64,000 bases of DNA from an uncultured Acidobacteriaceae bacterium (GTDB lineage Bacteria; Acidobacteriota; Terriglobia; Terriglobales; Acidobacteriaceae), in NCBI GenBank assembly GCA_963787915.1, contig CAWBEP010000017.1, positions 34,439-98,438 on the forward strand, read 5' to 3'. The first letter of the stretch is position 1; each line of letters opens with the position of its first letter. The notes under the pieces are model-generated. The model was not told the origin of the DNA. It saw nothing but the letters and a program-made list of their open reading frames with translations, and searched no databases. A program made the translations under genes and the position numbers. Positions 1 to 64,000 of this stretch are shown piece by piece.

Positions 1-549
1 GAGCAGATGGAGCTTTTACCGCGTCTTCTTGAACAAAAACTTGAAGTCTGGGAGGAGCAGGTATCCGCGATCGCGAAGGGCCTGCGCGAGGCGCGGACAT
101 TCCTCTACCTGGGCCGTGCCATTCACTACTCTATTGCGCGCGAAGGGGCGTTGAAGCTTAAGGAGTCGGCCTATGTGCAGGCCGAAGGCCTGCCGGCGGG
201 CGAGTTGAAGCATGGGCCGAATGCGCTGGTGAGTCCACAGGCGCCGCTGGTAATGCTGGCGACGCGCGACCGCAACGATCCGGACTCGACTCTGCGCTAC
301 GAGAAGACATTGCAGCTGATGCGCGACATGCACGCTCAGGGAGCGGAGGTCTTTGCGGTTTACGTCGAGGGTGACGACGAGGCCGCGCGGCTTGCGCGGT
401 ACTCGGTGGCCATTCCAGCGGTCGATGAGTTCCTGCTGCCGATGCTGGAGGTGGTTCCGCTGCAGATGCTGGCCTATTTCATTGCGGTGCAGCGTGGAGT
501 CAACGTGGACGCGCCGCGCAATCTGGTGAAAGCTGTCGTGCGCGAGTAG
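1..549 (+). CDS. glmS: glutamine--fructose-6-phosphate aminotransferase, C-terminal fragment (5' end outside window)
   Basis: Reading frame is open to the window edge. The translation is a SIS-domain sequence with the characteristic GlmS C-terminus ...NVDAPRNLVKAVVRE. Confidence 0.85.
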   Translation, partial: EQMELLPRLLEQKLEVWEEQVSAIAKGLREARTFLYLGRAIHYSIAREGALKLKESAYVQAEGLPAGELKHGPNALVSPQAPLVMLATRDRNDPDSTLRYEKTLQLMRDMHAQGAEVFAVYVEGDDEAARLARYSVAIPAVDEFLLPMLEVVPLQMLAYFIAVQRGVNVDAPRNLVKAVVRE

Positions 550-576
550 CGAGCCGGAACACGGCGTTCGGATCCC

Positions 577-1764
577 TCAGTGCGCGGACCAGCCGACGTT
601 CCGCCAGCCAAACCAGGCGAGCGCGAGCACGGCCAGCAGGACGACTTCGACGAGGCCGACGCAGGCCGGCCAACCGCCGAGATTCCAGAGGAAGCCGGGA
701 GCAACGCCGGCAATGGTTCCGCCCAGGTAGTAGCAGGACAGGTAGAGGCCAGCCGCAGAGGCGCGGCCCCCCGAGGGGGCGGCCATGCGCAGAAAGCTCG
801 TCGAAGTCGATTGGGCGATGAAGACGCCGCTGCAGAGCAGTCCCAGGCCGGGGAAAATGACGACCCACAAATGATGGCTGAGGGTGAGTGCCTCGCCCAC
901 GCAACAGATGGCGATCGCTACAGCGATGCCGCGGCGCATGCCGATGCGTGTTACGAGGTAGCCGCCGAAGGGCGTGACCACAAGACCGACAAGGTAGATC
1001 GCGAAAAGGTAGCTGAGAGCGAGAGTGGACAAGCGGAACGGCGGGTCGGCCAGGTAAAAAGTGCTGTAGGTGAATGTGGCTACGAGCGTGAAGAGAATTC
1101 CGAAGCCAACGCAGAAGGTCACCAGCAGGCGTGGATTCAGAAAATGGCGCAGCGCGATCCATAGGTTGGCGGCCGTTCCCTCTGGATGCGGAGTGTGCGG
1201 ACGCGGCGCTTCAGAAGGAAGCCAGCGCGCGATGAAGACCGCACCAAGCAGCGTGAGCGTGCCGAGCAGAACAAAGCTCCAGCGCCAGCCCACGGTGTCA
1301 GTCACGAGACCCGTGAGAAACCGGCCGAGGAAGCCACCCAGGGCAGTGGAGCTGACGTAAAGGCTCATCACCAGAGCGATAGCTTCGTGACGCCACTCCT
1401 CGCCTATGTAGGTGATGACCGTGGCAAAGATGCCGGGGAGCGCGAGGCCCTGCATGAAGCGCCAGAAGATGAGCGCATGCAGGCCGGGTGATGTGGCTGC
1501 GAGCATGGTTGGGACGGCCAGCACCACGATCGAGTTGACGATCACGCGTTTGCGGCTGAGGCGCTCGGTTAGTGCGCCAAAGATGGGGGCAGCGAGCGCA
1601 ACGCCAAGCGTCGAGGCGCTGACCGTGAGGCCAACCGTGGCCTTCGAGGCGTGGAACAGCGCCGTGAGCATCGGCAGCAGAGGCTGGGTGGTGTAGAGAT
1701 TCAGGAAAGCAAAGACGCCGCAGAGGCAGACCGCGGCGACCGGCCGCACCGGGCGCAATCCCAT
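577..1764 (-). CDS. MFS transporter
   Basis: Twelve-TM-like hydrophobic pattern with MFS loop motifs. I set the start at the ATG at 1762-1764 (MGLRPVRP...). The listed ORF runs to 1947, but that extension is non-hydrophobic and would overlap the divergent gene. Confidence 0.75.
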   Translation of the reverse strand: MGLRPVRPVAAVCLCGVFAFLNLYTTQPLLPMLTALFHASKATVGLTVSASTLGVALAAPIFGALTERLSRKRVIVNSIVVLAVPTMLAATSPGLHALIFWRFMQGLALPGIFATVITYIGEEWRHEAIALVMSLYVSSTALGGFLGRFLTGLVTDTVGWRWSFVLLGTLTLLGAVFIARWLPSEAPRPHTPHPEGTAANLWIALRHFLNPRLLVTFCVGFGILFTLVATFTYSTFYLADPPFRLSTLALSYLFAIYLVGLVVTPFGGYLVTRIGMRRGIAVAIAICCVGEALTLSHHLWVVIFPGLGLLCSGVFIAQSTSTSFLRMAAPSGGRASAAGLYLSCYYLGGTIAGVAPGFLWNLGGWPACVGLVEVVLLAVLALAWFGWRNVGWSAH

Positions 1765-1945
1765 ATGGCGTTGCGGATTAGGCTCTATGATGGCGACGGC
1801 GGGATTGGCGGCGGCCAATTCGGATGTTGGCGACAGAGATTCCACCAACCAGACTACCCGTGTCCAGGGATCGGCGCCGAAAATGCAGGGATAACGAAGC
1901 GGCAGTGGCACCTTCTGCGGCAAGGCCGGTATAAAGGGAGCTGGC

Positions 1946-3232
1946 ATGGCCCAGCCCGCAGCCGCATTCCTCTCCCGCGACTTCCGCCGTTACCAGCTGG
2001 CCCGCGCCGTGGTCATCATGGGCGCGGAGGCGCAGGCGCTGGCAGTCGCCTGGCAGGTGTACCAGATCACGCATCGAGCGATCGATCTCGGATACACCGG
2101 ACTCATGTTGTTTCTGCCCGGGCTGCTTTTTATCCTGCCGGCAGGCCACGTGGCGGACCGGTTTGATCGCCGTCAGGTGATTCTTGTTTGTTATGTACTG
2201 CAGGCTTTCTGCACGATGGCACTGTTCGGAATGGCATGGAGAGGCATCGACCGGGTGTGGCCAATCTTTGCGCTGCTCTTCGTGATTGGCACCGGGCGCG
2301 CCTTCAGCGGGCCGGCCAGCTCCGCGCTGGTGCCGCATCTCGTGCCGCAGGAGCATTTCGTCAACGCCATTACCTGGGGCTCAGCGATCTTCCAGTTCGC
2401 TAATATTATTGGCCCGGCACTCGGCGGCATTTTGTTCACATTGCCGCTGCATCAGCGTTTGCATGGCGCCCCCCTCGTCTACCTCTTTGCTCTGGCAACG
2501 ATCCTTTGGTTTCTCTTGCTGGTCGGCTCGCTGCATGTGAGGCCCGGCCGCATGGAGCATCGGGCAATTTCGAAAGACGTCATTCTGGCCGGGCTTCGCT
2601 ACGTGGCGGGAACCCAGGTCCTGCTCGGCTCGATATCGCTGGATCTGTTCGCAGTGTTGCTCGGGGGAGCGGTCGCTCTTTTGCCCATCTTCGCTCAGGA
2701 CATTCTCCACGCTGGTCCACGCGGCCTCGGCATGCTGCGGGCGGCGCCGGCGGTGGGAGCGCTGGCTGTCTCTTCCTGGCTGATGGTGCACCCGATTCGC
2801 CGGAATGCGGGCGTGCGGATGCTGATCTGCGTCGCGATCTTCGGCGCATCGACGGTGCTGTTCGGGTTGTCCCGCAGCCTGCCGGTCTCGCTGGCCGCGC
2901 TGTTCATCGTCGGCGCTTCCGATATGGTCAGCGTGGTGATTCGTTCCTCGGTTCTTCAACTGGCGACGCCCGCGGAGATGCGCGGGCGCGTCAGCGCGGT
3001 CAATTCTCTTTTCATTGGAGCGTCGAACGAGTTCGGAGAGTTTGAAAGCGGCCTCACGGCACAATGGTGGGGAGCGGTGCGCGCCGTTGTCATCGGTGGC
3101 ATCGGATCGCTTGTGGTCACCGGCCTATGGAGCGTCTTCTTCCCCAGCCTCCGCCGCGCCGATGAGTTGACGCCCGCGGCCCTGATCAACGCGGAGCTGG
3201 AGCAAAGCGGTCAGGAAGTGCGGAAGCTATAA
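1946..3232 (+). CDS. MFS transporter (MFS_3 / EntS-like type)
   Basis: N-terminus ...FRRYQLARAVVIMGAEAQALAVAWQVYQIT... followed by repeated TM segments, typical of the enterobactin-exporter-like MFS group. Confidence 0.75.
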   Translation: MAQPAAAFLSRDFRRYQLARAVVIMGAEAQALAVAWQVYQITHRAIDLGYTGLMLFLPGLLFILPAGHVADRFDRRQVILVCYVLQAFCTMALFGMAWRGIDRVWPIFALLFVIGTGRAFSGPASSALVPHLVPQEHFVNAITWGSAIFQFANIIGPALGGILFTLPLHQRLHGAPLVYLFALATILWFLLLVGSLHVRPGRMEHRAISKDVILAGLRYVAGTQVLLGSISLDLFAVLLGGAVALLPIFAQDILHAGPRGLGMLRAAPAVGALAVSSWLMVHPIRRNAGVRMLICVAIFGASTVLFGLSRSLPVSLAALFIVGASDMVSVVIRSSVLQLATPAEMRGRVSAVNSLFIGASNEFGEFESGLTAQWWGAVRAVVIGGIGSLVVTGLWSVFFPSLRRADELTPAALINAELEQSGQEVRKL

Positions 3233-3313
3233 TTTTGTCAATGGACTTGGCATTTTCAGCGCCGGGTGGTTCGACCTCCGGATCCCATCCCGACCTTTCG
3301 ATCGTCGTGGGCT

Positions 3314-4351
3314 ATGCCTGAGGTCCTGGTCACCGGGGGTTCCGGATTCTTCGGTGGGATTCTCAAACGGCAGTTGCTCGCAGAAGGGTTCGCTATCACC
3401 AATGTCGACGTGGTCCCTGACCCCGATACGCATCCGTCCCTCACGACGATCAACGGTGATATCCGCGACCGGGCGCTTCTGAGCCGTACCTTCGCCGGGC
3501 GTCCATTCACGGCCGTTTTTCATTGTGCAGCCATGCTGGCTCATGATCGCGTCGATGAACGGGATCTCTGGACCTCAAATGTGGACGGCACGCGCAACCT
3601 CGCGGAGGCCTGCCGCGACTATGGCGTTCCGAAACTGATCTTCACTTCGACCAATTGCCTCTGGGGGCGCAACCTGGGCCACCCGGTTCGCGAAGATGAC
3701 CCGCCCGCTCCCGTCGAACTTTACGGGCGCTCAAAGCTGGCCGCTGAGGAAGCGCTGGCCGACTTCCATCAGGATGTCGGCATCACCATCCTGCGCTGCC
3801 CGACCATTATCAGCAGCGGCCGGTTGGGTCTGCTCGCCATCCTTTTCGAGTTTATCGAGGAGGGGAAATCCGTCTGGGTGGTGGGCGACGGCTCCAACCG
3901 GTATCAGTTCATCTACGCGCCGGATTTGGTGCGAGCGTGCCTTGCCGCGTCGCAATTTTCGGGTTCGGAAATCTTCCACATCGGCTCCGACCACGTTCAA
4001 TCGCTGCGCGAGGTCTACGAAGCGGTGATCCGTAAAGCGGGCAGCCCTTCGCGGGTGCGTTCGCTGCCCAAGGCTCCCACTCTGGCGACGATGCGGCTGG
4101 CGCATCGGCTCGGGATCTCACCGCTGGGCCCTTACCACTACAAGATGATTGCCGAGGATTTCCTCTTCGATACGACGAAGATCAAAGCGAAGCTTGGTTG
4201 GCAGCCAACGCTGACCAACGCCGAAATGCTCAGCGAGGCTTACGCCTATTACGCTGAGCGCCGCGCGGAGATTGAAGCGCGGAAAGATGTCTCTGCCCAT
4301 TCTCGGCCCGCGGAAATGGGAATTATTCGGTTGGTGAAGTGGTTCTCGTGA
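3314..4351 (+). CDS. NAD-dependent epimerase/dehydratase (SDR family)
   Basis: ATG at 3314 gives MPEVLVTGGSGFFGG, a Rossmann GxxGxxG motif. A YxxxK-type motif (YGRSK) is also present. Confidence 0.85.
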   Translation: MPEVLVTGGSGFFGGILKRQLLAEGFAITNVDVVPDPDTHPSLTTINGDIRDRALLSRTFAGRPFTAVFHCAAMLAHDRVDERDLWTSNVDGTRNLAEACRDYGVPKLIFTSTNCLWGRNLGHPVREDDPPAPVELYGRSKLAAEEALADFHQDVGITILRCPTIISSGRLGLLAILFEFIEEGKSVWVVGDGSNRYQFIYAPDLVRACLAASQFSGSEIFHIGSDHVQSLREVYEAVIRKAGSPSRVRSLPKAPTLATMRLAHRLGISPLGPYHYKMIAEDFLFDTTKIKAKLGWQPTLTNAEMLSEAYAYYAERRAEIEARKDVSAHSRPAEMGIIRLVKWFS

Positions 4352-5736
4352 TCGCAGCTCCGACATCCGTCCAGGGGTCAGTCCATCCGAAGCGGGGGAG
4401 CGGTTTTCCCTGGTCCATCTTCTGGACGGCGTTCCTGGTTCGCATCGCCGTCATGACGCTTGGGCACTTCTATCGCATCGCTCCCTACGAAGATCACTTC
4501 AAGTTTGGCTTTGAGATGGGGCGCATCGCGCGTTCGCTCGCGGCCGGGCAGGGATATGCCAACCCCTTCGATCACCCCAGCGGACCAACTGCCTGGGTTA
4601 CTCCTCTGTATCCGCTGCTTATGGCCGGGGTGTTTCGGCTGTTTGGTGTTTACACCGCACTTTCGGCATGGGTGATTCTCGCGTTCAATTGCGTGTGTTC
4701 CGCTTTGACGACATGGACGACATGGGAGATCGCGTCACGTTGCTTCAACCGCCGCGTGGCGGTGTGGTCCGCGTGGCTGTGGGCGCTCTACCCGGCAGCC
4801 ATGCAGTACGCCGTGAAGTGGGTGTGGGAGATGAGCCTCACAACATTTCTTTTCTCGTGCATTCTGGTGCTGGCGCTGCGCATGCGAAACATCGGCGGCG
4901 ATCCGGCCGAAGCCGATCCTGCAACAACCAAACGTTGGGCATTATTTGGGCTTCTCTGGGGATTGATCACTCTCAGCAGCGCGTCCATCGCTATTTTCCT
5001 GCCGTTCTGCGTAATCTGGATCCTGAGGGGAATTCCGCGCCTTAGAAGGCAAATCCCGCGCTTACTGCTGGGGGCGGCGCTTTGCGTGGCGTGCCTCGTG
5101 CCCTGGATGGTCCGCAACGCTCGCGTGTTTCACCAATTTGTTCCGATGCGAACGAACTTTGGCGCGGAGTTCGCCATGGGCAACGATCCTTTTCTCGAAG
5201 GAACGGTTGTCGGTTCTCCCGTGGCCCTGCCTCAGGAGGAAGCTCTTTACGACCGTGTCGGCGAGCTCGAATATTCGCGCATCCGCGGACGCGAGGCGAT
5301 CGCCCGCATCCGGCGCGATCCGGCTTCCTTTCTAAGGCTCACCTTGCGGCGTTTCTATTTCTTCTGGGGCGATGTTCCGCACGCCACGCACAACGGTGAA
5401 GGCTGGACGGAATATGTTCGCAGCCTGAACTTTCAGTTCGCGAGCATCACCGGCGTGCTTGGGCTCCTCGCTGCTCTGCGCCGAAAAATTCCCGCCGCAC
5501 CTCTCTTCGTTGCAGCCTTTGCGGTGATTCCGTTCGTCTACTACTTCGTGTTTGTCCAGGCACGCTTTCGCCATCCGCTGGAACCGCTGATCACGATCCT
5601 GACGGTGTACCTCTTCCAGTCAGCAGAAAAAAGCTGGCGGGTGCGGTTCTTTGGCTATCCGTGCGGATTTCTATCGGGAATCAAAGCGCATAGCCCGTCT
5701 GACTCGATGCCGAGGGGGCGATTGACAAGGTTGTAG
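4339..5736 (+). CDS. polytopic membrane protein, ArnT/PMT-like (GT-C) glycosyltransferase candidate
   Basis: Many TM segments with an aromatic-rich loop pattern. The GTG at 4339 or at 4348 (GTGA overlap with the epimerase stop) suggests translational coupling. Family assignment is by resemblance only. Confidence 0.5.
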   Translation: MVLVIAAPTSVQGSVHPKRGSGFPWSIFWTAFLVRIAVMTLGHFYRIAPYEDHFKFGFEMGRIARSLAAGQGYANPFDHPSGPTAWVTPLYPLLMAGVFRLFGVYTALSAWVILAFNCVCSALTTWTTWEIASRCFNRRVAVWSAWLWALYPAAMQYAVKWVWEMSLTTFLFSCILVLALRMRNIGGDPAEADPATTKRWALFGLLWGLITLSSASIAIFLPFCVIWILRGIPRLRRQIPRLLLGAALCVACLVPWMVRNARVFHQFVPMRTNFGAEFAMGNDPFLEGTVVGSPVALPQEEALYDRVGELEYSRIRGREAIARIRRDPASFLRLTLRRFYFFWGDVPHATHNGEGWTEYVRSLNFQFASITGVLGLLAALRRKIPAAPLFVAAFAVIPFVYYFVFVQARFRHPLEPLITILTVYLFQSAEKSWRVRFFGYPCGFLSGIKAHSPSDSMPRGRLTRL

Positions 5737-5817
5737 AAGTTTTCGAAGGCGTTGAGGAGTGTGATCTCGGCAATCTGTCGCGGGGTTGTTCGATGAGTTG
5801 CGGACGCATGAATCACC

Positions 5818-6453
5818 TCACCCCAACGGAAGAAAATACTGAGTACCGTGGACCGGTTCCGCCAGCCGCTTGAGCAGCAATTGCAGGTCGCGATTGTTAT
5901 TCACGAAATCGATATCACTGGTGTTCACAACAAGCAAGTCGCTGCCCGAATAGTGAAAAAAGAAATGCTCGTAGGCTGCGGCGACCTGTTCGATGTACTT
6001 TTCGCTGATGGCCTGCTCTCCGGGCACGCCCTTGCGTTTGATCCTCTGCTTCAGCGCTTCCGGAGAGGCCTGCAGATAGATCACCAGCTGAGGGGTTGGC
6101 ACATCTGCACGAAGCATCTGGTAGAAACGGTTGTAGAGGTCCAGCTCGGCGTCGCTTAGATTGATGTAGGCGAAGATTTTGTCCTTTTCAAAGAGATAGT
6201 CAGCCACCACTGGGGTGCTGAAATCTTCAAGATCGCGTTGTTGCTCGAAGCGTTCCATCAGAAACCACATCTGCGTGGCGAGGGCCATGCCCGGCTGTCC
6301 CTGGTAGAAGCGGGTCAGAAAAGGATTGTCTTCAGGCTCGACGATCCGGCGGGCGTGCAGCGTCTCGGCGAGGACCTGCGCCAGTGTGGATTTGCCGGCC
6401 CGGATGGGGCCTTCCACGGCGATGAAACGCGGTTGTTCGAATAGACTGGCCAT
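5818..6453 (-). CDS. deoxynucleoside kinase
   Basis: P-loop IAVEGPIRAGKSTLAQ plus dNK-family motifs (FLTRFY, ERF). Confidence 0.8.
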   Translation of the reverse strand: MASLFEQPRFIAVEGPIRAGKSTLAQVLAETLHARRIVEPEDNPFLTRFYQGQPGMALATQMWFLMERFEQQRDLEDFSTPVVADYLFEKDKIFAYINLSDAELDLYNRFYQMLRADVPTPQLVIYLQASPEALKQRIKRKGVPGEQAISEKYIEQVAAAYEHFFFHYSGSDLLVVNTSDIDFVNNNRDLQLLLKRLAEPVHGTQYFLPLG

Positions 6454-6461
6454 CGTTCAGG

Positions 6462-7253
6462 ATGAAGAGCGAAGGAAACAGGAAGATAACACGGGCGGAG
6501 CGCGAAGCAAACCTTTTACACTGGAATCAAATGCTCGCCACTTTTGCCAGCGCCGGCGCCGCCGCAATTTTTGCCGCTGGTGGATGCGCCTATGCTGGCT
6601 TGTCTTCCCAGTCGCAGCTGTTCGGACGAACGATCGTGGCTGGCCGCAATCCCCGGGAGATTGCGCTTACCTACGACGACGGTCCCAATGATCCGTGGAC
6701 TTCGCACCTGCTCGACCTGCTGGCGCTTCACGATCTCCACGCTACGTTCTTCCTCATCGGCCGTTTTGTGCGTCAGCGTCCGGAGCTCGTCCGGGAGATT
6801 CGCGATGCAGGTCACCTCATCGGCAATCACACGATGACGCATCCGTGGCTGACGGCGCAGAGTCTGCGGCGCGTCCGCGAAGAATTGGCTGGCTGCAACG
6901 CAGCTCTCGAAGATGTCCTGGGTGAGCGAGTGCGCTTCTTTCGTCCACCTCATGGTGCGCGGCGCCCCGATGTGCTGCTCGCGGCTCGCGAGTTGGGACT
7001 GAATCCAGTGATGTGGAATGCGATTGGTTACGATTGGCGAGCGAATATCTCCGCCGCTGCGATTGCCAGCCACGTTGAGCGGGATTTCGCCCGCAACCGC
7101 CGCCGTCGCCGCGGATCCAACCTCGTCCTTCACGATGGCAGTCACACGGCACTTGGTGCAGACCGTTCGCAGACCGTAGAAGCAACGCGACAAATTCTCG
7201 ACCGGCACCCACCCGCATCGACACAGTACCGAACCGTCGACGCCTGGACCTGA
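6462..7253 (+). CDS. polysaccharide deacetylase (NodB homology domain), membrane anchored
   Basis: Motifs LTYDDGPND, HATFFLIG and GNHTMTHP, with an N-terminal hydrophobic anchor. An alternative start is the ATG at 6531. Confidence 0.85.
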   Translation: MKSEGNRKITRAEREANLLHWNQMLATFASAGAAAIFAAGGCAYAGLSSQSQLFGRTIVAGRNPREIALTYDDGPNDPWTSHLLDLLALHDLHATFFLIGRFVRQRPELVREIRDAGHLIGNHTMTHPWLTAQSLRRVREELAGCNAALEDVLGERVRFFRPPHGARRPDVLLAARELGLNPVMWNAIGYDWRANISAAAIASHVERDFARNRRRRRGSNLVLHDGSHTALGADRSQTVEATRQILDRHPPASTQYRTVDAWT

Positions 7254-7308
7254 GGGGCTTGCGCTCTGACGCCTCAGCAGAACTGGCGACGGTGCGTTAA
7301 CGTAGAAC

Positions 7309-7327
7309 AGACCAGAGGGTCTTTTTT
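7309..7327 (+). terminator. weak intrinsic-terminator-like hairpin with T-run
   Basis: AGACC-agag-GGTCT followed by TTTTT, lying between the deacetylase stop and the ADOP start. The stem is only 5 bp. Confidence 0.3.
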
Positions 7328-7330
7328 CCC

Positions 7331-9874
7331 ATGCTCTTTGAAGACATCCGCTACGCCCTGAGGCAATTCCTCAAGACGCCCGGCTTTACGATCACCGCCA
7401 TTCTTACTCTTGCGCTGGGCATTGGCGCGACGACAGCGATTTTCACGCTGATCCACGCGGTGCTGCTCAAGTCGCTACCCGTCGCGCGTCCGAGTGAGTT
7501 GATCCGGATCGGGGACAATGAGAATTGCTGCGTCAATGGGGGCATGCAGGACGACTGGTCGCTCTTTTCGACCGAACAATATCGAGAGTTTCGCGATCAT
7601 ACGACGGGTTTCTCCAACCTCGCGGCCTTCCAGGCGGGCCGCTCGCAGATCGGTGTGCGCCGTCAGGGCTCCGACCATGCTTCCGAGCCCTTCGGCGCTG
7701 AATTCGTCTCCGGCAACGCTTTCGACACATTTGGCCTGACTGCATGGATGGGCCGGCTGCTGCGCCCTTCCGATGACGTGAAAGGCGCGGCGCCGGTGGC
7801 GGTCATCAGTTATCGTACCTGGCAACAGAAATACGGAAGTGACCGTACGGTTGTCGGCGCATCATTTCTCATCAACGGCCAGTCTTTCACCATCGTGGGG
7901 ATCGCGCCGCCCGGTTATTTCGGCGAACGCCTGACCGCCAATCCTGCGTCATTCTGGATTCCGCTCAGCGACTCGCCCCTGATTCAAAGCGGCAGTTTCG
8001 ATGTCCTCGATAGCCCTCAGCTTCAATGGCTCAATCTGATCGGCCGCATCGAACCGGGGGCGGACGTCAGGAAAATGGAAGCCCAGCTTCAGGTGGAGCT
8101 GCGGCAGTTCCTGCTCAGCCCCCTGAGCAAAGTCGAAGCGCGCAACGCGGGGCTGATTCCGAAACAAACGCTGCATCTTCGCCCCGGCGGTGGGGGCGTT
8201 CAGCAAATGCAGGACAACTACAAAGATGGTCTTCACCTGCTGATGTGGATCTCGGCGTTTGTACTCCTGATTGCCTGTGCGAACCTGGCCAACCTGATGC
8301 TGGTCCGCGCCACCGCCCGCAAGGCTCAGACTTCCGTGCGCGCCGCGCTGGGAGCTCCGCGACGCCGTCTTGTCCGCCAGGCCCTCACGGAAAGCGTAGT
8401 GCTCGCCGTGTTGGGTGGTATTGCAGGGCTCGGGGTCGCGTATGCGGGCGCAGCGCTTTTGTTGCATCTCGTATCCGGGAAAAGTTATCTTCCTATCGAC
8501 GCGGCGCCGTCGTTGCCGGTGCTCGCTTTCGCTTTTGGAGTATCGCTGCTAACGGGGATCCTCTTCGGCACGGCTCCCGCGTGGATGACCGCGCACGCCG
8601 ATCCCATCGACGCCTTGCGCGGCGCCAATCGCTCCACCAAACACAGCGGCCTCTGGACACAGAAAATTCTGGTCGTCATGCAGGCGGCCGTATCGCTGGC
8701 TTTGCTGTGCGCTGCCGGATTCCTGATTCGCAGTCTCACCAATCTTCAGCATCAGCACTTCGGCTTTGAGACACGCAACCGCTACGTCCTGCACATCGAC
8801 CCCCAGATGGCCGGATACAAACCCGAACAGGCTGATAGTTTCTTTCGGCAGATGCACGACGCGCTCGCCGCCATCCCCGGAGTCAGAGCCGTTACCTACT
8901 CTCTCTATAGCCCAATGGAGGGTAACAACTGGGGTGAAACCGTCTGGATCGAAGGCCAGGCTCCGCCTCCGCCGGGGAGCGACTTCAATGGGTCCTCATG
9001 GGATCGGGTCAGCGCGGGCTATTTCGAAAATATCGGAACCAGGATCATCGCGGGCCGGCCCATCACCGACCAGGACACTGCGTCCACACGCAACGTGGCC
9101 GTCGTCAATCAGTCATTCGCCCGTCATTTCTTCAAAGATGGCAATGCCATCGGCCAGCATTTTGGCGACGAGGAGCCTAAGTTCGCTGGTCAATATGAGA
9201 TCGTTGGCGTCACCGAGGACACCCAATACTGGGATCCCGACAGCAAACTGCGCCCGATGTTTTTTGTGCCTGCGACGCAGTGGGCGAAGTATGACGACCC
9301 GGATGAAGTGATGTTCGAGAATGTGTCTCACCTTGAAATGGGCTCGGTCGAGATCCAAACGGCCGGATTCGTTCCCGGCCTTGAAGCGCAAGTGCGCCGT
9401 ACTTTGTCGCAGATCAACCCCAACCTCACCATGATCGGCTTCCAGAGTTTTGCTGAGCAGGTGCAGAACGAGTTTCTGCAACAGGAGATTCTTGTGCAAC
9501 TGACTGCTGTTTTCGGATTCCTCGCGTTAACTTTGGCGGCTATCGGCCTATACGGCGTAACAGCGTACTCCGTAGCCCAACGCACCAGTGAGATTGGAAT
9601 CCGCATGGCTCTGGGCGCCGATCGCGGTGGAATACTGCAGATGGTGTTGCGCAGCGCGTTCCTGCAGGCCGGCATCGGTCTCGCCATCGGCATGCCGGCA
9701 GCGATCCTGGCTGGTCGTTTCATGGCCAGCCTTCTCTACAAGGTGCAGCCCTGGGACCCCACCGTTCTCGTTTCGACCACATTGATCCTCGCGGTCGCCG
9801 CGTTTCTGGCAGCGGTGATCCCGGCGCAGCGCGCGGCCAGCATCGAGCCCATGACCGCGCTGCGCACCGAGTAG
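7331..9874 (+). CDS. ADOP-family duplicated MacB/FtsX-type ABC permease (no adjacent ATPase)
   Basis: 847 aa with the signature N-terminus MLFEDIRYALRQFLKTPGFTITAILTLALGIGATTAIFT. Two MacB_PCD plus FtsX modules occur in one chain. Confidence 0.9.
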   Translation: MLFEDIRYALRQFLKTPGFTITAILTLALGIGATTAIFTLIHAVLLKSLPVARPSELIRIGDNENCCVNGGMQDDWSLFSTEQYREFRDHTTGFSNLAAFQAGRSQIGVRRQGSDHASEPFGAEFVSGNAFDTFGLTAWMGRLLRPSDDVKGAAPVAVISYRTWQQKYGSDRTVVGASFLINGQSFTIVGIAPPGYFGERLTANPASFWIPLSDSPLIQSGSFDVLDSPQLQWLNLIGRIEPGADVRKMEAQLQVELRQFLLSPLSKVEARNAGLIPKQTLHLRPGGGGVQQMQDNYKDGLHLLMWISAFVLLIACANLANLMLVRATARKAQTSVRAALGAPRRRLVRQALTESVVLAVLGGIAGLGVAYAGAALLLHLVSGKSYLPIDAAPSLPVLAFAFGVSLLTGILFGTAPAWMTAHADPIDALRGANRSTKHSGLWTQKILVVMQAAVSLALLCAAGFLIRSLTNLQHQHFGFETRNRYVLHIDPQMAGYKPEQADSFFRQMHDALAAIPGVRAVTYSLYSPMEGNNWGETVWIEGQAPPPPGSDFNGSSWDRVSAGYFENIGTRIIAGRPITDQDTASTRNVAVVNQSFARHFFKDGNAIGQHFGDEEPKFAGQYEIVGVTEDTQYWDPDSKLRPMFFVPATQWAKYDDPDEVMFENVSHLEMGSVEIQTAGFVPGLEAQVRRTLSQINPNLTMIGFQSFAEQVQNEFLQQEILVQLTAVFGFLALTLAAIGLYGVTAYSVAQRTSEIGIRMALGADRGGILQMVLRSAFLQAGIGLAIGMPAAILAGRFMASLLYKVQPWDPTVLVSTTLILAVAAFLAAVIPAQRAASIEPMTALRTE

Positions 9875-9898
9875 ATCGCGTTTACTGGCCCGGACAGG

Positions 9899-10897
9899 CT
9901 ACTGCGGCGACTGCGCTGTCTGCTGGGCCTGCAGAAACTGATCGACGTTATTAGAATCGACGAGCGCCGAGCCGGTGTCGATAAACGCGGGAATGGGAGC
10001 AAAAGGATCGACCTCGTAATCCTTCGTGAGCGAGGGCAGCGGGTAATGATGCACGTCGTCGAGCATCTTTACTCCGACATACGCCATGGTAAAGGGCTTC
10101 TGCGCGACGGTGGCCGCGATCACGCCATCTTTCACCAGGTCGAGCGTGTCTTTATCCACATCCATGGCAATCACAACGCGATCTTTGGTATTACCGCGGC
10201 GCAGAACCTCGCCCACTTCCTTGCCGGCCGAGGCTTCGAGACATACGAATGCATCGACTCGATCCTTTCCAGTGAGTGGCAAAGACTGTTCCGTTCTGTC
10301 GAAGGCCACGGTACCCTGCCCGCGAATATCGACGACCTCCTGAATATGAATTCCGGGCGAATCCGCAAGCACGTCTTTGTATCCATTGAGCCTCTCGTCC
10401 AGATTCGGCTGTCCCGGCATTGTGTAAAAGATCACATTTCCCTTGCCGCCCAGCTTTTGTACAAGCGCATGCCCGCCGAGCCGTCCCGCCTGGCGATTGT
10501 TGGTGCCGATGAAGTAAAGACGCCGGCTGTTGGGTGCGTCGGAATCGACGGTGATGACAGGAATTCCGGCGTTGACTGCCGCGTCGATCTCCGGCTGCAG
10601 GAGCGTGGCATCCGAAACCGAAACCAGAATTCCAGCCGGCTTCATCGCCACCACCGAGCGGAACTCATCGACCTGCGCATGCGGATCGAAAGTTGTGGGA
10701 CCCCGCAGATCGGCGTGCACTCCATACTGCGCCGCGATCTTATCCAGTCCCGCCGATGCCGATTGCCAATATGGCAGCTTAATGTTGGAAGCAACGAGGT
10801 AATAATGCTCGGCGCCACTGTGTCGCGAGCATCCCCCCAGAGATGCCGCGCAGGCTGACGCCACAAGAATAGAAAGTATTCGGTTGGCCAACTTCAT
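9899..10897 (-). CDS. periplasmic sugar-binding lipoprotein (ABC substrate-binding, PBP1 type)
   Basis: ATG at 10895-10897 is preceded by AGGAGG. A lipobox (LGGC) is present and the sequence is PBP1-like. No permease or ATPase gene is adjacent. Confidence 0.7.
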   Translation of the reverse strand: MKLANRILSILVASACAASLGGCSRHSGAEHYYLVASNIKLPYWQSASAGLDKIAAQYGVHADLRGPTTFDPHAQVDEFRSVVAMKPAGILVSVSDATLLQPEIDAAVNAGIPVITVDSDAPNSRRLYFIGTNNRQAGRLGGHALVQKLGGKGNVIFYTMPGQPNLDERLNGYKDVLADSPGIHIQEVVDIRGQGTVAFDRTEQSLPLTGKDRVDAFVCLEASAGKEVGEVLRRGNTKDRVVIAMDVDKDTLDLVKDGVIAATVAQKPFTMAYVGVKMLDDVHHYPLPSLTKDYEVDPFAPIPAFIDTGSALVDSNNVDQFLQAQQTAQSPQ

Positions 10898-11201
10898 TTT
10901 GCACCTCCTGAACATGCACAATCACGGCGGGTTGTTCGTCCAGACCCGGTTTAGCCGGACAGGCGTTGAGGCCAGAATTCTACTCCCATGGGGAGCCTTT
11001 TTTGCGGGACTTCGCTGGATGGTTTGGAAGCAGTAGTGCTGGCCCTAAGCCACGGCAGAAAAATCTTTCAGCGGGGGCCTCCTCCAGGGGGGCTGTTTTT
11101 CTTCCCGGCGGCAGATGATCGATACGAGAACGGTAACCTCGAGAAGACGCGCGTGACGACCCGGATTATGGGGGCGGAGCAGCGGCAGCGGAAAGGACAG
11201 T

Positions 11202-11894
11202 CTATCCAGCCATTTCCTTCAAGTCCGGACTTATGAGAAGCCTCGGTTCCGTCGCCCGCTGCACCTCTTCAACCGTCACGCGGGGTGCAATTTCCTGGAG
11301 CAGCAGCCCGTCGGGCGTTACCCGAATCCAGGCCAGATCTGTAACGATCGTTTCGACGACGCGTACGCCGGTGAGGGGCAGCGTACATTTCTTCAGGATT
11401 TTCGGTGCACCATCTTTGGTGCAGTGCTCCATGGCGACGATGACGCGGCGCGCGCTGGCGACCAGATCCATAGCGCCGCCCATGCCTTTGACCATTTTGC
11501 CGGGGATCATCCAGTTGGCGAGAGTGCCTTCCTCGTCGACCTCCATCGCGCCCAGAACGCTCAAGTCAATATGGCCGCCGCGGATCATCGCGAAGGAATC
11601 GGCGCTCGAAAAATAGGCAGCCCCCGGCATTGCGGAGACCGTCTCCTTGCCGGCGTTGATGAGGTCCGGATCGACATCGGCATCCAGGGGATAGGGCCCC
11701 ACACCCAACAGGCCGTTTTCCGACTGCAACACGACTTCCATCCCGGGGGGAACGTGGTTCGCGACCAGGGTTGGGAGGCCGATGCCGAGGTTGACGTAGT
11801 AGCCATCGCGCAGTTCCCGGGAAACGCGCTTTACGATGCGTTCGCGCCTGGCAGCAGCCGCGCTGGCCTCCGAATTCGATACAGTAGTCATCAC
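11202..11894 (-). CDS. scoB: 3-oxoacid CoA-transferase subunit B
   Basis: Motifs [27 protein letters not shown] and SENGLLG (the catalytic Glu region) are typical of ScoB/AtoA. Confidence 0.85.
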
Positions 11895-11900
11895 TGGCTC

Positions 11901-12203
11901 ATGCAGTACGCCGTCTTCAATATACGGGCACGCTCGCTGCTGCGGGGAACCATCCTGGTGCTTTTAAGCGTGGTGCTTGCACTCGTGTGGGCGGGATTTC
12001 CAAATGTTCACGCATCGCCGCTGCTGCTGATCCCGGCCTGTCTCGGCATATTCGGCACCTGGGAAACCAGCCGCTGCCTGCGCCCGCGCTGGAGCTTTTA
12101 CCACGGAGCCGTCATGCTGCTTCTGTACGCAGACGTGCTGGCGCTCGCCCTGATCCTGTTCCTGCTGTTTTACCCGTATGCGAGATGGCTGCAGGGGCAG
12201 TAA
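11901..12203 (+). CDS. small hypothetical membrane protein (3 predicted TM)
   Basis: The ATG at 11901 opens a 100-aa hydrophobic ORF. No Shine-Dalgarno motif is visible, and the start lies only 6 nt from the divergent scoB start. Confidence 0.35.
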
Positions 12204-12352
12204 GGATAGGTTAGAGCGTTCAGATTACAAGTAACAGGTTACCGGGTTACAGGGGCGGCTAGATTCGCGGCGACCCTACGGCAACAATTCGTCCACAAAT
12301 TAATGACAGGTCAACTTATTTGATGATATAGGGTCTGCGGAGGAAAAAGCTC

Positions 12353-13696
12353 ATGAATTCAGCAACACAAAGCCGCATCGCAGCGCTCGGAATCCTGTTC
12401 CTCGGCGGAGCATTTCAACCACTGTCCGCCCAGATAGCTGCAACTGCGTTGACAACCACAGCGGCAGGTCAAACCGTTTATGCCGGTAGCTGCGGAGCTC
12501 CTAACAAGAGCACCATATCCCTGGCTGTTGCAGCGGTGGCGACAGGCGGCACAGTGAAGGTCTGCCCGGGAACTTATCCTGAGCAGGTTGTCATCACCAG
12601 GAATCTCACGCTGATCGGCGTCCAAAGTGGAACCGCCGACGCGGCTGTTATTACCTCGCCAACTGGCGGCGTAGTGCAAAATTCGAATGACACTTATCCG
12701 GGAGCCTTCCCGGTCGCTGCCCAGGTGCTGGTGCAAAACGCCAACGTGAACATCAGCAATATCACGGTGGACGGAACCGGGAACCTGGTTACCACTTGTG
12801 GGCTGGATCTGAGGGGCATTTATTATCAGAACGCCTCCGGAATCCTAAACCAGGTTGCAACCCGAAATCAGATTCTGCCTCCGGGATACACAGGCTGCCA
12901 ATCGGGCCAAGGCATCTTCGTCCAAAGCGGTTACTCAACCGGAACGGCAAGGGTAACCATTGAGAACAGCAGCGTCAGCTCCTTCGACAAGAACGGCATC
13001 ACGATCGATGGACCCGGAGCCGGCGGAAACATCGTGAGCAACTTCATCGCGGGTGTTGGTCCCACAACGGGCGCTGCGGAGAACGGAATCCAAATCAGCG
13101 ACGGAGCCGGCGCAACAATACAGGGCAATGTGGTCATGGACGAAATCTGGGCGCCGGACACCTCTTCCCAGCCTTACAATGCCGCCTCCGGCATCCTTAT
13201 TTATGCCTCCCAAAATGTGGTGGTTCAGAACAACATTGTGGGCTCAACACAATACGGCATCGTCGCGGATTCCGATTCCACGTCGGGCGTGCCGGATAAC
13301 CCCCTGGGTCTGGCCGACCACACCGTCATCGCCAACAACCTGGTGCAAAACACGCAAATTTTCGATGCCATAGACGTTTGCAGCAACAATAACGTCGTCG
13401 AGGGCAACACCATCTTCAACGCTACCGAATCCGGCATTCACCTCGACAGCACTTGCGGCAATACTGGAACGAAGAACACAGTCTTCCTCAACACGATCAA
13501 TGAGTCATGCGCTGGAATCCTGGAAGGTTCCACGACCGGCAACTCCATCCTTAGCACCAGCTTCTCGAATGTTGTTTCGACGACCGTTTCCGGTAACGTC
13601 TGCACCGTGCCCGCCCCCGCAGCGATCGTCGCCGCTGTTAGCGCGGCAAATGTCGCGAACTCGGGGGCAGCCGTCCATCCAACGCCGGTACGATAA
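12353..13696 (+). CDS. secreted right-handed parallel beta-helix repeat protein
   Basis: Signal peptide ...LGILFLGGAFQPLSAQ. Repeated NxxI/V-G-type beta-helix rungs are present. GGAGGA precedes the ATG. Confidence 0.7.
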   Translation: MNSATQSRIAALGILFLGGAFQPLSAQIAATALTTTAAGQTVYAGSCGAPNKSTISLAVAAVATGGTVKVCPGTYPEQVVITRNLTLIGVQSGTADAAVITSPTGGVVQNSNDTYPGAFPVAAQVLVQNANVNISNITVDGTGNLVTTCGLDLRGIYYQNASGILNQVATRNQILPPGYTGCQSGQGIFVQSGYSTGTARVTIENSSVSSFDKNGITIDGPGAGGNIVSNFIAGVGPTTGAAENGIQISDGAGATIQGNVVMDEIWAPDTSSQPYNAASGILIYASQNVVVQNNIVGSTQYGIVADSDSTSGVPDNPLGLADHTVIANNLVQNTQIFDAIDVCSNNNVVEGNTIFNATESGIHLDSTCGNTGTKNTVFLNTINESCAGILEGSTTGNSILSTSFSNVVSTTVSGNVCTVPAPAAIVAAVSAANVANSGAAVHPTPVR

Positions 13697-13708
13697 ACGC
13701 TGAGACCG

Positions 13709-13748
13709 CCCAGGGAGAGGAACCGACCCTAAGGGTCCCTCTTCCTGG
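13709..13748. terminator. bidirectional terminator-like hairpin between convergent genes
   Basis: CCAGGGAGAGG..GACCC-taa-GGGTC-CCTCTTCCTGG forms an imperfect long stem in the 118-nt convergent gap. There is no strong T-run. Confidence 0.4.
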
Positions 13749-13814
13749 CGTGATTTCGCGTTCAATTCTTCAGGCCGGGTGTTGCAGCGAGCCGCCGCGG
13801 CTTCTCGAGGCTTG

Positions 13815-14870
13815 CTAGCTGGCGACGGCTGTCTCCAGCTGCTGCAGCGATTCGGCGTACGGTGGCCGCAAGACGCCCCGTTCAGTAATGATGGCGGTGA
13901 CGTATTTGGCCGGCGTGACATCGAAGGCGGGGTTTTCAATGCCGACGCCATGCGGGGTCAGCTGCTTACCGGCGTGGTGGGTCACCTCGACCTCAGCGCG
14001 CTGCTCGATCGGAATGGAATCGCCGGTCGGCGTCCTCAGGTCGATTGTCGACCAGGGTGCGGCTACGAAGAAGGGGATTCCATGCTCCCTGGCCAGCACG
14101 GCAACGCCATAGGTACCGATCTTGTTGGCGACATCGCCGTTGGCTGCGATGCGATCCGCGCCCACGATAACCGCCTGGATTTTGCCCTGGCGCATGAGGC
14201 TGGCAGCCATGTTGTCGCAGAGCACGGTTGTCGGTATGCCGTCGTGCATCAGCTCCCAGGCAGTGAGCCGCGCGCCCTGGAGGAACGGGCGCGTTTCGTC
14301 GGCATAAACATGGATTTCGTGACCCTGCTCGACCGCAGTGCGGATCACGCCAAGTGCTGTGCCGTAACCGCAGGTGGCCAGCGCGCCGGCATTGCAGTGG
14401 GTGAGCACGCCACCCTGGCGAGGGAGCATACCGGCCCCAAAGGCTCCCATACGGCGGCACGCGGCGATGTCCTCGTCGTACATGCGCTGGGCTTCGGTGA
14501 TCAGCTCTTTCGAGATGCTATCGGGAGTCGCACCCGTCTGCGCGGCCAGCTCAGTAAACCGGCTCTTCATTCGCTCGATGGCCCAAAAGAGGTTCACAGC
14601 CGTTGGCCGCGTCGACGCCAGGGTGCGGCACATGGTCTGAAAATCGGCTGTTAGGGCCGTAACCGTGGTTGCGCGGCTGGTTTTTATGCCCAGAGCCAGA
14701 CCCATGGCGGCAGAAACGCCGATGGCGGGTGCGCCACGGACCACCATGCGCGTAATGACCTCCGCCACCTGCTGATAGCTGGTGGCCAGGACGTAGGTCT
14801 CCTCGAGCGGTAGTTTGGTCTGGTCGAGGAAGCGGATGCCTTCCGGAGTCCATTCGAGAGTAGGAATCAT
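13815..14870 (-). CDS. mtnA: S-methyl-5-thioribose-1-phosphate isomerase
   Basis: eIF-2B alpha/beta/delta-family sequence. N-terminus MIPTLEWTPEGIRFLDQTKLPLEE starts at the ATG at 14868-14870. The listed ORF starts at a TTG at 14930. Confidence 0.85.
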   Translation of the reverse strand: MIPTLEWTPEGIRFLDQTKLPLEETYVLATSYQQVAEVITRMVVRGAPAIGVSAAMGLALGIKTSRATTVTALTADFQTMCRTLASTRPTAVNLFWAIERMKSRFTELAAQTGATPDSISKELITEAQRMYDEDIAACRRMGAFGAGMLPRQGGVLTHCNAGALATCGYGTALGVIRTAVEQGHEIHVYADETRPFLQGARLTAWELMHDGIPTTVLCDNMAASLMRQGKIQAVIVGADRIAANGDVANKIGTYGVAVLAREHGIPFFVAAPWSTIDLRTPTGDSIPIEQRAEVEVTHHAGKQLTPHGVGIENPAFDVTPAKYVTAIITERGVLRPPYAESLQQLETAVAS

Positions 14871-15051
14871 TCCTTTCAGTGTAAATGCGCCGGCGGCCTG
14901 GCGAACGATAGTCGTATCACTGTTCGGCAACCTTAGAGCTATTTGCGGGTTCCATAAAGAGTAGTAATCTGCGATTTCTATCCGGTTTGCCGCAACAGAG
15001 TCTGGGCCAACCGGCGATCTACATCGCCAGGCAGTGGGGTCAAATACACGA

Positions 15052-15306
15052 ATGCGGTCAGCCTACTTAGTAAACCGGACCAAAGCAAAATTGCCATGCC
15101 CCCAATGCCATCAGGAAGAGATGGCCCGCATCGCTCGGCGCGGCTTTCTCCGTGAGCGCATTCTCCCGCTGCTGGGAATCTTTCCCTGGCAATGCGCCAT
15201 ATGCGGTTACGAATCCATGGTGCGTGACCGAGGCCGTTTTGGCAGTGACACCGATGCTCCCCGAGGTCAATCGCAGACGGGCCGCGAAGGCCTGTCGACG
15301 CGCTAG
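15052..15306 (+). CDS. small Cys4 zinc-ribbon protein (hypothetical)
   Basis: CPQC...(27 aa)...CAICG with RRGFLERIL-type spacer, resembling small CxxC-RRG-CxxC proteins common in Acidobacteria and Deltaproteobacteria. Confidence 0.4.
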   Translation: MRSAYLVNRTKAKLPCPQCHQEEMARIARRGFLRERILPLLGIFPWQCAICGYESMVRDRGRFGSDTDAPRGQSQTGREGLSTR

Positions 15307-15320
15307 CGGCTTTCAACCCG

Positions 15321-16196
15321 TCATTGAACCGGCAGGGAGAATTTACGCTCGATCTCTGCTGCCGCGGCCTGCAATGCATCAAGGGGTTTGAGGCGCCGCA
15401 ACTCCGCTCCGAGGCGGGCGAGCTCGGCCAGGGCAACTTCGGTGGGGATATTGCCGACCAGTGCGTCCTGCGCAAAAGGACAGCCCCCGAAACCTCCTAT
15501 TGCCATGTCGAAGCGCCGGCAACCGGCTTTCCATGCGGCAACAATGCGCTGAGCGGCGTCGTCGGGACGCGCGTGAAGGTGTACCCCGACCTCGACGTTT
15601 TCATCCACGGAAGCGAGCACAGCGGTGACGAGCTCACCGATCTGCGACGGAGTCGCCAATCCGACGGTGTCGGCCAGGGAGATTTGCGTAATACCGGAAT
15701 CGGTGAGCAGATCGCAGGCGGCCACCACTTCGTCCAGGCCCCACGGGTCGCCGTAGGGATTGCCGAATGCCATAGAGATGTAAGCCACCACTCCCAAGCC
15801 TGCCTGGAAGGCAGTCTGGCCGACGGCTTCGAGGGCGTCCAGCGACTCCTCAGGAGTTTGGTGCTGATTACGCCGCAGAAACTCAGGTGAGATGGAATAA
15901 GGAAATCCCAGCGTGGCGACGGCGCCGGTATCGACGGCCCGAGCGGCACCCTGCTGATTCACGACAATTCCGATGATCTCGACCTCCGGCGGGGGATCGA
16001 GAAAACCGAGTACCTGTTCGGCATCCGCCATTTGGGGCACCGCTTTTGGCGAAACAAAGGAAACTGCGTCGATATGGCGGAAGCCGGCATCCAGGAGCGT
16101 GCGGAGATAGTCTGCTTTGACTTCTGCAGGAATGGGCTTGGGCAGTCCCTGCCAGGCATCGCGGGGGCATTCGATAATCTTGACGGCTGAGGTCAT
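15321..16196 (-). CDS. hydroxymethylglutaryl-CoA lyase (HMGL-like TIM barrel)
   Basis: N-terminus MTSAVKIIECPRDAWQG..., plus the metal-ligand region HLHA. The ATG at 16194-16196 overlaps the upstream stop (ATGA). Confidence 0.75.
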   Translation of the reverse strand: MTSAVKIIECPRDAWQGLPKPIPAEVKADYLRTLLDAGFRHIDAVSFVSPKAVPQMADAEQVLGFLDPPPEVEIIGIVVNQQGAARAVDTGAVATLGFPYSISPEFLRRNQHQTPEESLDALEAVGQTAFQAGLGVVAYISMAFGNPYGDPWGLDEVVAACDLLTDSGITQISLADTVGLATPSQIGELVTAVLASVDENVEVGVHLHARPDDAAQRIVAAWKAGCRRFDMAIGGFGGCPFAQDALVGNIPTEVALAELARLGAELRRLKPLDALQAAAAEIERKFSLPVQ

Positions 16197-16609
16197 GGCA
16201 GCAGCGCGTAACGCCAACGCAGCGTAAAGTCGGCGCAGAGCAGCAAGCCGTAGGGTATCAGGGCGAAGGCCGCCCAGTGACGCCAACGCGGCAATACCAG
16301 CGTGGATACAAAGACACCGGTTGCGGCAAGAGTAGCGGCGGAGTTCCAGCGGGCGACCCACTGGCAGGTGGAGACCTCAAGGGCAAAAAGGTCGTCCCAC
16401 GTGCCATGGGGCGGCAAATGGAAAAAGACCGGGCGCTTCGCGGGAAGACCGTGCAACCACAGCGCGACGGTCACCGCGCAAAAAATCAGCGAAGGCACGG
16501 ACGCAGCTACCAGCGGCGTCAGCACAAGAAAAAAAGAACGTTCCGGGCGAAATCGGCGGATGACGTCAAACATTGCGCTCGATGCCTTGGATGCACAATT
16601 CCTTTGCAA
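16193..16609 (-). CDS. hypothetical membrane protein
   Basis: Four hydrophobic segments. Its stop overlaps the HMG-CoA lyase start by 4 nt. Confidence 0.5.
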   Translation of the reverse strand: MQRNCASKASSAMFDVIRRFRPERSFFLVLTPLVAASVPSLIFCAVTVALWLHGLPAKRPVFFHLPPHGTWDDLFALEVSTCQWVARWNSAATLAATGVFVSTLVLPRWRHWAAFALIPYGLLLCADFTLRWRYALLP

Positions 16610-16677
16610 GTGGTGGTCTCAGCATCCGGTAGTAATCCTCCGGGCTGCAGCGGTTATCCTGGGCTTTCCCGAACACC

Positions 16678-17082
16678 TCATTGGGGCATTTGTCCGAGCC
16701 AGGCGAGGATGACGACGAGCAGCAACCCCGTGAAATGCGCCATCAGCCCGATGATGAAGGCACGAAGATGCCTGCCCGCTCGAAAGGTGAACGTCATGAG
16801 CACCCCGTAAAGAGGGAACTGCAGATACAGCATGTATTCGTAAGCGTGGCCGACCAGGTCGGCTGGAGAGTGGAGGACCCGGCTGCGAAGGACGTCGACC
16901 CAGGGATAAAGCAGGGCGAATGCCCGCGGCCCTTCCAGAGCCATGAGGCTGGCAGCGCGGACTGCGAAGGGGGTGATGATGATGCCAATGAGCAAGGGCC
17001 AGAGAGCTGTCCACCAGCCCTGAGCGCGGTTCTTCCTCACGCCGCGCTTTTTGCGCGACGAGATCGCAGTGGTGGAGGGCAT
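16678..17082 (-). CDS. hypothetical membrane protein
   Basis: 134-aa ORF with a basic N-terminus followed by 4 hydrophobic segments. It is co-directional between the carboxyltransferase and lyase genes. Confidence 0.5.
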   Translation of the reverse strand: MPSTTAISSRKKRGVRKNRAQGWWTALWPLLIGIIITPFAVRAASLMALEGPRAFALLYPWVDVLRSRVLHSPADLVGHAYEYMLYLQFPLYGVLMTFTFRAGRHLRAFIIGLMAHFTGLLLVVILAWLGQMPQ

Positions 17083-17152
17083 AATCCAAGGATACTCCCG
17101 CAGTCAATGAGGATATCGGCCGCGGAGGATACCTGATCTAAGTTTTCCTGCA

Positions 17153-18880
17153 TCAGGTTTGCAGAATGCCCGGATTGAATTTGGGAATGTCCGGGTTGAG
17201 CGCGACGGCCTCAAGAGCCATCACCAGTGCCTCCCGAGTCTGGGCTGGATGAAGAATGGCATCCACCCACAGGCGCGCGGCAGCGTACCGGCAATCGGTT
17301 TGCGCGTCATAAGCGGCCTTGATTGTGGTCACGAGGTCCTGCTTTTCCTGGTCGCTCAACTGTCGACCGCCACGTTCCAGCTGGCGGATGCGAATTTCGA
17401 CGAGTGTATTGGCGGCCGAATCGCCGCTCATCACGGCATAGCGCGCCGTCGGCCACGCGAAGATGAAGCGAGGATCGTAGGCCTTGCCGCACATCGCGTA
17501 ATTGCCCGCACCGAAAGAGCCGCCGATGATGACGGAGATTTTCGGGACAACCGAGTTCGACACAGCGGTCACCATCTTGGCCCCCGAACGGATAATGCCA
17601 CTCCACTCTGCGTCGCGGCCTACCATGAAGCCGTTGACGTCGTGAAGAAAGATCAGGGGAATCAGGTTCTGATTGCAGTCCATGATGAAGCGCGCAGCTT
17701 TGTCGGCGCTCTCGGCGTAGATAACCCCGCCAAATTCGACGCGCTTTTCGCCGGCAGGGCTGGTTTGTGGCTGGGATGTCTTCTGGTTCGCGACGATGCC
17801 GACGGCGTAGCCCCCAATGCGGGCATACCCGCAGAGGAGGGTGCGTCCATATCCCGGCCGATACTCTTCAAACTCGCTGCGGTCCGCGATACGAGCGATG
17901 ACCTCGTGCATGTCGTAGCTGTTGGCGGCTGCCCTTGCGGGATCGGGATCGAGCAGCGCGTTCAAATCTGCTGCGGGGAAGCGGGGCGCGTCTTTGATCG
18001 AATCAAAAGGACTGCGGTCGAAGGGTGCGTGCAAGGGGTGGCCCCACTTGGCGACCAGCGAACGCAGGCGCGCAATGCAGAGATGGTCGTTGGGCTCTTT
18101 GAAATCCACGGTGCCGGAAATCTCCGCATGCATGGTGGCCCCGCCCAACTCTTCAGCGGAATATTTCTGCCCGATCGCCGCCTGGACAAGCGCGGGTCCA
18201 GCCAAAAACAGGCCGCTGCCTTCGGTCATCAGGACCTGATCGGTCATGACCGGCAGATAGGCTCCTCCTGCGACACACATGCCCATGATGGCCGTGATCT
18301 GCGGAATCCCGGAAGCGGACATAACGGCGTTATTGCGGAAGATGCGCCCGAAGTCATCCTGGTCGGGAAAGACATCTTCCTGCAGCGGCAGAAAGATGCC
18401 GGAGGAATCGACCAGGTAGAGCGTGGGGATGCGGTTCTCCATGGCAATATGCTGCGCGCGAAGTACTTTCTTCGCGGTCATGGGGAAGAAGGCGCCGGCT
18501 TTTACGGTGGCGTCGTTCGCGACGATCATGCAGAGACGGCCGGCGACCCGGCCGAGGCCGGTGATCACTCCCGCGCTGGGCGCCCCACCCCACTCTTCAT
18601 ACATGCCGAATGCGGCGAAGAGGCTGAGTTCGAACAGCGTCGTTCCCGGATCGAGCAGCAAGTCGATGCGCTCGCGTGCCGTCAGTCGCTGCTTTGCACG
18701 CTGGGCTTCGATGGCTTTGGCGCCGCCGCCCTGGCGGATTTCAGCCTCCTGTTCATGAATGAGGGCAAGAAGCGCCGACATCTTCCGGGCATGGCTCTGC
18801 GCCCGTGGCTGCTTCGTATCGATCTTCGAGACAAGTTGATTCTTCAGGTCTGGCAAATTGGGTCGCTTCAGGTCATTCAT
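17153..18880 (-). CDS. methylcrotonyl-CoA carboxylase beta subunit (carboxyltransferase)
   Basis: Motifs CMIVANDATVKAGAFFP, LYLVDSSGIFLPLQEDVFPD and GMCVAGGAYLP match the acyl-CoA carboxyltransferase / MCCase-beta pattern. Start is the ATG at 18878-18880 (MNDLKRP). Confidence 0.85.
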   Translation of the reverse strand: MNDLKRPNLPDLKNQLVSKIDTKQPRAQSHARKMSALLALIHEQEAEIRQGGGAKAIEAQRAKQRLTARERIDLLLDPGTTLFELSLFAAFGMYEEWGGAPSAGVITGLGRVAGRLCMIVANDATVKAGAFFPMTAKKVLRAQHIAMENRIPTLYLVDSSGIFLPLQEDVFPDQDDFGRIFRNNAVMSASGIPQITAIMGMCVAGGAYLPVMTDQVLMTEGSGLFLAGPALVQAAIGQKYSAEELGGATMHAEISGTVDFKEPNDHLCIARLRSLVAKWGHPLHAPFDRSPFDSIKDAPRFPAADLNALLDPDPARAAANSYDMHEVIARIADRSEFEEYRPGYGRTLLCGYARIGGYAVGIVANQKTSQPQTSPAGEKRVEFGGVIYAESADKAARFIMDCNQNLIPLIFLHDVNGFMVGRDAEWSGIIRSGAKMVTAVSNSVVPKISVIIGGSFGAGNYAMCGKAYDPRFIFAWPTARYAVMSGDSAANTLVEIRIRQLERGGRQLSDQEKQDLVTTIKAAYDAQTDCRYAAARLWVDAILHPAQTREALVMALEAVALNPDIPKFNPGILQT

Positions 18881-19039
18881 CGGAAGGGGATGAGGAACAA
18901 AACTCGCCAGCATACCACGCCTAATCGATATCGGACAGGAATGCAGGGAGAGTAAGGAGGCGGCGGGATGACGCCGCAAAAAGAAAGGGCCGCCGAAGCG
19001 GCCCAGAGGTGAGAGTCTGATCTCCGCGTGAACGCGGGA

Positions 19040-22000
19040 TCAGAAGTAGAACTTGCCTGCCAGCTGCACAGCGCGGCCCGGCTGCGGATCAGCATTCGGC
19101 TCCGATGACTGGATGACGCTGGTGATGTTGCCGAAGCTCTGGCTGCTGTAGTTACCGGTCGGCCCGGCGAAGTTGGCGTGGTTGAAGGCGTTAAACGCCT
19201 CGAGGCGGATCTGCGCATAACGCGACCCGTCCGCGTTGATGGGGAAATTCTTCGACAGTTGCAGGTTCGTGTAATTGAAGCCTGGGCCATGGAAGAAGTT
19301 GCGCTTGGTGTTCCCAAATGTCCCAATGGGCTCGAGAGAGAACGGAGTGGTATCGAACCATTGGTTTGTGGCATTGCGGGGATTCATGGTCTTGATATGG
19401 AAGCTGGAGGTATTGGGGTTGTCGCCGCAACCGAAGTAGCTTCCCCCGTCGCACCACAGGGAGCGATCCTCACCCGTCTCCACACTGACCGGGAATCCAG
19501 TTTGGAATGCCGAGACGCCGGCAATCTCCCAGCCGGAGAGCGTTTCCCGCAATAGTGCGTGCGAACGTTCCGCGGCGCCGATAGGCACCGAGTAGATATA
19601 GGACGTGACGAAGCGCTGGCGAGCGTCAAAGTCTGAGTCCCCGTAGTTGAGGTACTTGAAGCCGGGCGTGTAGATGATGTCGCGCCCGTGGCTGCCGGTG
19701 GAGCTCTCATAGCCTGAGCCGTTGTCGAGAGCGTGGGAGTAGGTGTAGGCGAAAGTCAGCTGGAGACCGTGCGTCGGTGCTTTGACCAGGCTGGCCTGCA
19801 GCGAGTTGTAGTTGGAAGTACCCTCGGTATCCTGTTCGCCGATGCTTCTGTACCAGGGCAAGCCGTTTGGAAATCCTCCTAAGGCTCCGGGAGGATAGGC
19901 CAGGGCCGGGTTGGCAGTGAACTGCGGGAAGTACTCGTGGATGGAGCCGGCGAGTCCGCTGTTGCAGTTGTAGGGGGCCGGGAAACCCGCCGGTACCGAA
20001 CCGGCCAGGCAGGCAGCATGACCCGCTGGCGTTATCGGGTCGCCTTCATACCAGGAGGCGAGACGGCGCCCGAGCGAGCCGACATAGCCAATTTGCGCAA
20101 CCATATTGCTCGGTAACGAACGCTGGATGTTCAGGTTGAAGTTGTAGACGTACGGGACGTTGTAATTCTTGTCGAATGCAGCCAGGTCGAGGAGGTAATA
20201 AAGTCCCGCCCAATCCACACTTCCACCAACAGCGGGCGGTGAATAAGGAAAGGGATTCGGTTCGGATCCGTTGCCGGCTACATCGGCGAAGGGATTGGCG
20301 AAGGCAGGGCTGCCGCCAAAGTCGTTTGCACCGAAGGAGGTGTAAAGGAACGGCGGATCCTCGAGGTTCTGCAGCGACTGCTCTTCCTGATCGCGGTTAA
20401 AGTAGACGCCGAAGGCGCCGCGCACCGAGAAGTCATGCGCGCCCTCGGGGCCAAACAAACGTGCCGGACCGGTTTCCGGAGACCATGCGAAGCCCAGGCG
20501 GGGTCCGAAGTGCGTGTAACGGGTGGTGGGAGAACCGGCTGCGTTGCAGCCCGAGTCGCCCGGGAAGAGCAGTCCCGGAGGACCGCCTGGGAAGACCTTC
20601 GAGGTACCGCTGCCCGCGTAGCAGACGATGCCCAGTCCGCTGAACTGCCTGTTCTGATTCGGCTGCTCGATGTCGTATGCCAGGCCGTAATTGACGGTCA
20701 GGGAGCTGGTGACCTTCCAGTTGTCCTGAGCGTAGGCGTAACGCTCAGACGCGAGCGCGTTGATGAACCCGTCGCTGGTTTGCTCGTATCCGTCGGGAAT
20801 ACCCAATACGAAATCGATAAGTGGGTCGCCGGAACTGTACAGGCCGCCGCCTCCGGTTCCGCCGTCGTAGTAGTAATAGCCGTTGTTGAGATACGCGAAG
20901 GGGTTATCCACCCGGAACTGCTCGAAAGATGCCCCAAACTTCAGGGAATGGTTGCCGCGAATCCAGCTGAAGTTGTCAGCGAAGCTCATATTGCTGTCGA
21001 GCCGGGGCTGAGGGCCTTCATAGCTGAAGCCGAGACTGAAGTAGGATCCGATGCTCAGGTAGGGCAGGCCCGCCTGCTTGATCTCCGGATTGATGGAGAA
21101 GCCATAGGAGCTGGGCTGGACCACCGGAGAGGGCTCGACTGCGGGGAAATTAAAGCGATAATAGCCGCCGCGCAACTCGTTCAGCATGCTGGCGGTAAAG
21201 GTGTGGGTGTAGGAGGCGCTGAAAATCTTGAAGTGCTCAGCCTCAACGGAGGGGAAACCGGGAAAGCTGCTGCCGCCGAAGGCAAGCACCGCGGTTGCTG
21301 GGCTGGACTGGAAGATGGTGGAAGCCCAGATGGTGTCCTTCGAGGTGGGCGTATAGTCCACGCGGATAATGCCCTGATCCTGCGCTGACGTCGCGCCGGC
21401 GTTGAAGTTGTAATACGAAACGCCGCCAATGGTGTCATTGGCCTGAGGAACAAACTGATTCACAATTTTCGCTGCAATCGGATTCCACTCGCTTGTGGGA
21501 ATGTTCACGGTTCCCGAGGGGAAGCACTGCGCCCACGTTTCTCCCGCTGCACAGCCACCAATCGCAAAAGGGATAGGATTGCTGCTGAGCCCAGCGCTGT
21601 CCGGCGCGAAACCGTCGGCGTAGTTTTGGTCGGCCGTGAAGTTCCCGGCGAATTGCGCCGCATTAAGGGTTTGACTGAGGGTCGTGGCGCCGGTGCGGTT
21701 GCGTAGTCCCTGATAGCCGACGAAGAAGAACAGCTTGTTCTTAATCACCGGACCGCCCAGCGTTCCGCCGTAAAGGTTCTGGTGAAACTCCGGCCGAATC
21801 GTCGAAAAGTAATTGCCGTTGTTCAGGAAGGTGTCGCGGTAGTATTCAAAGCCGCTGCCGTGGAGAGCATTGCTGCCCGATTTGATGACCTGGTTGACGA
21901 CCTGGCCGGAGTTGCGGGCGAATTCCGGATTCAGCGTGCTGGTGACGATGTTCTCTTCGGAGAGAGCGTCAGGATTCACCTGAAGGCCTTCGTTCTGCAG

Positions 22001-22603
22001 CGGGCCGTCGTTGATATCGGTGCCATTCACCAGATAGGAATTTTGGGGTGTCTGACTGCCGTTGCTGGAGAAGCTGCCAAATCGATCGGAAGATTCCACG
22101 ACGCCCGGTTCGAGCTTGGCGAGACCGGCCGGATCACGGCCTTCCAATGGGATCTGCTCCAGCTGATCGGACGAAACGATCTGTTTGAGCTGGGTGTCGG
22201 AGGTATCCACCTGGACGGCGGTGGCCGCCACATTGATGGTCTGCGAACCACCCCCTACCTTCAGGGCTGCATCCACGTCGCGATTGTCGTTGACGTTCAA
22301 ATTCAAACCGGAGGAAACGAAGGTCTGAAATCCGGGCGCGACGATGGTGACTGTATAAGGACCGCCGACCTGCAGCTGGGGCAGGATGTAGTAGCCCTTT
22401 TCGTCCGCGGCGGCTTTGGTCGATATACCGGTGCTGGTATTCAGGACGGTCACACTGGCATTGGGAATTACGGCGCCCGAAGCGTCCGTGACTGTGCCGT
22501 GGATGACCGCGTAAACACTTTGTGCCTCGGAGCGGGGTGCGCTGCAAACAAGCAGACTGAGGGAGAGCAGAGCGATCGACCAGCGATTGCGCCTGAAGTT
22601 CAT
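19040..22603 (-). CDS. TonB-dependent outer-membrane receptor with N-terminal CarboxypepD_reg domain
   Basis: ATG at 22601-22603 follows GGAGGA. Signal peptide is followed by VYAVIHGTVTDASGAVIPNASVTV (carboxypeptidase-regulatory fold). The C-terminus ends ...AGKFYF, an aromatic OMP terminus. Confidence 0.85.
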   Translation of the reverse strand: MNFRRNRWSIALLSLSLLVCSAPRSEAQSVYAVIHGTVTDASGAVIPNASVTVLNTSTGISTKAAADEKGYYILPQLQVGGPYTVTIVAPGFQTFVSSGLNLNVNDNRDVDAALKVGGGSQTINVAATAVQVDTSDTQLKQIVSSDQLEQIPLEGRDPAGLAKLEPGVVESSDRFGSFSSNGSQTPQNSYLVNGTDINDGPLQNEGLQVNPDALSEENIVTSTLNPEFARNSGQVVNQVIKSGSNALHGSGFEYYRDTFLNNGNYFSTIRPEFHQNLYGGTLGGPVIKNKLFFFVGYQGLRNRTGATTLSQTLNAAQFAGNFTADQNYADGFAPDSAGLSSNPIPFAIGGCAAGETWAQCFPSGTVNIPTSEWNPIAAKIVNQFVPQANDTIGGVSYYNFNAGATSAQDQGIIRVDYTPTSKDTIWASTIFQSSPATAVLAFGGSSFPGFPSVEAEHFKIFSASYTHTFTASMLNELRGGYYRFNFPAVEPSPVVQPSSYGFSINPEIKQAGLPYLSIGSYFSLGFSYEGPQPRLDSNMSFADNFSWIRGNHSLKFGASFEQFRVDNPFAYLNNGYYYYDGGTGGGGLYSSGDPLIDFVLGIPDGYEQTSDGFINALASERYAYAQDNWKVTSSLTVNYGLAYDIEQPNQNRQFSGLGIVCYAGSGTSKVFPGGPPGLLFPGDSGCNAAGSPTTRYTHFGPRLGFAWSPETGPARLFGPEGAHDFSVRGAFGVYFNRDQEEQSLQNLEDPPFLYTSFGANDFGGSPAFANPFADVAGNGSEPNPFPYSPPAVGGSVDWAGLYYLLDLAAFDKNYNVPYVYNFNLNIQRSLPSNMVAQIGYVGSLGRRLASWYEGDPITPAGHAACLAGSVPAGFPAPYNCNSGLAGSIHEYFPQFTANPALAYPPGALGGFPNGLPWYRSIGEQDTEGTSNYNSLQASLVKAPTHGLQLTFAYTYSHALDNGSGYESSTGSHGRDIIYTPGFKYLNYGDSDFDARQRFVTSYIYSVPIGAAERSHALLRETLSGWEIAGVSAFQTGFPVSVETGEDRSLWCDGGSYFGCGDNPNTSSFHIKTMNPRNATNQWFDTTPFSLEPIGTFGNTKRNFFHGPGFNYTNLQLSKNFPINADGSRYAQIRLEAFNAFNHANFAGPTGNYSSQSFGNITSVIQSSEPNADPQPGRAVQLAGKFYF

Positions 22604-23056
22604 GAATCCTCCGGAATTTGTACTGCTGGCAGGGGGGAAGAAAGAGGATTTTCCCCTCTGTGTCTTGAAATTTCGGATGTGAAGCCCGGGACCGAGACCG
22701 GCGTGGGTGGGAACTACTGGCAAAGCTGGAGCCTTCGAGCGGGCTCCTTTTATGTCAACTGCATACATAAGCAACAGGTGACTGTTTGCACTCTGCATAC
22801 CAATGCCGGGCCAGCCAGAAAACTCGCGCAGGATCGGGCACCCAATCAGCAACGCCTGGATACAAGTACTTATTTATCTGTGACTAAAGCAGGAGATTGC
22901 GTGTCGCGATCCCGGCCGGAAGCCAGAGTTGGGGGCAGGCTTATTCCGAACCAGATCGGACGGTTTTAGCAAACTGTAGGGACACCCGTTTCATCTATGA
23001 AAAATGGAATTGGTGCGATTGGACGGGCGTCGCGGTTGTAGCTCTTTTGCCCCGGT

Positions 23057-23332
23057 TTAAATGCCCAGTTTCTTCACTTCCTCGTTGTAGTACTTGCGGT
23101 AGAGAATGTCCCATTCCTGGGACCCTTCGGGAATGATGCGGCGCTGAGACTCAATCTTCTGGCGGGCGGCCACATCGATGCGCATTTCCTCGAGCAGCAG
23201 GTGCTCGAGAGCCTTCCGCGCTTCCTGGCGAACCGTATTGCGTTCCTCCAGAAAATCGCATTCGGGAGTTTCGGCGAGGGTATCTGCGACCACGTGAGCC
23301 AGCTTGTTGAGTTTGTCGCGCGTGATTCTCAC
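23057..23332 (-). CDS. DUF507 family protein
   Basis: C-terminal ...EGSQEWDILYRKYYNEEVKK matches the DUF507 signature as I recall it. Confidence 0.7.
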   Translation of the reverse strand: MRITRDKLNKLAHVVADTLAETPECDFLEERNTVRQEARKALEHLLLEEMRIDVAARQKIESQRRIIPEGSQEWDILYRKYYNEEVKKLGI

Positions 23333-23616
23333 AGCACCGCCTTGTATTTGCGGGCGAGCTCCGTCTTGACCTTCTTAAACATCTCGGAGTAGCTTGCGCC
23401 GGTGCGGTTCATCTCGTCCTGGTACGCGTCGAGGATGACGCGGACTTCCTCATTGATGCGGTCCTCGAGGGAGAGCTCTTCGAGGATGGCGGCGTTGACG
23501 CGCTCCTCGACAGCCTTGGGTTTGGTGGTTTGGATCGCTTTGGCGTCGATGAGGCTTTTTACGGTGTGTCGCGCCAGGTAGCCGATGTACTCGCGGGAAA
23601 AGATCATGGAACTCAT
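23329..23616 (-). CDS. DUF507 family protein (paralog)
   Basis: 95-aa product starting at the ATG at 23614-23616 (MSSMIFSREY...). Its stop overlaps the next gene's start by 4 nt. The rest of listed ORF 23329..24153 is a spurious extension. Confidence 0.65.
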   Translation of the reverse strand: MSSMIFSREYIGYLARHTVKSLIDAKAIQTTKPKAVEERVNAAILEELSLEDRINEEVRVILDAYQDEMNRTGASYSEMFKKVKTELARKYKAVL

Positions 23617-23798
23617 TCGGAATATAGCACATGGAAAGCGGCAGGTAGCCGCTGGCGAGGATGGCAGAAGGGCTGGCCAGCACCGAGCGGGAACCCTTTG
23701 GTAAAAAGTGTTTAGCGAAAAACCGCGTATCGAAAAGGCAGCAGTAGAAGGAAGGCAGCAGTAGAAGACAGCGCAGGCGCGCGAACAGAGAACTTTGC

Positions 23799-24407
23799 CT
23801 AGATTGGCGGCCGTCCGGCTTCCCGGGTTAGTTCTACGATTTTGCGGGGAGGAAGGAGCCAGATCACGGCGACGATGACGATCATGCCGATGGCGATCCA
23901 CGGAGAGAAGAACGCCACGGGAATTGCTCCCACATAAAGGCAAAAGGAGGCTGCCTGCTTGACGACGCCGCTCGCTGGAGGCGTATTCGTGCGGCGGTGG
24001 ATGAGGTTGGAGAGAGCCATCCAGGAAACCCCCGGGAAAGCGCAAACAACTGCGTAGAGCGCGACGGAGAAGGATGAAATGCCGCGGACCGCAACCCAGT
24101 TGGTGGCCAGGGGGATGAGCGACAGGGAGAACAGGACAGCCAGGTTGGACCAAAGAATGCCGTGACTGACCTGATCAAGGTCGTCGATGAGGTAGTGGTG
24201 GTTGACCCAATAGATGCCGATTTGAATGAAGCTCAGGAGATAGACGAGGACGAGCGGAAGCTCGGAACGGAGGGCATTGAGGTCGCTTGTTTCCCGGCTG
24301 GGAATGTGAAGTTCCAGAACCATGATGGTAATGATGACCGCGATGACGCCGTCAGAAAAGGCTTCAAGGCGGGCAGGCGTGAGGTGGTCTGGTTTTTGTT
24401 CGGGCAT
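23799..24407 (-). CDS. TMEM175-family potassium channel homolog (DUF1211)
   Basis: RLEAFSDGVIAVIITIMVLEL carries the RxxxFSD signature helix. Six TM segments are predicted. Confidence 0.8.
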   Translation of the reverse strand: MPEQKPDHLTPARLEAFSDGVIAVIITIMVLELHIPSRETSDLNALRSELPLVLVYLLSFIQIGIYWVNHHYLIDDLDQVSHGILWSNLAVLFSLSLIPLATNWVAVRGISSFSVALYAVVCAFPGVSWMALSNLIHRRTNTPPASGVVKQAASFCLYVGAIPVAFFSPWIAIGMIVIVAVIWLLPPRKIVELTREAGRPPI

Positions 24408-24425
24408 AGGTTGAATGGAACTTAG

Positions 24426-25769
24426 TTATTCCTTCCGCTTTGTTCCGCGGATCTTCCGGACCTCCTCCATGCGCTGGGCGAGCAGTTTCTCCCGGCCTTC
24501 CTGCGTGGGGTGGTAGTAGCTTCGGCCGCTGAGGGCTTTCGGTAAACATTCCATGTCGGCGACGCGACCCTCGACATCGTGGGCATACTCATAGCCCTTT
24601 CCATAATCGAGTTCCTTCATGAGCCTGGTTGAGGCGTTGCGCAGGTGGAGGGGCACCGGCTCCTGGCGGGTGCTCTCGATGTCGGCGAGAACAGCGCCGT
24701 AGCCGGTGTACAGGGCGTTCGATTTCGGCGCGAGGGCGAGGTAAACCGCCGCTTCAGCCAAGGCCAGATCGCCTTCGGGGCTGCCCAGAAAATCAACGGT
24801 TTCTTTGGCGGCCAAAGTAATGTGCAGGGCTTCGGGAGAGGCAAGTCCGATGTCCTCGACGGCCATGCGGACCAGTCGACGCGCAATATAGAGCGGGTCT
24901 TCGCCCGCCTGCAGCATGCGGCCCAGCCAGTACATCGATGCGTCGGCGTCGGAGTTGCGGATGGATTTGTGCAGTGCGGAGATGAGGTTATAGTGTTCCT
25001 CGCCGGATTTGTCGTAGATCAGCACCCGCTGCTGAAGCGCTTCGGTGGCAATCTCACGCGTGATAACGGCGGACTGGCTGCCGGTGTGCGATGGCGCGAG
25101 CCTGGCCGCGACCTCCAAGGCATTGAGTCCGTTGCGAGCGTCACCTGAGGCATAGGAAGCGAGTAGTTCCAGAGCTCCTTCGGCAGCGGTGAGGTGTTGC
25201 GCGCCGAGGCCGCGCTCCGTGTCGGCCAGAGCACGCTCGAGCAAACTGACGATTTGATCATCGGTTAGAGCCTTCAGGGTGTAGACGCGGCAGCGGGAAA
25301 GAAGCGCAGAGTTGATCTCGAAGGACGGATTCTCAGTGGTCGCCCCGATCAGCCGGATGGAGCCGCGCTCGACCCAGGGGAGAAACGCGTCCTGTTGTGC
25401 GCGGTTGAAGCGGTGAATCTCATCGATGAACAGGATAGTCCGCGTGCCCCAGGAGGCGGCTTTCTCCGCATCCGCCATCACCTGCTTGATCTCCTTGATG
25501 CCGGCGAGAACAGCGGAGAATTCGATAAAGGTAGCCTTGGTGGTCTCGGCGATGATCTTGGCGAGGGTGGTTTTGCCGACGCCGGGAGGTCCCCAGAAAA
25601 TCATCGAAGATGCGTCGTCGCGCTCGATCTGGACTCGGAGGGGTTTGCCGGGTCCGAGCAAATGCTCCTGCCCGAGAAACTCGTCGAGGGAGCGGGGTCG
25701 CATGCGCTCGGCGAGCGGCGCTGGAACGGCGCGGGTGGTGGATTCGGGGGTGGGGTTGAAGAGGCTCAT
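24426..25769 (-). CDS. rarA: replication-associated recombination protein A (AAA+ ATPase)
   Basis: Walker [10 protein letters not shown], Walker [11 protein letters not shown] and a MgsA C-terminal domain. Confidence 0.9.
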
Positions 25770-26635
25770 CGAGCGGCTCTTTGCCGGGCCGCTTCGTACA
25801 GCAGAACGCTGGCAGCGACAGCGGCGTTCAGGGATTCCACGGGTCCCGGCATCGGGATGCTGATTCGCGCATCGGCTCGGTCGAGCAATTCGGCGGAGAG
25901 GCCACTGCCTTCGTTGCCGATCAGAAAGGCGACCGGGCCGGTAAGGTCGGCCTCGGAGCAGGGAATCGCCTCGACATCATCGGAGGCCGGAACGGCGGCG
26001 AAGATCCTGATCTGTCGATCAGTGAGCGCGGAGAACGCCTGCGACGACTTCTCGCAAAAAACGGGAACGCGGAAAGCCGAGCCCGCGGAGGCGCGGAGTG
26101 CTTTGGAGTTCCAGACGCTCACAGTGCCCGGGAGAGCAATGACGCCACTGGCGCCGAAGGCTTCTGCCGAGCGAATGAGCGTACCGAAGTTTCCGGGATC
26201 CTGGAGTGCTGCAGAGAGAATAACGAGCGGGTTCTGGTTGGTTGAGGCGGACATGGCCTCCGCAAGAGAGAAGAGCGGTGGCTCTACGAGGGCAGCGATG
26301 CCTTGCGGAGATTCAGTCTCAACGGCGCTGTCGAAGACGGCGGGAGTGAGCTCTACGACAGGAACAGGAGAAGGAAGAGCGAGGCGATCGAGCGCACGCA
26401 GGCTGCCATCGCGACGGATTGCATCGGTTGCTGTTGGGTCGCGACGGACGAAGACGGTTCGTAAACGCAATCCGCTTCGGAGAGCCTCGGCCAGCAGATG
26501 CTCGCCCTCGATGCCGATTACTTCAGATACCTCCCGGCCGCTGCGAAGGAACGCGGCGCGCAATTCGCGTACCCGGGCATTCTGGCGACTCTGTACAATG
26601 CTGATGAGGCGCGAACGATCCGGAGCCGTTGGCAT
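25766..26635 (-). CDS. TrmH/SpoU-family RNA 2'-O-methyltransferase
   Basis: SpoU motifs are present (LIGNEGSGLS, IPMPGPVESLNAAVA). The stop overlaps the rarA start by 4 nt. Confidence 0.85.
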   Translation of the reverse strand: MPTAPDRSRLISIVQSRQNARVRELRAAFLRSGREVSEVIGIEGEHLLAEALRSGLRLRTVFVRRDPTATDAIRRDGSLRALDRLALPSPVPVVELTPAVFDSAVETESPQGIAALVEPPLFSLAEAMSASTNQNPLVILSAALQDPGNFGTLIRSAEAFGASGVIALPGTVSVWNSKALRASAGSAFRVPVFCEKSSQAFSALTDRQIRIFAAVPASDDVEAIPCSEADLTGPVAFLIGNEGSGLSAELLDRADARISIPMPGPVESLNAAVAASVLLYEAARQRAAR

Positions 26636-26848
26636 GGGGGGATTCTAACCTCTCCACCGTCCTGCGGTCCTGACCAGGAAGTTCGATGCAGCCGGCTCTG
26701 AAGGGATTGGGCAGCAATTGCTGTGTCCGGATGATCTTCCGGATGCAATCACTGGGTGGGGATTTCACCCAGCGCCTGACAGGCTTCGATCGGAACCGGT
26801 TTCGTCCAGGGATTCGCTGCGCGCCCACGTTGCTGGACGGGAGAGGCC

Positions 26849-27496
26849 TTGTCAGCAGAGATTCTGCGCATCCATCCGGACGAGCCTGAACAGGACCGGA
26901 TCGAATACGTCGCCACCTGCATTCGCGCCGGCAAAGTCGTGGGGATTCCCACCGATACGTTCTACGGTCTCGCCGTGGATCCGGTGAATCTGCGGGCGGT
27001 GGAAAGCATCTACGAGATCAAATCGCGGCTTAAGCAAAAGCCACTCTCACTGTTGGTCTCCGGGCTCTCGCAGGCTTACGAACTCGCCCGCGAAAGTGGG
27101 ATTTGTTTCGACCTGCTGGCCGAGCGTTTCTGGCCAGGGCCGCTGACCGTGATCGTGAAAGCCAGCTCGCGTCTGCCCCTGCGCAGCACGGCGAACACCG
27201 GTAACGTGGCTTTGCGCGTACCGGATGCGGCGATTCCGCGCGCAGTGGTAGCCGCTCTGGGCCTGCCCATCACCGCAACTTCCGCCAATCTGGCAGGCCT
27301 GCCGGAGTGCACCTACGCAGCCTGCGTGCGCGACCAGATCGGCGACCGAATTCCGCTGATTATCGACGGCGGCCCAACTGGGCGCAGCGTGCCGACGACC
27401 ATTGTCGATCTTTCCGGACCCGACGGATCGTGGCAGATTCTCCGGGAGGGGGCGATTCCGACGCACGCTATCGCGCTCGCTCTGCAGGAGCGATGA
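26849..27496 (+). CDS. tsaC: L-threonylcarbamoyladenylate synthase (TsaC/YwlC short form)
   Basis: Motifs GIPTDTFYGLAVDP, KQKPLSLLV and TSANLAG. The start codon is TTG. Confidence 0.85.
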   Translation: MSAEILRIHPDEPEQDRIEYVATCIRAGKVVGIPTDTFYGLAVDPVNLRAVESIYEIKSRLKQKPLSLLVSGLSQAYELARESGICFDLLAERFWPGPLTVIVKASSRLPLRSTANTGNVALRVPDAAIPRAVVAALGLPITATSANLAGLPECTYAACVRDQIGDRIPLIIDGGPTGRSVPTTIVDLSGPDGSWQILREGAIPTHAIALALQER

Positions 27497-28134
27497 TTGT
27501 TCCGGATGACAACCTAAGAACGGCTCGGCGGAAGCCGAGGGCGACGCGTCCGCGGGTGCTGCTTTGGACGGCGGGCGTACTGGTCGCGGTTGGGCTGGGC
27601 TGGGTGTTATGGGTCGATGAGCAGATTCGCTATTTTGCCCATCGCGACGAGTCGCGTCCCGCGGATGCGATCGCGGTTTTCGGGGCGGCTGAATACGATG
27701 GCCGGCCGTCGCCGGTGTTACGGGCCCGGCTCGATCACGCCTTGCAGCTTTACCAGCGAGGCCTCGCACCACTCATGATTACACTGGGCGGCGGTGATCC
27801 CGCTGATCGGCATTCCGAAGGCGGAGTCGGGCACGATTACCTCATTGCTCATGGCGTTCCGGAGAGCGCGATCATCGCGGAAACGCAGAGCGACAACACG
27901 GAGCAGTCCGCCGAACGACTCGCGGTGATCGCTCGCGTCAACGGCCTGAAAAACATCGTCGTGGTCAGTGATGGAACGCATCTGTTTCGAATCCACGCCA
28001 TTTGCGAGAAGGACGGGCTCACGGTTTACACCTCACCCCGGCCCGTCGGGCGCAGTATCCCGGAGCAGCAGCGCGTGGAACGCCTCCTGCATGAGGTTGT
28101 GAGTTATACGGCCTGGCGGCTGCACGTGCATTGA
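27493..28134 (+). CDS. DUF218 / YdcF-like membrane-anchored protein
   Basis: The ATG at 27493 overlaps the tsaC stop (ATGA). A TM anchor is followed by AIAVFGAAEYDGRPSPVLRARLDHA and the VVSDGTHLFR motif. Confidence 0.75.
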   Translation: MIVPDDNLRTARRKPRATRPRVLLWTAGVLVAVGLGWVLWVDEQIRYFAHRDESRPADAIAVFGAAEYDGRPSPVLRARLDHALQLYQRGLAPLMITLGGGDPADRHSEGGVGHDYLIAHGVPESAIIAETQSDNTEQSAERLAVIARVNGLKNIVVVSDGTHLFRIHAICEKDGLTVYTSPRPVGRSIPEQQRVERLLHEVVSYTAWRLHVH

Positions 28135-28141
28135 GCTCGGT

Positions 28142-29008
28142 TCAGCCGCCGAAATGCGTTTCCACATGAAGCTCCCGTGCGACCTCGCCATCGCGCAGCA
28201 TCTGCGCCGCCTTGTTGAGATCAACGCCCTCCGGAACGCGATGGTAGTCGCTGGTGATCTCGTCTTCCTGGTCGCCGATCGTCTTGAAAAAGAGAGCGTG
28301 GCCTGAGATGTGGACGTGGGTCTCAGTGATCTGCCAGCTGCCTGGGCCGACTTCCTCGCGGACGATCTGAAAAGTGCCTCCTGCATTGATACGGCCGAGC
28401 AGACCCCATCCGAACACGACATCGCGATCCAGATGGCCGGCGAGTTTCCTGAGGCGCATCTCCCGCTCATCGACAACCAGCGTGCCGGACATGGCCGCAA
28501 GCACCTTGCCACTCATGCTGTCAGGTGAAAAGTTGGGATCGGGACGGAACGAAAGTGTGACCTCGTCATCGACACGGCCGGTAATCTTCCAGATGAAGGC
28601 TTTGGGCAGCATGTTCATCATGTCGCGGGCCTGCTGGCCATCGTGCTCTTCGGCGCGTTTCTGTCGGGCGCGCAGGGCGGGGTCGGAGATGATTTGCTGG
28701 ATGTGGTTCAGATCGTTCTGGTGCTCTTCGGTGGTTGGAGGGTGGCCATTCTCCTCGACGATTTCGGAGAGGTTGCCCTCGTGCGTCTCTACCACGATTT
28801 TGAGGATGTTCTTTTCCGGCGACTTGTAGGCATCGCGATACATCCACGTTGTATGGTCGTTGGCGTCACCGTAAAGCTCGTTCTTCACCACCGTTCGAAC
28901 GATGTCGTCGGGTGATTGGGTCTGAGCCGCGTGCGCCGGACGAACCCCGGGACTAAGCAGAAGAAAAGGCAACCAGCAAAGGCGGCTGAGCCGCGTCATT
29001 GGGTTCAT
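28142..29008 (-). CDS. secreted hypothetical protein
   Basis: Clear signal peptide (LCWLPFLLLSPGVRPAHAAQ). No domain recognised. Confidence 0.55.
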   Translation of the reverse strand: MNPMTRLSRLCWLPFLLLSPGVRPAHAAQTQSPDDIVRTVVKNELYGDANDHTTWMYRDAYKSPEKNILKIVVETHEGNLSEIVEENGHPPTTEEHQNDLNHIQQIISDPALRARQKRAEEHDGQQARDMMNMLPKAFIWKITGRVDDEVTLSFRPDPNFSPDSMSGKVLAAMSGTLVVDEREMRLRKLAGHLDRDVVFGWGLLGRINAGGTFQIVREEVGPGSWQITETHVHISGHALFFKTIGDQEDEITSDYHRVPEGVDLNKAAQMLRDGEVARELHVETHFGG

Positions 29009-29254
29009 GAACGATCATCCCTGGGGCGAGCAGGGGAAAACGCAGCAATGCTCATAGGCAGAATTTATTTATATCCTTGCGCGGGAGTGATTGACCAGCG
29101 ATGAGCCCAACACCGGCTTCGGAGGAACTCTGCACGAAGCCGCTGTATACCTTGAGTCGCCGGTGCCTGGACTGGTTGCCCGTGGACCACACCGAACCAT
29201 ATTGGCCATTCACGCCGGGGTATGCCATTACAATAGTGCAAGGGATTGATATCG

Positions 29255-29530
29255 ATGCCGCACATGGTCTTTTGCTCGCGCTACAAGCAGGAAATGGAGG
29301 GGTTGGACGAACCTCCTTTCGACAGCGACTTTGGCAACAAGGTCTACAACAATGTTTCGAAAAAGGCGTGGCAGGAGTGGGTTGAGCGCCAGAAGATGCT
29401 CTTAAACGAGTACCGGCTGCAGCCGTGGACGCAGCAGGCGCAGGAGTTTCTCGTCGAGCAGATGGATCAGTTCTTCTTCGGCGAGGGCGCCGCGCTGCCC
29501 AAAGAATACGTTCCTCCGTCGGGACACTAA
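29255..29530 (+). CDS. yggX: Fe(2+)-trafficking / oxidative-damage protection protein YggX
   Basis: MPHMVFCSRYKQEMEGLDEPPF...KKAWQEWVERQKMLLNEYRL parallels E. coli YggX. AGGGA lies 9 nt upstream of the ATG. Confidence 0.8.
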   Translation: MPHMVFCSRYKQEMEGLDEPPFDSDFGNKVYNNVSKKAWQEWVERQKMLLNEYRLQPWTQQAQEFLVEQMDQFFFGEGAALPKEYVPPSGH

Positions 29531-30741
29531 CTCTTCTCGTTGATGCCCGCGGGCGCGGCTTTCCTCATCGGCTCCCTTGATTCGATCCGAATCAGTTTCC
29601 CCTTTTTCAGCAGAAAGCGTTCGTCGCGCCATGCGACGATGTCGGAGGCGTAGCTCCACGCCCAGATTCCGAGCGCCACCGCGTCACGCGGAATCAGAAG
29701 CCAGAGGTCGCGCAAAACCTGGCGATCCTCGAGTATGCCGACACCCACTCCCAGGGCCAGAGAAACGCGAAACAGGAGCGCAAGGCTGAAGAGAGCAAAG
29801 GCGGGCAAGCTCAATCCAGAAGCGATCAGGTTCAGCAGCGCCCAGGTAAGCCCAAACGAAAACAGCAACCCTGCGTAACCGCCACGGCGCGATTCGCGCA
29901 TGGCGCGCGACCAGCGCAGTTGATGGTGGAAATAGCCGGAAAGGCTCCAGGGTGCGACCGAGGTCTCAACCACTTCCTCGCTTAGCTCAACGCGGAAGCC
30001 GGCAGCGCTGATCCGGGCTCCTAACTCGTAGTCATCTGCGAGATATTCAACGAGGGAGGTCAGGCCCCCGATTGCGTCGAGGGCAGGACGAGAGACCGCG
30101 AGGGTCGAGCCGAGTCCGAAATGCAGTCCGCCCTCCAGGAAGCGCGCCGTCAGCACGGCCGGCGCAAAGTCGGTTGCGATGCCCAGGGCTTCCATCTTCG
30201 AGCCCAGCGTTTTATGGGTCAGCCCCCGATACAGCGCCGTGACCAAACCGACGGGCGCCTGATTCGGCTGGGGCGCGAAGGGCGCCAGGATGCGCGTGAG
30301 GTAGTGCGGTCCGATATGAATGTCACTGTCGCTGATGAGAATGTAGTCATACCGCGCATGCGGCAGAAGCTGTGCGAGATTGCTGACCTTGCCATTGGGG
30401 CCGAGGTTTTCGGGGCAGTGGATCAGCCGGATCGACTGCTGCGGAAATTCAGCCTGAAACTGGTGGACCACTGAAACCGCCGGGTCGTCGAGGCTCGATA
30501 CGGAGAACAGAATCTCGTACACGCCCGGATAGTTCTGACGCCCGTGACTGGCGAAAGCTTCGGCCATCCCGGCATCGAGGCCCCGCAGCGGTTTAAGAAT
30601 ACTGACCGGGGGCGCGAATCCTGCGGCAGGGAAGCGCCGCCGCCGCAGGTAAGCGCGGGCACTCCAAAGAGCCAGCAGATAGAAGCCTAGCCCCGCGAAG
30701 GTGAGGACCGTCGTGATTGCCGCGATGATGGTAGCGAACAC
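29527..30741 (-). CDS. family-2 (GT21-like) glycosyltransferase, ceramide-glucosyltransferase / HpnI-like
   Basis: N-terminal TM, then PVSILKPLRGLD, a DxD-like SDSD and QLRWSRAMR (Q/RxxRW), plus C-terminal TM segments. Confidence 0.7.
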   Translation of the reverse strand: MFATIIAAITTVLTFAGLGFYLLALWSARAYLRRRRFPAAGFAPPVSILKPLRGLDAGMAEAFASHGRQNYPGVYEILFSVSSLDDPAVSVVHQFQAEFPQQSIRLIHCPENLGPNGKVSNLAQLLPHARYDYILISDSDIHIGPHYLTRILAPFAPQPNQAPVGLVTALYRGLTHKTLGSKMEALGIATDFAPAVLTARFLEGGLHFGLGSTLAVSRPALDAIGGLTSLVEYLADDYELGARISAAGFRVELSEEVVETSVAPWSLSGYFHHQLRWSRAMRESRRGGYAGLLFSFGLTWALLNLIASGLSLPAFALFSLALLFRVSLALGVGVGILEDRQVLRDLWLLIPRDAVALGIWAWSYASDIVAWRDERFLLKKGKLIRIESREPMRKAAPAGINEKS

Positions 30742-30745
30742 GCCG

Positions 30746-31978
30746 CTATTCTCCCAGCATCGGCATATCGAGCGGCGGTTGCGCGAGCCAGGCGGCGTGG
30801 GCGATGCGGTCCATGGCGCGCCGCAGGGAAGAGGCGGCGCACGGCTCGACGGTGACCACGAACGGCAAGCTGCCTTTTTCGTAGCCTGGACGCTGGAAGA
30901 GCGCGTCGATATTGATTTTCTCCGCAGAAAGCGCGCCGGCTATCTCCGCAACGATACCAGGGCAGTCCTTCACAACGAATCGAATGTAGTGCCGCAGCTC
31001 GAATTCTCCGCTGACCGCGGCGGCGCGGCTCGGCAACTCCGGGGCCTTCGAACCATGTGCGAGGGAAATGAGATCGGAGACAACAGCAACCGCCGTGGGA
31101 TTTCCACCGGCGCCATGACCCGAGAAAACGACGTCACCACCGTACTGGCCGCTAACCAGCACCATGTTCTCCGTTCCGCGCGACCAGGCAAACGGAGAAC
31201 GAAGAGGAACGAGCATCGGCCCGACGGTTGCGGAGACTCCATCCGCGCGTACTTCGGCTTTGGCGATCTGGCGGATCGTGCAATGCAGGTCGCGAGCGTA
31301 GACCAGGTCGACGGCATCCACGTCGGTGATCGAGCGGCAGGCGACGGCTTCGACATCGACGGCGGCGCGCAGCGCGATCCGCGCGAGGATAACCAACTTA
31401 GCGCGGGCGTCGTAGCCATCTACATCTTCGCTGGGATTGGCTTCGGCATAGCCGAGCCGCTGCGCGTCCTTCAGCACATCGGCGAAGGCGTCGCCCGCCT
31501 CCATGCGGCTGAGGATGTAGTTGCAGGTTCCGTTGAGAATACCCTCGATGCGCGTGATCCGATCGCCGGCCAGTCCCTGTTGCAGACCGGGAATGACGGG
31601 GATGCCTCCAGCAACGGCTGCGCCATAGAGCAGGTGCGCGCCTTTGGAGCGGGCGAGCCGGTCGAGCTCGATGCCATGCCTGGCGATGAGCTTCTTGTTG
31701 CCGGTGACCACCGACTTGCCGGCTTCGAGGGCGCTCTTGACCCAGAAGCCAGCGGGCTCAAGACCGCCGACCAGTTCCACGATCACATCGGCATTGGACT
31801 GGAGGACTTCTTCAAAGTCCTCGGTCCACACCACAGAGGGCGGCACCCAATCTGTCTTTTTTCGACGTACCTCTCGATTGAAGACGTGGGAGAGTTCGAT
31901 ACCTTCCGGCTTCAGATCGCAGAGGATGCGGGCGACCGAACTGCCCACGGTGCCGAATCCCAGGAGGGCGACTTTCAT
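30746..31978 (-). CDS. hom: homoserine dehydrogenase
   Basis: MKVALLGFGTVGSSV NAD-binding fold, a catalytic domain and a C-terminal ACT domain. Confidence 0.9.
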   Translation of the reverse strand: MKVALLGFGTVGSSVARILCDLKPEGIELSHVFNREVRRKKTDWVPPSVVWTEDFEEVLQSNADVIVELVGGLEPAGFWVKSALEAGKSVVTGNKKLIARHGIELDRLARSKGAHLLYGAAVAGGIPVIPGLQQGLAGDRITRIEGILNGTCNYILSRMEAGDAFADVLKDAQRLGYAEANPSEDVDGYDARAKLVILARIALRAAVDVEAVACRSITDVDAVDLVYARDLHCTIRQIAKAEVRADGVSATVGPMLVPLRSPFAWSRGTENMVLVSGQYGGDVVFSGHGAGGNPTAVAVVSDLISLAHGSKAPELPSRAAAVSGEFELRHYIRFVVKDCPGIVAEIAGALSAEKINIDALFQRPGYEKGSLPFVVTVEPCAASSLRRAMDRIAHAAWLAQPPLDMPMLGE

Positions 31979-32048
31979 GGCTATAGGTTACAGGGGACAG
32001 CGCTCAGCGGCTCGTTTGTCCACTGAGAACTCGATTACTTTGCTGAGT

Positions 32049-32579
32049 TCACCTGGGTTCGCGTATTGCATACTCCGATTGCACGAGGCCTCCACTATAG
32101 GTGCGCGTGGCAATGTGCTGGAGGAGGATGTCTCGTGGCAGAGCGCCAAAAAGCGGGATGCCTTGCCCGATGAGGACCGGAACGCGAGTGACGATGAGCC
32201 GGTCGATAAGGCCGGCACGCAGGAAGCGCTGGACGGTGACGCCGCCGTCGATGTAGAGATGATGCGAGCCGCTGGCGGCCAGCTGTTTCACGATCTCGGC
32301 CGGATCCCCGGACATCTGCTGGATATTGGCTTCCGGTATTGAGCTGAAATCGAGAGGCTCGCTGCTGAGTGCGATGACCCGCTTCTTGCCATAGAGCCAG
32401 CCACCGTACGCGAGCACCCATTCGAACGTCTTCCGCCCGATAACAAGGGCATCAACGGTTGCGTAAAACTCTTCGAAGCCGTGCGGAGCATCTCCGCCAG
32501 CGTCGAGGAAGTCGACGGAACCGTTGGGACGGGCCATGAAGCCGTCTACGCTGATTCCGACAAAGACCGAGCAGGTCAT
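32049..32579 (-). CDS. dihydrofolate-reductase-family protein (RibD C-terminal domain)
   Basis: The VFVGISVDGFMARPNGS... pattern is typical of RibD_C proteins. Confidence 0.75.
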   Translation of the reverse strand: MTCSVFVGISVDGFMARPNGSVDFLDAGGDAPHGFEEFYATVDALVIGRKTFEWVLAYGGWLYGKKRVIALSSEPLDFSSIPEANIQQMSGDPAEIVKQLAASGSHHLYIDGGVTVQRFLRAGLIDRLIVTRVPVLIGQGIPLFGALPRDILLQHIATRTYSGGLVQSEYAIREPR

Positions 32580-32761
32580 GGAAGCTCGTCAGGCATGGGA
32601 TTGCCGAAATTGTACGCCGGGAATCGAAGGATCCTCAGCCCTGGGGTGTCCGGGTGCAGGCGCTCCGGTCTCGAGGCGAAGATACAGGCGCAGCGGGAGG
32701 GTTGTTCGATGGTGGCAGGGATGCTGGGGTGCGGAAGCGCACCCCAGGCCCTCAGTTCTGT

Positions 32762-33886
32762 TTAGACGTGCGTCTGCGTTCTGGGGCGGACGCGGAACTT
32801 CTTCGTCGTGATAGAGAGCGTGCGCTCCATCCTGCGCAGCGCACGCGTTTCATCGGGAGCGGCGAAGGTCGACGCGATGCCGAGACTGGAGGCCCGGCCG
32901 GTACGTCCCACGCGATGCACGAAGTCCTCCGCTTCCTTGGGCATGTCGAAGTTAACGACATGCGCCACATCGGCGACATCGATGCCGCGGGCGGCGACGT
33001 CGGTGGCGACCAGGACGCGATGGTGTCCCTGAGCGAAGCTGCGCAGCGCGGCGTTCCGCTGCGATTGCGAGCGATCGCCATGAATCTGCGTCGCCGAGTG
33101 ACCGGAGCGAGCCAGACGGCGCGCAACGCGATCGGCGCCATGCTTGGTGCGCACGAAGACCAGGAAACTGCCATCCTGTGAACCGAGCAGATGTTCGAGG
33201 AGCTCCTGCTTCTTGTCGGTGGGGACCTCGAAGGAACGGAGCTCGACATTGGGTGAGGGCTTCAGGACCGATCCGATCTCGACGCGGACAGGATCCTTGA
33301 GGTAATCCCGAGCCACATCGCGAATCTCCGCACTCAACGTCGCCGAGTAGCAGAGCGTCTGGCGATCCGCGGGGAGCGCTGCGGCGATGCGCTTGATGGA
33401 GGGCTTAAAGCCCATATCGAGCATGCGGTCCACTTCGTCGAGGACGAGGATCTTGATACCGCTAAGGTTGATCAGCTTGCGCTGGAGATAATCTTCCAGG
33501 CGCCCGGGAGTTGCGACGATCAGGCGCGCGCCGCGGCGGATCGCATCGAGTTGCGGGCCTTCAGCAAGCCCTCCGCAGACCAGCGCCGAGGTGCCCTTAT
33601 TTTGCGTGAGATGGCGGTAGTGATCGAGAACCTGCATCGCGAGTTCGCGCGTGGGCAGCAGGACGAGGGCGGTAGCGCCTTTGGTCGCTTTCGGCATGCG
33701 CTCGATGAGCGGGATGAGGAAGCTGAGCGTCTTGCCGGTGCCGGTTTGCGCGGTGGCAATCACGTCGCGGCCTTCCAGCGCGGGCGGAATTGCTCCTGCC
33801 TGGACCGGGGTGGGGGTGACAAAGTTGGCGGCGGCAATCTGCTGTTGCAGAGCCGGCGAAAGGGGGAGTTCAGAAAATAGTTTCAA
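32762..33886 (-). CDS. DEAD-box ATP-dependent RNA helicase
   Basis: Q-motif, AQTGTGKT, DEVD (a DEAD variant), SAT and HRVGRTGR. Confidence 0.9.
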   Translation of the reverse strand: MKLFSELPLSPALQQQIAAANFVTPTPVQAGAIPPALEGRDVIATAQTGTGKTLSFLIPLIERMPKATKGATALVLLPTRELAMQVLDHYRHLTQNKGTSALVCGGLAEGPQLDAIRRGARLIVATPGRLEDYLQRKLINLSGIKILVLDEVDRMLDMGFKPSIKRIAAALPADRQTLCYSATLSAEIRDVARDYLKDPVRVEIGSVLKPSPNVELRSFEVPTDKKQELLEHLLGSQDGSFLVFVRTKHGADRVARRLARSGHSATQIHGDRSQSQRNAALRSFAQGHHRVLVATDVAARGIDVADVAHVVNFDMPKEAEDFVHRVGRTGRASSLGIASTFAAPDETRALRRMERTLSITTKKFRVRPRTQTHV

Positions 33887-34390
33887 TCTGTTCCTTGCTC
33901 GGGCGCGTTCAGGAATCCCTCTGCGGTCGCAATCGACCTTCGTTCATCCAGGATCCAGCGAACGGCCGGAGTAGCTGTGGCTCCAGTCAGCGGCTCGGCT
34001 TGAGGCAGAGCTGCGCCGGAGGTCTCTATCTATGCAGGGAAAACCAGGGAAGCGCAGATAACGCGCCAGTTCGATTCGACCCACACACTCACGTCTTCGG
34101 CTGCGCAGAGCATCGCGATCAGCCAGGCCCGGTACGCAACATTGCGCACACACCATGACAAAAGGGGCCATCACGCTGAGAGGGCTGGGATGATTACGGG
34201 AGGACGGTCTTGCGGATGAAGGCGAGAACGGCTCACAACCAAACAACTGAGCGTGCTGTGATTATAGCAAACCCTGAGGTGCCGGGGCTCCTTTGTGTTG
34301 GATTCTGCCGGGATTCACAGCGGGCCCGGTCTCGCCTGTCCTGATATGTCATAGACTTGCTCTGCCAGGAATTTGGAAAGGGGAACATCC

Positions 34391-36010
34391 ATGGGACGTT
34401 GGATCAAGATTGGAATCACGGTGCTGGTCGTGTTGATCGTTCTGGTGCTTGCGGTGCCGTTGTTCGTCAACGCCGACTCTTTCCGTCCGACGCTGGAGAA
34501 CCAGTTGTCGAGCGCTCTGGGACGCAAGGTGACCCTGGGGCGGCTAAGTCTGTCGCTGTGGTCGGGGAGTGTTGACGCCGACACGCTGTCGGTCGCGGAT
34601 GATCCGGCGTTCAGCGCGACGCCGTTCCTGCAGGCGCAATCGCTGAAAATCGGTGTGGACGTTGGAGCGCTCCTGTTTCATCACGAGGTGAACGTCAGGA
34701 AGTTGGTTGTGGAGTCGCCGGAAATCCATCTGATCTCGAACCAGAAAGGCCTATGGAACTACTCGACCCTCGGGCATGGCGCAGCGACCGCCAGCCAGCA
34801 ACAGCCGGCGGGTCCTGCCCCCAATTTGACGGTGGGGGTGATGGAAGTCGACAGCGGAAAGCTTGTGGTGTCGTCGATACCCGCGACCGCCCAGCCGTTC
34901 GTCTATGACGCCGTCAACATTAAGGTGCAAAACGTATCGTTCAACCAGGCAATGCCGTTCACGATGACCGCAAATTTGCCCGCTGGAGGCTCGATGGCCC
35001 TGAACGGCACAGCGGGCCCGCTGAACCAGCAGGACGCGGAGGCGACGCCGCTGAACGCAAACCTGTCGGTGAAGGGGTTTGATCCGGTGAAGGCCGGCGT
35101 GGTACCCGCCAGCGCGGGCATTGGGATGGAGGCCGACATCGAAGCGCAGGTGACGTCCGATGGGAAGACGGCGACGAGCACAGGGAAGGTTGTAGCTCGC
35201 CATCTCGTGATGGCAAGAGGCGGGACGCCGACGCCCAACCCGGTGAACCTGACCTATACGGTGGCCGACGCGTTACAAACGCAGACCGGCGAAGTGAAGG
35301 ATCTGGCGCTCGTGACAGGCGCGGTCGCGGTGCATGCAACCGGGACGTTTGCGATGACCGGACCGACGGTGAAGCTGGACCTGCATGTGAATGCGCACCA
35401 GTTACCAATCGATGCAGTCGAGGAGTTGCTGCCCGCGGCAGGAGTGCGGCTGCCGACCGGATCGCAGCTGAAGGGCGGGACGCTGACAGCGCAGATGGCA
35501 ATTACCGGGACCCCGGCCGACCTGGTCATAGCGGGGCCGGTCGACGTCGACAACACGCAGCTGGCGGGGTTCGATCTGGCGTCGAAGATTCAGGGGCTGA
35601 AGGCATTAACGGGGACTGGCGGAGGGACCGGGATCCAGAAGGTGCATGCCGACGTGCGCCAGACGTCAGCAGGAACCCAACTGACGGACATCGAGGCCGT
35701 GGTGCCGGCCATCGGGAGTGCGACGGGACAGGGAACGGTGAGCTCGGATGGCGCGCTGAACTTCCAATTGTCGGCGAAGCTGAGCGGATCGGGGGCGTCG
35801 GGGGCGTCGACGAACGCCGCCACAGCGGCGCTGAGCGGGATTGCCGGCGGGGCATTGCATACTGTGGGCAACGTCGCCGTCCCTGTCACGATTACCGGAA
35901 CGACGGCAAACCCGGTGATTCGGGCGGATGTGGGGGCGATGGTGAAAAATACCGCAGGCGGAGCCAAAAAGGCCGCCACCGGGGTTTTCAAGGGGCTGTT
36001 CAAGCACTGA
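34391..36010 (+). CDS. AsmA-family outer-membrane biogenesis protein
   Basis: MGRWIKIGITVLVVLIVLVLAVPLFVN anchor followed by an AsmA-like repetitive beta-rich region. Confidence 0.75.
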   Translation: MGRWIKIGITVLVVLIVLVLAVPLFVNADSFRPTLENQLSSALGRKVTLGRLSLSLWSGSVDADTLSVADDPAFSATPFLQAQSLKIGVDVGALLFHHEVNVRKLVVESPEIHLISNQKGLWNYSTLGHGAATASQQQPAGPAPNLTVGVMEVDSGKLVVSSIPATAQPFVYDAVNIKVQNVSFNQAMPFTMTANLPAGGSMALNGTAGPLNQQDAEATPLNANLSVKGFDPVKAGVVPASAGIGMEADIEAQVTSDGKTATSTGKVVARHLVMARGGTPTPNPVNLTYTVADALQTQTGEVKDLALVTGAVAVHATGTFAMTGPTVKLDLHVNAHQLPIDAVEELLPAAGVRLPTGSQLKGGTLTAQMAITGTPADLVIAGPVDVDNTQLAGFDLASKIQGLKALTGTGGGTGIQKVHADVRQTSAGTQLTDIEAVVPAIGSATGQGTVSSDGALNFQLSAKLSGSGASGASTNAATAALSGIAGGALHTVGNVAVPVTITGTTANPVIRADVGAMVKNTAGGAKKAATGVFKGLFKH

Positions 36011-36144
36011 GGGATATCTTCCTGTGAGCCGAGCGTTGCTCCTGCCGTCCAGAGCAGGAGGTGGTTCTGGTTCCTGCGATGGCGATGCCATACTAGTCGT
36101 GTCCGGAGTTCTTTCCGCTTCGCGAGCATCCGCGTTGCGATGTG

Positions 36145-37626
36145 TCAGGTTCTGCTGGGCTCCGCAATGGGAATTCTGACTTCGGCGATGCAGCCCCTGT
36201 GATCGGGCTTGTTGCGCAGCTCAATCGCGCCGCCGTGGGCTTCGACGATCTGCCGGGCAAGGGCCAGGCCTACTCCAGATCCGGCTTTCTTGGTTGTGTA
36301 GAGCGGAACAAAGAGGTTCTCTGGGTTGGCCAGCCCTGGGCCGTTGTCTTCGATCAGAATCGAGACCAATTCCCCATCTTCGGCTGCGTGAATCGTGACC
36401 TCGGGAGTACCGCGATCTCTGGATGAGTCGTGACCCCCTTCCTCATCGGCGCAGGCGCTTGCCGATTCCACCGCATTGCGTATGAGGTTGATCAGCAGCT
36501 GCTCGATCTGGTCCTGGTCCGCGAGCAGTTCGACCTCGGGGGCGGCGAGGATGCGGACGTCAAGGCGAATCTCCAGCGAGACAACACGCTCCAGCAAAGG
36601 CAGAAGAGGCACGCGCTTGAGGACAGGGGCAGGGAGTTGCGCCAGTTCGCGATACGCCTGGACGAATCTGTTGAGCGATTCGGCCCGGTTTTCAATGACG
36701 CTGAGCCCGCGCTGAAGGTCGCGATTGAGCACGCCGTTCGAAGGTGCCTGCGTGGCTGCCTCGAGCGCTGGAATCGGGGATCGGGAGAGCACCGGGGCGA
36801 TCCGCGAGCGCAGGCTGCCGGCGATGGATTTGATGGGAGTCAGGGAGTTCGAGATTTCGTGCCCGATGACGCGAATGAGACGACGCCAGGCGAGACGTTC
36901 CTCTTCGCGCAGGGCCGCACTGACATCGGAGAGCACGACCAGGATATGCGGTACACCTCGCTGTCGGAATGTGGAACGGCGAATCATCCAGCGCTGCGGC
37001 TGGCTGGGCTCGGACCGACGCGTTCCGGGCCCGCGCGGCAGTTCCAGCTGGACGGCAGCTTCGCTGGGCTCATCAAAAAGTACGGTGAGATCGAGGTCCG
37101 CGACGGATTTACCGAGGTCGCGAGCAGGTAAGAGAGAGAAGACACGCTCGGCGGCCGGGTTCAGCAGACGCAGCCGGTTCTCCTGATCGAAAGCGAGAAC
37201 GGGGGCATCCATTTCGGCAATGACGCGACGGAGAAGAGCGACCGCTTCGAGGGACCCTACGCGCTGGGCCTGCAGAGTGTCGGCGAGGGCGTTGATTTCG
37301 AGGCTTAGCTGACCAACGGAGTCTTCGCGATTCGCGCCACGCGCGCGGAAGGAGTAGTCCTCCTCACGCAAGGCGGCAACGACGTTGGCGAGGGTCTGGA
37401 TTGGACGAACGGCCTCTTCAATGAATGCGGCGAAAACAAGCAGCAGGATGAGAAGGAGCATGCCAAGGGTGGCAAGCATCGGGCCCATCGTCACGTGGAA
37501 GAGCGCGAGAACAGCGGCGCAGAGTCCAAGAACAGTCAGAGCGCCAACGGTGCAAAAGACGCGGAGGCGCGCTTCAAAAGAGATGCTCTGGCGTTTGGGC
37601 TTGCGTCGGTGCGGGTAGTTCGCCAT
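36145..37626 (-). CDS. sensor histidine kinase (TM hairpin-HAMP-PAS-HisKA-HATPase; NtrY/AtoS-like)
   Basis: H-box IGHEISNSLTPIKS, plus N, G1 and G2 boxes. Two TM segments are separated by about 6 residues. Confidence 0.85.
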   Translation of the reverse strand: MANYPHRRKPKRQSISFEARLRVFCTVGALTVLGLCAAVLALFHVTMGPMLATLGMLLLILLLVFAAFIEEAVRPIQTLANVVAALREEDYSFRARGANREDSVGQLSLEINALADTLQAQRVGSLEAVALLRRVIAEMDAPVLAFDQENRLRLLNPAAERVFSLLPARDLGKSVADLDLTVLFDEPSEAAVQLELPRGPGTRRSEPSQPQRWMIRRSTFRQRGVPHILVVLSDVSAALREEERLAWRRLIRVIGHEISNSLTPIKSIAGSLRSRIAPVLSRSPIPALEAATQAPSNGVLNRDLQRGLSVIENRAESLNRFVQAYRELAQLPAPVLKRVPLLPLLERVVSLEIRLDVRILAAPEVELLADQDQIEQLLINLIRNAVESASACADEEGGHDSSRDRGTPEVTIHAAEDGELVSILIEDNGPGLANPENLFVPLYTTKKAGSGVGLALARQIVEAHGGAIELRNKPDHRGCIAEVRIPIAEPSRT

Positions 37627-37679
37627 CGGGTCAGAGCGCCAGGCTCAGAGCTCAGGGTTCAGTGCGCTCAGGATGACAG

Positions 37680-39080
37680 CTAGATGCCATACTTTTCCAT
37701 CCGCCGGTAGAGAGCACCGCGGCTGAGTCCGAGGGCCTCTGCCACCTGGCTCACGTTGCCGTTGCAGCGCGCGAGTGCTTTGCGGATGAGGATACTCTCC
37801 ACCGACTCGAGGGACATCTCTTCGAGGGCCTGGGTAGAGACACGAGCCGGCGAGAGGCCAAGGTCGGGGACTTCGATGACGTCTTCGCGCGCCATCAGGA
37901 CGGCGCGCTCGATGGTGTGGTCGAGCTCACGCACGTTGCCCGGCCACGCATAGTGGAGCATGAGCTCCATCGCAGTGGGGTCGATGCCCTGGACCTGCTT
38001 GCGATAGCGTTGTGCGTAGCGTGAGAGGAAATGAGCGGCAAGGGGCGGGATGTCTTCCCGCCGCTCGCGCAGCGGTGGCAGGTGAATTTCGACGGTGTTG
38101 AGCCGGAAGAGGAGGTCGGCGCGGAAGCGCTGCGATTCAACCTCGGCACGGATGTCGGCATTCGTGGCGGAGATGATGCGGACGTTGACGTGGCGCGTCT
38201 TGGAGGAACCGACGCGTTCCATTTCGCCGGTCTCAAGCACGCGCAGTAACTTGGACTGCTGTCGCATGGGGACGTTGGCGATCTCGTCGAGAAACAGCGT
38301 TCCGCCTTCGGCGAGTTCGAAGCGGCCAATGCGTTCCGTTCGCGCGTCGGTGAATGCGCCCTTGACGTGGCCGAAGAGCTCGCTTTCGAATGTACCCTCG
38401 GGAAGCGCGCCGGTGTTCACGGCAACCATGGAGCGTGAGGCGCGCGATGAGAGGGCGTGCAGCGTCTGCGCCACGACTTCTTTGCCAGTCCCGTGCTCGC
38501 CGGTGATCAGTACGCTGGCGTCGGAGGGGCCGATGCGCGCGATAGTAGCGAGGACCGGCTGCATAGCGGGCGCGGTCGCAATCATCTCGGGAAGATTCGC
38601 GGTGCGGAGGAGGCGATTCTCGGCCTCAAGCCGCTGGGCGCGGCGAACGGCTTTCGAGAGATCGATCTGGGTGCGCAGGATCGTCAGCAGGCGGGCATTG
38701 TCCCATGGCTTCTGGATGAAGTCATTGGCGCCGCGGCGCATGGCTTCGACAGCGAGCTCGACGTTGGCCCACGCGGTCATGATGATGACCGGAAGGTGAG
38801 ATTCGTGGGAGCGAATCTGGGAGAGAAGATCGAGGCCTTCGCGGCCCGAGGTCGTGTCGCGGGTGTAATTCAGGTCGAGGAGCAGGGCGTCAAAGGTGCT
38901 GGATTTGAGCGTGTCGAGGACCATATATGGCGACGTGGCCTTTTCGATGCGGTAGCCCTCAGGCTCAAGGAGAAGTTCGAGGGCGTCGAGGATGTGCGGC
39001 TGATCATCGGCGATCAGGACGCAAGGCGCGAGGCGTTGGCGCGCGGTTTCGGTTTCGGTTTGGGCGATGGTGCTCGACAT
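37680..39080 (-). CDS. sigma54-dependent response regulator (REC-AAA+-Fis HTH, NtrC family)
   Basis: REC domain, Walker A GEHGTGKE, GAFTDA loop, and a C-terminal HTH NVSQVAEALGLSRGALYRRM. Confidence 0.9.
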   Translation of the reverse strand: MSSTIAQTETETARQRLAPCVLIADDQPHILDALELLLEPEGYRIEKATSPYMVLDTLKSSTFDALLLDLNYTRDTTSGREGLDLLSQIRSHESHLPVIIMTAWANVELAVEAMRRGANDFIQKPWDNARLLTILRTQIDLSKAVRRAQRLEAENRLLRTANLPEMIATAPAMQPVLATIARIGPSDASVLITGEHGTGKEVVAQTLHALSSRASRSMVAVNTGALPEGTFESELFGHVKGAFTDARTERIGRFELAEGGTLFLDEIANVPMRQQSKLLRVLETGEMERVGSSKTRHVNVRIISATNADIRAEVESQRFRADLLFRLNTVEIHLPPLRERREDIPPLAAHFLSRYAQRYRKQVQGIDPTAMELMLHYAWPGNVRELDHTIERAVLMAREDVIEVPDLGLSPARVSTQALEEMSLESVESILIRKALARCNGNVSQVAEALGLSRGALYRRMEKYGI

Positions 39081-39122
39081 GGGTCTCAGCTGTCCGCTCG
39101 TTGCTCCTAGCCAGTCCTCCTA

Positions 39123-41138
39123 TTATGGGCCGTGTGTGACAACGCCCGATTTCGCGTCATCGATGGAGACATTCATGCGGTCGAGCGTAGCCCCAGTGGC
39201 CCGATCGATATCCACCTTTGCCTTTTCAAAGTTCGTTTGAGCGAGAACCAGCGCAGACTCAGATACGGCGAGGGCATTTTCCGCGGCTAAAGTGTCAACG
39301 CTGGATTTGGCGCCGAGCTGCTGTTCCTGCTTCGTGATATCGAAGGTGCGCTGAGCGAGGTCACGGGCTTTCTGGGCAGCGTCTACGCGCGCCTGCGCCT
39401 GTTCAAGAGCGAACTGCGAGTTGCGCACGTCGAATGTGATTCCTTTCTTCTGCTGCTCATAAGTGATCTGGCTCTGGCGGAAGGCCAAAACCGCGCGAAA
39501 CTGATCTGCCTTTGCCTGGCGATTACGCAGGTTGATGGCCAGCGTTACGCCGACCTGGTATTCGGGAGAAGAGTAATTGAAGGTGTTCTGCAGCATGCTG
39601 GGGAAGTTGGTGGGCAGAGTGGTGCTGCACTCCGCGGCCCCCAGATCGCAGTAAGGATTGAGGGGGCCCGCGGTGCCGTTACCGGCGTACACGCCGTACA
39701 TATTGAGGGTGGGCAACAGCTCGCTGTTGATGTCCTTCAGGCTTTGCCTCTGCACTTCGGCCTGCATCTGGTAGATGGAGACCTCAGGGCGGTTCTTCTC
39801 CGCCTGAGCGATGAGCTCGTCGATGGATTTCGCCGCATTCGGATCGGGCGGCCCGAGGAGGTCGAGCGGAACAACGGGCATGGTGTCGATCGCCGGATCG
39901 TCGGTCTTGGTGAGCGCATTTTTCATCAGCAACTCGTTGAGGCGCAGGCTGGCGCGGGACACGGTGAGGTCGCCTTCGCTGGTGGCAACGTCCGACTGAT
40001 CCTTCATTACCTGCATAGCCGGGATAGCATTCAGCTCGAGCTGCTTCTGGTCGTCGGAAAGTGTCTGGTTTGCGAAGCCGAGGGCGCGCTCCTTGATCTG
40101 CTCGTCCTGATAGGCATTGACGAGGTCCCAGTAGATGTTTTCGACTTGCGTGACGGTAGCGATGACCTGCGCTTTGAAAGCGAGATCGGTGATCTGCAGG
40201 TTCCGCTTCGCGATGTGCATGAAGCGCTCATTGGTGGAAAGCCCGAAGCCAGCCAGCAATGGCTGGGTAATGAGAACTGTGAAATTGGAATAGAGGCTTG
40301 GATTGATGGCGTTGTACGGACTGTTGCTCGTAAAACGCTCGCCTGTGTAACTGACATTGACGTTGGTTCCCAGCGGAAAAGACTGCGAGTAATTGGACTG
40401 GCCTTCGATCGTATTCACTCGGAGTGTCGGGGTGCCGACAAGGAAGACGTTTTCTTCCTGGGTCACGCTGTGGTCGACGAATCCTCTGAAGGTCAGGGTG
40501 GGATCGAAAGAGGGAACCGACGTCCCTGCGCCGAGCGTCGATGTGACGATCCCCCCGGCGCCGGCGGCCGACAGGCCGGAACTTGTGGATCCGCCGCCTC
40601 CACCGGTGGAGGCAGCAAAGCCACCCTGCGTTCCCTGCACGATGTTAGTGTTAACGCCATTGGCGGCGCCACCGGCTCGTGTGCGCAGGATGTCGGTCTG
40701 TGCGATGGGGAAGTTATAGCGGAAGTAGGCGAGGTCGAGGTTGTTCTCGAGCGCGAGGGCGATGGCGTCACGGAGAGAGATATAGAGCTTGCCTTCGCGA
40801 ATGAGATTTTCGAGGCGCGGGGAGTTCAGGAGATTGACGTCCGGCGCGTTGCTGGCCCGATAGCGATCGAGCGGGTTACGCGAGTGCGGCATCGTTACAT
40901 GGAATGGTCGCTGCGGCGCGACCGTCTGCTGCTGCAGTTGCTGAGCCTGCTCCGCGATCGTGGGCGGGGGTGCGGGAGTGGGTGCGGTTACAGGCGCGGG
41001 CGCTTCCGGAGTTGTTGGAGTCGCAGTCTGCGTCACTGGAGGGTTTTGCGGCGCCTGGGTTTGCGCGAAGCCGGGGGACAGGAGAAGTCCGCACATAATG
41101 GCAGCCAGGATCCGTTGATGCCAGGAGGCGCCCGTCAC
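39123..41138 (-). CDS. TolC-family outer-membrane efflux protein
   Basis: Signal peptide, a Pro/Thr/Gln-rich linker, then duplicated OEP repeats. The GTG start overlaps the upstream stop (GTGA). Confidence 0.85.
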   Translation of the reverse strand: MTGASWHQRILAAIMCGLLLSPGFAQTQAPQNPPVTQTATPTTPEAPAPVTAPTPAPPPTIAEQAQQLQQQTVAPQRPFHVTMPHSRNPLDRYRASNAPDVNLLNSPRLENLIREGKLYISLRDAIALALENNLDLAYFRYNFPIAQTDILRTRAGGAANGVNTNIVQGTQGGFAASTGGGGGSTSSGLSAAGAGGIVTSTLGAGTSVPSFDPTLTFRGFVDHSVTQEENVFLVGTPTLRVNTIEGQSNYSQSFPLGTNVNVSYTGERFTSNSPYNAINPSLYSNFTVLITQPLLAGFGLSTNERFMHIAKRNLQITDLAFKAQVIATVTQVENIYWDLVNAYQDEQIKERALGFANQTLSDDQKQLELNAIPAMQVMKDQSDVATSEGDLTVSRASLRLNELLMKNALTKTDDPAIDTMPVVPLDLLGPPDPNAAKSIDELIAQAEKNRPEVSIYQMQAEVQRQSLKDINSELLPTLNMYGVYAGNGTAGPLNPYCDLGAAECSTTLPTNFPSMLQNTFNYSSPEYQVGVTLAINLRNRQAKADQFRAVLAFRQSQITYEQQKKGITFDVRNSQFALEQAQARVDAAQKARDLAQRTFDITKQEQQLGAKSSVDTLAAENALAVSESALVLAQTNFEKAKVDIDRATGATLDRMNVSIDDAKSGVVTHGP

Positions 41139-41839
41139 GATGCGGTCACCTCCACGCCGAGGTTAGGATTGGCGGAGTCCGCCGTCAGCCATCCATCGCG
41201 CAGCTCGATGACCCGGGAGCCATAACCGGCATTGACTTCCGAATGGGTGACCTGAACGATTGTTGTGCCCTGTTGGTTCAGTTCGCGGAACAACTCCATG
41301 ATCTCCTTCGCCTGGCTGGAATGCAGGTTGCCGGTAGGCTCATCGGCAAGCAGCAGTGCCGGTTTGTGGATCACAGCCCGGGCAACGCCAACGAGCTGCT
41401 GTTGTCCGCCGGAGAGCTGCGAGGGGAAGAGGTCTTTCTTGCCGACAATACTGAATCGGTCCAGAGTGTCCGCGACCAGGCCCTGGCGTTGAGCCCTGGG
41501 CATGTCCTTGTAAGACAGGGGCAAGTCGATGTTTTCCTGGACGGTGAGATCGTCAAGCAGGTGATAGCTCTGGAAGACCATTCCGATATTGCGCTTGGCC
41601 AGTTCGGCGCGCTGACGCCGATTCATCCGATGTGCGGCCTCCTCCTTAAACCAGTACTCGCCGAGCCACTGGTCATCGAGCAGAGCGAGGACATTCAGGA
41701 GCGAGGACTTTCCCGCCCCCGAGGGGCCCATGATGGTGAGGAATTCGCCCTCCTGGATTTCGAGGTTCACGCGGCGCAGAACCCAGGTCTGGCCGGCGCC
41801 GGTCTTATAACTGCGTTCGATATTTTTTAGCTGGATCAT
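41135..41839 (-). CDS. ABC transporter ATP-binding protein, MacB/LolD type (ATPase 2)
   Basis: GPSGAGKSS, LSGGQQQ, LLLADEPTGNL and VTHS. Confidence 0.9.
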   Translation of the reverse strand: MIQLKNIERSYKTGAGQTWVLRRVNLEIQEGEFLTIMGPSGAGKSSLLNVLALLDDQWLGEYWFKEEAAHRMNRRQRAELAKRNIGMVFQSYHLLDDLTVQENIDLPLSYKDMPRAQRQGLVADTLDRFSIVGKKDLFPSQLSGGQQQLVGVARAVIHKPALLLADEPTGNLHSSQAKEIMELFRELNQQGTTIVQVTHSEVNAGYGSRVIELRDGWLTADSANPNLGVEVTAS

Positions 41840-41926
41840 GAGCTTAGCCTGTAGGCGTTGGTCTTTCTGTAGCGGGCTTCAAGCAAGCACACGGATGCGC
41901 TTGCCTGGCCACCGGCTACCAGCTCG

Positions 41927-42646
41927 TTACTTGACTTCGAGAACCTGTTCCAGCGCCTCACCCTCAGCGACCACCTTGCCGTCGAAGAGATGGATTTGGC
42001 GATCAGCATGGCGGGCGAAGCGCGGATCGTGGGTGACCATGCAGATGGTCGCGCCCTCGCGATGCAGGTTCTGGAGCAGCTCCATGACCGCTTCGGCGTT
42101 GCGCGAATCGAGGTTTCCAGTAGGCTCGTCAGCCAGCAGGATGGACGGCGAACCAGCGAGCGCGCGAGCCACGGCAACACGTTGCTGCTGACCGCCGGAA
42201 AGCTGCGATGGATAGTGGCGGATGCGGTGCGCCATGCTGACCCGCTCCAGAGACTCCTGGACACGACGCTTGCGTTCGCTCGCCGACATCCCGGAGCGAT
42301 ACGTGAGCGGCAGCTCGACATTCTCGTAGACGGTGAGGTCGCCGATCAGGTTAAAGCTCTGAAAGATGAAGCCGATTTCCTGGTTGCGAATGCGGGAGCG
42401 TTGCGAAAAGTTGAGGTTCTCAACCGAGTGGCTGTTGAGCGTGTAGCTGCCACCGGTGGGTGTGTCGAGCAGTCCGATGATCGAGAGCAGCGTTGATTTG
42501 CCACATCCGGAGGGCCCGGAAATGGCGACGTATTCGCCTTTGTCAATCTTCATGTGGACGCCGGACAGCGCGTGGGTTTCAATCTCATCGGTGTAGAAGA
42601 CCTTGGTAAGGCCTTCGATTTCAATCAACGCCTGATTGTTGTCCAT
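41927..42646 (-). CDS. ABC transporter ATP-binding protein, MacB/LolD type (ATPase 1)
   Basis: GPSGCGKST, LSGGQQQRVAVARAL, ILLADEPTGNLD and VTHD. Confidence 0.9.
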   Translation of the reverse strand: MDNNQALIEIEGLTKVFYTDEIETHALSGVHMKIDKGEYVAISGPSGCGKSTLLSIIGLLDTPTGGSYTLNSHSVENLNFSQRSRIRNQEIGFIFQSFNLIGDLTVYENVELPLTYRSGMSASERKRRVQESLERVSMAHRIRHYPSQLSGGQQQRVAVARALAGSPSILLADEPTGNLDSRNAEAVMELLQNLHREGATICMVTHDPRFARHADRQIHLFDGKVVAEGEALEQVLEVK

Positions 42647-42688
42647 CCTGCTCTCTCCTGCGTTTCGGATATCTGCTGGTCCTGCGTC

Positions 42689-43984
42689 TTAATCCAAACG
42701 AACCTTATCGGTCGCATCGTAGCGCGACATGTCAGAAAGGATCACACGATCCCCCTCGTTCAGGCCGCTGAGAACCTGGATCTGCGTGACCGAAGCTCTG
42801 CCAACCTTGACCTGGACCCGCGTGGCGGTTTTGCCGTTGGGGTCCTCTCTGAACAAACTGACGGTGCTGTTCTCATTGCAGAATGCACAGCGGCCCACGT
42901 AAAGCACGTCGTGGAGACGCTCGAGATCGATGGTGCCGTCGACGCTGAGCTGAGGAACCGCCCCGGCCGGCAACGGGCCATCGAGTGTTACGTCAACGGT
43001 ACGCGTTCCGTTCAATACCGAGGGATCGATTCTGGAGACATGGCCGGGAACGATGCCGTTGTGCGTGTCAATCTCGGCCTGCTGGCCAATCAGGATGTCG
43101 TGCGCCTGGGTTTCGGCAATCTGCAATGCCGCCTTTAGCTGGTTGGGATTGATGACCTCGGCGACGGAAGTTCCCGCCGTGACATGCTGCCCGACCTGGA
43201 CCGGAGTAGGCAGGGAACTGAGGACCCCTGCAATTCCTGCACGGACCTGGAGGGCGGCCTCCTGCTTCTCGTACAGATCCAGAAGGGCCTTGGCCTGATC
43301 GATCTTGGTTTGCTGTGAAGCCAGCTGCACTTCGATGGCTCGAGTATTGACGTCGATCTGCTGCTGGCTGATCTGGTGCTGCGTGGTCAGCTGGTCGGCC
43401 TTGCTCTTCGACTGGTTGTATTGCAGGCCGCTGATCACGCCCAGTGAATAGAGTTGCTTGTCGGTCTGCGCCTGCAGCTGATCCTGCGTGTAATCGGAGT
43501 TGACGGCTGCGGCGGCTTCCTTCTTATCCATGAGTGTGCTCTGCAGCTGGGCCTGGAGGTTCTTGTAGTCGGCCTGCGCCCCCTTGAGCGCTAATTGCGC
43601 GTTGAGCACCTCTTGCTGCAACTGAGGGTCAGTCATGTCCAGCAGGATGGTGTCAGGCTTGACCATCGTGCCGGGGAGCACACGGATGCGGATAACCGTT
43701 GCGTCGGTTTGCGCGGGGATGAGCTCGATACTCTCTTCGCGGGGAACCAGGGTGCCGAGACCGCGGACCTGACGGATCATGTCGCCGCGCTTGACAGTCT
43801 CAGGCCACACCGTGCTGGCATCGACGGTTGGAACGGCGGGTTTCAGACGCATCACGGCCCAGGCGGCAGCAGTCACGCCGAGGGCAACAACGGCCAGGAC
43901 GATGATCTGCCGGCGGAGCTTCTTCTTCCGAATATCGGGGCGAGCTATGTCCATTGGAAAATGTAGTTGCATGCGCCACACCAA
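42689..43984 (-). CDS. periplasmic adaptor (HlyD/MacA membrane-fusion family)
   Basis: N-terminal TM anchor, a long coiled-coil region (QLQ.. repeats) and beta-barrel/lipoyl segments. Confidence 0.85.
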   Translation of the reverse strand: MVWRMQLHFPMDIARPDIRKKKLRRQIIVLAVVALGVTAAAWAVMRLKPAVPTVDASTVWPETVKRGDMIRQVRGLGTLVPREESIELIPAQTDATVIRIRVLPGTMVKPDTILLDMTDPQLQQEVLNAQLALKGAQADYKNLQAQLQSTLMDKKEAAAAVNSDYTQDQLQAQTDKQLYSLGVISGLQYNQSKSKADQLTTQHQISQQQIDVNTRAIEVQLASQQTKIDQAKALLDLYEKQEAALQVRAGIAGVLSSLPTPVQVGQHVTAGTSVAEVINPNQLKAALQIAETQAHDILIGQQAEIDTHNGIVPGHVSRIDPSVLNGTRTVDVTLDGPLPAGAVPQLSVDGTIDLERLHDVLYVGRCAFCNENSTVSLFREDPNGKTATRVQVKVGRASVTQIQVLSGLNEGDRVILSDMSRYDATDKVRLD

Positions 43985-44069
43985 TCGTCCAGTGCGGCTA
44001 AGCTCCTGAATTAAATACTATTACAGGGGGTAATCCTTTCAGTTTGTTAAGTGCTGAGTGGCCGTTTGC

Positions 44070-44084
44070 GCAAAGCACTGTCCA
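44070..44084 (-). promoter_or_regulatory. candidate sigma54 -24/-12 promoter upstream of the adaptor gene
   Basis: The minus strand reads TGGACAGTGCTTTGC. GG and GC have the canonical spacing of TGGCAC-N5-TTGC. The element lies 86-100 nt upstream of the ATG at 43984. Confidence 0.3.
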
Positions 44085-44774
44085 TTAGCGGACATCCGTC
44101 GCTGAAGCTACCGGGAGCAGCCCTGCAGACCGCAATTTCCCCCCGACGACCGTCACAATTTGGCGGTGGATCGTCTCGATGGCCCGATCTCCGTCGATGA
44201 CCACCACACGCGCCGGCTCGCGGGCAGCGATCTCCCCGTATTTGTCGTAAACGCGCCGGTAGAACTCCACATCTTCCCGCTCAAAGCGTCCCTCATCGTT
44301 GCCAGCGGCCGCGTTGCGGTCGTTGCGTCGGCGCGCACGGTGCAGCGACTGGTCGAAGTTGGCTAGAAGTAAAAGGGTCATGTCGGGGTTGAGGCCACCA
44401 CACATCGTCCGGTGCAATGCGAGGACCGGTTCACTGCCCAGCTGGCGCCCACCACCCTGGTAGGCCTCCGTGGAGTCGGTGAAACGATCGCAGAGAACGA
44501 CATTGCCACCGTGAAGCGCAGGGGCGATCACCTCGGCGATGCATTCGGCGCGGTCGGCGAACATCAGTCCCAGCTCGGCCATGGGATCGAGGCGCTCGGT
44601 TTTCGAATCCAGCAGGAGCCCGCGAATACGATCCCCGATGCCGGTTCCTCCCGGCTGGCGTGTGACGGTGATACTGAGCCCGAGACCTTCAAGATGAGTG
44701 GCCAGTTTGCGCAACTGGGTCGTCTTACCCGAGCCATCGAGGCCCTCGAAGGTGAGGAAGAAGCCGGAGGACAT
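44085..44774 (-). CDS. tmk: thymidylate kinase
   Basis: The ATG at 44772-44774 gives MSSGFFLTFEGLDGSGKTTQ. The listed ORF extends further upstream, spuriously. Confidence 0.85.
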   Translation of the reverse strand: MSSGFFLTFEGLDGSGKTTQLRKLATHLEGLGLSITVTRQPGGTGIGDRIRGLLLDSKTERLDPMAELGLMFADRAECIAEVIAPALHGGNVVLCDRFTDSTEAYQGGGRQLGSEPVLALHRTMCGGLNPDMTLLLLANFDQSLHRARRRNDRNAAAGNDEGRFEREDVEFYRRVYDKYGEIAAREPARVVVIDGDRAIETIHRQIVTVVGGKLRSAGLLPVASATDVR

Positions 44775-44860
44775 AGCAGCAGGGTACAGCGGATAGGGGT
44801 TGCCATGAGAAGCGCTTACACCGGTACAACGCTTACAATAGTTACATTGTGGAGGAGCAG

Positions 44861-45310
44861 ATGAAAGCGGCGCGTTCGATGGTGGTGAGTATGAGGCTGC
44901 CGGTGGAGAGCGGGACACGCTTGAAGCGTCTCGCGCGTCGGCACGGGTGGACGGCGAGCGATCTGAGCGCGCGACTCGTGGAGGAGGGGCTGCGCCGGTC
45001 GGAGTTTGCCCTGATCGATTTTCGCGATTCGCCGGTGGGGCGGCAGGCCTACATCCAGGGGAGCTCGCTGGCGATCTGGGAAGTGATGATGATCGTCCGC
45101 GCCTACAAGGGCAATGCGAAGAAAGCAGCCGACCACCTGGAATGGCCTGAGTTCAAAGTGCGTGCCGCGATGCATTACGCCGAGGCATATCCGAAAGAGA
45201 TCAACGACGCGCTGGCAGAGAACGACGCCATGGATTTCGACGCTCTGAAGAAGATCCTCCCCGATCTTCAGGAGTTACATGTGCCCCGGGGAGTAAGAAA
45301 GGCACTCTGA
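44861..45310 (+). CDS. RHH + DUF433-like protein (putative antitoxin)
   Basis: GGAGGAG precedes the ATG at 44861. The N-terminal CopG-like segment is VVSMRLPVESGTRLKRLARRHGW. A DUF433-like segment follows (AYIQGSSLAIWEVMMIV...AAMHYAEAYPKEI). Confidence 0.6.
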   Translation: MKAARSMVVSMRLPVESGTRLKRLARRHGWTASDLSARLVEEGLRRSEFALIDFRDSPVGRQAYIQGSSLAIWEVMMIVRAYKGNAKKAADHLEWPEFKVRAAMHYAEAYPKEINDALAENDAMDFDALKKILPDLQELHVPRGVRKAL

Positions 45311-45337
45311 CCGGAGAGGACCTCAAAGAGCTTCCCC

Positions 45338-45712
45338 ATGATCGGGTTGGTCCTTGATGAACACCTGTCACCGAAGGTTGCTGCGGGACTGCGCCGACTG
45401 GGCCTACCTGCCGCTGTGCACGCGATGAATGAATGGAACGGCGGGGTATTTCTGGGGCGCCCGGATGCGGAAATCCTGGCCGAGGCAGCAAGGCAAGGAC
45501 TCACGCTGGTGACTTACGACTGCAGGACGATTCCGACTCTCCTCAGGTCCTGGCGAGAACAGGGCCGCAGTCACGCCGGCGTAATCTACGTCAGCCAGCG
45601 GACTGTGTCCCCGAGCGACATCGGGTCCTTAGTGCGAGCCCTCGCATGGGTAGTTCGGGAGTTCGGCCATGCCGACTGGACGGAGCGGCAGGATTTTCTT
45701 CACTACGTGTGA
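45338..45712 (+). CDS. DUF5615-like PIN-fold protein (putative toxin)
   Basis: MIGLVLDEHLSPKVAAGLRRLG...AEILAEAARQGLTLVTYDCR resembles the DUF5615 / Mut7-C-like pattern (LDEN...TxDxD). Confidence 0.6.
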   Translation: MIGLVLDEHLSPKVAAGLRRLGLPAAVHAMNEWNGGVFLGRPDAEILAEAARQGLTLVTYDCRTIPTLLRSWREQGRSHAGVIYVSQRTVSPSDIGSLVRALAWVVREFGHADWTERQDFLHYV

Positions 45713-46131
45713 ACGCAACTCCACACCAGCCATCCGCCGGCAATCAGCAGCACCGGCGAGCTGAAAACGCCCGCCATCCAGCGTCGATAGACGATCGAGG
45801 CGCCGATGTGAAGGAACGCGTTACCGATTCCGATGAGGATGGCCAGGGGCAGCGCGACCAGGCGGATCCAGTGTGCTCCGTGCAAAGCGAACGGGGAAAG
45901 CAGCAACAGGAGGCAGACGCCGCTGGAGAGCAGAATGAGGAAGCTGCGAAGGGTGAAGACCGGCGGAAAAGGGACGTGCAGGCGCTTGCGGATGGCCATC
46001 GCGTTGGGATTGTAGATGGCGAGGAAGTCATGGCGTGCTTCGTCGGCGACGTGCACCGCGACTGCCAGGGCGAAAGCGATCCACGCCAGGCCGAAGTTCC
46101 AGTCGACGGGTGAACGGAACATGGCATGCAC
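45703..46131 (-). CDS. hypothetical membrane protein (HXXEE-domain-like)
   Basis: Four TM segments with HVADEARHDF near TM1. It overlaps the convergent DUF5615 3' end by 10 nt. Confidence 0.45.
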   Translation of the reverse strand: MHAMFRSPVDWNFGLAWIAFALAVAVHVADEARHDFLAIYNPNAMAIRKRLHVPFPPVFTLRSFLILLSSGVCLLLLLSPFALHGAHWIRLVALPLAILIGIGNAFLHIGASIVYRRWMAGVFSSPVLLIAGGWLVWSCVHT

Positions 46132-46236
46132 CTCGGGACCGGCCAGTGTACGCCCAAAAGCCAGCGGCGCAAGGCTCCGGGCCTCGAAGCCGACGGAGGG
46201 TGTTTACACTAATGAATTGCACTTCCAGGAGGATGA

Positions 46237-48138
46237 ATGCATCTTCGCCTTCGCCCGTTGTCGGGGCTGATCTTCGCTGCCGTTCTTGCCGTCGCTTTCC
46301 CTTCGCATGCCCAGACCGCGTCGAATCCCATCAAAATCACCGCCGATCTGACAGATGCGCCGCGCAAGATTCTGCATGCACATATGACGATTCCGGTCAG
46401 CGCGGGTCCGTTGACGCTGCTCTACGCCGAGTGGATTCCCGGCGAACATATGCCCGATGGCCCCATCGACAATCTTGCCGGGCTGTTCATCACAGCGAAT
46501 GGTCAGCCGCTCGCATGGGTGCGGGACGACGTCAATATGTATGCGATCCATCTGACGGTGCCGGATGGCGTAACCCAGCTCGACGTGAAAGACGATTTCC
46601 TGGCCACTGCCGCGGCAACGGGTTTCTCGGCTGGCGCTTCGACGAGCGCGAACCTGGCCCTGCTGAGCTGGAATGAGATGGTGCTTTATCCCGCGGGTCA
46701 CCAGTCGGCCGACATTTACGTGCAGCCATCAGTGGTATTGCCGCAAGGGTGGCAGTCGGGAACCGCTTTGACGAAGGCGGGCGGGGATGCAACCCACCTC
46801 GACTTTTCGACGGTGTCGCTGGAGCAACTGATCGATTCGCCGCTCCTGACCGGGCGCTACTTTCTCGAAGTACCGCTGGCCCAGGAAGTGACGCCGAAGC
46901 ATTTCCTGGATATAGCAGCCGATGGTCCTGAGGATCTCAAGCTGAATCAGGACACGATCAACGGCTACAGCAACCTGATCCGCGAGACGGGGGCGCTCTA
47001 TCAATCGCGGCACTATGAGAGCTATCACTTCCTCGTCACGGCGAGCGATCAGGTGGCACACTTCGGGCTGGAGCATCATCAGTCGAGCGACGATCGCGTC
47101 CCGGAGAAGACATTCACCGACGACAACCTGCTGCTGCTCTCGGCCGATCTGCTGCCGCACGAGTTCACGCACTCGTGGAATGGGAAGTACCGGCGGCCCG
47201 CCGGCCTGGCAACAGGGAACTACGAACAGCCGATGAAGGGCAATTTGCTCTGGGTATATGAGGGGCTTACGGATTACCTCGGCAACGTACTCGCCGCGCG
47301 CAGCAAGATCGAAACCGCAGCGCAGTATCGCGACTACCTGGCAGCGACGGCAGCGATGCTCGACTATCGCCCGGGCCGCACGTGGCGCGACCTCCAGGAT
47401 ACGGCGACAGCGGCGCAGATCCTGTACGAAACCTCGGACCAGTGGGATAACTGGCGGCGCAGCACCGACTATTATCCCGAGGGCGACCTGGTCTGGCTCG
47501 ATGTGGATACGACGATCCGTAAGCTGACGAAGGACAAAAAGAGCCTCAATGACTTTCTGGGGGCGTTCGAGGGATTGGGCGGCAACACGCCGCCGAAGGT
47601 CGTCCCCTATACGTTCGACGATGTTGTTAACGGACTCAATGATGTCGTTGCCTACGACTGGGCGAGCTTTCTCAAAGAGCTGCTGACCAGCAAGGCGCCG
47701 CATGCTCCTCTCGACGGGATTGAGGCTGGCGGTTACAAGCTCGTGTACACCGATCAGCCGAACGAGGTCACCCAGGCCAGGATTACAGCGACCGGAACCA
47801 CGCCGGAGTGGTGGTCGATCGGGATCAACGTCACCAGCGACGGGCATATTGAGGATGTGCTGGTCGGCTCGCCCGCGGACAACGCGAAGCTGGGCCCTGG
47901 CATGCAGATTGTTGCGGTGAACGGAAGGCAGTTCAGCAGCCAGTTACTCAGCGATGCGATCCGCGATGCGAAAGGGAACACCGCGCCCATCGAGCTGATC
48001 GTGGTCAACACCGGAACCTACCGAGTAATTGGTTTGGATTATCACGATGGGCTGCGGTATCCGCATCTGGAGCGCCTGGACGGAACGGCGGATCGGCTGG
48101 ACGATATTCTGAAGCCGATGACGAGCCCTTCGAAGTAG
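46237..48138 (+). CDS. M61-family metallopeptidase with C-terminal PDZ domain
   Basis: Signal peptide, the HEFTHSWNGKYRRP zinc motif, and a PDZ-like segment (GSPADNAKLGPGMQIVAVNG). Confidence 0.85.
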   Translation: MHLRLRPLSGLIFAAVLAVAFPSHAQTASNPIKITADLTDAPRKILHAHMTIPVSAGPLTLLYAEWIPGEHMPDGPIDNLAGLFITANGQPLAWVRDDVNMYAIHLTVPDGVTQLDVKDDFLATAAATGFSAGASTSANLALLSWNEMVLYPAGHQSADIYVQPSVVLPQGWQSGTALTKAGGDATHLDFSTVSLEQLIDSPLLTGRYFLEVPLAQEVTPKHFLDIAADGPEDLKLNQDTINGYSNLIRETGALYQSRHYESYHFLVTASDQVAHFGLEHHQSSDDRVPEKTFTDDNLLLLSADLLPHEFTHSWNGKYRRPAGLATGNYEQPMKGNLLWVYEGLTDYLGNVLAARSKIETAAQYRDYLAATAAMLDYRPGRTWRDLQDTATAAQILYETSDQWDNWRRSTDYYPEGDLVWLDVDTTIRKLTKDKKSLNDFLGAFEGLGGNTPPKVVPYTFDDVVNGLNDVVAYDWASFLKELLTSKAPHAPLDGIEAGGYKLVYTDQPNEVTQARITATGTTPEWWSIGINVTSDGHIEDVLVGSPADNAKLGPGMQIVAVNGRQFSSQLLSDAIRDAKGNTAPIELIVVNTGTYRVIGLDYHDGLRYPHLERLDGTADRLDDILKPMTSPSK

Positions 48139-48144
48139 AGCTTC

Positions 48145-48203
48145 GAAAGGCAGCTGAGAAAGCGGTCAGCTAAGAAGCGTTCAGTAGAGAAACGGTCAGC
48201 GAG
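48145..48203. repeat. four degenerate 13-16 nt direct repeats (core GAAa-CGGTCAGC)
   Basis: The units are gaaaggcagctga, gaaagcggtcagctaa, gaagcgttcagtaga and gaaacggtcagcgag, read directly from the sequence. Confidence 0.45.
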
Positions 48204-48303
48204 CCACCAAAGTCGTCTACGTGCATGAGTCCGAGGTCATACTCCATAGGTCAACCTTAGGTTTTCCGTCGATAATTCTGATTCCGGCAATAACGAAGCC
48301 CTT

Positions 48304-48654
48304 TTACTTCCATTCTTCTCTCGTGGCATAGGCGCAACCGATCATGACGAAATTGCCCTTGTCGACCCTCACCTCCCGCAATTCAAAGGAACGCAGCCGG
48401 GGGTATCCAGTGCCGATTGTTTCCCGCATCGCAGAAACGAACTGCTGCCTGTCCAGATCGGGCGCATCCCGATGCCCCAGCAAAAGCTCGTTTTTCAAGT
48501 CGGACGTCTGATCTTGAATTTCCCAAAGGCCGGCGCAATCTTGTTTGATCTGATCGTGTACGTAACTCTCAACGACGGGCTTCAATAAAGACTTCTGTTC
48601 AGGTGCCAACGTTGAATATGGGTCACCGGTCGCGCCCCAAAGCCCCGAGGTCAC
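48304..48654 (-). CDS. hypothetical protein in low-GC islet (possibly 5'-truncated)
   Basis: 116-aa ORF with a GTG start. The in-frame upstream residues (..CPAVLLV) look like the tail of a signal peptide cut off by a TGA. Local G+C is about 49%. Confidence 0.3.
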   Translation of the reverse strand: MTSGLWGATGDPYSTLAPEQKSLLKPVVESYVHDQIKQDCAGLWEIQDQTSDLKNELLLGHRDAPDLDRQQFVSAMRETIGTGYPRLRSFELREVRVDKGNFVMIGCAYATREEWK

Positions 48655-48866
48655 AAGAAGAACCGCCGGACAGACTCAACCTGCCATCGCGCCGAATTAT
48701 AGCGGAGTTAGAGCCCGGGGGTTTGCGCTCCCGAAGGGGACGACCCCTGAAGCCAATGGTGCAGAAAAGCAGCTAAAGGCAGCGGATCGCTGAATCGGAA
48801 TGGGGGTCAAGAGTGGAGCTTTTGTGATATACCCTTTAACGTGTACACCGTAGGGCGTATAGTGAG

Positions 48867-49229
48867 ATGGAATGGACGGTTCTCCTGGCAGAGGATTTCG
48901 AAACGGAGTTCCTGGCCCTGCCGAAGGAAGTACAGGACGAAGCCCTGGCGACCGCGCGTTTGCTGCAGCGTTTCGGTCCACAACTGGGGCGTCCGCGGGC
49001 GGATACGCTCAGTGTTTCTCGGCAGGCCAACATGAAAGAACTTCGTTTCGATGCGGCCGACGGCGTGTGGCGGGTGGCATTCGCTTTTGATCCAAGGCGC
49101 CGGGCGATCCTGCTGGTTGGCGGTGACAAATCGGGAGGAAGTGAGAAGAGGTTTTATCGAGAGTTGATCCGCAAAGCCGATGAACGCTTCGATGCGCATC
49201 TGGAGCGGATCAGGAAGGCAGGTGAATAG
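48867..49229 (+). CDS. RelE/ParE-superfamily toxin (HigB-like / Gp49-like)
   Basis: ...MKELRFDAADGVWRVAFAFDPRRRAILLVGGDKSG..KRFYRELIRKADERF is typical of this toxin family. The gene lies upstream of an XRE gene. Confidence 0.7.
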   Translation: MEWTVLLAEDFETEFLALPKEVQDEALATARLLQRFGPQLGRPRADTLSVSRQANMKELRFDAADGVWRVAFAFDPRRRAILLVGGDKSGGSEKRFYRELIRKADERFDAHLERIRKAGE

Positions 49230-49235
49230 ATAGTC

Positions 49236-49556
49236 ATGGCGCGAAACGTGGATGACATCATCAAGGGTTTGCCGGCCGCGCGTCGGCGCGGCATCGAACG
49301 GCGCGCGAAAAAGCTGATCGCCGAGGAAATGACTCTGCAGGAGCTGCGGCGCGCGCGCGCCATGACCCAGGTTCGCATGGCGAAGACACTGGGAGTGGCG
49401 CAGAAGCAGATATCGGAGATCGAGCGGAGAACGGACATGCATATCTCAACGCTGCGGCGCTCGATTGAAGCGATGGGAGGAAAACTGTCGCTGGTTGCCG
49501 AGTTCCCCGACCGGGAACCTGTGGTATTGTCCGGCATCGCCGCGCTGGGTCGCTGA
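49236..49556 (+). CDS. XRE-family HTH antitoxin (HigA-like)
   Basis: HTH MTQVRMAKTLGVAQKQISEIERR. It starts 6 nt after the toxin stop. Confidence 0.75.
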   Translation: MARNVDDIIKGLPAARRRGIERRAKKLIAEEMTLQELRRARAMTQVRMAKTLGVAQKQISEIERRTDMHISTLRRSIEAMGGKLSLVAEFPDREPVVLSGIAALGR

Positions 49557-49613
49557 GGAAATTGACAAGGATTGGGGTGTCGATGAAACTTGTGTGAACG
49601 GTACGAATAGCTG

Positions 49614-51080
49614 CTATGCGGTAGCGGCGGTGGGCTGCTCCTGAAGCGAGTGCAGCACCGACTCCGCAGCCTGCTGGCCGGTGCGGATGCAGTCTGGAAC
49701 GCCGATGCCTTCGTAGGCGTTGCCGGCAAGCGCGATCCCAGGCAGCGCGGTCATGCTGTCCCGGACCAGTTGCATGCGCTCGAGATGGCCGACGGCATAT
49801 TGCGCCATCGACTGACGCCAGCGGTAGATGCGCACGAAATTCGGCTGAGCGTGCAGGTGAAGGATCTCGGCCAGCTCCTTCAGCGCAATCTCGGTGAGGC
49901 GGGCGTCGGTCTCATCGAGAAGGTGGTCGTTGCCCGAGCCGCCAAGGAAGCAACGCAGAACGCCCTTGTCCGGCGGCGTGCGCCCCGCGAATTTGGCATG
50001 GACGAAGGTGCAGGCGAGCATGCTGCGGCCTTCGGTTGCCGGGACGAGGTAGCCGAAACCTGCGGGGAGACTGCGCAGATCCGCCATGTTGTAGCCGAGC
50101 GTCATGGTGATCGAGGAACTATAGGGCACACTCGCGAGCGCTTCGGCGAGCGGCGCATCGAGCGGACGCAGCAGTCTGGCCGATGACCAGGCAGGCAGCG
50201 CGAGGATGACCCCATCAAAGCGTTCGGAGCCGAAGGCCGTTTCAACAGTCCATCCGGTCTCGGGTGCAGGGTTGAGGCGCGCGCGGCGGGCATCAGGCGC
50301 GGGCCGAGCGATGGCCTGGACCGCCGAGCTCAGATGCACTGTGCCCGGCTGGAGCTGGGCGGCGATAGCGTCGACCATCTGCCGCATGCCGCCCCGCAGC
50401 GTGGTGAACAGGGGTCGCGGTGAGCCGGATTTCGCGCTGGAGGGTGGGGCATTTTTGCGGGCTGCGAGCATGGCGCGCGAGAGGCTGCCGTACTTCTCCT
50501 CCATGGCGACCATCCGCGGCAGAACCGCGCGTACGCTCAGCTGCGAGGCATTGCCGCCATAAACTCCCGACAGCAGCGGCGAGACCAGGCGGTCGACGGT
50601 TTCCTGGCCGAAGTGGCGGCGCGTCATTTCGGCGACGGATTCATCGGCCGTGGCCGGCGGCGGAGGAAAAAGAAACTCGCGCGCCATGTGGAGCTTCGTC
50701 GACCAGGAGAAGAGGCGCGTGAAAGCAGTTGGCACCAGCTTCGTCGGTACCATGAACATCAAGCCGTCGGGCAGCGGGATAAGACGGTTCCTGACGACGA
50801 TAAAAGTTTTGCGCTCGCTGTCGTTCGAGCCGAGCAGCTGATCGGCGATGCCGAGTTCGCGGCAGAGAGTGGCGGCAGCGGGCTTTTCGGTGAGGAACGA
50901 ATCGGGGCCGCCTTCGATGACACAGCCGTCGATGGTCTCTGAGCCAATGACGCCACCCAGGCTGCCGGCAGCTTCATAAAGCTGGTACTCAATCGGCTCT
51001 CCGGCGCGGCGCGCCTTCTCCAGAGTCCAGGCGGCGCTGAGGCCAGCGATCCCGCCGCCAATGATGGCGATTTTCCTCAC
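49614..51080 (-). CDS. hemY: protoporphyrinogen / coproporphyrinogen III oxidase (HemY/CgoX type FAD oxidase)
   Basis: IAIIGGGIAGLSAAW, GGVIGSE, EGGPDSFL and GVYGGNASQLS. The GTG start overlaps the upstream stop (GTGA). Confidence 0.8.
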   Translation of the reverse strand: MRKIAIIGGGIAGLSAAWTLEKARRAGEPIEYQLYEAAGSLGGVIGSETIDGCVIEGGPDSFLTEKPAAATLCRELGIADQLLGSNDSERKTFIVVRNRLIPLPDGLMFMVPTKLVPTAFTRLFSWSTKLHMAREFLFPPPPATADESVAEMTRRHFGQETVDRLVSPLLSGVYGGNASQLSVRAVLPRMVAMEEKYGSLSRAMLAARKNAPPSSAKSGSPRPLFTTLRGGMRQMVDAIAAQLQPGTVHLSSAVQAIARPAPDARRARLNPAPETGWTVETAFGSERFDGVILALPAWSSARLLRPLDAPLAEALASVPYSSSITMTLGYNMADLRSLPAGFGYLVPATEGRSMLACTFVHAKFAGRTPPDKGVLRCFLGGSGNDHLLDETDARLTEIALKELAEILHLHAQPNFVRIYRWRQSMAQYAVGHLERMQLVRDSMTALPGIALAGNAYEGIGVPDCIRTGQQAAESVLHSLQEQPTAATA

Positions 51081-52309
51081 GAATGGGCGACCTCTAACTG
51101 AATCAGATCATGGGCGGCGCATGCAGGGGAAGCGTCTTTGCGATTTGGATCGGGGTGGTAGCCGCGCGGCTGATAGATGCAGCAGGGTTCCTCGGCCATC
51201 ACGTCGCCGGTCACGGCGTAGGCACGCGCCCGCGATCCACCGCAGATATTGCGGAATTCGCATGCGCCGCATTTGCCGTCCAGCAGATCGGAATCGCGGA
51301 GCTTCACGAAGATGGGCGACTCCTGATAGATGTGCGCGAGGGTGTCGTTGTGCAGATCGCCGCCCTCGATGGGCAGGAAGCCGCTGGGGTAAACCTTGCC
51401 GATGTGGGAGATGAAGACGAAGCCGCGTCCATCGTTGACCCGCTTGGTGGCCCAGCCGACTGCCTTGTCTTCGGAACCGCGGCCAGGATGGCCCGAGCTG
51501 ACCGTCCAGCCCGGATGCGTCGTCGGACGAGCGCCGGCGTCGTCGTGAACGCCTGTCGTGGGGAGGTTCTCCTTCATGCGCTGCTGGATCAGGTAGCGGC
51601 GGTAGTGCATGGCTTCTGTGGTTTTGATGGCGAAGGGGACACGCTTGGTCAGATCCCACATTTTTGCAAAGACGTCTTCGAATTCCTGGCCGGTCAGCAG
51701 ATCGTCGGTCTTGCCGCGCCCGACGGGCACGAGGAAGAAGAAGCTCCACATCACGATCTGCTTGAGCGTGAGAAGGGTCGCAAGGTTGTCAAGATCGGCG
51801 ATGTTGAGCCGGCTGACGACGGTGTGGACCTGGATGGGCAGCTGCGCTTCGTTCGCCCACTGGATGGCCTGCACCGTGCGCTCCCAGGTACCGGGAATGC
51901 CGCGGATCGAGTCGTGAATAGCGGGCACGGAGCCGTCGAGCGAAACGGCCAGCCGCGACAGGCCAGACTCCTTCATGCGAAAGATGGCGTCGCGGGTGAG
52001 CAACGGCGTGGCGCTGGGTGTCAGCGCGGCATGGACGCCTTTGGAGGCGGCGTGCTGGATGAGTTCGAAGATATCGGGACGCTTGAGCGGGTCGCCACCG
52101 GTGAAGACAAACAGCGGCACTTCGAGCTCGGCAATCTGGTCGATCAGATTCTTTGCTTCTGCGGTGGAGAGCTGGTTGTCGTGCGCCAGCGGTTGCGCGG
52201 AGGCGCGGCAGTGCTTACAGGCAAGGTCGCACGCCTGGGTCGTCTCCCAGATAGCAAGAAAGGGCGCCCGATCGTAGTCGAGTTTGGTCATGGCCTGGCG
52301 GATGTCCAT
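51077..52309 (-). CDS. radical SAM/SPASM-domain protein
   Basis: CDLACKHC (CxxxCxxC) lies near the N-terminus. A C-terminal Cys cluster GKCGACEFRNICGG...CC is present. Confidence 0.8.
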   Translation of the reverse strand: MDIRQAMTKLDYDRAPFLAIWETTQACDLACKHCRASAQPLAHDNQLSTAEAKNLIDQIAELEVPLFVFTGGDPLKRPDIFELIQHAASKGVHAALTPSATPLLTRDAIFRMKESGLSRLAVSLDGSVPAIHDSIRGIPGTWERTVQAIQWANEAQLPIQVHTVVSRLNIADLDNLATLLTLKQIVMWSFFFLVPVGRGKTDDLLTGQEFEDVFAKMWDLTKRVPFAIKTTEAMHYRRYLIQQRMKENLPTTGVHDDAGARPTTHPGWTVSSGHPGRGSEDKAVGWATKRVNDGRGFVFISHIGKVYPSGFLPIEGGDLHNDTLAHIYQESPIFVKLRDSDLLDGKCGACEFRNICGGSRARAYAVTGDVMAEEPCCIYQPRGYHPDPNRKDASPACAAHDLIQLEVAHS

Positions 52310-52574
52310 GGAATCAGGAGAGCAGGGGAGGTGCCGGGTGGGATGTGATGGGAGTCACAAAGGGAAGGGGACCGGCAATCCGGGAACGGGAAAGTGCGAC
52401 ATCGAATCGCTGCGAGCCCGGCTACCACGAAAAACTCCACCACTAAGGCCGCAGAGGACACAGTAAAGACGCGATGTTTCGGAGGAGGAAATTCCACGAG
52501 AACTCTATCCTTTCTCGGCGGTCTTTTAGATCTCTGCGGTGAGTAAATCAGGGGGCAAGAAATGACCTGCGTAG

Positions 52575-52970
52575 CTACGCTTTTTGGATATCGACGAGCC
52601 TGAGACCGGGAACCCGGAAAAAATGGCTTCGATTGCGGGTGAGCAAAGGCAAGTCGTGGGCGACAGCGATGCCGGCGATGAGACTGTCGGCCAAGCCGAT
52701 GGACTTGCCGCTCTTTTCGAGACGACGGATGAACCCGGCTGCTCTCTCGGCAGAACCGAAATCGAGAGGCAAAACGTAAAGGGACTGGGCAAGTTCCCGG
52801 GTTGCACGAGCCCGTTTTCCTTCGTCGCCGCCGCTGAGCAACTCGAACACCGTGATGACGGTGGTAGCCAGTTCCTCGGCGCCGATGTAGCGGGCTATTT
52901 GATCGTGTACCGGCGAAATCCCGTGGAGGAAATCGATAAGGACATCGGTGTCAGCGATGATCAACGCCAC
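52575..52970 (-). CDS. vapC: PIN-domain ribonuclease toxin VapC
   Basis: LIIADTDVLIDFL..., VFELLSG and LLTRNRSHF match PIN acidic-residue positions. Confidence 0.8.
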   Translation of the reverse strand: MALIIADTDVLIDFLHGISPVHDQIARYIGAEELATTVITVFELLSGGDEGKRARATRELAQSLYVLPLDFGSAERAAGFIRRLEKSGKSIGLADSLIAGIAVAHDLPLLTRNRSHFFRVPGLRLVDIQKA

Positions 52971-53215
52971 TGCTCTCGAAGTTTGCGAGAGACCTGCCTG
53001 AGATGTTCCGCATCCTTTGCGGAGAGCGATCCTCCGAGTGCGAGCAACCGGGTTTTCCGCTTTGCCCGCTCATCCTCGCCCTGCAGGTAGGTATCAATGA
53101 TCTCCGCCAGGACTCCGGAGAACCCTTTTTTTTCGCGCTTTGCAGCGAGAGCCACCAGAGCGGCGCGGTGCTCGCGCTTCATTTCGACAGTTGTGCGCAC
53201 ACTTCGACTATACAT
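52961..53215 (-). CDS. VapB-type antitoxin (hypothetical, 84 aa)
   Basis: Small charged ORF immediately upstream of vapC and overlapping it. Confidence 0.55.
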   Translation of the reverse strand: MYSRSVRTTVEMKREHRAALVALAAKREKKGFSGVLAEIIDTYLQGEDERAKRKTRLLALGGSLSAKDAEHLRQVSRKLREQWR

Positions 53216-53266
53216 GCATGTGCATGCATTTCGGCAAACCCCACGTCTCTGGGCAATCGCTGTTGG

Positions 53267-54139
53267 TTACGCAGCGCGGCGTTGTTCGCTGGCGGCGAGG
53301 TCGTGGATGAACTCGCGCAAAGTGCGCGGCTCGCGGGAGAGAATCGCCCGGAGAACCAGCGCGTTCCCGCCGGGGAAGCCGTGGCGATCGTAATCCGCAA
53401 ACATCTGGCGCATCCCGTCGCGGACCGGGCCAGGCGGCAGGTGATTAGCGTTGGCCCATTCATCGAACTGCACCTCTCCGGCTCGAACGCGGAAGCCGAG
53501 AGCTTCGCTCATCAGTTCAGCCAGCTCAATGCGGTCCACCATGCCAGGAGCGCAGAGTTCGAAGGTGCCGTAGTCGAGGCGATTGCTCGAGAACGCCAGC
53601 CCCACAACCTCCGCGACATCGCAGTAATCCACGTAGGAAGCTCTCTGATAGACCGAATAGGGCAGTGCGAAGCGCGCGCGCCGGACCACATCCGGCCATG
53701 CGCTCTCGAGGTTTTGCATGAACATGGTCGGCTGGAGGACGGTGAAGTTCATCCCGGATTGATACAGCACCTCCTCAACGGGCAACTTCGCAGCGTGGTT
53801 GCTGAGGCCGAGGATGGAGGGATGGATGACGCCGGAAAAGACGAAGCGTCGAACGCCCGCGGCGCGCGCACCTTCGATCATGGCGATGCCCATGTCGAAC
53901 TCGTGGGGCGCAAAAGCGGGGTTAATGTGGAAGACACCGTCCATGCCCCTGGCAGCGTTGAGCAGGCTGGTAGGATTCTCGAGATTGCCGAGGACGGTCT
54001 CATCGGCACCGCGCTCGCGCGCAGAAGCTTCCTGGCTCTGGTCCCGGATCAGCGCGCGCACGGTAACGCCTCGCTTTTTCAACTCCGGAACGACCAGTCC
54101 GGCATATCGGCCTGTCGCACCAACGACCAGAACCCGCAT
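53267..54139 (-). CDS. NmrA-like NAD(P)-binding protein (atypical SDR)
   Basis: GGAGGA precedes the ATG at 54137-54139. N-terminus is MRVLVVGATGRYAG. Confidence 0.75.
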   Translation of the reverse strand: MRVLVVGATGRYAGLVVPELKKRGVTVRALIRDQSQEASARERGADETVLGNLENPTSLLNAARGMDGVFHINPAFAPHEFDMGIAMIEGARAAGVRRFVFSGVIHPSILGLSNHAAKLPVEEVLYQSGMNFTVLQPTMFMQNLESAWPDVVRRARFALPYSVYQRASYVDYCDVAEVVGLAFSSNRLDYGTFELCAPGMVDRIELAELMSEALGFRVRAGEVQFDEWANANHLPPGPVRDGMRQMFADYDRHGFPGGNALVLRAILSREPRTLREFIHDLAASEQRRAA

Positions 54140-54344
54140 CGAGTCCTCCACTTCTATTTGCGCATAAGAAGCGGCCGAATGGGAGCCGGATGCCTTTCCT
54201 TACTAATAACTATCCCAGGGCGTCCGAACTTTCGTGTTATGGTCAGCGGCGGCTGAGGGGATTTTGAAAATCGCGTACAGCGGCGTATCAGAGCTGTACC
54301 CCCTCCACGCCGTTCCGGCGCGCCATTCACGGTATAATTACAGC

Positions 54345-55370
54345 GTGAGTTCAACCGTTACCGAGACCCCAGTCGCTCCCCGGCACACGGCGTCCAGCTC
54401 GAGCGAAAGACGCGTCCTGCTGTTGAAACCCCGCGGTTTTTGCGCAGGCGTGGTTCGGGCAATTGACATTGTGCGCATCGCCCTCGAAACCTTTGGAGCG
54501 CCGATTTATGTGCGCAAGGAGATCGTCCATAACCGCTTTGTTGTGAATGAACTGGCGGAAAAGGGCGCGATCTTTGTGGACGATATTCACCAGGTTCCCG
54601 AAGGCGCACGCGTCATCTACTCGGCGCATGGCGTTTCGCCAGCGGTCCGCGAGCAGTCGAAAGAGCGCAAGCTCAAGGTGATTGACGCGACCTGCCCACT
54701 GGTGACCAAGGTTCACGTCGAAGCAGTGAAGTTCGCTCAACAGGGCTATTCGCTTGTATTGATCGGCCACCGCGATCACGACGAGATTGAAGGCACCCTG
54801 GGTGAGGCTCCCAATGTCACTCAGGTTGTATCGAGTGTCGAGGAAGTGCGAACGCTGGAAGTGCCGGACCCGGAACATGTGGCTTACCTGACCCAGACAA
54901 CGCTGTCTCTCGACGAATCCCGCGACATCATTCAGGCCCTGAAGCAGAAATTCCCGAAGATGGTCGGGCCCCATTCCCAGGACATTTGCTACGCAACGGA
55001 GAATCGCCAGGTCGCGGTGAAGAACGTCGCACACAGCGCCGATCTGGTGCTGGTTGTGGGTTCGAACAACAGCTCGAATTCGAATCGGTTAGTCGAAGTT
55101 TCGCGCAATCTTGGGACCCAGGGCTATCTGATCGACAATGCCGACGCAATCCATCCGGAATGGTTAGAGGGCGTCAGTAACGTGGCGGTTACGGCTGGTG
55201 CTTCGGCGCCGGAGATCCTGGTCGAGGGTGTTATCGAGTATCTGAAGCGCAACGGCTTCGGAACGGTCGAGGAAGTCGAAGTGATGCCGGAAAACGTCCG
55301 GTTCGGGCTTCCGCCGGAGATCGTTCAGGCGATTCAGTCGGCTCCTCCGCCAACCCCCGCGGGAGTCTGA
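54345..55370 (+). CDS. ispH: 4-hydroxy-3-methylbut-2-enyl diphosphate reductase
   Basis: KPRGFCAGVVRAIDIV, SAHGVSP, DATCPLVTKVH and GSNNSSNSNRL. The start is uncertain: GTG at 54345 or GTG at 54234. Confidence 0.85.
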   Translation: MSSTVTETPVAPRHTASSSSERRVLLLKPRGFCAGVVRAIDIVRIALETFGAPIYVRKEIVHNRFVVNELAEKGAIFVDDIHQVPEGARVIYSAHGVSPAVREQSKERKLKVIDATCPLVTKVHVEAVKFAQQGYSLVLIGHRDHDEIEGTLGEAPNVTQVVSSVEEVRTLEVPDPEHVAYLTQTTLSLDESRDIIQALKQKFPKMVGPHSQDICYATENRQVAVKNVAHSADLVLVVGSNNSSNSNRLVEVSRNLGTQGYLIDNADAIHPEWLEGVSNVAVTAGASAPEILVEGVIEYLKRNGFGTVEEVEVMPENVRFGLPPEIVQAIQSAPPPTPAGV

Positions 55371-55481
55371 GAATACGCGCAACCGGGGTGGGTGCGGGCA
55401 TCCAAACATCATGGGCCCATTCAATGCATCTTCATTGGCGGAGCGCCATCAGTATTAGAGGAAACGTGGTTCCTTGAACGC

Positions 55482-57560
55482 ATGAGTACACCTTCTGAAG
55501 TCGTTCGGCCCCGCGCAGCAGCATCTCCCTCAGGGAGTAGTGGCAGTGGTATCCCTGTCACCGAGCCACGCCGGCCTTTTGCCAATGTGAAATTTGGGCG
55601 CATCGACGCCGCACCTGAAGAGGTGGCGCGCGCCATCGAGCGGTCCCGCGAATCGCTGCTGGCGCGGCAGCATCCTGAGGGCTACTGGAGCGGCGAGCTC
55701 GAAGGCGATTCGATGCTGGAGGCAGATTACATTTTCCTCCACGTCCTGCTGGGTACGGGCGATGCGGGAAAGATGGAAAGAGCCCTTACTGAGATCATGC
55801 GCTACCGGAACGACGATGGCAGCTGGTCGCTCTATCCGGGTGGTCCCGGCAATGTGAGCCTTTCGGTCAAGTGCTATTTCGCGAACAAGCTGATGGGTGT
55901 TTCTGCAGATGAGCCGCACATGGCTCAGACCCGGGAGTGGATTCTCGCCCATGGTGGTGTGACCGCTTGCAACACCTTCACGAAGATTTATCTTTGCTCG
56001 CTGGGGCAATACGAATACAACTGCGTTCCCGCCATCCCGCCGGAGATCGTCCTGTTCCCCAGTTGGTTCTGGTTCAACATTTACGAAATCTCATCGTGGT
56101 CGCGGGCGATTCTGGTGCCGCTGTCGATCGCATATGCAAAAAAGCCCTTTAAGAAGATTCCCTCCGAGCACGGCATCCAGGAGCTTTTCGTGGGTGGCCG
56201 CGAGAATGCCGACCTGAAGTTGCGCTGGGATCGCGAGCACCTTTTCGGGTGGCGCAATTTCTTCATTTTCATCGACCGGCTGACCCACTGGTGCGAGCGC
56301 ATCCACATCCGCCCGCTGCGCTCGGTCGCCCTGAAGAAGGCGCAGAAGTGGATGCTGGAGCGTCTCGAGATGTCCGACGGGCTGGGGGCGATCTATCCGG
56401 CCATCCTCAACTCGATTATCGCGCTCCGTTGTCTCGGTTATTCGCTCGACGATCCGCAGGTGATCCGCGCGATGGACGAGTTCGAAAAGCTCGGCATCGA
56501 CGAACCGCACGGAACGAAGGATTATCCCGAACCCACCTTTCGCATGCAGCCGTGCCTGTCTCCGGTATGGGATACGGCTCAGGCCGTCTATGCGCTCGGA
56601 GAGGCGGGGCTGGATCGCAAAGACCCGCGGCTGCTGAAGGCCGCTGACTGGATGCTTTCCAAGGAAGTCCGTCACAAAGGCGACTGGGCGGTGAAGAACC
56701 GGCGCGCCGCCCCAGGGGGTTGGTACTTTGAGTTCAACAATGAGTTTTACCCGGATGTTGATGATACGGGACAGGTTCTGCTCGCTCTGAATAAAGTCGA
56801 TAATCCCCGCGAACGTTATCAGTACGACGTTTGCCAGCGAGCCATCGACTGGGTTTTCTCCATGCAGTGCCGCAATGGCGGCTGGGCCAGCTTCGACAAA
56901 GACAACACGAAGATGATCTTCCAGCACATCCCATTTGCGGATCACAATGCGATGCTCGACCCGCCGACAGTGGACATCACCGGGCGCATCCTCGAGATGC
57001 TCGCCACCTATGGCTACACCCGCAAGGATCGCCGCGTAGAGAAGGCCATCAAGTTCATCTACCAGGAACAGGAGCCGGACGGCAGCTGGTTTGGCCGGTG
57101 GGGCGTGAATTACCTGTACGGCACCTTCCTGGTGCTGCGCGGTCTCGAGGCGATCGGTGTGTGGAACCACGAGCCGCAGGTGCAGCAGGCGGCGGAGTGG
57201 GTCCGTTCCGTGCAGAACGCGGACGGCGGCTGGGGGGAAAGCTGTAACAGCTACGACGATCCAGTGGCGCGGGGGATCGGCACCAGCACGCCTTCGCAGA
57301 CAGCCTGGGGCGTCCTGGGACTTCTGGCGGCGGGCGATACACGAAGCGACTCCGTGGCCAAGGGCGTCAAATGGCTGCTGGCCCAGCAACAAGCCGATGG
57401 TTATTGGGATGAAAGCCAGGGTGCGGGCAAGACGCGCCAGGCGATCTATACCGGGACCGGTTTCCCACGTGTGTTCTATCTGGCCTATCCGCTCTACCGC
57501 GACTATTTTCCGTTGCTGGCGCTGACCAGCTACAAGCGGGCGCTGGAAAAGGCCGAGTAA
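55482..57560 (+). CDS. shc: squalene-hopene cyclase
   Basis: Multiple QW repeats (e.g. QNADGGWGE, RNDDGSWS) and the DVDDTG catalytic motif. Start is the ATG at 55482. Confidence 0.9.
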   Translation: MSTPSEVVRPRAAASPSGSSGSGIPVTEPRRPFANVKFGRIDAAPEEVARAIERSRESLLARQHPEGYWSGELEGDSMLEADYIFLHVLLGTGDAGKMERALTEIMRYRNDDGSWSLYPGGPGNVSLSVKCYFANKLMGVSADEPHMAQTREWILAHGGVTACNTFTKIYLCSLGQYEYNCVPAIPPEIVLFPSWFWFNIYEISSWSRAILVPLSIAYAKKPFKKIPSEHGIQELFVGGRENADLKLRWDREHLFGWRNFFIFIDRLTHWCERIHIRPLRSVALKKAQKWMLERLEMSDGLGAIYPAILNSIIALRCLGYSLDDPQVIRAMDEFEKLGIDEPHGTKDYPEPTFRMQPCLSPVWDTAQAVYALGEAGLDRKDPRLLKAADWMLSKEVRHKGDWAVKNRRAAPGGWYFEFNNEFYPDVDDTGQVLLALNKVDNPRERYQYDVCQRAIDWVFSMQCRNGGWASFDKDNTKMIFQHIPFADHNAMLDPPTVDITGRILEMLATYGYTRKDRRVEKAIKFIYQEQEPDGSWFGRWGVNYLYGTFLVLRGLEAIGVWNHEPQVQQAAEWVRSVQNADGGWGESCNSYDDPVARGIGTSTPSQTAWGVLGLLAAGDTRSDSVAKGVKWLLAQQQADGYWDESQGAGKTRQAIYTGTGFPRVFYLAYPLYRDYFPLLALTSYKRALEKAE

Positions 57561-57622
57561 GCGCCGGGACGCGGCGGGTCAACTGAACTGAGTCCGGATT
57601 TCAGACGGAGGAAGGATTACTG

Positions 57623-58759
57623 ATGGCGGTACCTGTTTCCCAGGCATGGACGGTGGCCACCTACGTCCTGACGCAAAAGCTGAAAGGCAGGAAGCGCTTT
57701 CCGCTCGTGACGATGCTCGAGCCGCTCTTCCGCTGCAACCTGGCCTGTGCCGGGTGCGGCAAGATTCAATATCCGCCTCACATCCTCAAGCAGGAGCTGA
57801 CGCCGGAGGAGTGCTTCCGCGCGGTCGAAGAGGCCGGCACGCCGATGGTTTCCATTCCCGGTGGAGAACCGCTGCTGCATCCGCAGATCGACAAGATTGT
57901 CGCGGGCCTGGTTGAGCGCAAAAAGTACGTTTACATGTGCACGAACGCGCTGCTTCTGAAAGAAAAACTTTACCTGTTCAAGCCGAGCAAGTATCTCTCG
58001 TTCTCCGTCCACCTCGACGGCCAGCGCGAGCACCACGATTTCTCCGTATGCCGCGAGGGTGGCTACGACATCGCGATGGAAGGAATCAAAGCGGCGATCG
58101 CGGCAGGTTTCCGAGTGACGACGAATACGACGCTCTTCGACGGCGCCGATCCAAATTCGGTGCGCGCTCATTTCGACGAGTTGATGGACGTTGGGGTCGA
58201 GGCCATGATGGTCGCTCCCGGCTACACCTACGAGAAGGCTCCCGACCAGAAGCACTTCCTGGGCCGCGCCCGCTCGCGCAAGCTCTTCCGCGCGATTCTT
58301 TCGAATCGCAGGAAGACCTGGAAGTTCAACGCGAACTACCTATACCTCGAATTCATCATGGGCAAGCGGGATTTCAAATGCACGCCGTGGGCGATGCCGA
58401 CATACAGCATCTTCGGCTGGCAAAAACCCTGCTACCTCCTGCAGGATGGGTACGCGGATACCTTCGAGGAGCTGATCGAGTCCACGAACTGGGACAACTA
58501 CGGCACCGAGAGCGGCAATCCGAAGTGCGCGAACTGCATGGTCCACTCCGGCTACGAAGGCACCGCGGTGAACTACACCTTCGGATCGCTGAAGGGACTG
58601 TGGGAGACGGCGAAGGCGATGACAAGGCTCTATCCCGACAAGGGCGCGCTCGATCTTCTCAACGAGCCAGTAAAACCAGCGCACAGCTTCAATCCGCTGG
58701 TACAGATCAACGCCCAGGTCAGGACTGAGGTCCGCGTTGAAGAGGGAAGTCGCGCATGA
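57623..58759 (+). CDS. hpnH: adenosyl-hopene transferase (radical SAM)
   Basis: LEPLFRCNLACAGCGKIQYP is the HpnH-type CxxxCxxC context. A conserved C-terminal region contains CANCMVHSGYE. Confidence 0.9.
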   Translation: MAVPVSQAWTVATYVLTQKLKGRKRFPLVTMLEPLFRCNLACAGCGKIQYPPHILKQELTPEECFRAVEEAGTPMVSIPGGEPLLHPQIDKIVAGLVERKKYVYMCTNALLLKEKLYLFKPSKYLSFSVHLDGQREHHDFSVCREGGYDIAMEGIKAAIAAGFRVTTNTTLFDGADPNSVRAHFDELMDVGVEAMMVAPGYTYEKAPDQKHFLGRARSRKLFRAILSNRRKTWKFNANYLYLEFIMGKRDFKCTPWAMPTYSIFGWQKPCYLLQDGYADTFEELIESTNWDNYGTESGNPKCANCMVHSGYEGTAVNYTFGSLKGLWETAKAMTRLYPDKGALDLLNEPVKPAHSFNPLVQINAQVRTEVRVEEGSRA

Positions 58760-59175
58760 CGACGACCGCCAATCCTGCCCTCGATCCCAACGCAATCGAG
58801 GTAATGGACGGGCGCGCACGCGAGCAGCTCGAGGGTTGGATCCCGTCCCTGGCCAGCGACGACGATATCCGAGAGGCGCTCGAAAAGGCCTTCGACTACC
58901 GCGGCGATGTGACGCTGACCCTCAAGGACGGCCGAATGATCCACGGCTATGTCTTTGATCGGCGGACCGGCGCGACCCTCCAGGATTCTGTCGTCCGGGT
59001 GATCCCTTCGGAGCAGCGGACCAAGCTGAGCATTCCGTACTCCGATATCGCCGCCCTCGCCTTCACCGGACGCGACAACGCGGCAGGCCGCACCTTCGAG
59101 GCATGGATTAAAAAGTACTGGGAGAAGAAGGCTGCGGGCGAGACGAATATCGCCCTTGAGCCGGAAAAGCTGTAA
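58756..59175 (+). CDS. hypothetical protein translationally coupled to hpnH
   Basis: The ATG at 58756 overlaps the hpnH TGA (ATGA). The 139-aa soluble product has no recognisable motif. Confidence 0.55.
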   Translation: MTTTANPALDPNAIEVMDGRAREQLEGWIPSLASDDDIREALEKAFDYRGDVTLTLKDGRMIHGYVFDRRTGATLQDSVVRVIPSEQRTKLSIPYSDIAALAFTGRDNAAGRTFEAWIKKYWEKKAAGETNIALEPEKL

Positions 59176-59259
59176 GCAGCCGCCAACCTGCAACAAGTGA
59201 ATCGCAGGCATCCCGGGGCCCGGCCTTCGGCATCGCAGCCTTGAGCCGCCTGGATCGCT

Positions 59260-60549
59260 TTGTTCCTCTCAGGGGAGCACGCTCCGGCTGGATCTACGGC
59301 CGGCCACGTTGAAGTCAGTATTTCTGGGACCTGGGGCAGGACGAACATCGTGACCTCCGGAAAGATCGAGGTACTGGAATCCGGCATCTCCTCGGGCCTG
59401 GCCCCGTCTGCCGAAATCCGGTTGGAGCGCGAACGTTTTGCATTCGCCACGGAAGCAGCACAGATTGGCTATTGGTTCTGCGATCTGCCTTTCGACAAGC
59501 TCATCTGGGATCATCGGGTCAAGGAACACTTCTGGCTTGAGCCGGACGCTGACGTAGACATCCAGCTGTTCTACGAACGGCTTCATCCCGAGGATCGCGA
59601 CCGGACACGGGAGGCCATCGAGCGCTCCATCGCCACGCGCACACGCTACGACATTGAATACCGAACGACATCGCCGGCGGGTGAGTTCAAGTGGATTCAT
59701 GCCATCGGCCGGACTGCCTATGATGCGCAGGGCCGTCCGGTGCGTTTCGATGGTGTAACCAAGGACATCACGGCGCTCAAAGAGGCCGAGGAAGCACGGG
59801 ATCTCGCCGAAGCGGCCCTGATCCGCAGCGAGAAGCTGGCCATTGTGGGCCGCCTGGCCGCCGCCATCTCGCACGAGATCAATAATCCGCTGGAGGCGGT
59901 CGCCAATCTGCTCTACCTGATCGCGCAATCGGCGAAAGATGAAGACACTCAAAGCTATGTGAGGACGGCGCAAAGGGAGCTTGACCGGGTTGCCCACATC
60001 GTGACCCATACACTCCGCTTTAACCGCGGTACGAATGGAGGATTCTATGAGGCGATCTCGGAATTGCTCGATTCTTCCGTAGGAATCTATGAAGCGCGCC
60101 TTCGACAACAGGAGATTCTTCTGGAGCGTGACTACGCCCCCGACAGCCACCTGTGCCGCTTTCCCTCTAATCTGCGACAGGTGTTTGCCAACATCATCGG
60201 GAATTCTTTCGACGCCACCAAACGAGGGGGAGTGCTGATTTTGCGAACTCGCCTTCAGCCTCACTGGCAGACGGGCTCGGCCGGACTCCGTGTCACGATT
60301 GCCGATAGCGGAGAGGGAATGGACGCCGCGACACGCCGCCGTCTCTTTGAGGCGTTCTTCACGACCAAGGGGGAACGGGGCACGGGTCTGGGCTTATGGA
60401 CCAGCCGGGAGATCGTGGAAAGACACGGCGGAACTATCCGCGTGAAGAGCCGGCGGAATCCCCCCAGCGGCACGGTGTTTTCGATCTGGCTGCCGCTCAA
60501 TCGAACGCTTGCGTTGACCCCGGACCGGGAGCAGCCTTTGCTGCGTTAG
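59260..60549 (+). CDS. cytoplasmic PAS-domain sensor histidine kinase
   Basis: PAS segment (IGYWFCDL...KWIHAIGRTAYD), H-box SHEINNPL and an HATPase_c domain. The listed start is TTG and the true start is uncertain. No TM segments are present. Confidence 0.8.
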   Translation: MFLSGEHAPAGSTAGHVEVSISGTWGRTNIVTSGKIEVLESGISSGLAPSAEIRLERERFAFATEAAQIGYWFCDLPFDKLIWDHRVKEHFWLEPDADVDIQLFYERLHPEDRDRTREAIERSIATRTRYDIEYRTTSPAGEFKWIHAIGRTAYDAQGRPVRFDGVTKDITALKEAEEARDLAEAALIRSEKLAIVGRLAAAISHEINNPLEAVANLLYLIAQSAKDEDTQSYVRTAQRELDRVAHIVTHTLRFNRGTNGGFYEAISELLDSSVGIYEARLRQQEILLERDYAPDSHLCRFPSNLRQVFANIIGNSFDATKRGGVLILRTRLQPHWQTGSAGLRVTIADSGEGMDAATRRRLFEAFFTTKGERGTGLGLWTSREIVERHGGTIRVKSRRNPPSGTVFSIWLPLNRTLALTPDREQPLLR

Positions 60550-62132
60550 CCCCACTTCTTCATCTCCGGCCAGACGGTCCGCAAATCCCACTTCAGTCCG
60601 CGGCAGAGCCAGATGGTGAAATGTTCGTCTTCACGAGACCAGGGATTGTCGGTCTTCTGGCCGGTATCGATCACGCTCTGGAAGTGTTCGCGATCGCCGC
60701 TCCCATCGCTGCCGAGAACGATCACGATGCTGCCGTCGTAATCGCGAGGGCCCCACAGCCAATAGGAATTGTGCGCGCTGATCGCGCGGGGCAAGCCGTA
60801 CTTCGGGCCAAAGTAGTCCACCGCCGCTGCCTCGCCCCAGGAGTTCGCGAAGATGGCCGTGCGAGCTCGTTCTGCGGGCGGCAGGCTGTTATAGACAATG
60901 GCGGTTTTGCGCACCATGTCCTCCCAGCCGAATTCATCGGCGAAGAACTGCGGCAGCGGTCCGGTGCGTTGATTCTCCGCCTTCGGCGGATCGATGCCGA
61001 GCGCGTGCTGGTAACGCAGATAGGTCTCCGGGCGCAGCAGGGGCAGTGTCAGGGGCGCGAGGACCAGCCCGGAAACGGCCAGCAGCATCGCGTAGGCGCC
61101 GCTGATCCATGCGTTGCGAACCCAGCGCGTCCAACCGACGGCGCCTGCGGCAAAGATCATGGGATACACCGGCGAGACGTAGTAGTTCTTGCCTTGCGTC
61201 ACCATCAGGAGGACGACCACAACCAAAAATGCCCGCGCCAGGATTCGGTACTTTGCGCCAGCGCGCGTAAACAGCAGCCACACTGCGCCGCCGATCCACA
61301 ACGGCGCCGAGAGCGGATTCAGAATGTTCGCCTGATCGATGAGAAACGAGAGCGGCCCGCGCCGTACATCGCGCGGCGTCGCGCGGACGTTGCGCTCGTA
61401 TTCAAGAAAAGGGAAGTGATGATGCACCAGCCAGACCAGATGCGGCAGGAAAATCAAAAGAGCGGCCAGGCAGCCAAGCCAGAACCACTTCGATAGCAGG
61501 ACGCGGCGATGCGGCGTGAGCGCCAGGCCGAGAATCAGTCCCGCGGCAAACAGAACTACGCTGTATTTCATCTCGAGGCCAGCGCCCACGAGCACGCCGA
61601 TGCCGAGCCACCAGCGCTCATCGCTGCTTTCGATGTAGCGGAGCACACACCACGCACAGAGCATCCACAGCAGCGGTTCAAAAGCGTTCATCGTCAGCCA
61701 GTGCTGCATCAGCATGTAGATCGGCGCAGTCAGAATCGCAAGGGCCGCAAGCACCTGCGCCATACGGCCGCCACCCATCATGCGAGCCATTGTGCCGGTC
61801 AGCCAAACGAGCGCCGCTCCAGCCAGCGCCGGCAGGAAGCGCAATCCGAGCAGCGACGTCCCGAAAATGTGACTTACCAGCCAGGCAATGAACGGCATCC
61901 CCGGCGGGTGGTCGACGTAACCCCAACCGAGATGCTGGCCGCAGGCGAGGTAGTACATCTCATCGCGAAAGATGCCGTAATGCGGCGCCGCCCGCATTTC
62001 GAGAGCGAACTTCAGGAAAGCGATCACCGCAACCATCGCTGCGCCCGAGGCTGACGAATGCGCGGGAATCGCCGTGGCCGTCGATGCGGTGGTCCTCGGT
62101 GGGTTCGTGAGTGCATCCATGGGTTCGTTCAA
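60546..62132 (-). CDS. family-39 (ArnT/PMT-like) membrane glycosyltransferase
   Basis: The N-terminal region DEMYYLACGQHLGWGYVDHPPGMPFIAWL is typical of GT39/GT83. About 11 TM segments are followed by a soluble C-terminal domain. Confidence 0.8.
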   Translation of the reverse strand: MNEPMDALTNPPRTTASTATAIPAHSSASGAAMVAVIAFLKFALEMRAAPHYGIFRDEMYYLACGQHLGWGYVDHPPGMPFIAWLVSHIFGTSLLGLRFLPALAGAALVWLTGTMARMMGGGRMAQVLAALAILTAPIYMLMQHWLTMNAFEPLLWMLCAWCVLRYIESSDERWWLGIGVLVGAGLEMKYSVVLFAAGLILGLALTPHRRVLLSKWFWLGCLAALLIFLPHLVWLVHHHFPFLEYERNVRATPRDVRRGPLSFLIDQANILNPLSAPLWIGGAVWLLFTRAGAKYRILARAFLVVVVLLMVTQGKNYYVSPVYPMIFAAGAVGWTRWVRNAWISGAYAMLLAVSGLVLAPLTLPLLRPETYLRYQHALGIDPPKAENQRTGPLPQFFADEFGWEDMVRKTAIVYNSLPPAERARTAIFANSWGEAAAVDYFGPKYGLPRAISAHNSYWLWGPRDYDGSIVIVLGSDGSGDREHFQSVIDTGQKTDNPWSREDEHFTIWLCRGLKWDLRTVWPEMKKWG

Positions 62133-62302
62133 GACGGTTCCTTTCGGTGCCGGGGGTGATTACGGAAGTCTGCCGGTTCAAATGCAACTCTGGAGAGGGA
62201 GATTCAGCCATCCACCAGGCACGCGATTCTCTGCTTTACTTCGAAAACAACTCCATGCTACTTTCCTAACCAATCCCCCGAGCTTCCCCATGGAGAATTC
62301 AG

Positions 62303-63689
62303 GTGTACTGCGTTCAGTGTGGATCGGTGGTTCCGCCCGACAATAAGTTTTGTAATCAATGCGGCGCCGCGATACGCCGCCCTGAGAGTGTTCCCAACGG
62401 CTTTGTCGCGACGCCGCCCGCGCCTCTCGCCACCGACGCTCCTGGTATCGCACAGGCCACTTTCGGGGCGCATGCTCAAACGTTACCACCCACGATTCCG
62501 CCGCCAGCTTACCAGGCGGCTCCCCCGCCGATTCCAAATCTTCCGCCGATACAGGGAATTCCGCAGCCGGTTTATCAAAGTGCTCCACCGCCCGTGCAGT
62601 CTATCCCGCAAGCGGTGTATTACGTTCCCGCCACCCACCAGCCGCAGACCGTTCAGCAAATCAATCTGCTGCACAGTCTGCAAAGCAGGCTGCAGCGCAT
62701 TGCTTCGACTGAAGATCTTCAGGGCTTCAGCCTGAAGCAGATGTTCTCCGACGTGTTCAAGCGCCGGAGCAATAGCGACGTGGAAGACTACATCCTCGTC
62801 GGTACCTCCAAAACGACTCCGGTGATTGACCTGGTGGAAACCGGCTGGCCGAAGCCGTGGCTCTTTTTCCGGGTGCTGGCCACCATGGTGGTGGCCTACG
62901 TAGCGCTCACCTTTACGCTCATGCGTTCTGCCAATCCCAACCTCATCCCGGGCGTGATGATCATCGGAGCGTTCGCAGTTCCTCTGGCCACGCTTACATT
63001 TTTCTTCGAGATGAACAGCCCGCGGAACGTCTCCATCCATCGAATCGCGACCTTGTTTCTGCTCGGCGCGGTGGTCTCCCTGCGTATTCGCTCTGATCGG
63101 ATACACGCTGCCATTGCTCGGTGTGCTGGGAAACATGGCCGCCGGCATCGTCGAAGAGGTTGCCAAACTGCTCACGGTGGTCATCGTCGTGCGCAGCGTT
63201 CGCTACAAATACATCCTGAACGGACTGCTCTTTGGGGCGACAGTCGGGGCGGGATTCGCCGCCTTTGAAACCGCTGGCTACGCGTTGAATCAGGGCCTGC
63301 TGCCCTCCGGCGTCATCGGCATGCTGCAGATTCTCCGCGAGCGCGCTTTCCTCACTCCCTGGGGGCACGTTGCGTGGACGGCGATTGCTGCGGGAGCATT
63401 CTGGCGAGTGAAGAGGGACCAGGTGCTCAGTGTCTCGATGCTGTTCGATTCGCGTTTTCTGAAAGCGTTCATGATTCCCGTGGTGCTGCACATGATCTGG
63501 GACGCGCCGTGGCAGCTGCCCTTCGATGGGAATTACATTCTGTCTGCAGTTGTCAGCTGGTACGTCGTCTTCGGCCTCGTCCAGCAGGGGTTGCGTCAGG
63601 TGCAGGAAGACCAGCGGGCGCATTTGCAGAGCACACTGGCAACGGTTGAGGCTGCGATGCAGACACAAGGTACAGTCGGCGTCACATAG
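62303..63689 (+). pseudogene. prsW: zinc-ribbon PrsW-family intramembrane protease, interrupted by a +1 frameshift near 63078-63084
   Basis: The N-terminal part (frame of 62303) runs through ...LFLLGAVVSL and then becomes Arg-rich nonsense. The C-terminal part (frame of 63114) continues ..VFALIGYTLPLLGVLGNMAAGIVEEVAKLL with PrsW EExxK and HxxxD/N-type motifs. Confidence 0.6.
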
Positions 63690-63737
63690 TTCGACTGCGA
63701 ACGCGGGAATGTGCCCGATATCAAGGAGACGATCTCC

Positions 63738-64000
63738 ATGGCTTTTTGCAGCAATTGTGGGAACGCTCTGCTGGGCAGCGAGCGCTTTTGTGCGCAATGC
63801 GGCACCGGGGTTTCCGCAAAGCCTTCTGCCGCACCGATACCGAACTCCCCACCGGCCGCACCGCCCATCCAGCAGGCGGCAGCCGCACCAACGCCATATG
63901 CGGTGCCGGCGCACGGCCCCGGTTCATTTCCCGGTCCACCGGCCCCTGTCCCTCAGAAGCACAGCGGGTTGATGGGAACAGTCGCGATCCTCGCCATCGT
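63738..64000 (+). CDS. zinc-ribbon / Pro-rich / TM protein, 5' fragment (3' end outside window)
   Basis: AAGGAG lies 9 nt upstream of the ATG at 63738. The translation is MAFCSNCGNALLGSERFCAQCG, then a Pro/Ala-rich linker, then a hydrophobic start (LMGTVAILAI). It is absent from the ORF track because no stop occurs within the window. Confidence 0.5.
   Translation, partial: MAFCSNCGNALLGSERFCAQCGTGVSAKPSAAPIPNSPPAAPPIQQAAAAPTPYAVPAHGPGSFPGPPAPVPQKHSGLMGTVAILAI

Follow-up and report, generated by a model that had tools for sequence, protein, structure and literature searches.

The six-gene locus described here probably represents a sigma54-controlled, MacAB-TolC-like (type VII ABC) envelope-spanning efflux module, the permease gene of which has moved outside the operon. 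In 54 of 80 orthologous loci from related Terriglobia genomes, one to at least four genes for double-FtsX permeases of the ADOP family (TIGR03434) are situated between the genes for the two ATPases, an arrangement which points to an ADOP as the missing membrane partner. The link between the operon and ADOPs is well supported, and this lends support to the core idea of an earlier, sequence-only reading of this DNA, in which the missing component had been proposed to be an ADOP-type double-FtsX permease. The same reading had held that ADOPs essentially never neighbor ATPases, which is wrong as ADOPs are flanked by two ATPases in this operon family. What is new is the conserved set of ATPase pair, adaptor, duct and regulator as a context for ADOPs, together with a variant from which the ADOP has been removed.

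Gene Content and Layout of the Operon

All coordinates refer to the window, i.e., the whole analyzed stretch of 64,000 nt of contig CAWBEP010000017.1 (GCA_963787915.1) from an uncultured Acidobacteriaceae bacterium. The host of the operon is a soil acidobacterium. Six co-directional genes on the minus strand encode, in this order, a HlyD adaptor, ATPase 1, ATPase 2, a TolC-like duct, an NtrC-type activator and a histidine kinase, and are separated by 42, 87, -4 (GTGA overlap), 42 and 53 nt. Re-derived coordinates and gaps equal those claimed earlier for gene order and spacing, and the domain identities previously assigned to all six products were each borne out by Pfam and NCBIfam. Neither a sigma70-like promoter nor a minus-strand terminator was found in the region 35900–44300, as would be expected of a single transcription unit. 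The relevant features are:

44079–44094, no strand assigned: UAS1, enhancer, inverted repeat TGTCC-N6-GGACA
44059–44074, no strand assigned: UAS2, degenerate second enhancer copy TTTGC-N6-GGCCA
43968–43983, minus strand: sigma54-type -24/-12 promoter element TGGTGTGGCGCATGCA
42689–43954, minus strand: HlyD/MacA-type periplasmic adaptor (membrane fusion protein); HlyD_3 and HlyD_D23 above cut-offs
41927–42646, minus strand: ATPase 1, MacB/LolD-type (type VII ABC) nucleotide-binding protein; Pfam ABC_tran
41840–41926, minus strand: 87-nt spacer between the ATPase genes, the place of ADOP insertion (one to at least four genes) in 54 related genomes
41135–41839, minus strand: ATPase 2, paralog of ATPase 1; Pfam ABC_tran
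39123–41138, minus strand: TolC-like outer-membrane factor, 671 aa; Pfam OEP, 114.9 bits in two stretches
37680–39080, minus strand: NtrC-type sigma54-dependent response regulator; Response_reg, Sigma54_activat and HTH_8 (REC, AAA+, HTH_8)
36145–37626, minus strand: sensor histidine kinase; HAMP, PAS, H-box, HATPase_c
7331–9874, plus strand: stand-alone ADOP permease; TIGR03434, 881 bits (cut-off 622), and Pfam

The adaptor is predicted to possess a single, N-terminal transmembrane helix and stays just below the cut-off of TIGR01730 (92.7 vs. 94.9). Its open reading frame as listed (42689–43984) begins with TTG at position 43984; because this TTG falls within the promoter, translation probably starts at the ATG in position 43954. 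The N-terminus MDI(A/S)RP is kept among orthologs. Features of the TolC-like protein include a signal peptide, an N-terminal stretch rich in P/T/A/Q and a G/S-rich insert, and its score against TIGR01844 lies under the cut-off. The 4 nt shared by the ATPase 2 stop and the TolC-like start recur as an identical overlap in locus L020. The claim that an FtsX permease is lacking in and beside the operon held: when two FtsX HMMs were run against all window open reading frames of at least 50 aa, nothing was found besides the ADOP at 7331–9874. Likewise, tblastn with ATPase 1 and ATPase 2 as queries retrieved only those two ABC ATPases from the 64 kb.

ADOP Genes Embedded in Orthologous Operons

The orthologous operon is conserved across 80 related Terriglobia genomes, and the 80 loci plus the window formed the comparison set. 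Embedded genes were called ADOP on the basis of a tblastn match to the window ADOP, and all of the embedded permeases tested against the TIGR03434 cut-off (7/7) passed it. One embedded ADOP is present in eight loci, two in four and three in five, while in the other 37 ADOP-bearing loci the flank ends inside the array, with about four or more ADOPs in 33 of these 37. The embedded arrays are tightly packed (gaps of 3–36 nt in L020 and L054). The permease-less form comprises 26 cases (25 loci and the window), and one further locus was not classed. Chance does not account for the permease-less arrangement, since 25 other genomes share it and purifying selection acts on each of the six genes. In the bacteroidotal Psychroflexus torquis, a clustering of ADOP paralogs with proteins bearing ATP-binding regions was described in 2014, the number of paralogs being ten according to the text and eight according to a figure legend (PMC3914696).

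Putative Sigma54-Dependent Control

UAS1, the window's only match to TGTCC-N6-GGACA at one mismatch or less, overlaps the tmk stop codon, and the NtrC-type activator encoded by the operon presumably binds there. Across 1.41 Mb of related loci there are 30 exact copies of the motif; 28 of these are located at most about 260 nt upstream of the HlyD gene and the other two upstream of a stand-alone ADOP. The center of UAS2 is 20 nt away from that of UAS1, and in aligned orthologous upstream regions, as read by eye, a TTCCG-N5/6-GGnCA-like second element follows UAS1 at equal distance. The -24/-12 element lies about 105 nt downstream of UAS1 and stops 14 nt short of the HlyD ATG. Almost all orthologous loci have TGG-N9-TGC(A) at this place, 14–15 nt before the start codon, with variation in the nine inner bases. 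The regulator contains the sigma54-contact loop GAFTDA, which is present in 66 of 67 orthologs. In the kinase, an outside loop of no more than 10 aa connects two transmembrane helices, and a periplasmic sensor domain is absent.

The Two ATPases

Best NCBIfam matches of both ATPases are DarD, LolD, MacB and FtsE-type ATPases, and YbbA, LolD and also BceA are among their PDB relatives. Every motif that had been reported as intact, i.e., Walker A (GPSGCGKST and GPSGAGKSS), LSGGQQQ, LLADEPT and the H-loop, was found in both proteins, and a mutual identity of 42% agrees with their designation as distinct paralogs. The motifs of ATPase 1 are fully canonical, including the D-loop GNLD and LSGGQQQR. 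In ATPase 2 the catalytic motifs are intact, with fixed changes of GNLD to GNLH in the D-loop and of LSGGQQQR to LSGGQQQL. In total, 65 fixed differences, the ATPase 2 D-loop among them, separate the two ortholog groups. Identity to orthologs amounts to 80–99% for ATPase 1 and to 80–98% across 80 species for ATPase 2, at dN/dS values of 0.048 and 0.056, respectively.

ATPase 1 and ATPase 2 may well form a heterodimer. Many heterodimeric ABC exporters have one degenerate site, in contrast to the full catalytic motifs seen here in both proteins. Furthermore, LolCE, YbbP and BceB are fused or heterodimeric type VII permeases powered by ATPase homodimers, and the asymmetry of the ADOP halves thus does not require two different ATPases. 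It is conceivable, albeit unlikely, that the ATPases are not paired and act as separate homodimers for different ADOP sets or transport steps, i.e., as two motors with a common adaptor and duct. To our knowledge, an ATPase homodimer powers every type VII system of known structure in which the permease is fused or heterodimeric, and the completeness of the catalytic motifs in both ATPases as well as the existence of arrays of up to four or more divergent ADOPs would also suit separate motors. However, all eight single-ADOP operons hold both ATPase genes (ATPase 1 being covered to only 57% in L049), and neither gene is lost at any locus with sufficient flank. In addition, the residues changed in ATPase 2 (D-loop Asp to His, post-signature Arg to Leu) face the partner, and such changes would be better tolerated in a heterodimer.

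Stand-Alone ADOPs and the Candidate Partner in the Window

The stand-alone ADOP comprises two MacB periplasmic domains, two FtsX domains and eight predicted transmembrane helices. Its nearest relatives are the single embedded ADOPs found in L020 and L047, to which it is 49–50% identical, and the sigma54-driven ADOP of L070. These proteins constitute one subfamily with 45–51% mutual identity, and identity to other ADOPs does not exceed 39%. The level within the subfamily is comparable to the identity between the window and L020 for TolC (52%) and the kinase (51%). The most conserved parts of ADOPs are the cytoplasmic segments (0.66–0.75 vs. 0.45 for the periplasmic domains); their consensus is common to embedded and stand-alone ADOPs, and the motifs of the window ADOP match those of the embedded ones. 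In the permease-less genomes L070 and L077, a stand-alone ADOP of this subfamily is placed behind an operon-type enhancer and a sigma54 -24/-12 element, and in L072 and L080 an ADOP gene is divergent from the HlyD gene and equipped with a sigma54-like element.

The ADOP at 7331–9874 has no ATPase neighbor in the window, nor do its orthologs in relatives. Neither the TGTCC-N6-GGACA enhancer nor a sigma54 promoter was found at this gene and its orthologs, which are always preceded by a polysaccharide deacetylase gene, so that co-regulation with the operon in this genome is unsupported. The earlier suggestion that this very ADOP is the partner is thus strengthened by its subfamily membership and weakened by the lack of operon-type control elements; it is the best candidate for a trans-encoded membrane partner within the window, and the pump may be assembled in trans.

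That the permease-less clade instead uses a non-ADOP partner, be it an FtsX/MacB-type permease with one module or a different protein encoded elsewhere, and that the link to ADOPs is merely historical, appears very unlikely. Such a partner would be in line with the missing enhancer-mediated co-regulation of the window ADOP and with 14 permease-less loci that lack a permease within 10 kb of the operon; moreover, the inspected part of the genome is 64 kb, and other FtsX permeases or a second ATPase pair may lie elsewhere. Nevertheless, L070 and L077 have retained an ADOP under operon-type control despite their permease-less operons, the conserved cytoplasmic segments are common to both kinds of ADOPs, and the ATPases are 80–98% identical between permease-less and ADOP-bearing operons, implying that the docking surface has hardly changed.

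Evolution and Selection

In a concatenated tree, the permease-less form falls into one clade (25 genomes and the window) with one outlier. The ATPase 1 tree, rooted with the paralog, shows this clade nested within an ADOP-containing grade, and the permease-less form is probably derived. The ATPase 2 subtree, however, has an ambiguous root, so that the sister clade might conceivably have gained its ADOPs instead. ADOP remnants were not detectable in the ATPase spacers of permease-less loci. In comparison with permease-less relatives, dN/dS is about 0.05 for both ATPases and 0.10–0.18 for the other four genes (0.14 for HlyD) at dS values of about 1–1.5; all six genes of the permease-less operon are under purifying selection. 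The absence of the defining permease gene could also mark a decaying remnant that lost its transport function after permease deletion, yet with six intact genes in 25 other genomes, dN/dS values of 0.05–0.18 and a conserved enhancer and promoter this explanation is strongly disfavored and extremely improbable.

Proposed Pump and Its Regulation

With regard to the sensing mode of the kinase and the substrate of the pump, we infer the following for the sigma54-controlled efflux module. Lacking a periplasmic domain, the kinase would probably sense inside the membrane or via the transporter and would activate the NtrC-type regulator, which would bind to both of the neighboring TGTCC-N6-GGACA-type sites, at a distance of about 105 bp upstream from the -24/-12 promoter, and drive the six-gene operon including its own genes. 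The ADOP, a single chain with two non-identical MacB-like halves, would be powered jointly by ATPase 1 and ATPase 2, most likely with one copy of each per permease, and the HlyD adaptor would join it to the TolC-like duct such that substrates from the periplasm or the outer leaflet could be expelled. In this genome, the ADOP would have to be encoded outside the operon, possibly at 7331–9874.

Comparison With Known Systems

The system resembles MacAB-TolC from E. coli in the MacB/LolD-type ATPase fold, the MacA/HlyD adaptor with its N-terminal helix, the TolC-family duct and the MacB periplasmic and FtsX modules of the presumed permease. MacB, however, is an ATPase fused to a four-helix permease and acts as a homodimer, whereas two separate, paralogous ATPases occur here. 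The presumed permease takes the form of a fused double-module ADOP, which is absent from the operon of this genome and exists in one to at least four copies in that of relatives, and control is exerted by a sigma54 two-component system. The ADOP at 7331–9874 and the tested embedded permeases score above the family cut-off, although the family name, Acidobacterial duplicated orphan permease, implies the absence of an ATPase partner and a conserved ATPase pair flanks the permeases here.

A separate ATPase combined with a permease heterodimer (LolC/LolE) or a fused double module (YbbP) is also found in LolCDE and YbbAP from E. coli (PMC5985334). In these systems, a single ATPase gene gives rise to a homodimer, adaptor and TolC are lacking, and YbbP has two extra linking helices as compared to the eight helices predicted for ADOP. 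BceAB-BceRS, which confers antimicrobial-peptide resistance on Firmicutes, likewise joins a type VII transporter with a two-helix kinase without an outside sensor domain, and this likeness, which is no more than an analogy, suggests that the kinase might sense through the transporter. It differs in permease type, whereas the system studied here possesses an adaptor and a duct, an NtrC-type sigma54 activator rather than one of the OmpR type and a kinase with HAMP and PAS domains.

The darobactin exporter DarBCD is alike in parts, being composed of a large FtsX-type permease, an adaptor and an ATPase. DarD is the top NCBIfam match of both ATPases (255 and 237 bits). For the adaptor there is a match to DarC and for the ADOP a weak one to DarB (profile of 777 positions), but all scores are far under the equivalog cut-offs, and DarBCD has one ATPase and resides within a peptide biosynthesis cluster. 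In Gram-positive sugar importers, the common ATPases MsiK, MsmX and MsmK power several ABC permeases in trans. As a precedent, they show that a permease whose gene has no ATPase gene next to it can be run by a distant ATPase, even though they serve type I importers in which the single ATPase is homodimeric, whereas the system described here is an envelope-spanning one of type VII with two ATPases.

Gene Content of the Operon

The operon in the window comprises six minus-strand ORFs whose product calls are backed by Pfam and NCBIfam models, which confirms the six-gene operon proposed in the sequence-only reading of this DNA, and the gaps given there, i.e., 42, 87, -4, 42 and 53 nt, all match the ORF coordinates.

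Genes of the operon in the window (ORF list)
42689-43984, minus strand, HlyD adaptor, 431 aa
41927-42646, minus strand, ATPase 1, 239 aa
41135-41839, minus strand, ATPase 2, 234 aa
39123-41138, minus strand, TolC-like duct, 671 aa
37680-39080, minus strand, NtrC-type regulator, 466 aa
36145-37626, minus strand, histidine kinase, 493 aa

Neither a sigma70-like promoter nor a minus-strand terminator was found in the 8.4-kb operon region. The adaptor has one transmembrane helix at its N-terminus and matches Pfam HlyD_3 (48.4 bits, cut-off 22.2) and HlyD_D23 (43.4 bits, cut-off 30), with a score of 92.7 bits against TIGR01730 that lies slightly below the cut-off of 94.9. The TolC-like protein is assigned to the TolC family by two stretches matching Pfam OEP (114.9 bits, cut-off 22) and scores 70 bits against the narrower model TIGR01844, i.e., below its cut-off of 225. 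Its 671 residues are an unusual length for an outer-membrane factor and include a long Pro/Thr/Ala/Gln-rich stretch after the signal peptide and a Gly/Ser-rich insert (residues ~28-75 and 165-215). The regulator possesses the NtrC-type domain set (Response_reg, Sigma54_activat with 216 bits, AAA_lid_14 and HTH_8 in Pfam), and its sigma54-contact loop reads GAFTDA instead of the canonical GAFTGA, as it does in 66 of 67 orthologs. The kinase exhibits HAMP, PAS and HATPase_c domains (Pfam/NCBIfam) and two transmembrane helices that are joined by a loop of at most 10 aa, such that a periplasmic domain is lacking. Elsewhere in the window, a hopanoid-related gene group (54234-58759) encodes IspH/LytB, squalene-hopene cyclase and a radical SAM protein with DUF3463.

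With regard to a permease, searches with Pfam on the larger ORFs and with two FtsX HMMs on ORFs of at least 50 aa detected FtsX in the window solely at 7331-9874, in agreement with the earlier statement that none resides in or beside the operon. A permease with MacB-periplasmic and FtsX domains that is fused or adjacent to the ATPase is therefore absent from the window.

Orthologous Operons Carry Permease Genes Between the Two ATPase Genes

Related loci were collected by a scan with ATPase 2, taking one genome per species and the best 80 of at least 562 loci (L002-L081); the exact ATPase 2 sequence was retrieved solely from a 3.7-kb contig. ATPase 2 is at least 80% identical in these, and nearly all stem from metagenome-assembled genomes (MAGs) of Terriglobia/Acidobacteriaceae, together with Silvibacterium bohemicum. 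Synteny analysis by tblastn revealed the orthologous operon at all 80 loci and, in 54 of them, one or more genes for permeases of the ADOP family (TIGR03434, double-FtsX permeases) between the genes for ATPase 1 and ATPase 2, so that 54 related genomes do have, in their version of the operon, the permease in cis that is missing from the window. The gene order in the ADOP-bearing operons is HlyD, ATPase 1, ADOP (one to at least four copies), ATPase 2, TolC, NtrC and kinase.

Permease content of the operon
One embedded ADOP: 8 loci
Two embedded ADOPs: 4 loci
Three embedded ADOPs: 5 loci
ADOP number beyond the reach of the 10-kb flank: 37 loci, 33 of them with about four or more
No permease, ATPase 1 adjoining ATPase 2: 25 loci and the window
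Architecture not assigned: 1 locus

ORF maps of two ADOP-bearing loci, L020 and L054, show gaps of 3-36 nt around the ADOP genes, and the 4-nt overlap between the genes for ATPase 2 and TolC in the window recurs in L020. All seven embedded permeases tested exceed the TIGR03434 cut-off, with 823-989 bits. No FtsX domain occurs within 10 kb of the operon in 14 permease-less relatives. The premise of the sequence-only reading that ADOPs essentially never neighbour ATPases is thus wrong for this operon family, in which ATPases flank ADOPs in 54 of 80 loci and 120 embedded family members are not orphans. For the partnership between ADOPs and the operon that it had proposed, on the other hand, synteny provides strong support, to which regulatory elements common to both add in some genomes.

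Two peculiarities of the collection may be mentioned. The operon of L074 (10001-12139) has no TolC-like gene, and the regulator gene directly follows that for ATPase 2. The contigs of L032, L039, L060 and L077 bear the labels Eisenbacteria, Steroidobacteraceae, Verrucomicrobiia and Gammaproteobacteria; the ATPase 2 of their operons is 82-84% identical to that of the window, and they are MAG contigs that have probably been mis-binned or mislabelled.

Evolution of the Permease-Less Form

A neighbour-joining tree of ATPase 2, TolC and NtrC from 50 taxa unites all permease-less loci among these taxa with the window in one clade, and the ADOP-bearing operons form its sister clade, the deepest members of which contain a single ADOP. 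When subtrees were rooted with the paralog, the permease-less group was nested in an ADOP-containing grade for ATPase 1, which favours loss, while the result for ATPase 2 was ambiguous between loss and gain. Taken together, the rooted trees point to loss or relocation of the permease as the more likely, albeit not certain, evolutionary direction. Decay of the permease-less operon as a whole is made very unlikely by the median dN/dS values against permease-less relatives, which amount to 0.048 for ATPase 1, 0.056 for ATPase 2, 0.10 for NtrC, 0.14 for HlyD, 0.15 for TolC and 0.18 for the kinase in comparisons made at dS of about 1-1.5.

In permease-less loci, 87-357 nt separate the gene for ATPase 1 from that for ATPase 2, and these spacers are longer than the gaps in ADOP-containing operons. 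No ADOP remnants were detected in the spacers, including that of the window; the search returned nothing beyond two marginal chance matches. Short direct or inverted repeats are present in some of them (window 41840-41926; L005, L061, L075 and L079), e.g., GCTACAGGCT repeats in L005.

A Predicted Enhancer and Sigma54-Type Promoter Upstream of HlyD

Alignment of the regions upstream of HlyD uncovered a conserved regulatory module that is newly recognised in the present analysis. It consists of an inverted repeat, TGTCC-N6-GGACA (UAS1), a degenerate second copy (UAS2) that follows it 20 nt away from centre to centre, and a TGG-N9-TGCA element about 105 nt downstream of the inverted repeat. The inner bases of the TGG-N9-TGCA element are variable, in keeping with a sigma54 promoter of the -24/-12 type.

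Predicted regulatory elements of the window (from aligned upstream regions)
44079-44094, UAS1, putative enhancer TGTCC-N6-GGACA
44059-44074, UAS2, degenerate copy
43983-43968, predicted sigma54-type promoter TGG-N9-TGCA

UAS1 is the sole site of its kind in the 64 kb, and the exact repeat was found 30 times in 1.41 Mb of related loci, 28 times upstream of HlyD and twice upstream of a stand-alone ADOP. HlyD as the target gene is thus preceded by a predicted -24/-12 promoter and, farther upstream, by a putative enhancer, both of which keep their position across the orthologous loci. UAS1 overlaps the stop codon (44085-44087) of the upstream thymidylate kinase gene, tmk, as is also the case in L002, L006 and L007; in the sub-clade of the window the regulatory site therefore lies partly within a housekeeping gene. 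A search with the plain sigma54 consensus (TGGCAC-N5-TTGC, up to two mismatches) returned matches no more frequent than expected by chance and missed the real element, which is detectable only by comparison of upstream regions.

The GC of the -12 element is located 14 nt before a conserved ATG (43954) that starts the N-terminal sequence MDIARP; given this spacing, the predicted sigma54 transcript would be leaderless or nearly so. The TTG start of HlyD in the ORF list (43984) is probably wrong. A distance of 14-15 nt between element and start is observed before HlyD (window 43952-43983; same position in L002-L080) and likewise before a stand-alone ADOP in L070 (~1925-1960) and L077, and no Shine-Dalgarno sequence is visible.

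Stand-Alone ADOPs

The window ADOP (7331-9874, plus strand) is a genuine member of its family, matching TIGR03434 from end to end with 881 bits (cut-off 622), with two Pfam stretches each for MacB_PCD and FtsX and eight predicted hydrophobic helices. It is an orphan insofar as no ABC ATPase is encoded nearby in the window. Orthologs of the window ADOP have 76-92% identity, and those in L082 and L083 likewise lack a neighbouring MacB-type ATPase; the flank of L083 contains a single ABC ATPase, which is about 3 kb off and adjoins its own importer permease. Neither an enhancer nor a sigma54 element was found upstream of the window ADOP and its orthologs. ADOPs of this type are always preceded by a polysaccharide deacetylase gene (6462-7253 in the window, before the ADOP at 7331-9874; regions 9166-12541 of L082 and 9145-12544 of L083), a neighbourhood that may reflect a functional link to the modification of cell envelope or exopolysaccharides. 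The 77-nt gap between deacetylase and ADOP genes in the window contains a hairpin.

Other stand-alone ADOPs are found close to the operon. Permease-less loci L070 and L077 both feature one at a distance of some 5 kb on the upstream side of the operon; it is equipped with a separate copy of the enhancer and a predicted promoter, TGGCCTCTGAAATGCT, 15 nt before the ATG, and in L072 and L080 an ADOP gene is oriented divergently from HlyD with a TGGCTGG-N-TTGC element. The window ADOP groups with that of L070 and with the single ADOPs embedded in the operons of L020 and L047 in one subfamily with mutual identities of 45-51% and at most 39% identity to all other ADOPs. This divergence resembles that between the window and L020 for TolC (52% identity) and the kinase (51%), which makes orthology of the four permeases plausible. 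Among 153 ADOPs the cytoplasmic segments, i.e., the N-terminal helix, two loops of the TM2-TM3 type and the C-terminal tail, are best conserved (0.66-0.75 vs. about 0.45 for the periplasmic domains), and their consensus is common to embedded and stand-alone proteins, as expected if both kinds dock on the same ATPases. In L070, a gene for a PadR-family regulator (2371-2700) is situated directly upstream of another stand-alone ADOP (2716-5379), which suggests that, besides the ADOPs under sigma54 control, there is another class with a different mode of regulation.

Two Different ATPases

Both ATPases belong to the MacB/LolD/FtsE clade: their best named relatives in NCBIfam are DarD, LolD, MacB and FtsE, and the closest solved structures are type VII ABC ATPases (5XU1, MacB, LolD, FtsE, BceA and YbbA), a group whose permease/ATPase arrangements have been reviewed (PMC5985334). 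The two are 42% identical to each other, and tblastn with both as queries found no further ABC ATPase in the 64-kb window. A comparison of 41 ATPase 1 and 80 ATPase 2 orthologs, each set taken together with the window copy, yielded 86 shared columns and 65 fixed differences. Walker A, Q-loop, LSGGQQQ, the Asp-Glu of Walker B and the H-loop are kept in both groups; in ATPase 2 the D-loop is invariably changed from GNLD to GNLH, and the residue right after the signature motif is Leu where ATPase 1 has Arg. Both genes occur together wherever the flank suffices, including all eight single-ADOP operons, among which ATPase 1 of L049 was covered to only 57%.

Where type VII systems have a fused or heterodimeric permease, those known so far employ ATPase homodimers. 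In the present operon, two distinct paralogs are co-encoded and co-conserved, and the fixed differences, the substitutions specific for ATPase 2 and the consistent co-presence of both genes favour a composition with one copy each of ATPase 1 and ATPase 2 per fused permease. An ATPase heterodimer and its assembly with a permease in trans appear plausible. The two ADOP halves are consistently unlike (E.avR.ALGA in the N-terminal and RTrEIGiRMALGA in the C-terminal half); this asymmetry of the cytoplasmic loops does not reveal whether two different ATPases are used because systems using homodimers show similar asymmetry.

Comparison With Known Systems

In the literature searched (ADOP, TIGR03434, FtsX with sigma54) we found no functional study of the ADOP family, which is mentioned there only twice, and no paper on TIGR03434 or the present operon. 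A cluster of ADOP paralogs in Psychroflexus, ten according to the text or eight according to the figure legend, has been described with adjacent ATP-binding proteins, without a mechanism being offered (PMC3914696). ADOPs, a large family that has expanded in soil Acidobacteriota, have carried the annotation "orphan" ever since the family was defined. Their placement with an ATPase pair, adaptor, duct and sigma54 regulator makes the question of their partners accessible to experiment, namely as to which ATPase binds which ADOP half, what the inducer is and which substrate is exported.

As a tentative proposal, which we consider somewhat less probable than its negation, one heterodimer of ATPase 1 and ATPase 2 together with adaptor and duct could serve as the common engine for all Terriglobia ADOPs, the latter acting as interchangeable, substrate-specific plug-ins. 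Some ADOPs would then be encoded inside the operon and some beside it, the latter sharing its sigma54 enhancer, and others would be scattered under regulators of their own such as PadR. If true, the proposal would give type VII ABC systems their first heterodimeric ATPase pair and would explain the apparent orphan status of ADOPs.

Among established systems, Bce-type modules offer an analogy only. The locus is similar to them solely in the topology of its kinase; its regulator is of the NtrC and not of the OmpR type, and ADOPs with eight helices and two periplasmic domains differ from BceB-type permeases with ten helices and a single outside domain. The locus would function in the manner of the MacAB-TolC pump, although in this genome it is devoid of a permease in cis, a defining feature of MacAB-TolC. 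Should they be confirmed, a pair of unlike ATPases on one type VII permease and a set of exchangeable permeases with motor, adaptor and duct in common would both be novel among MacB-like pumps and could help to explain how abundant soil bacteria handle many toxic or secreted compounds.
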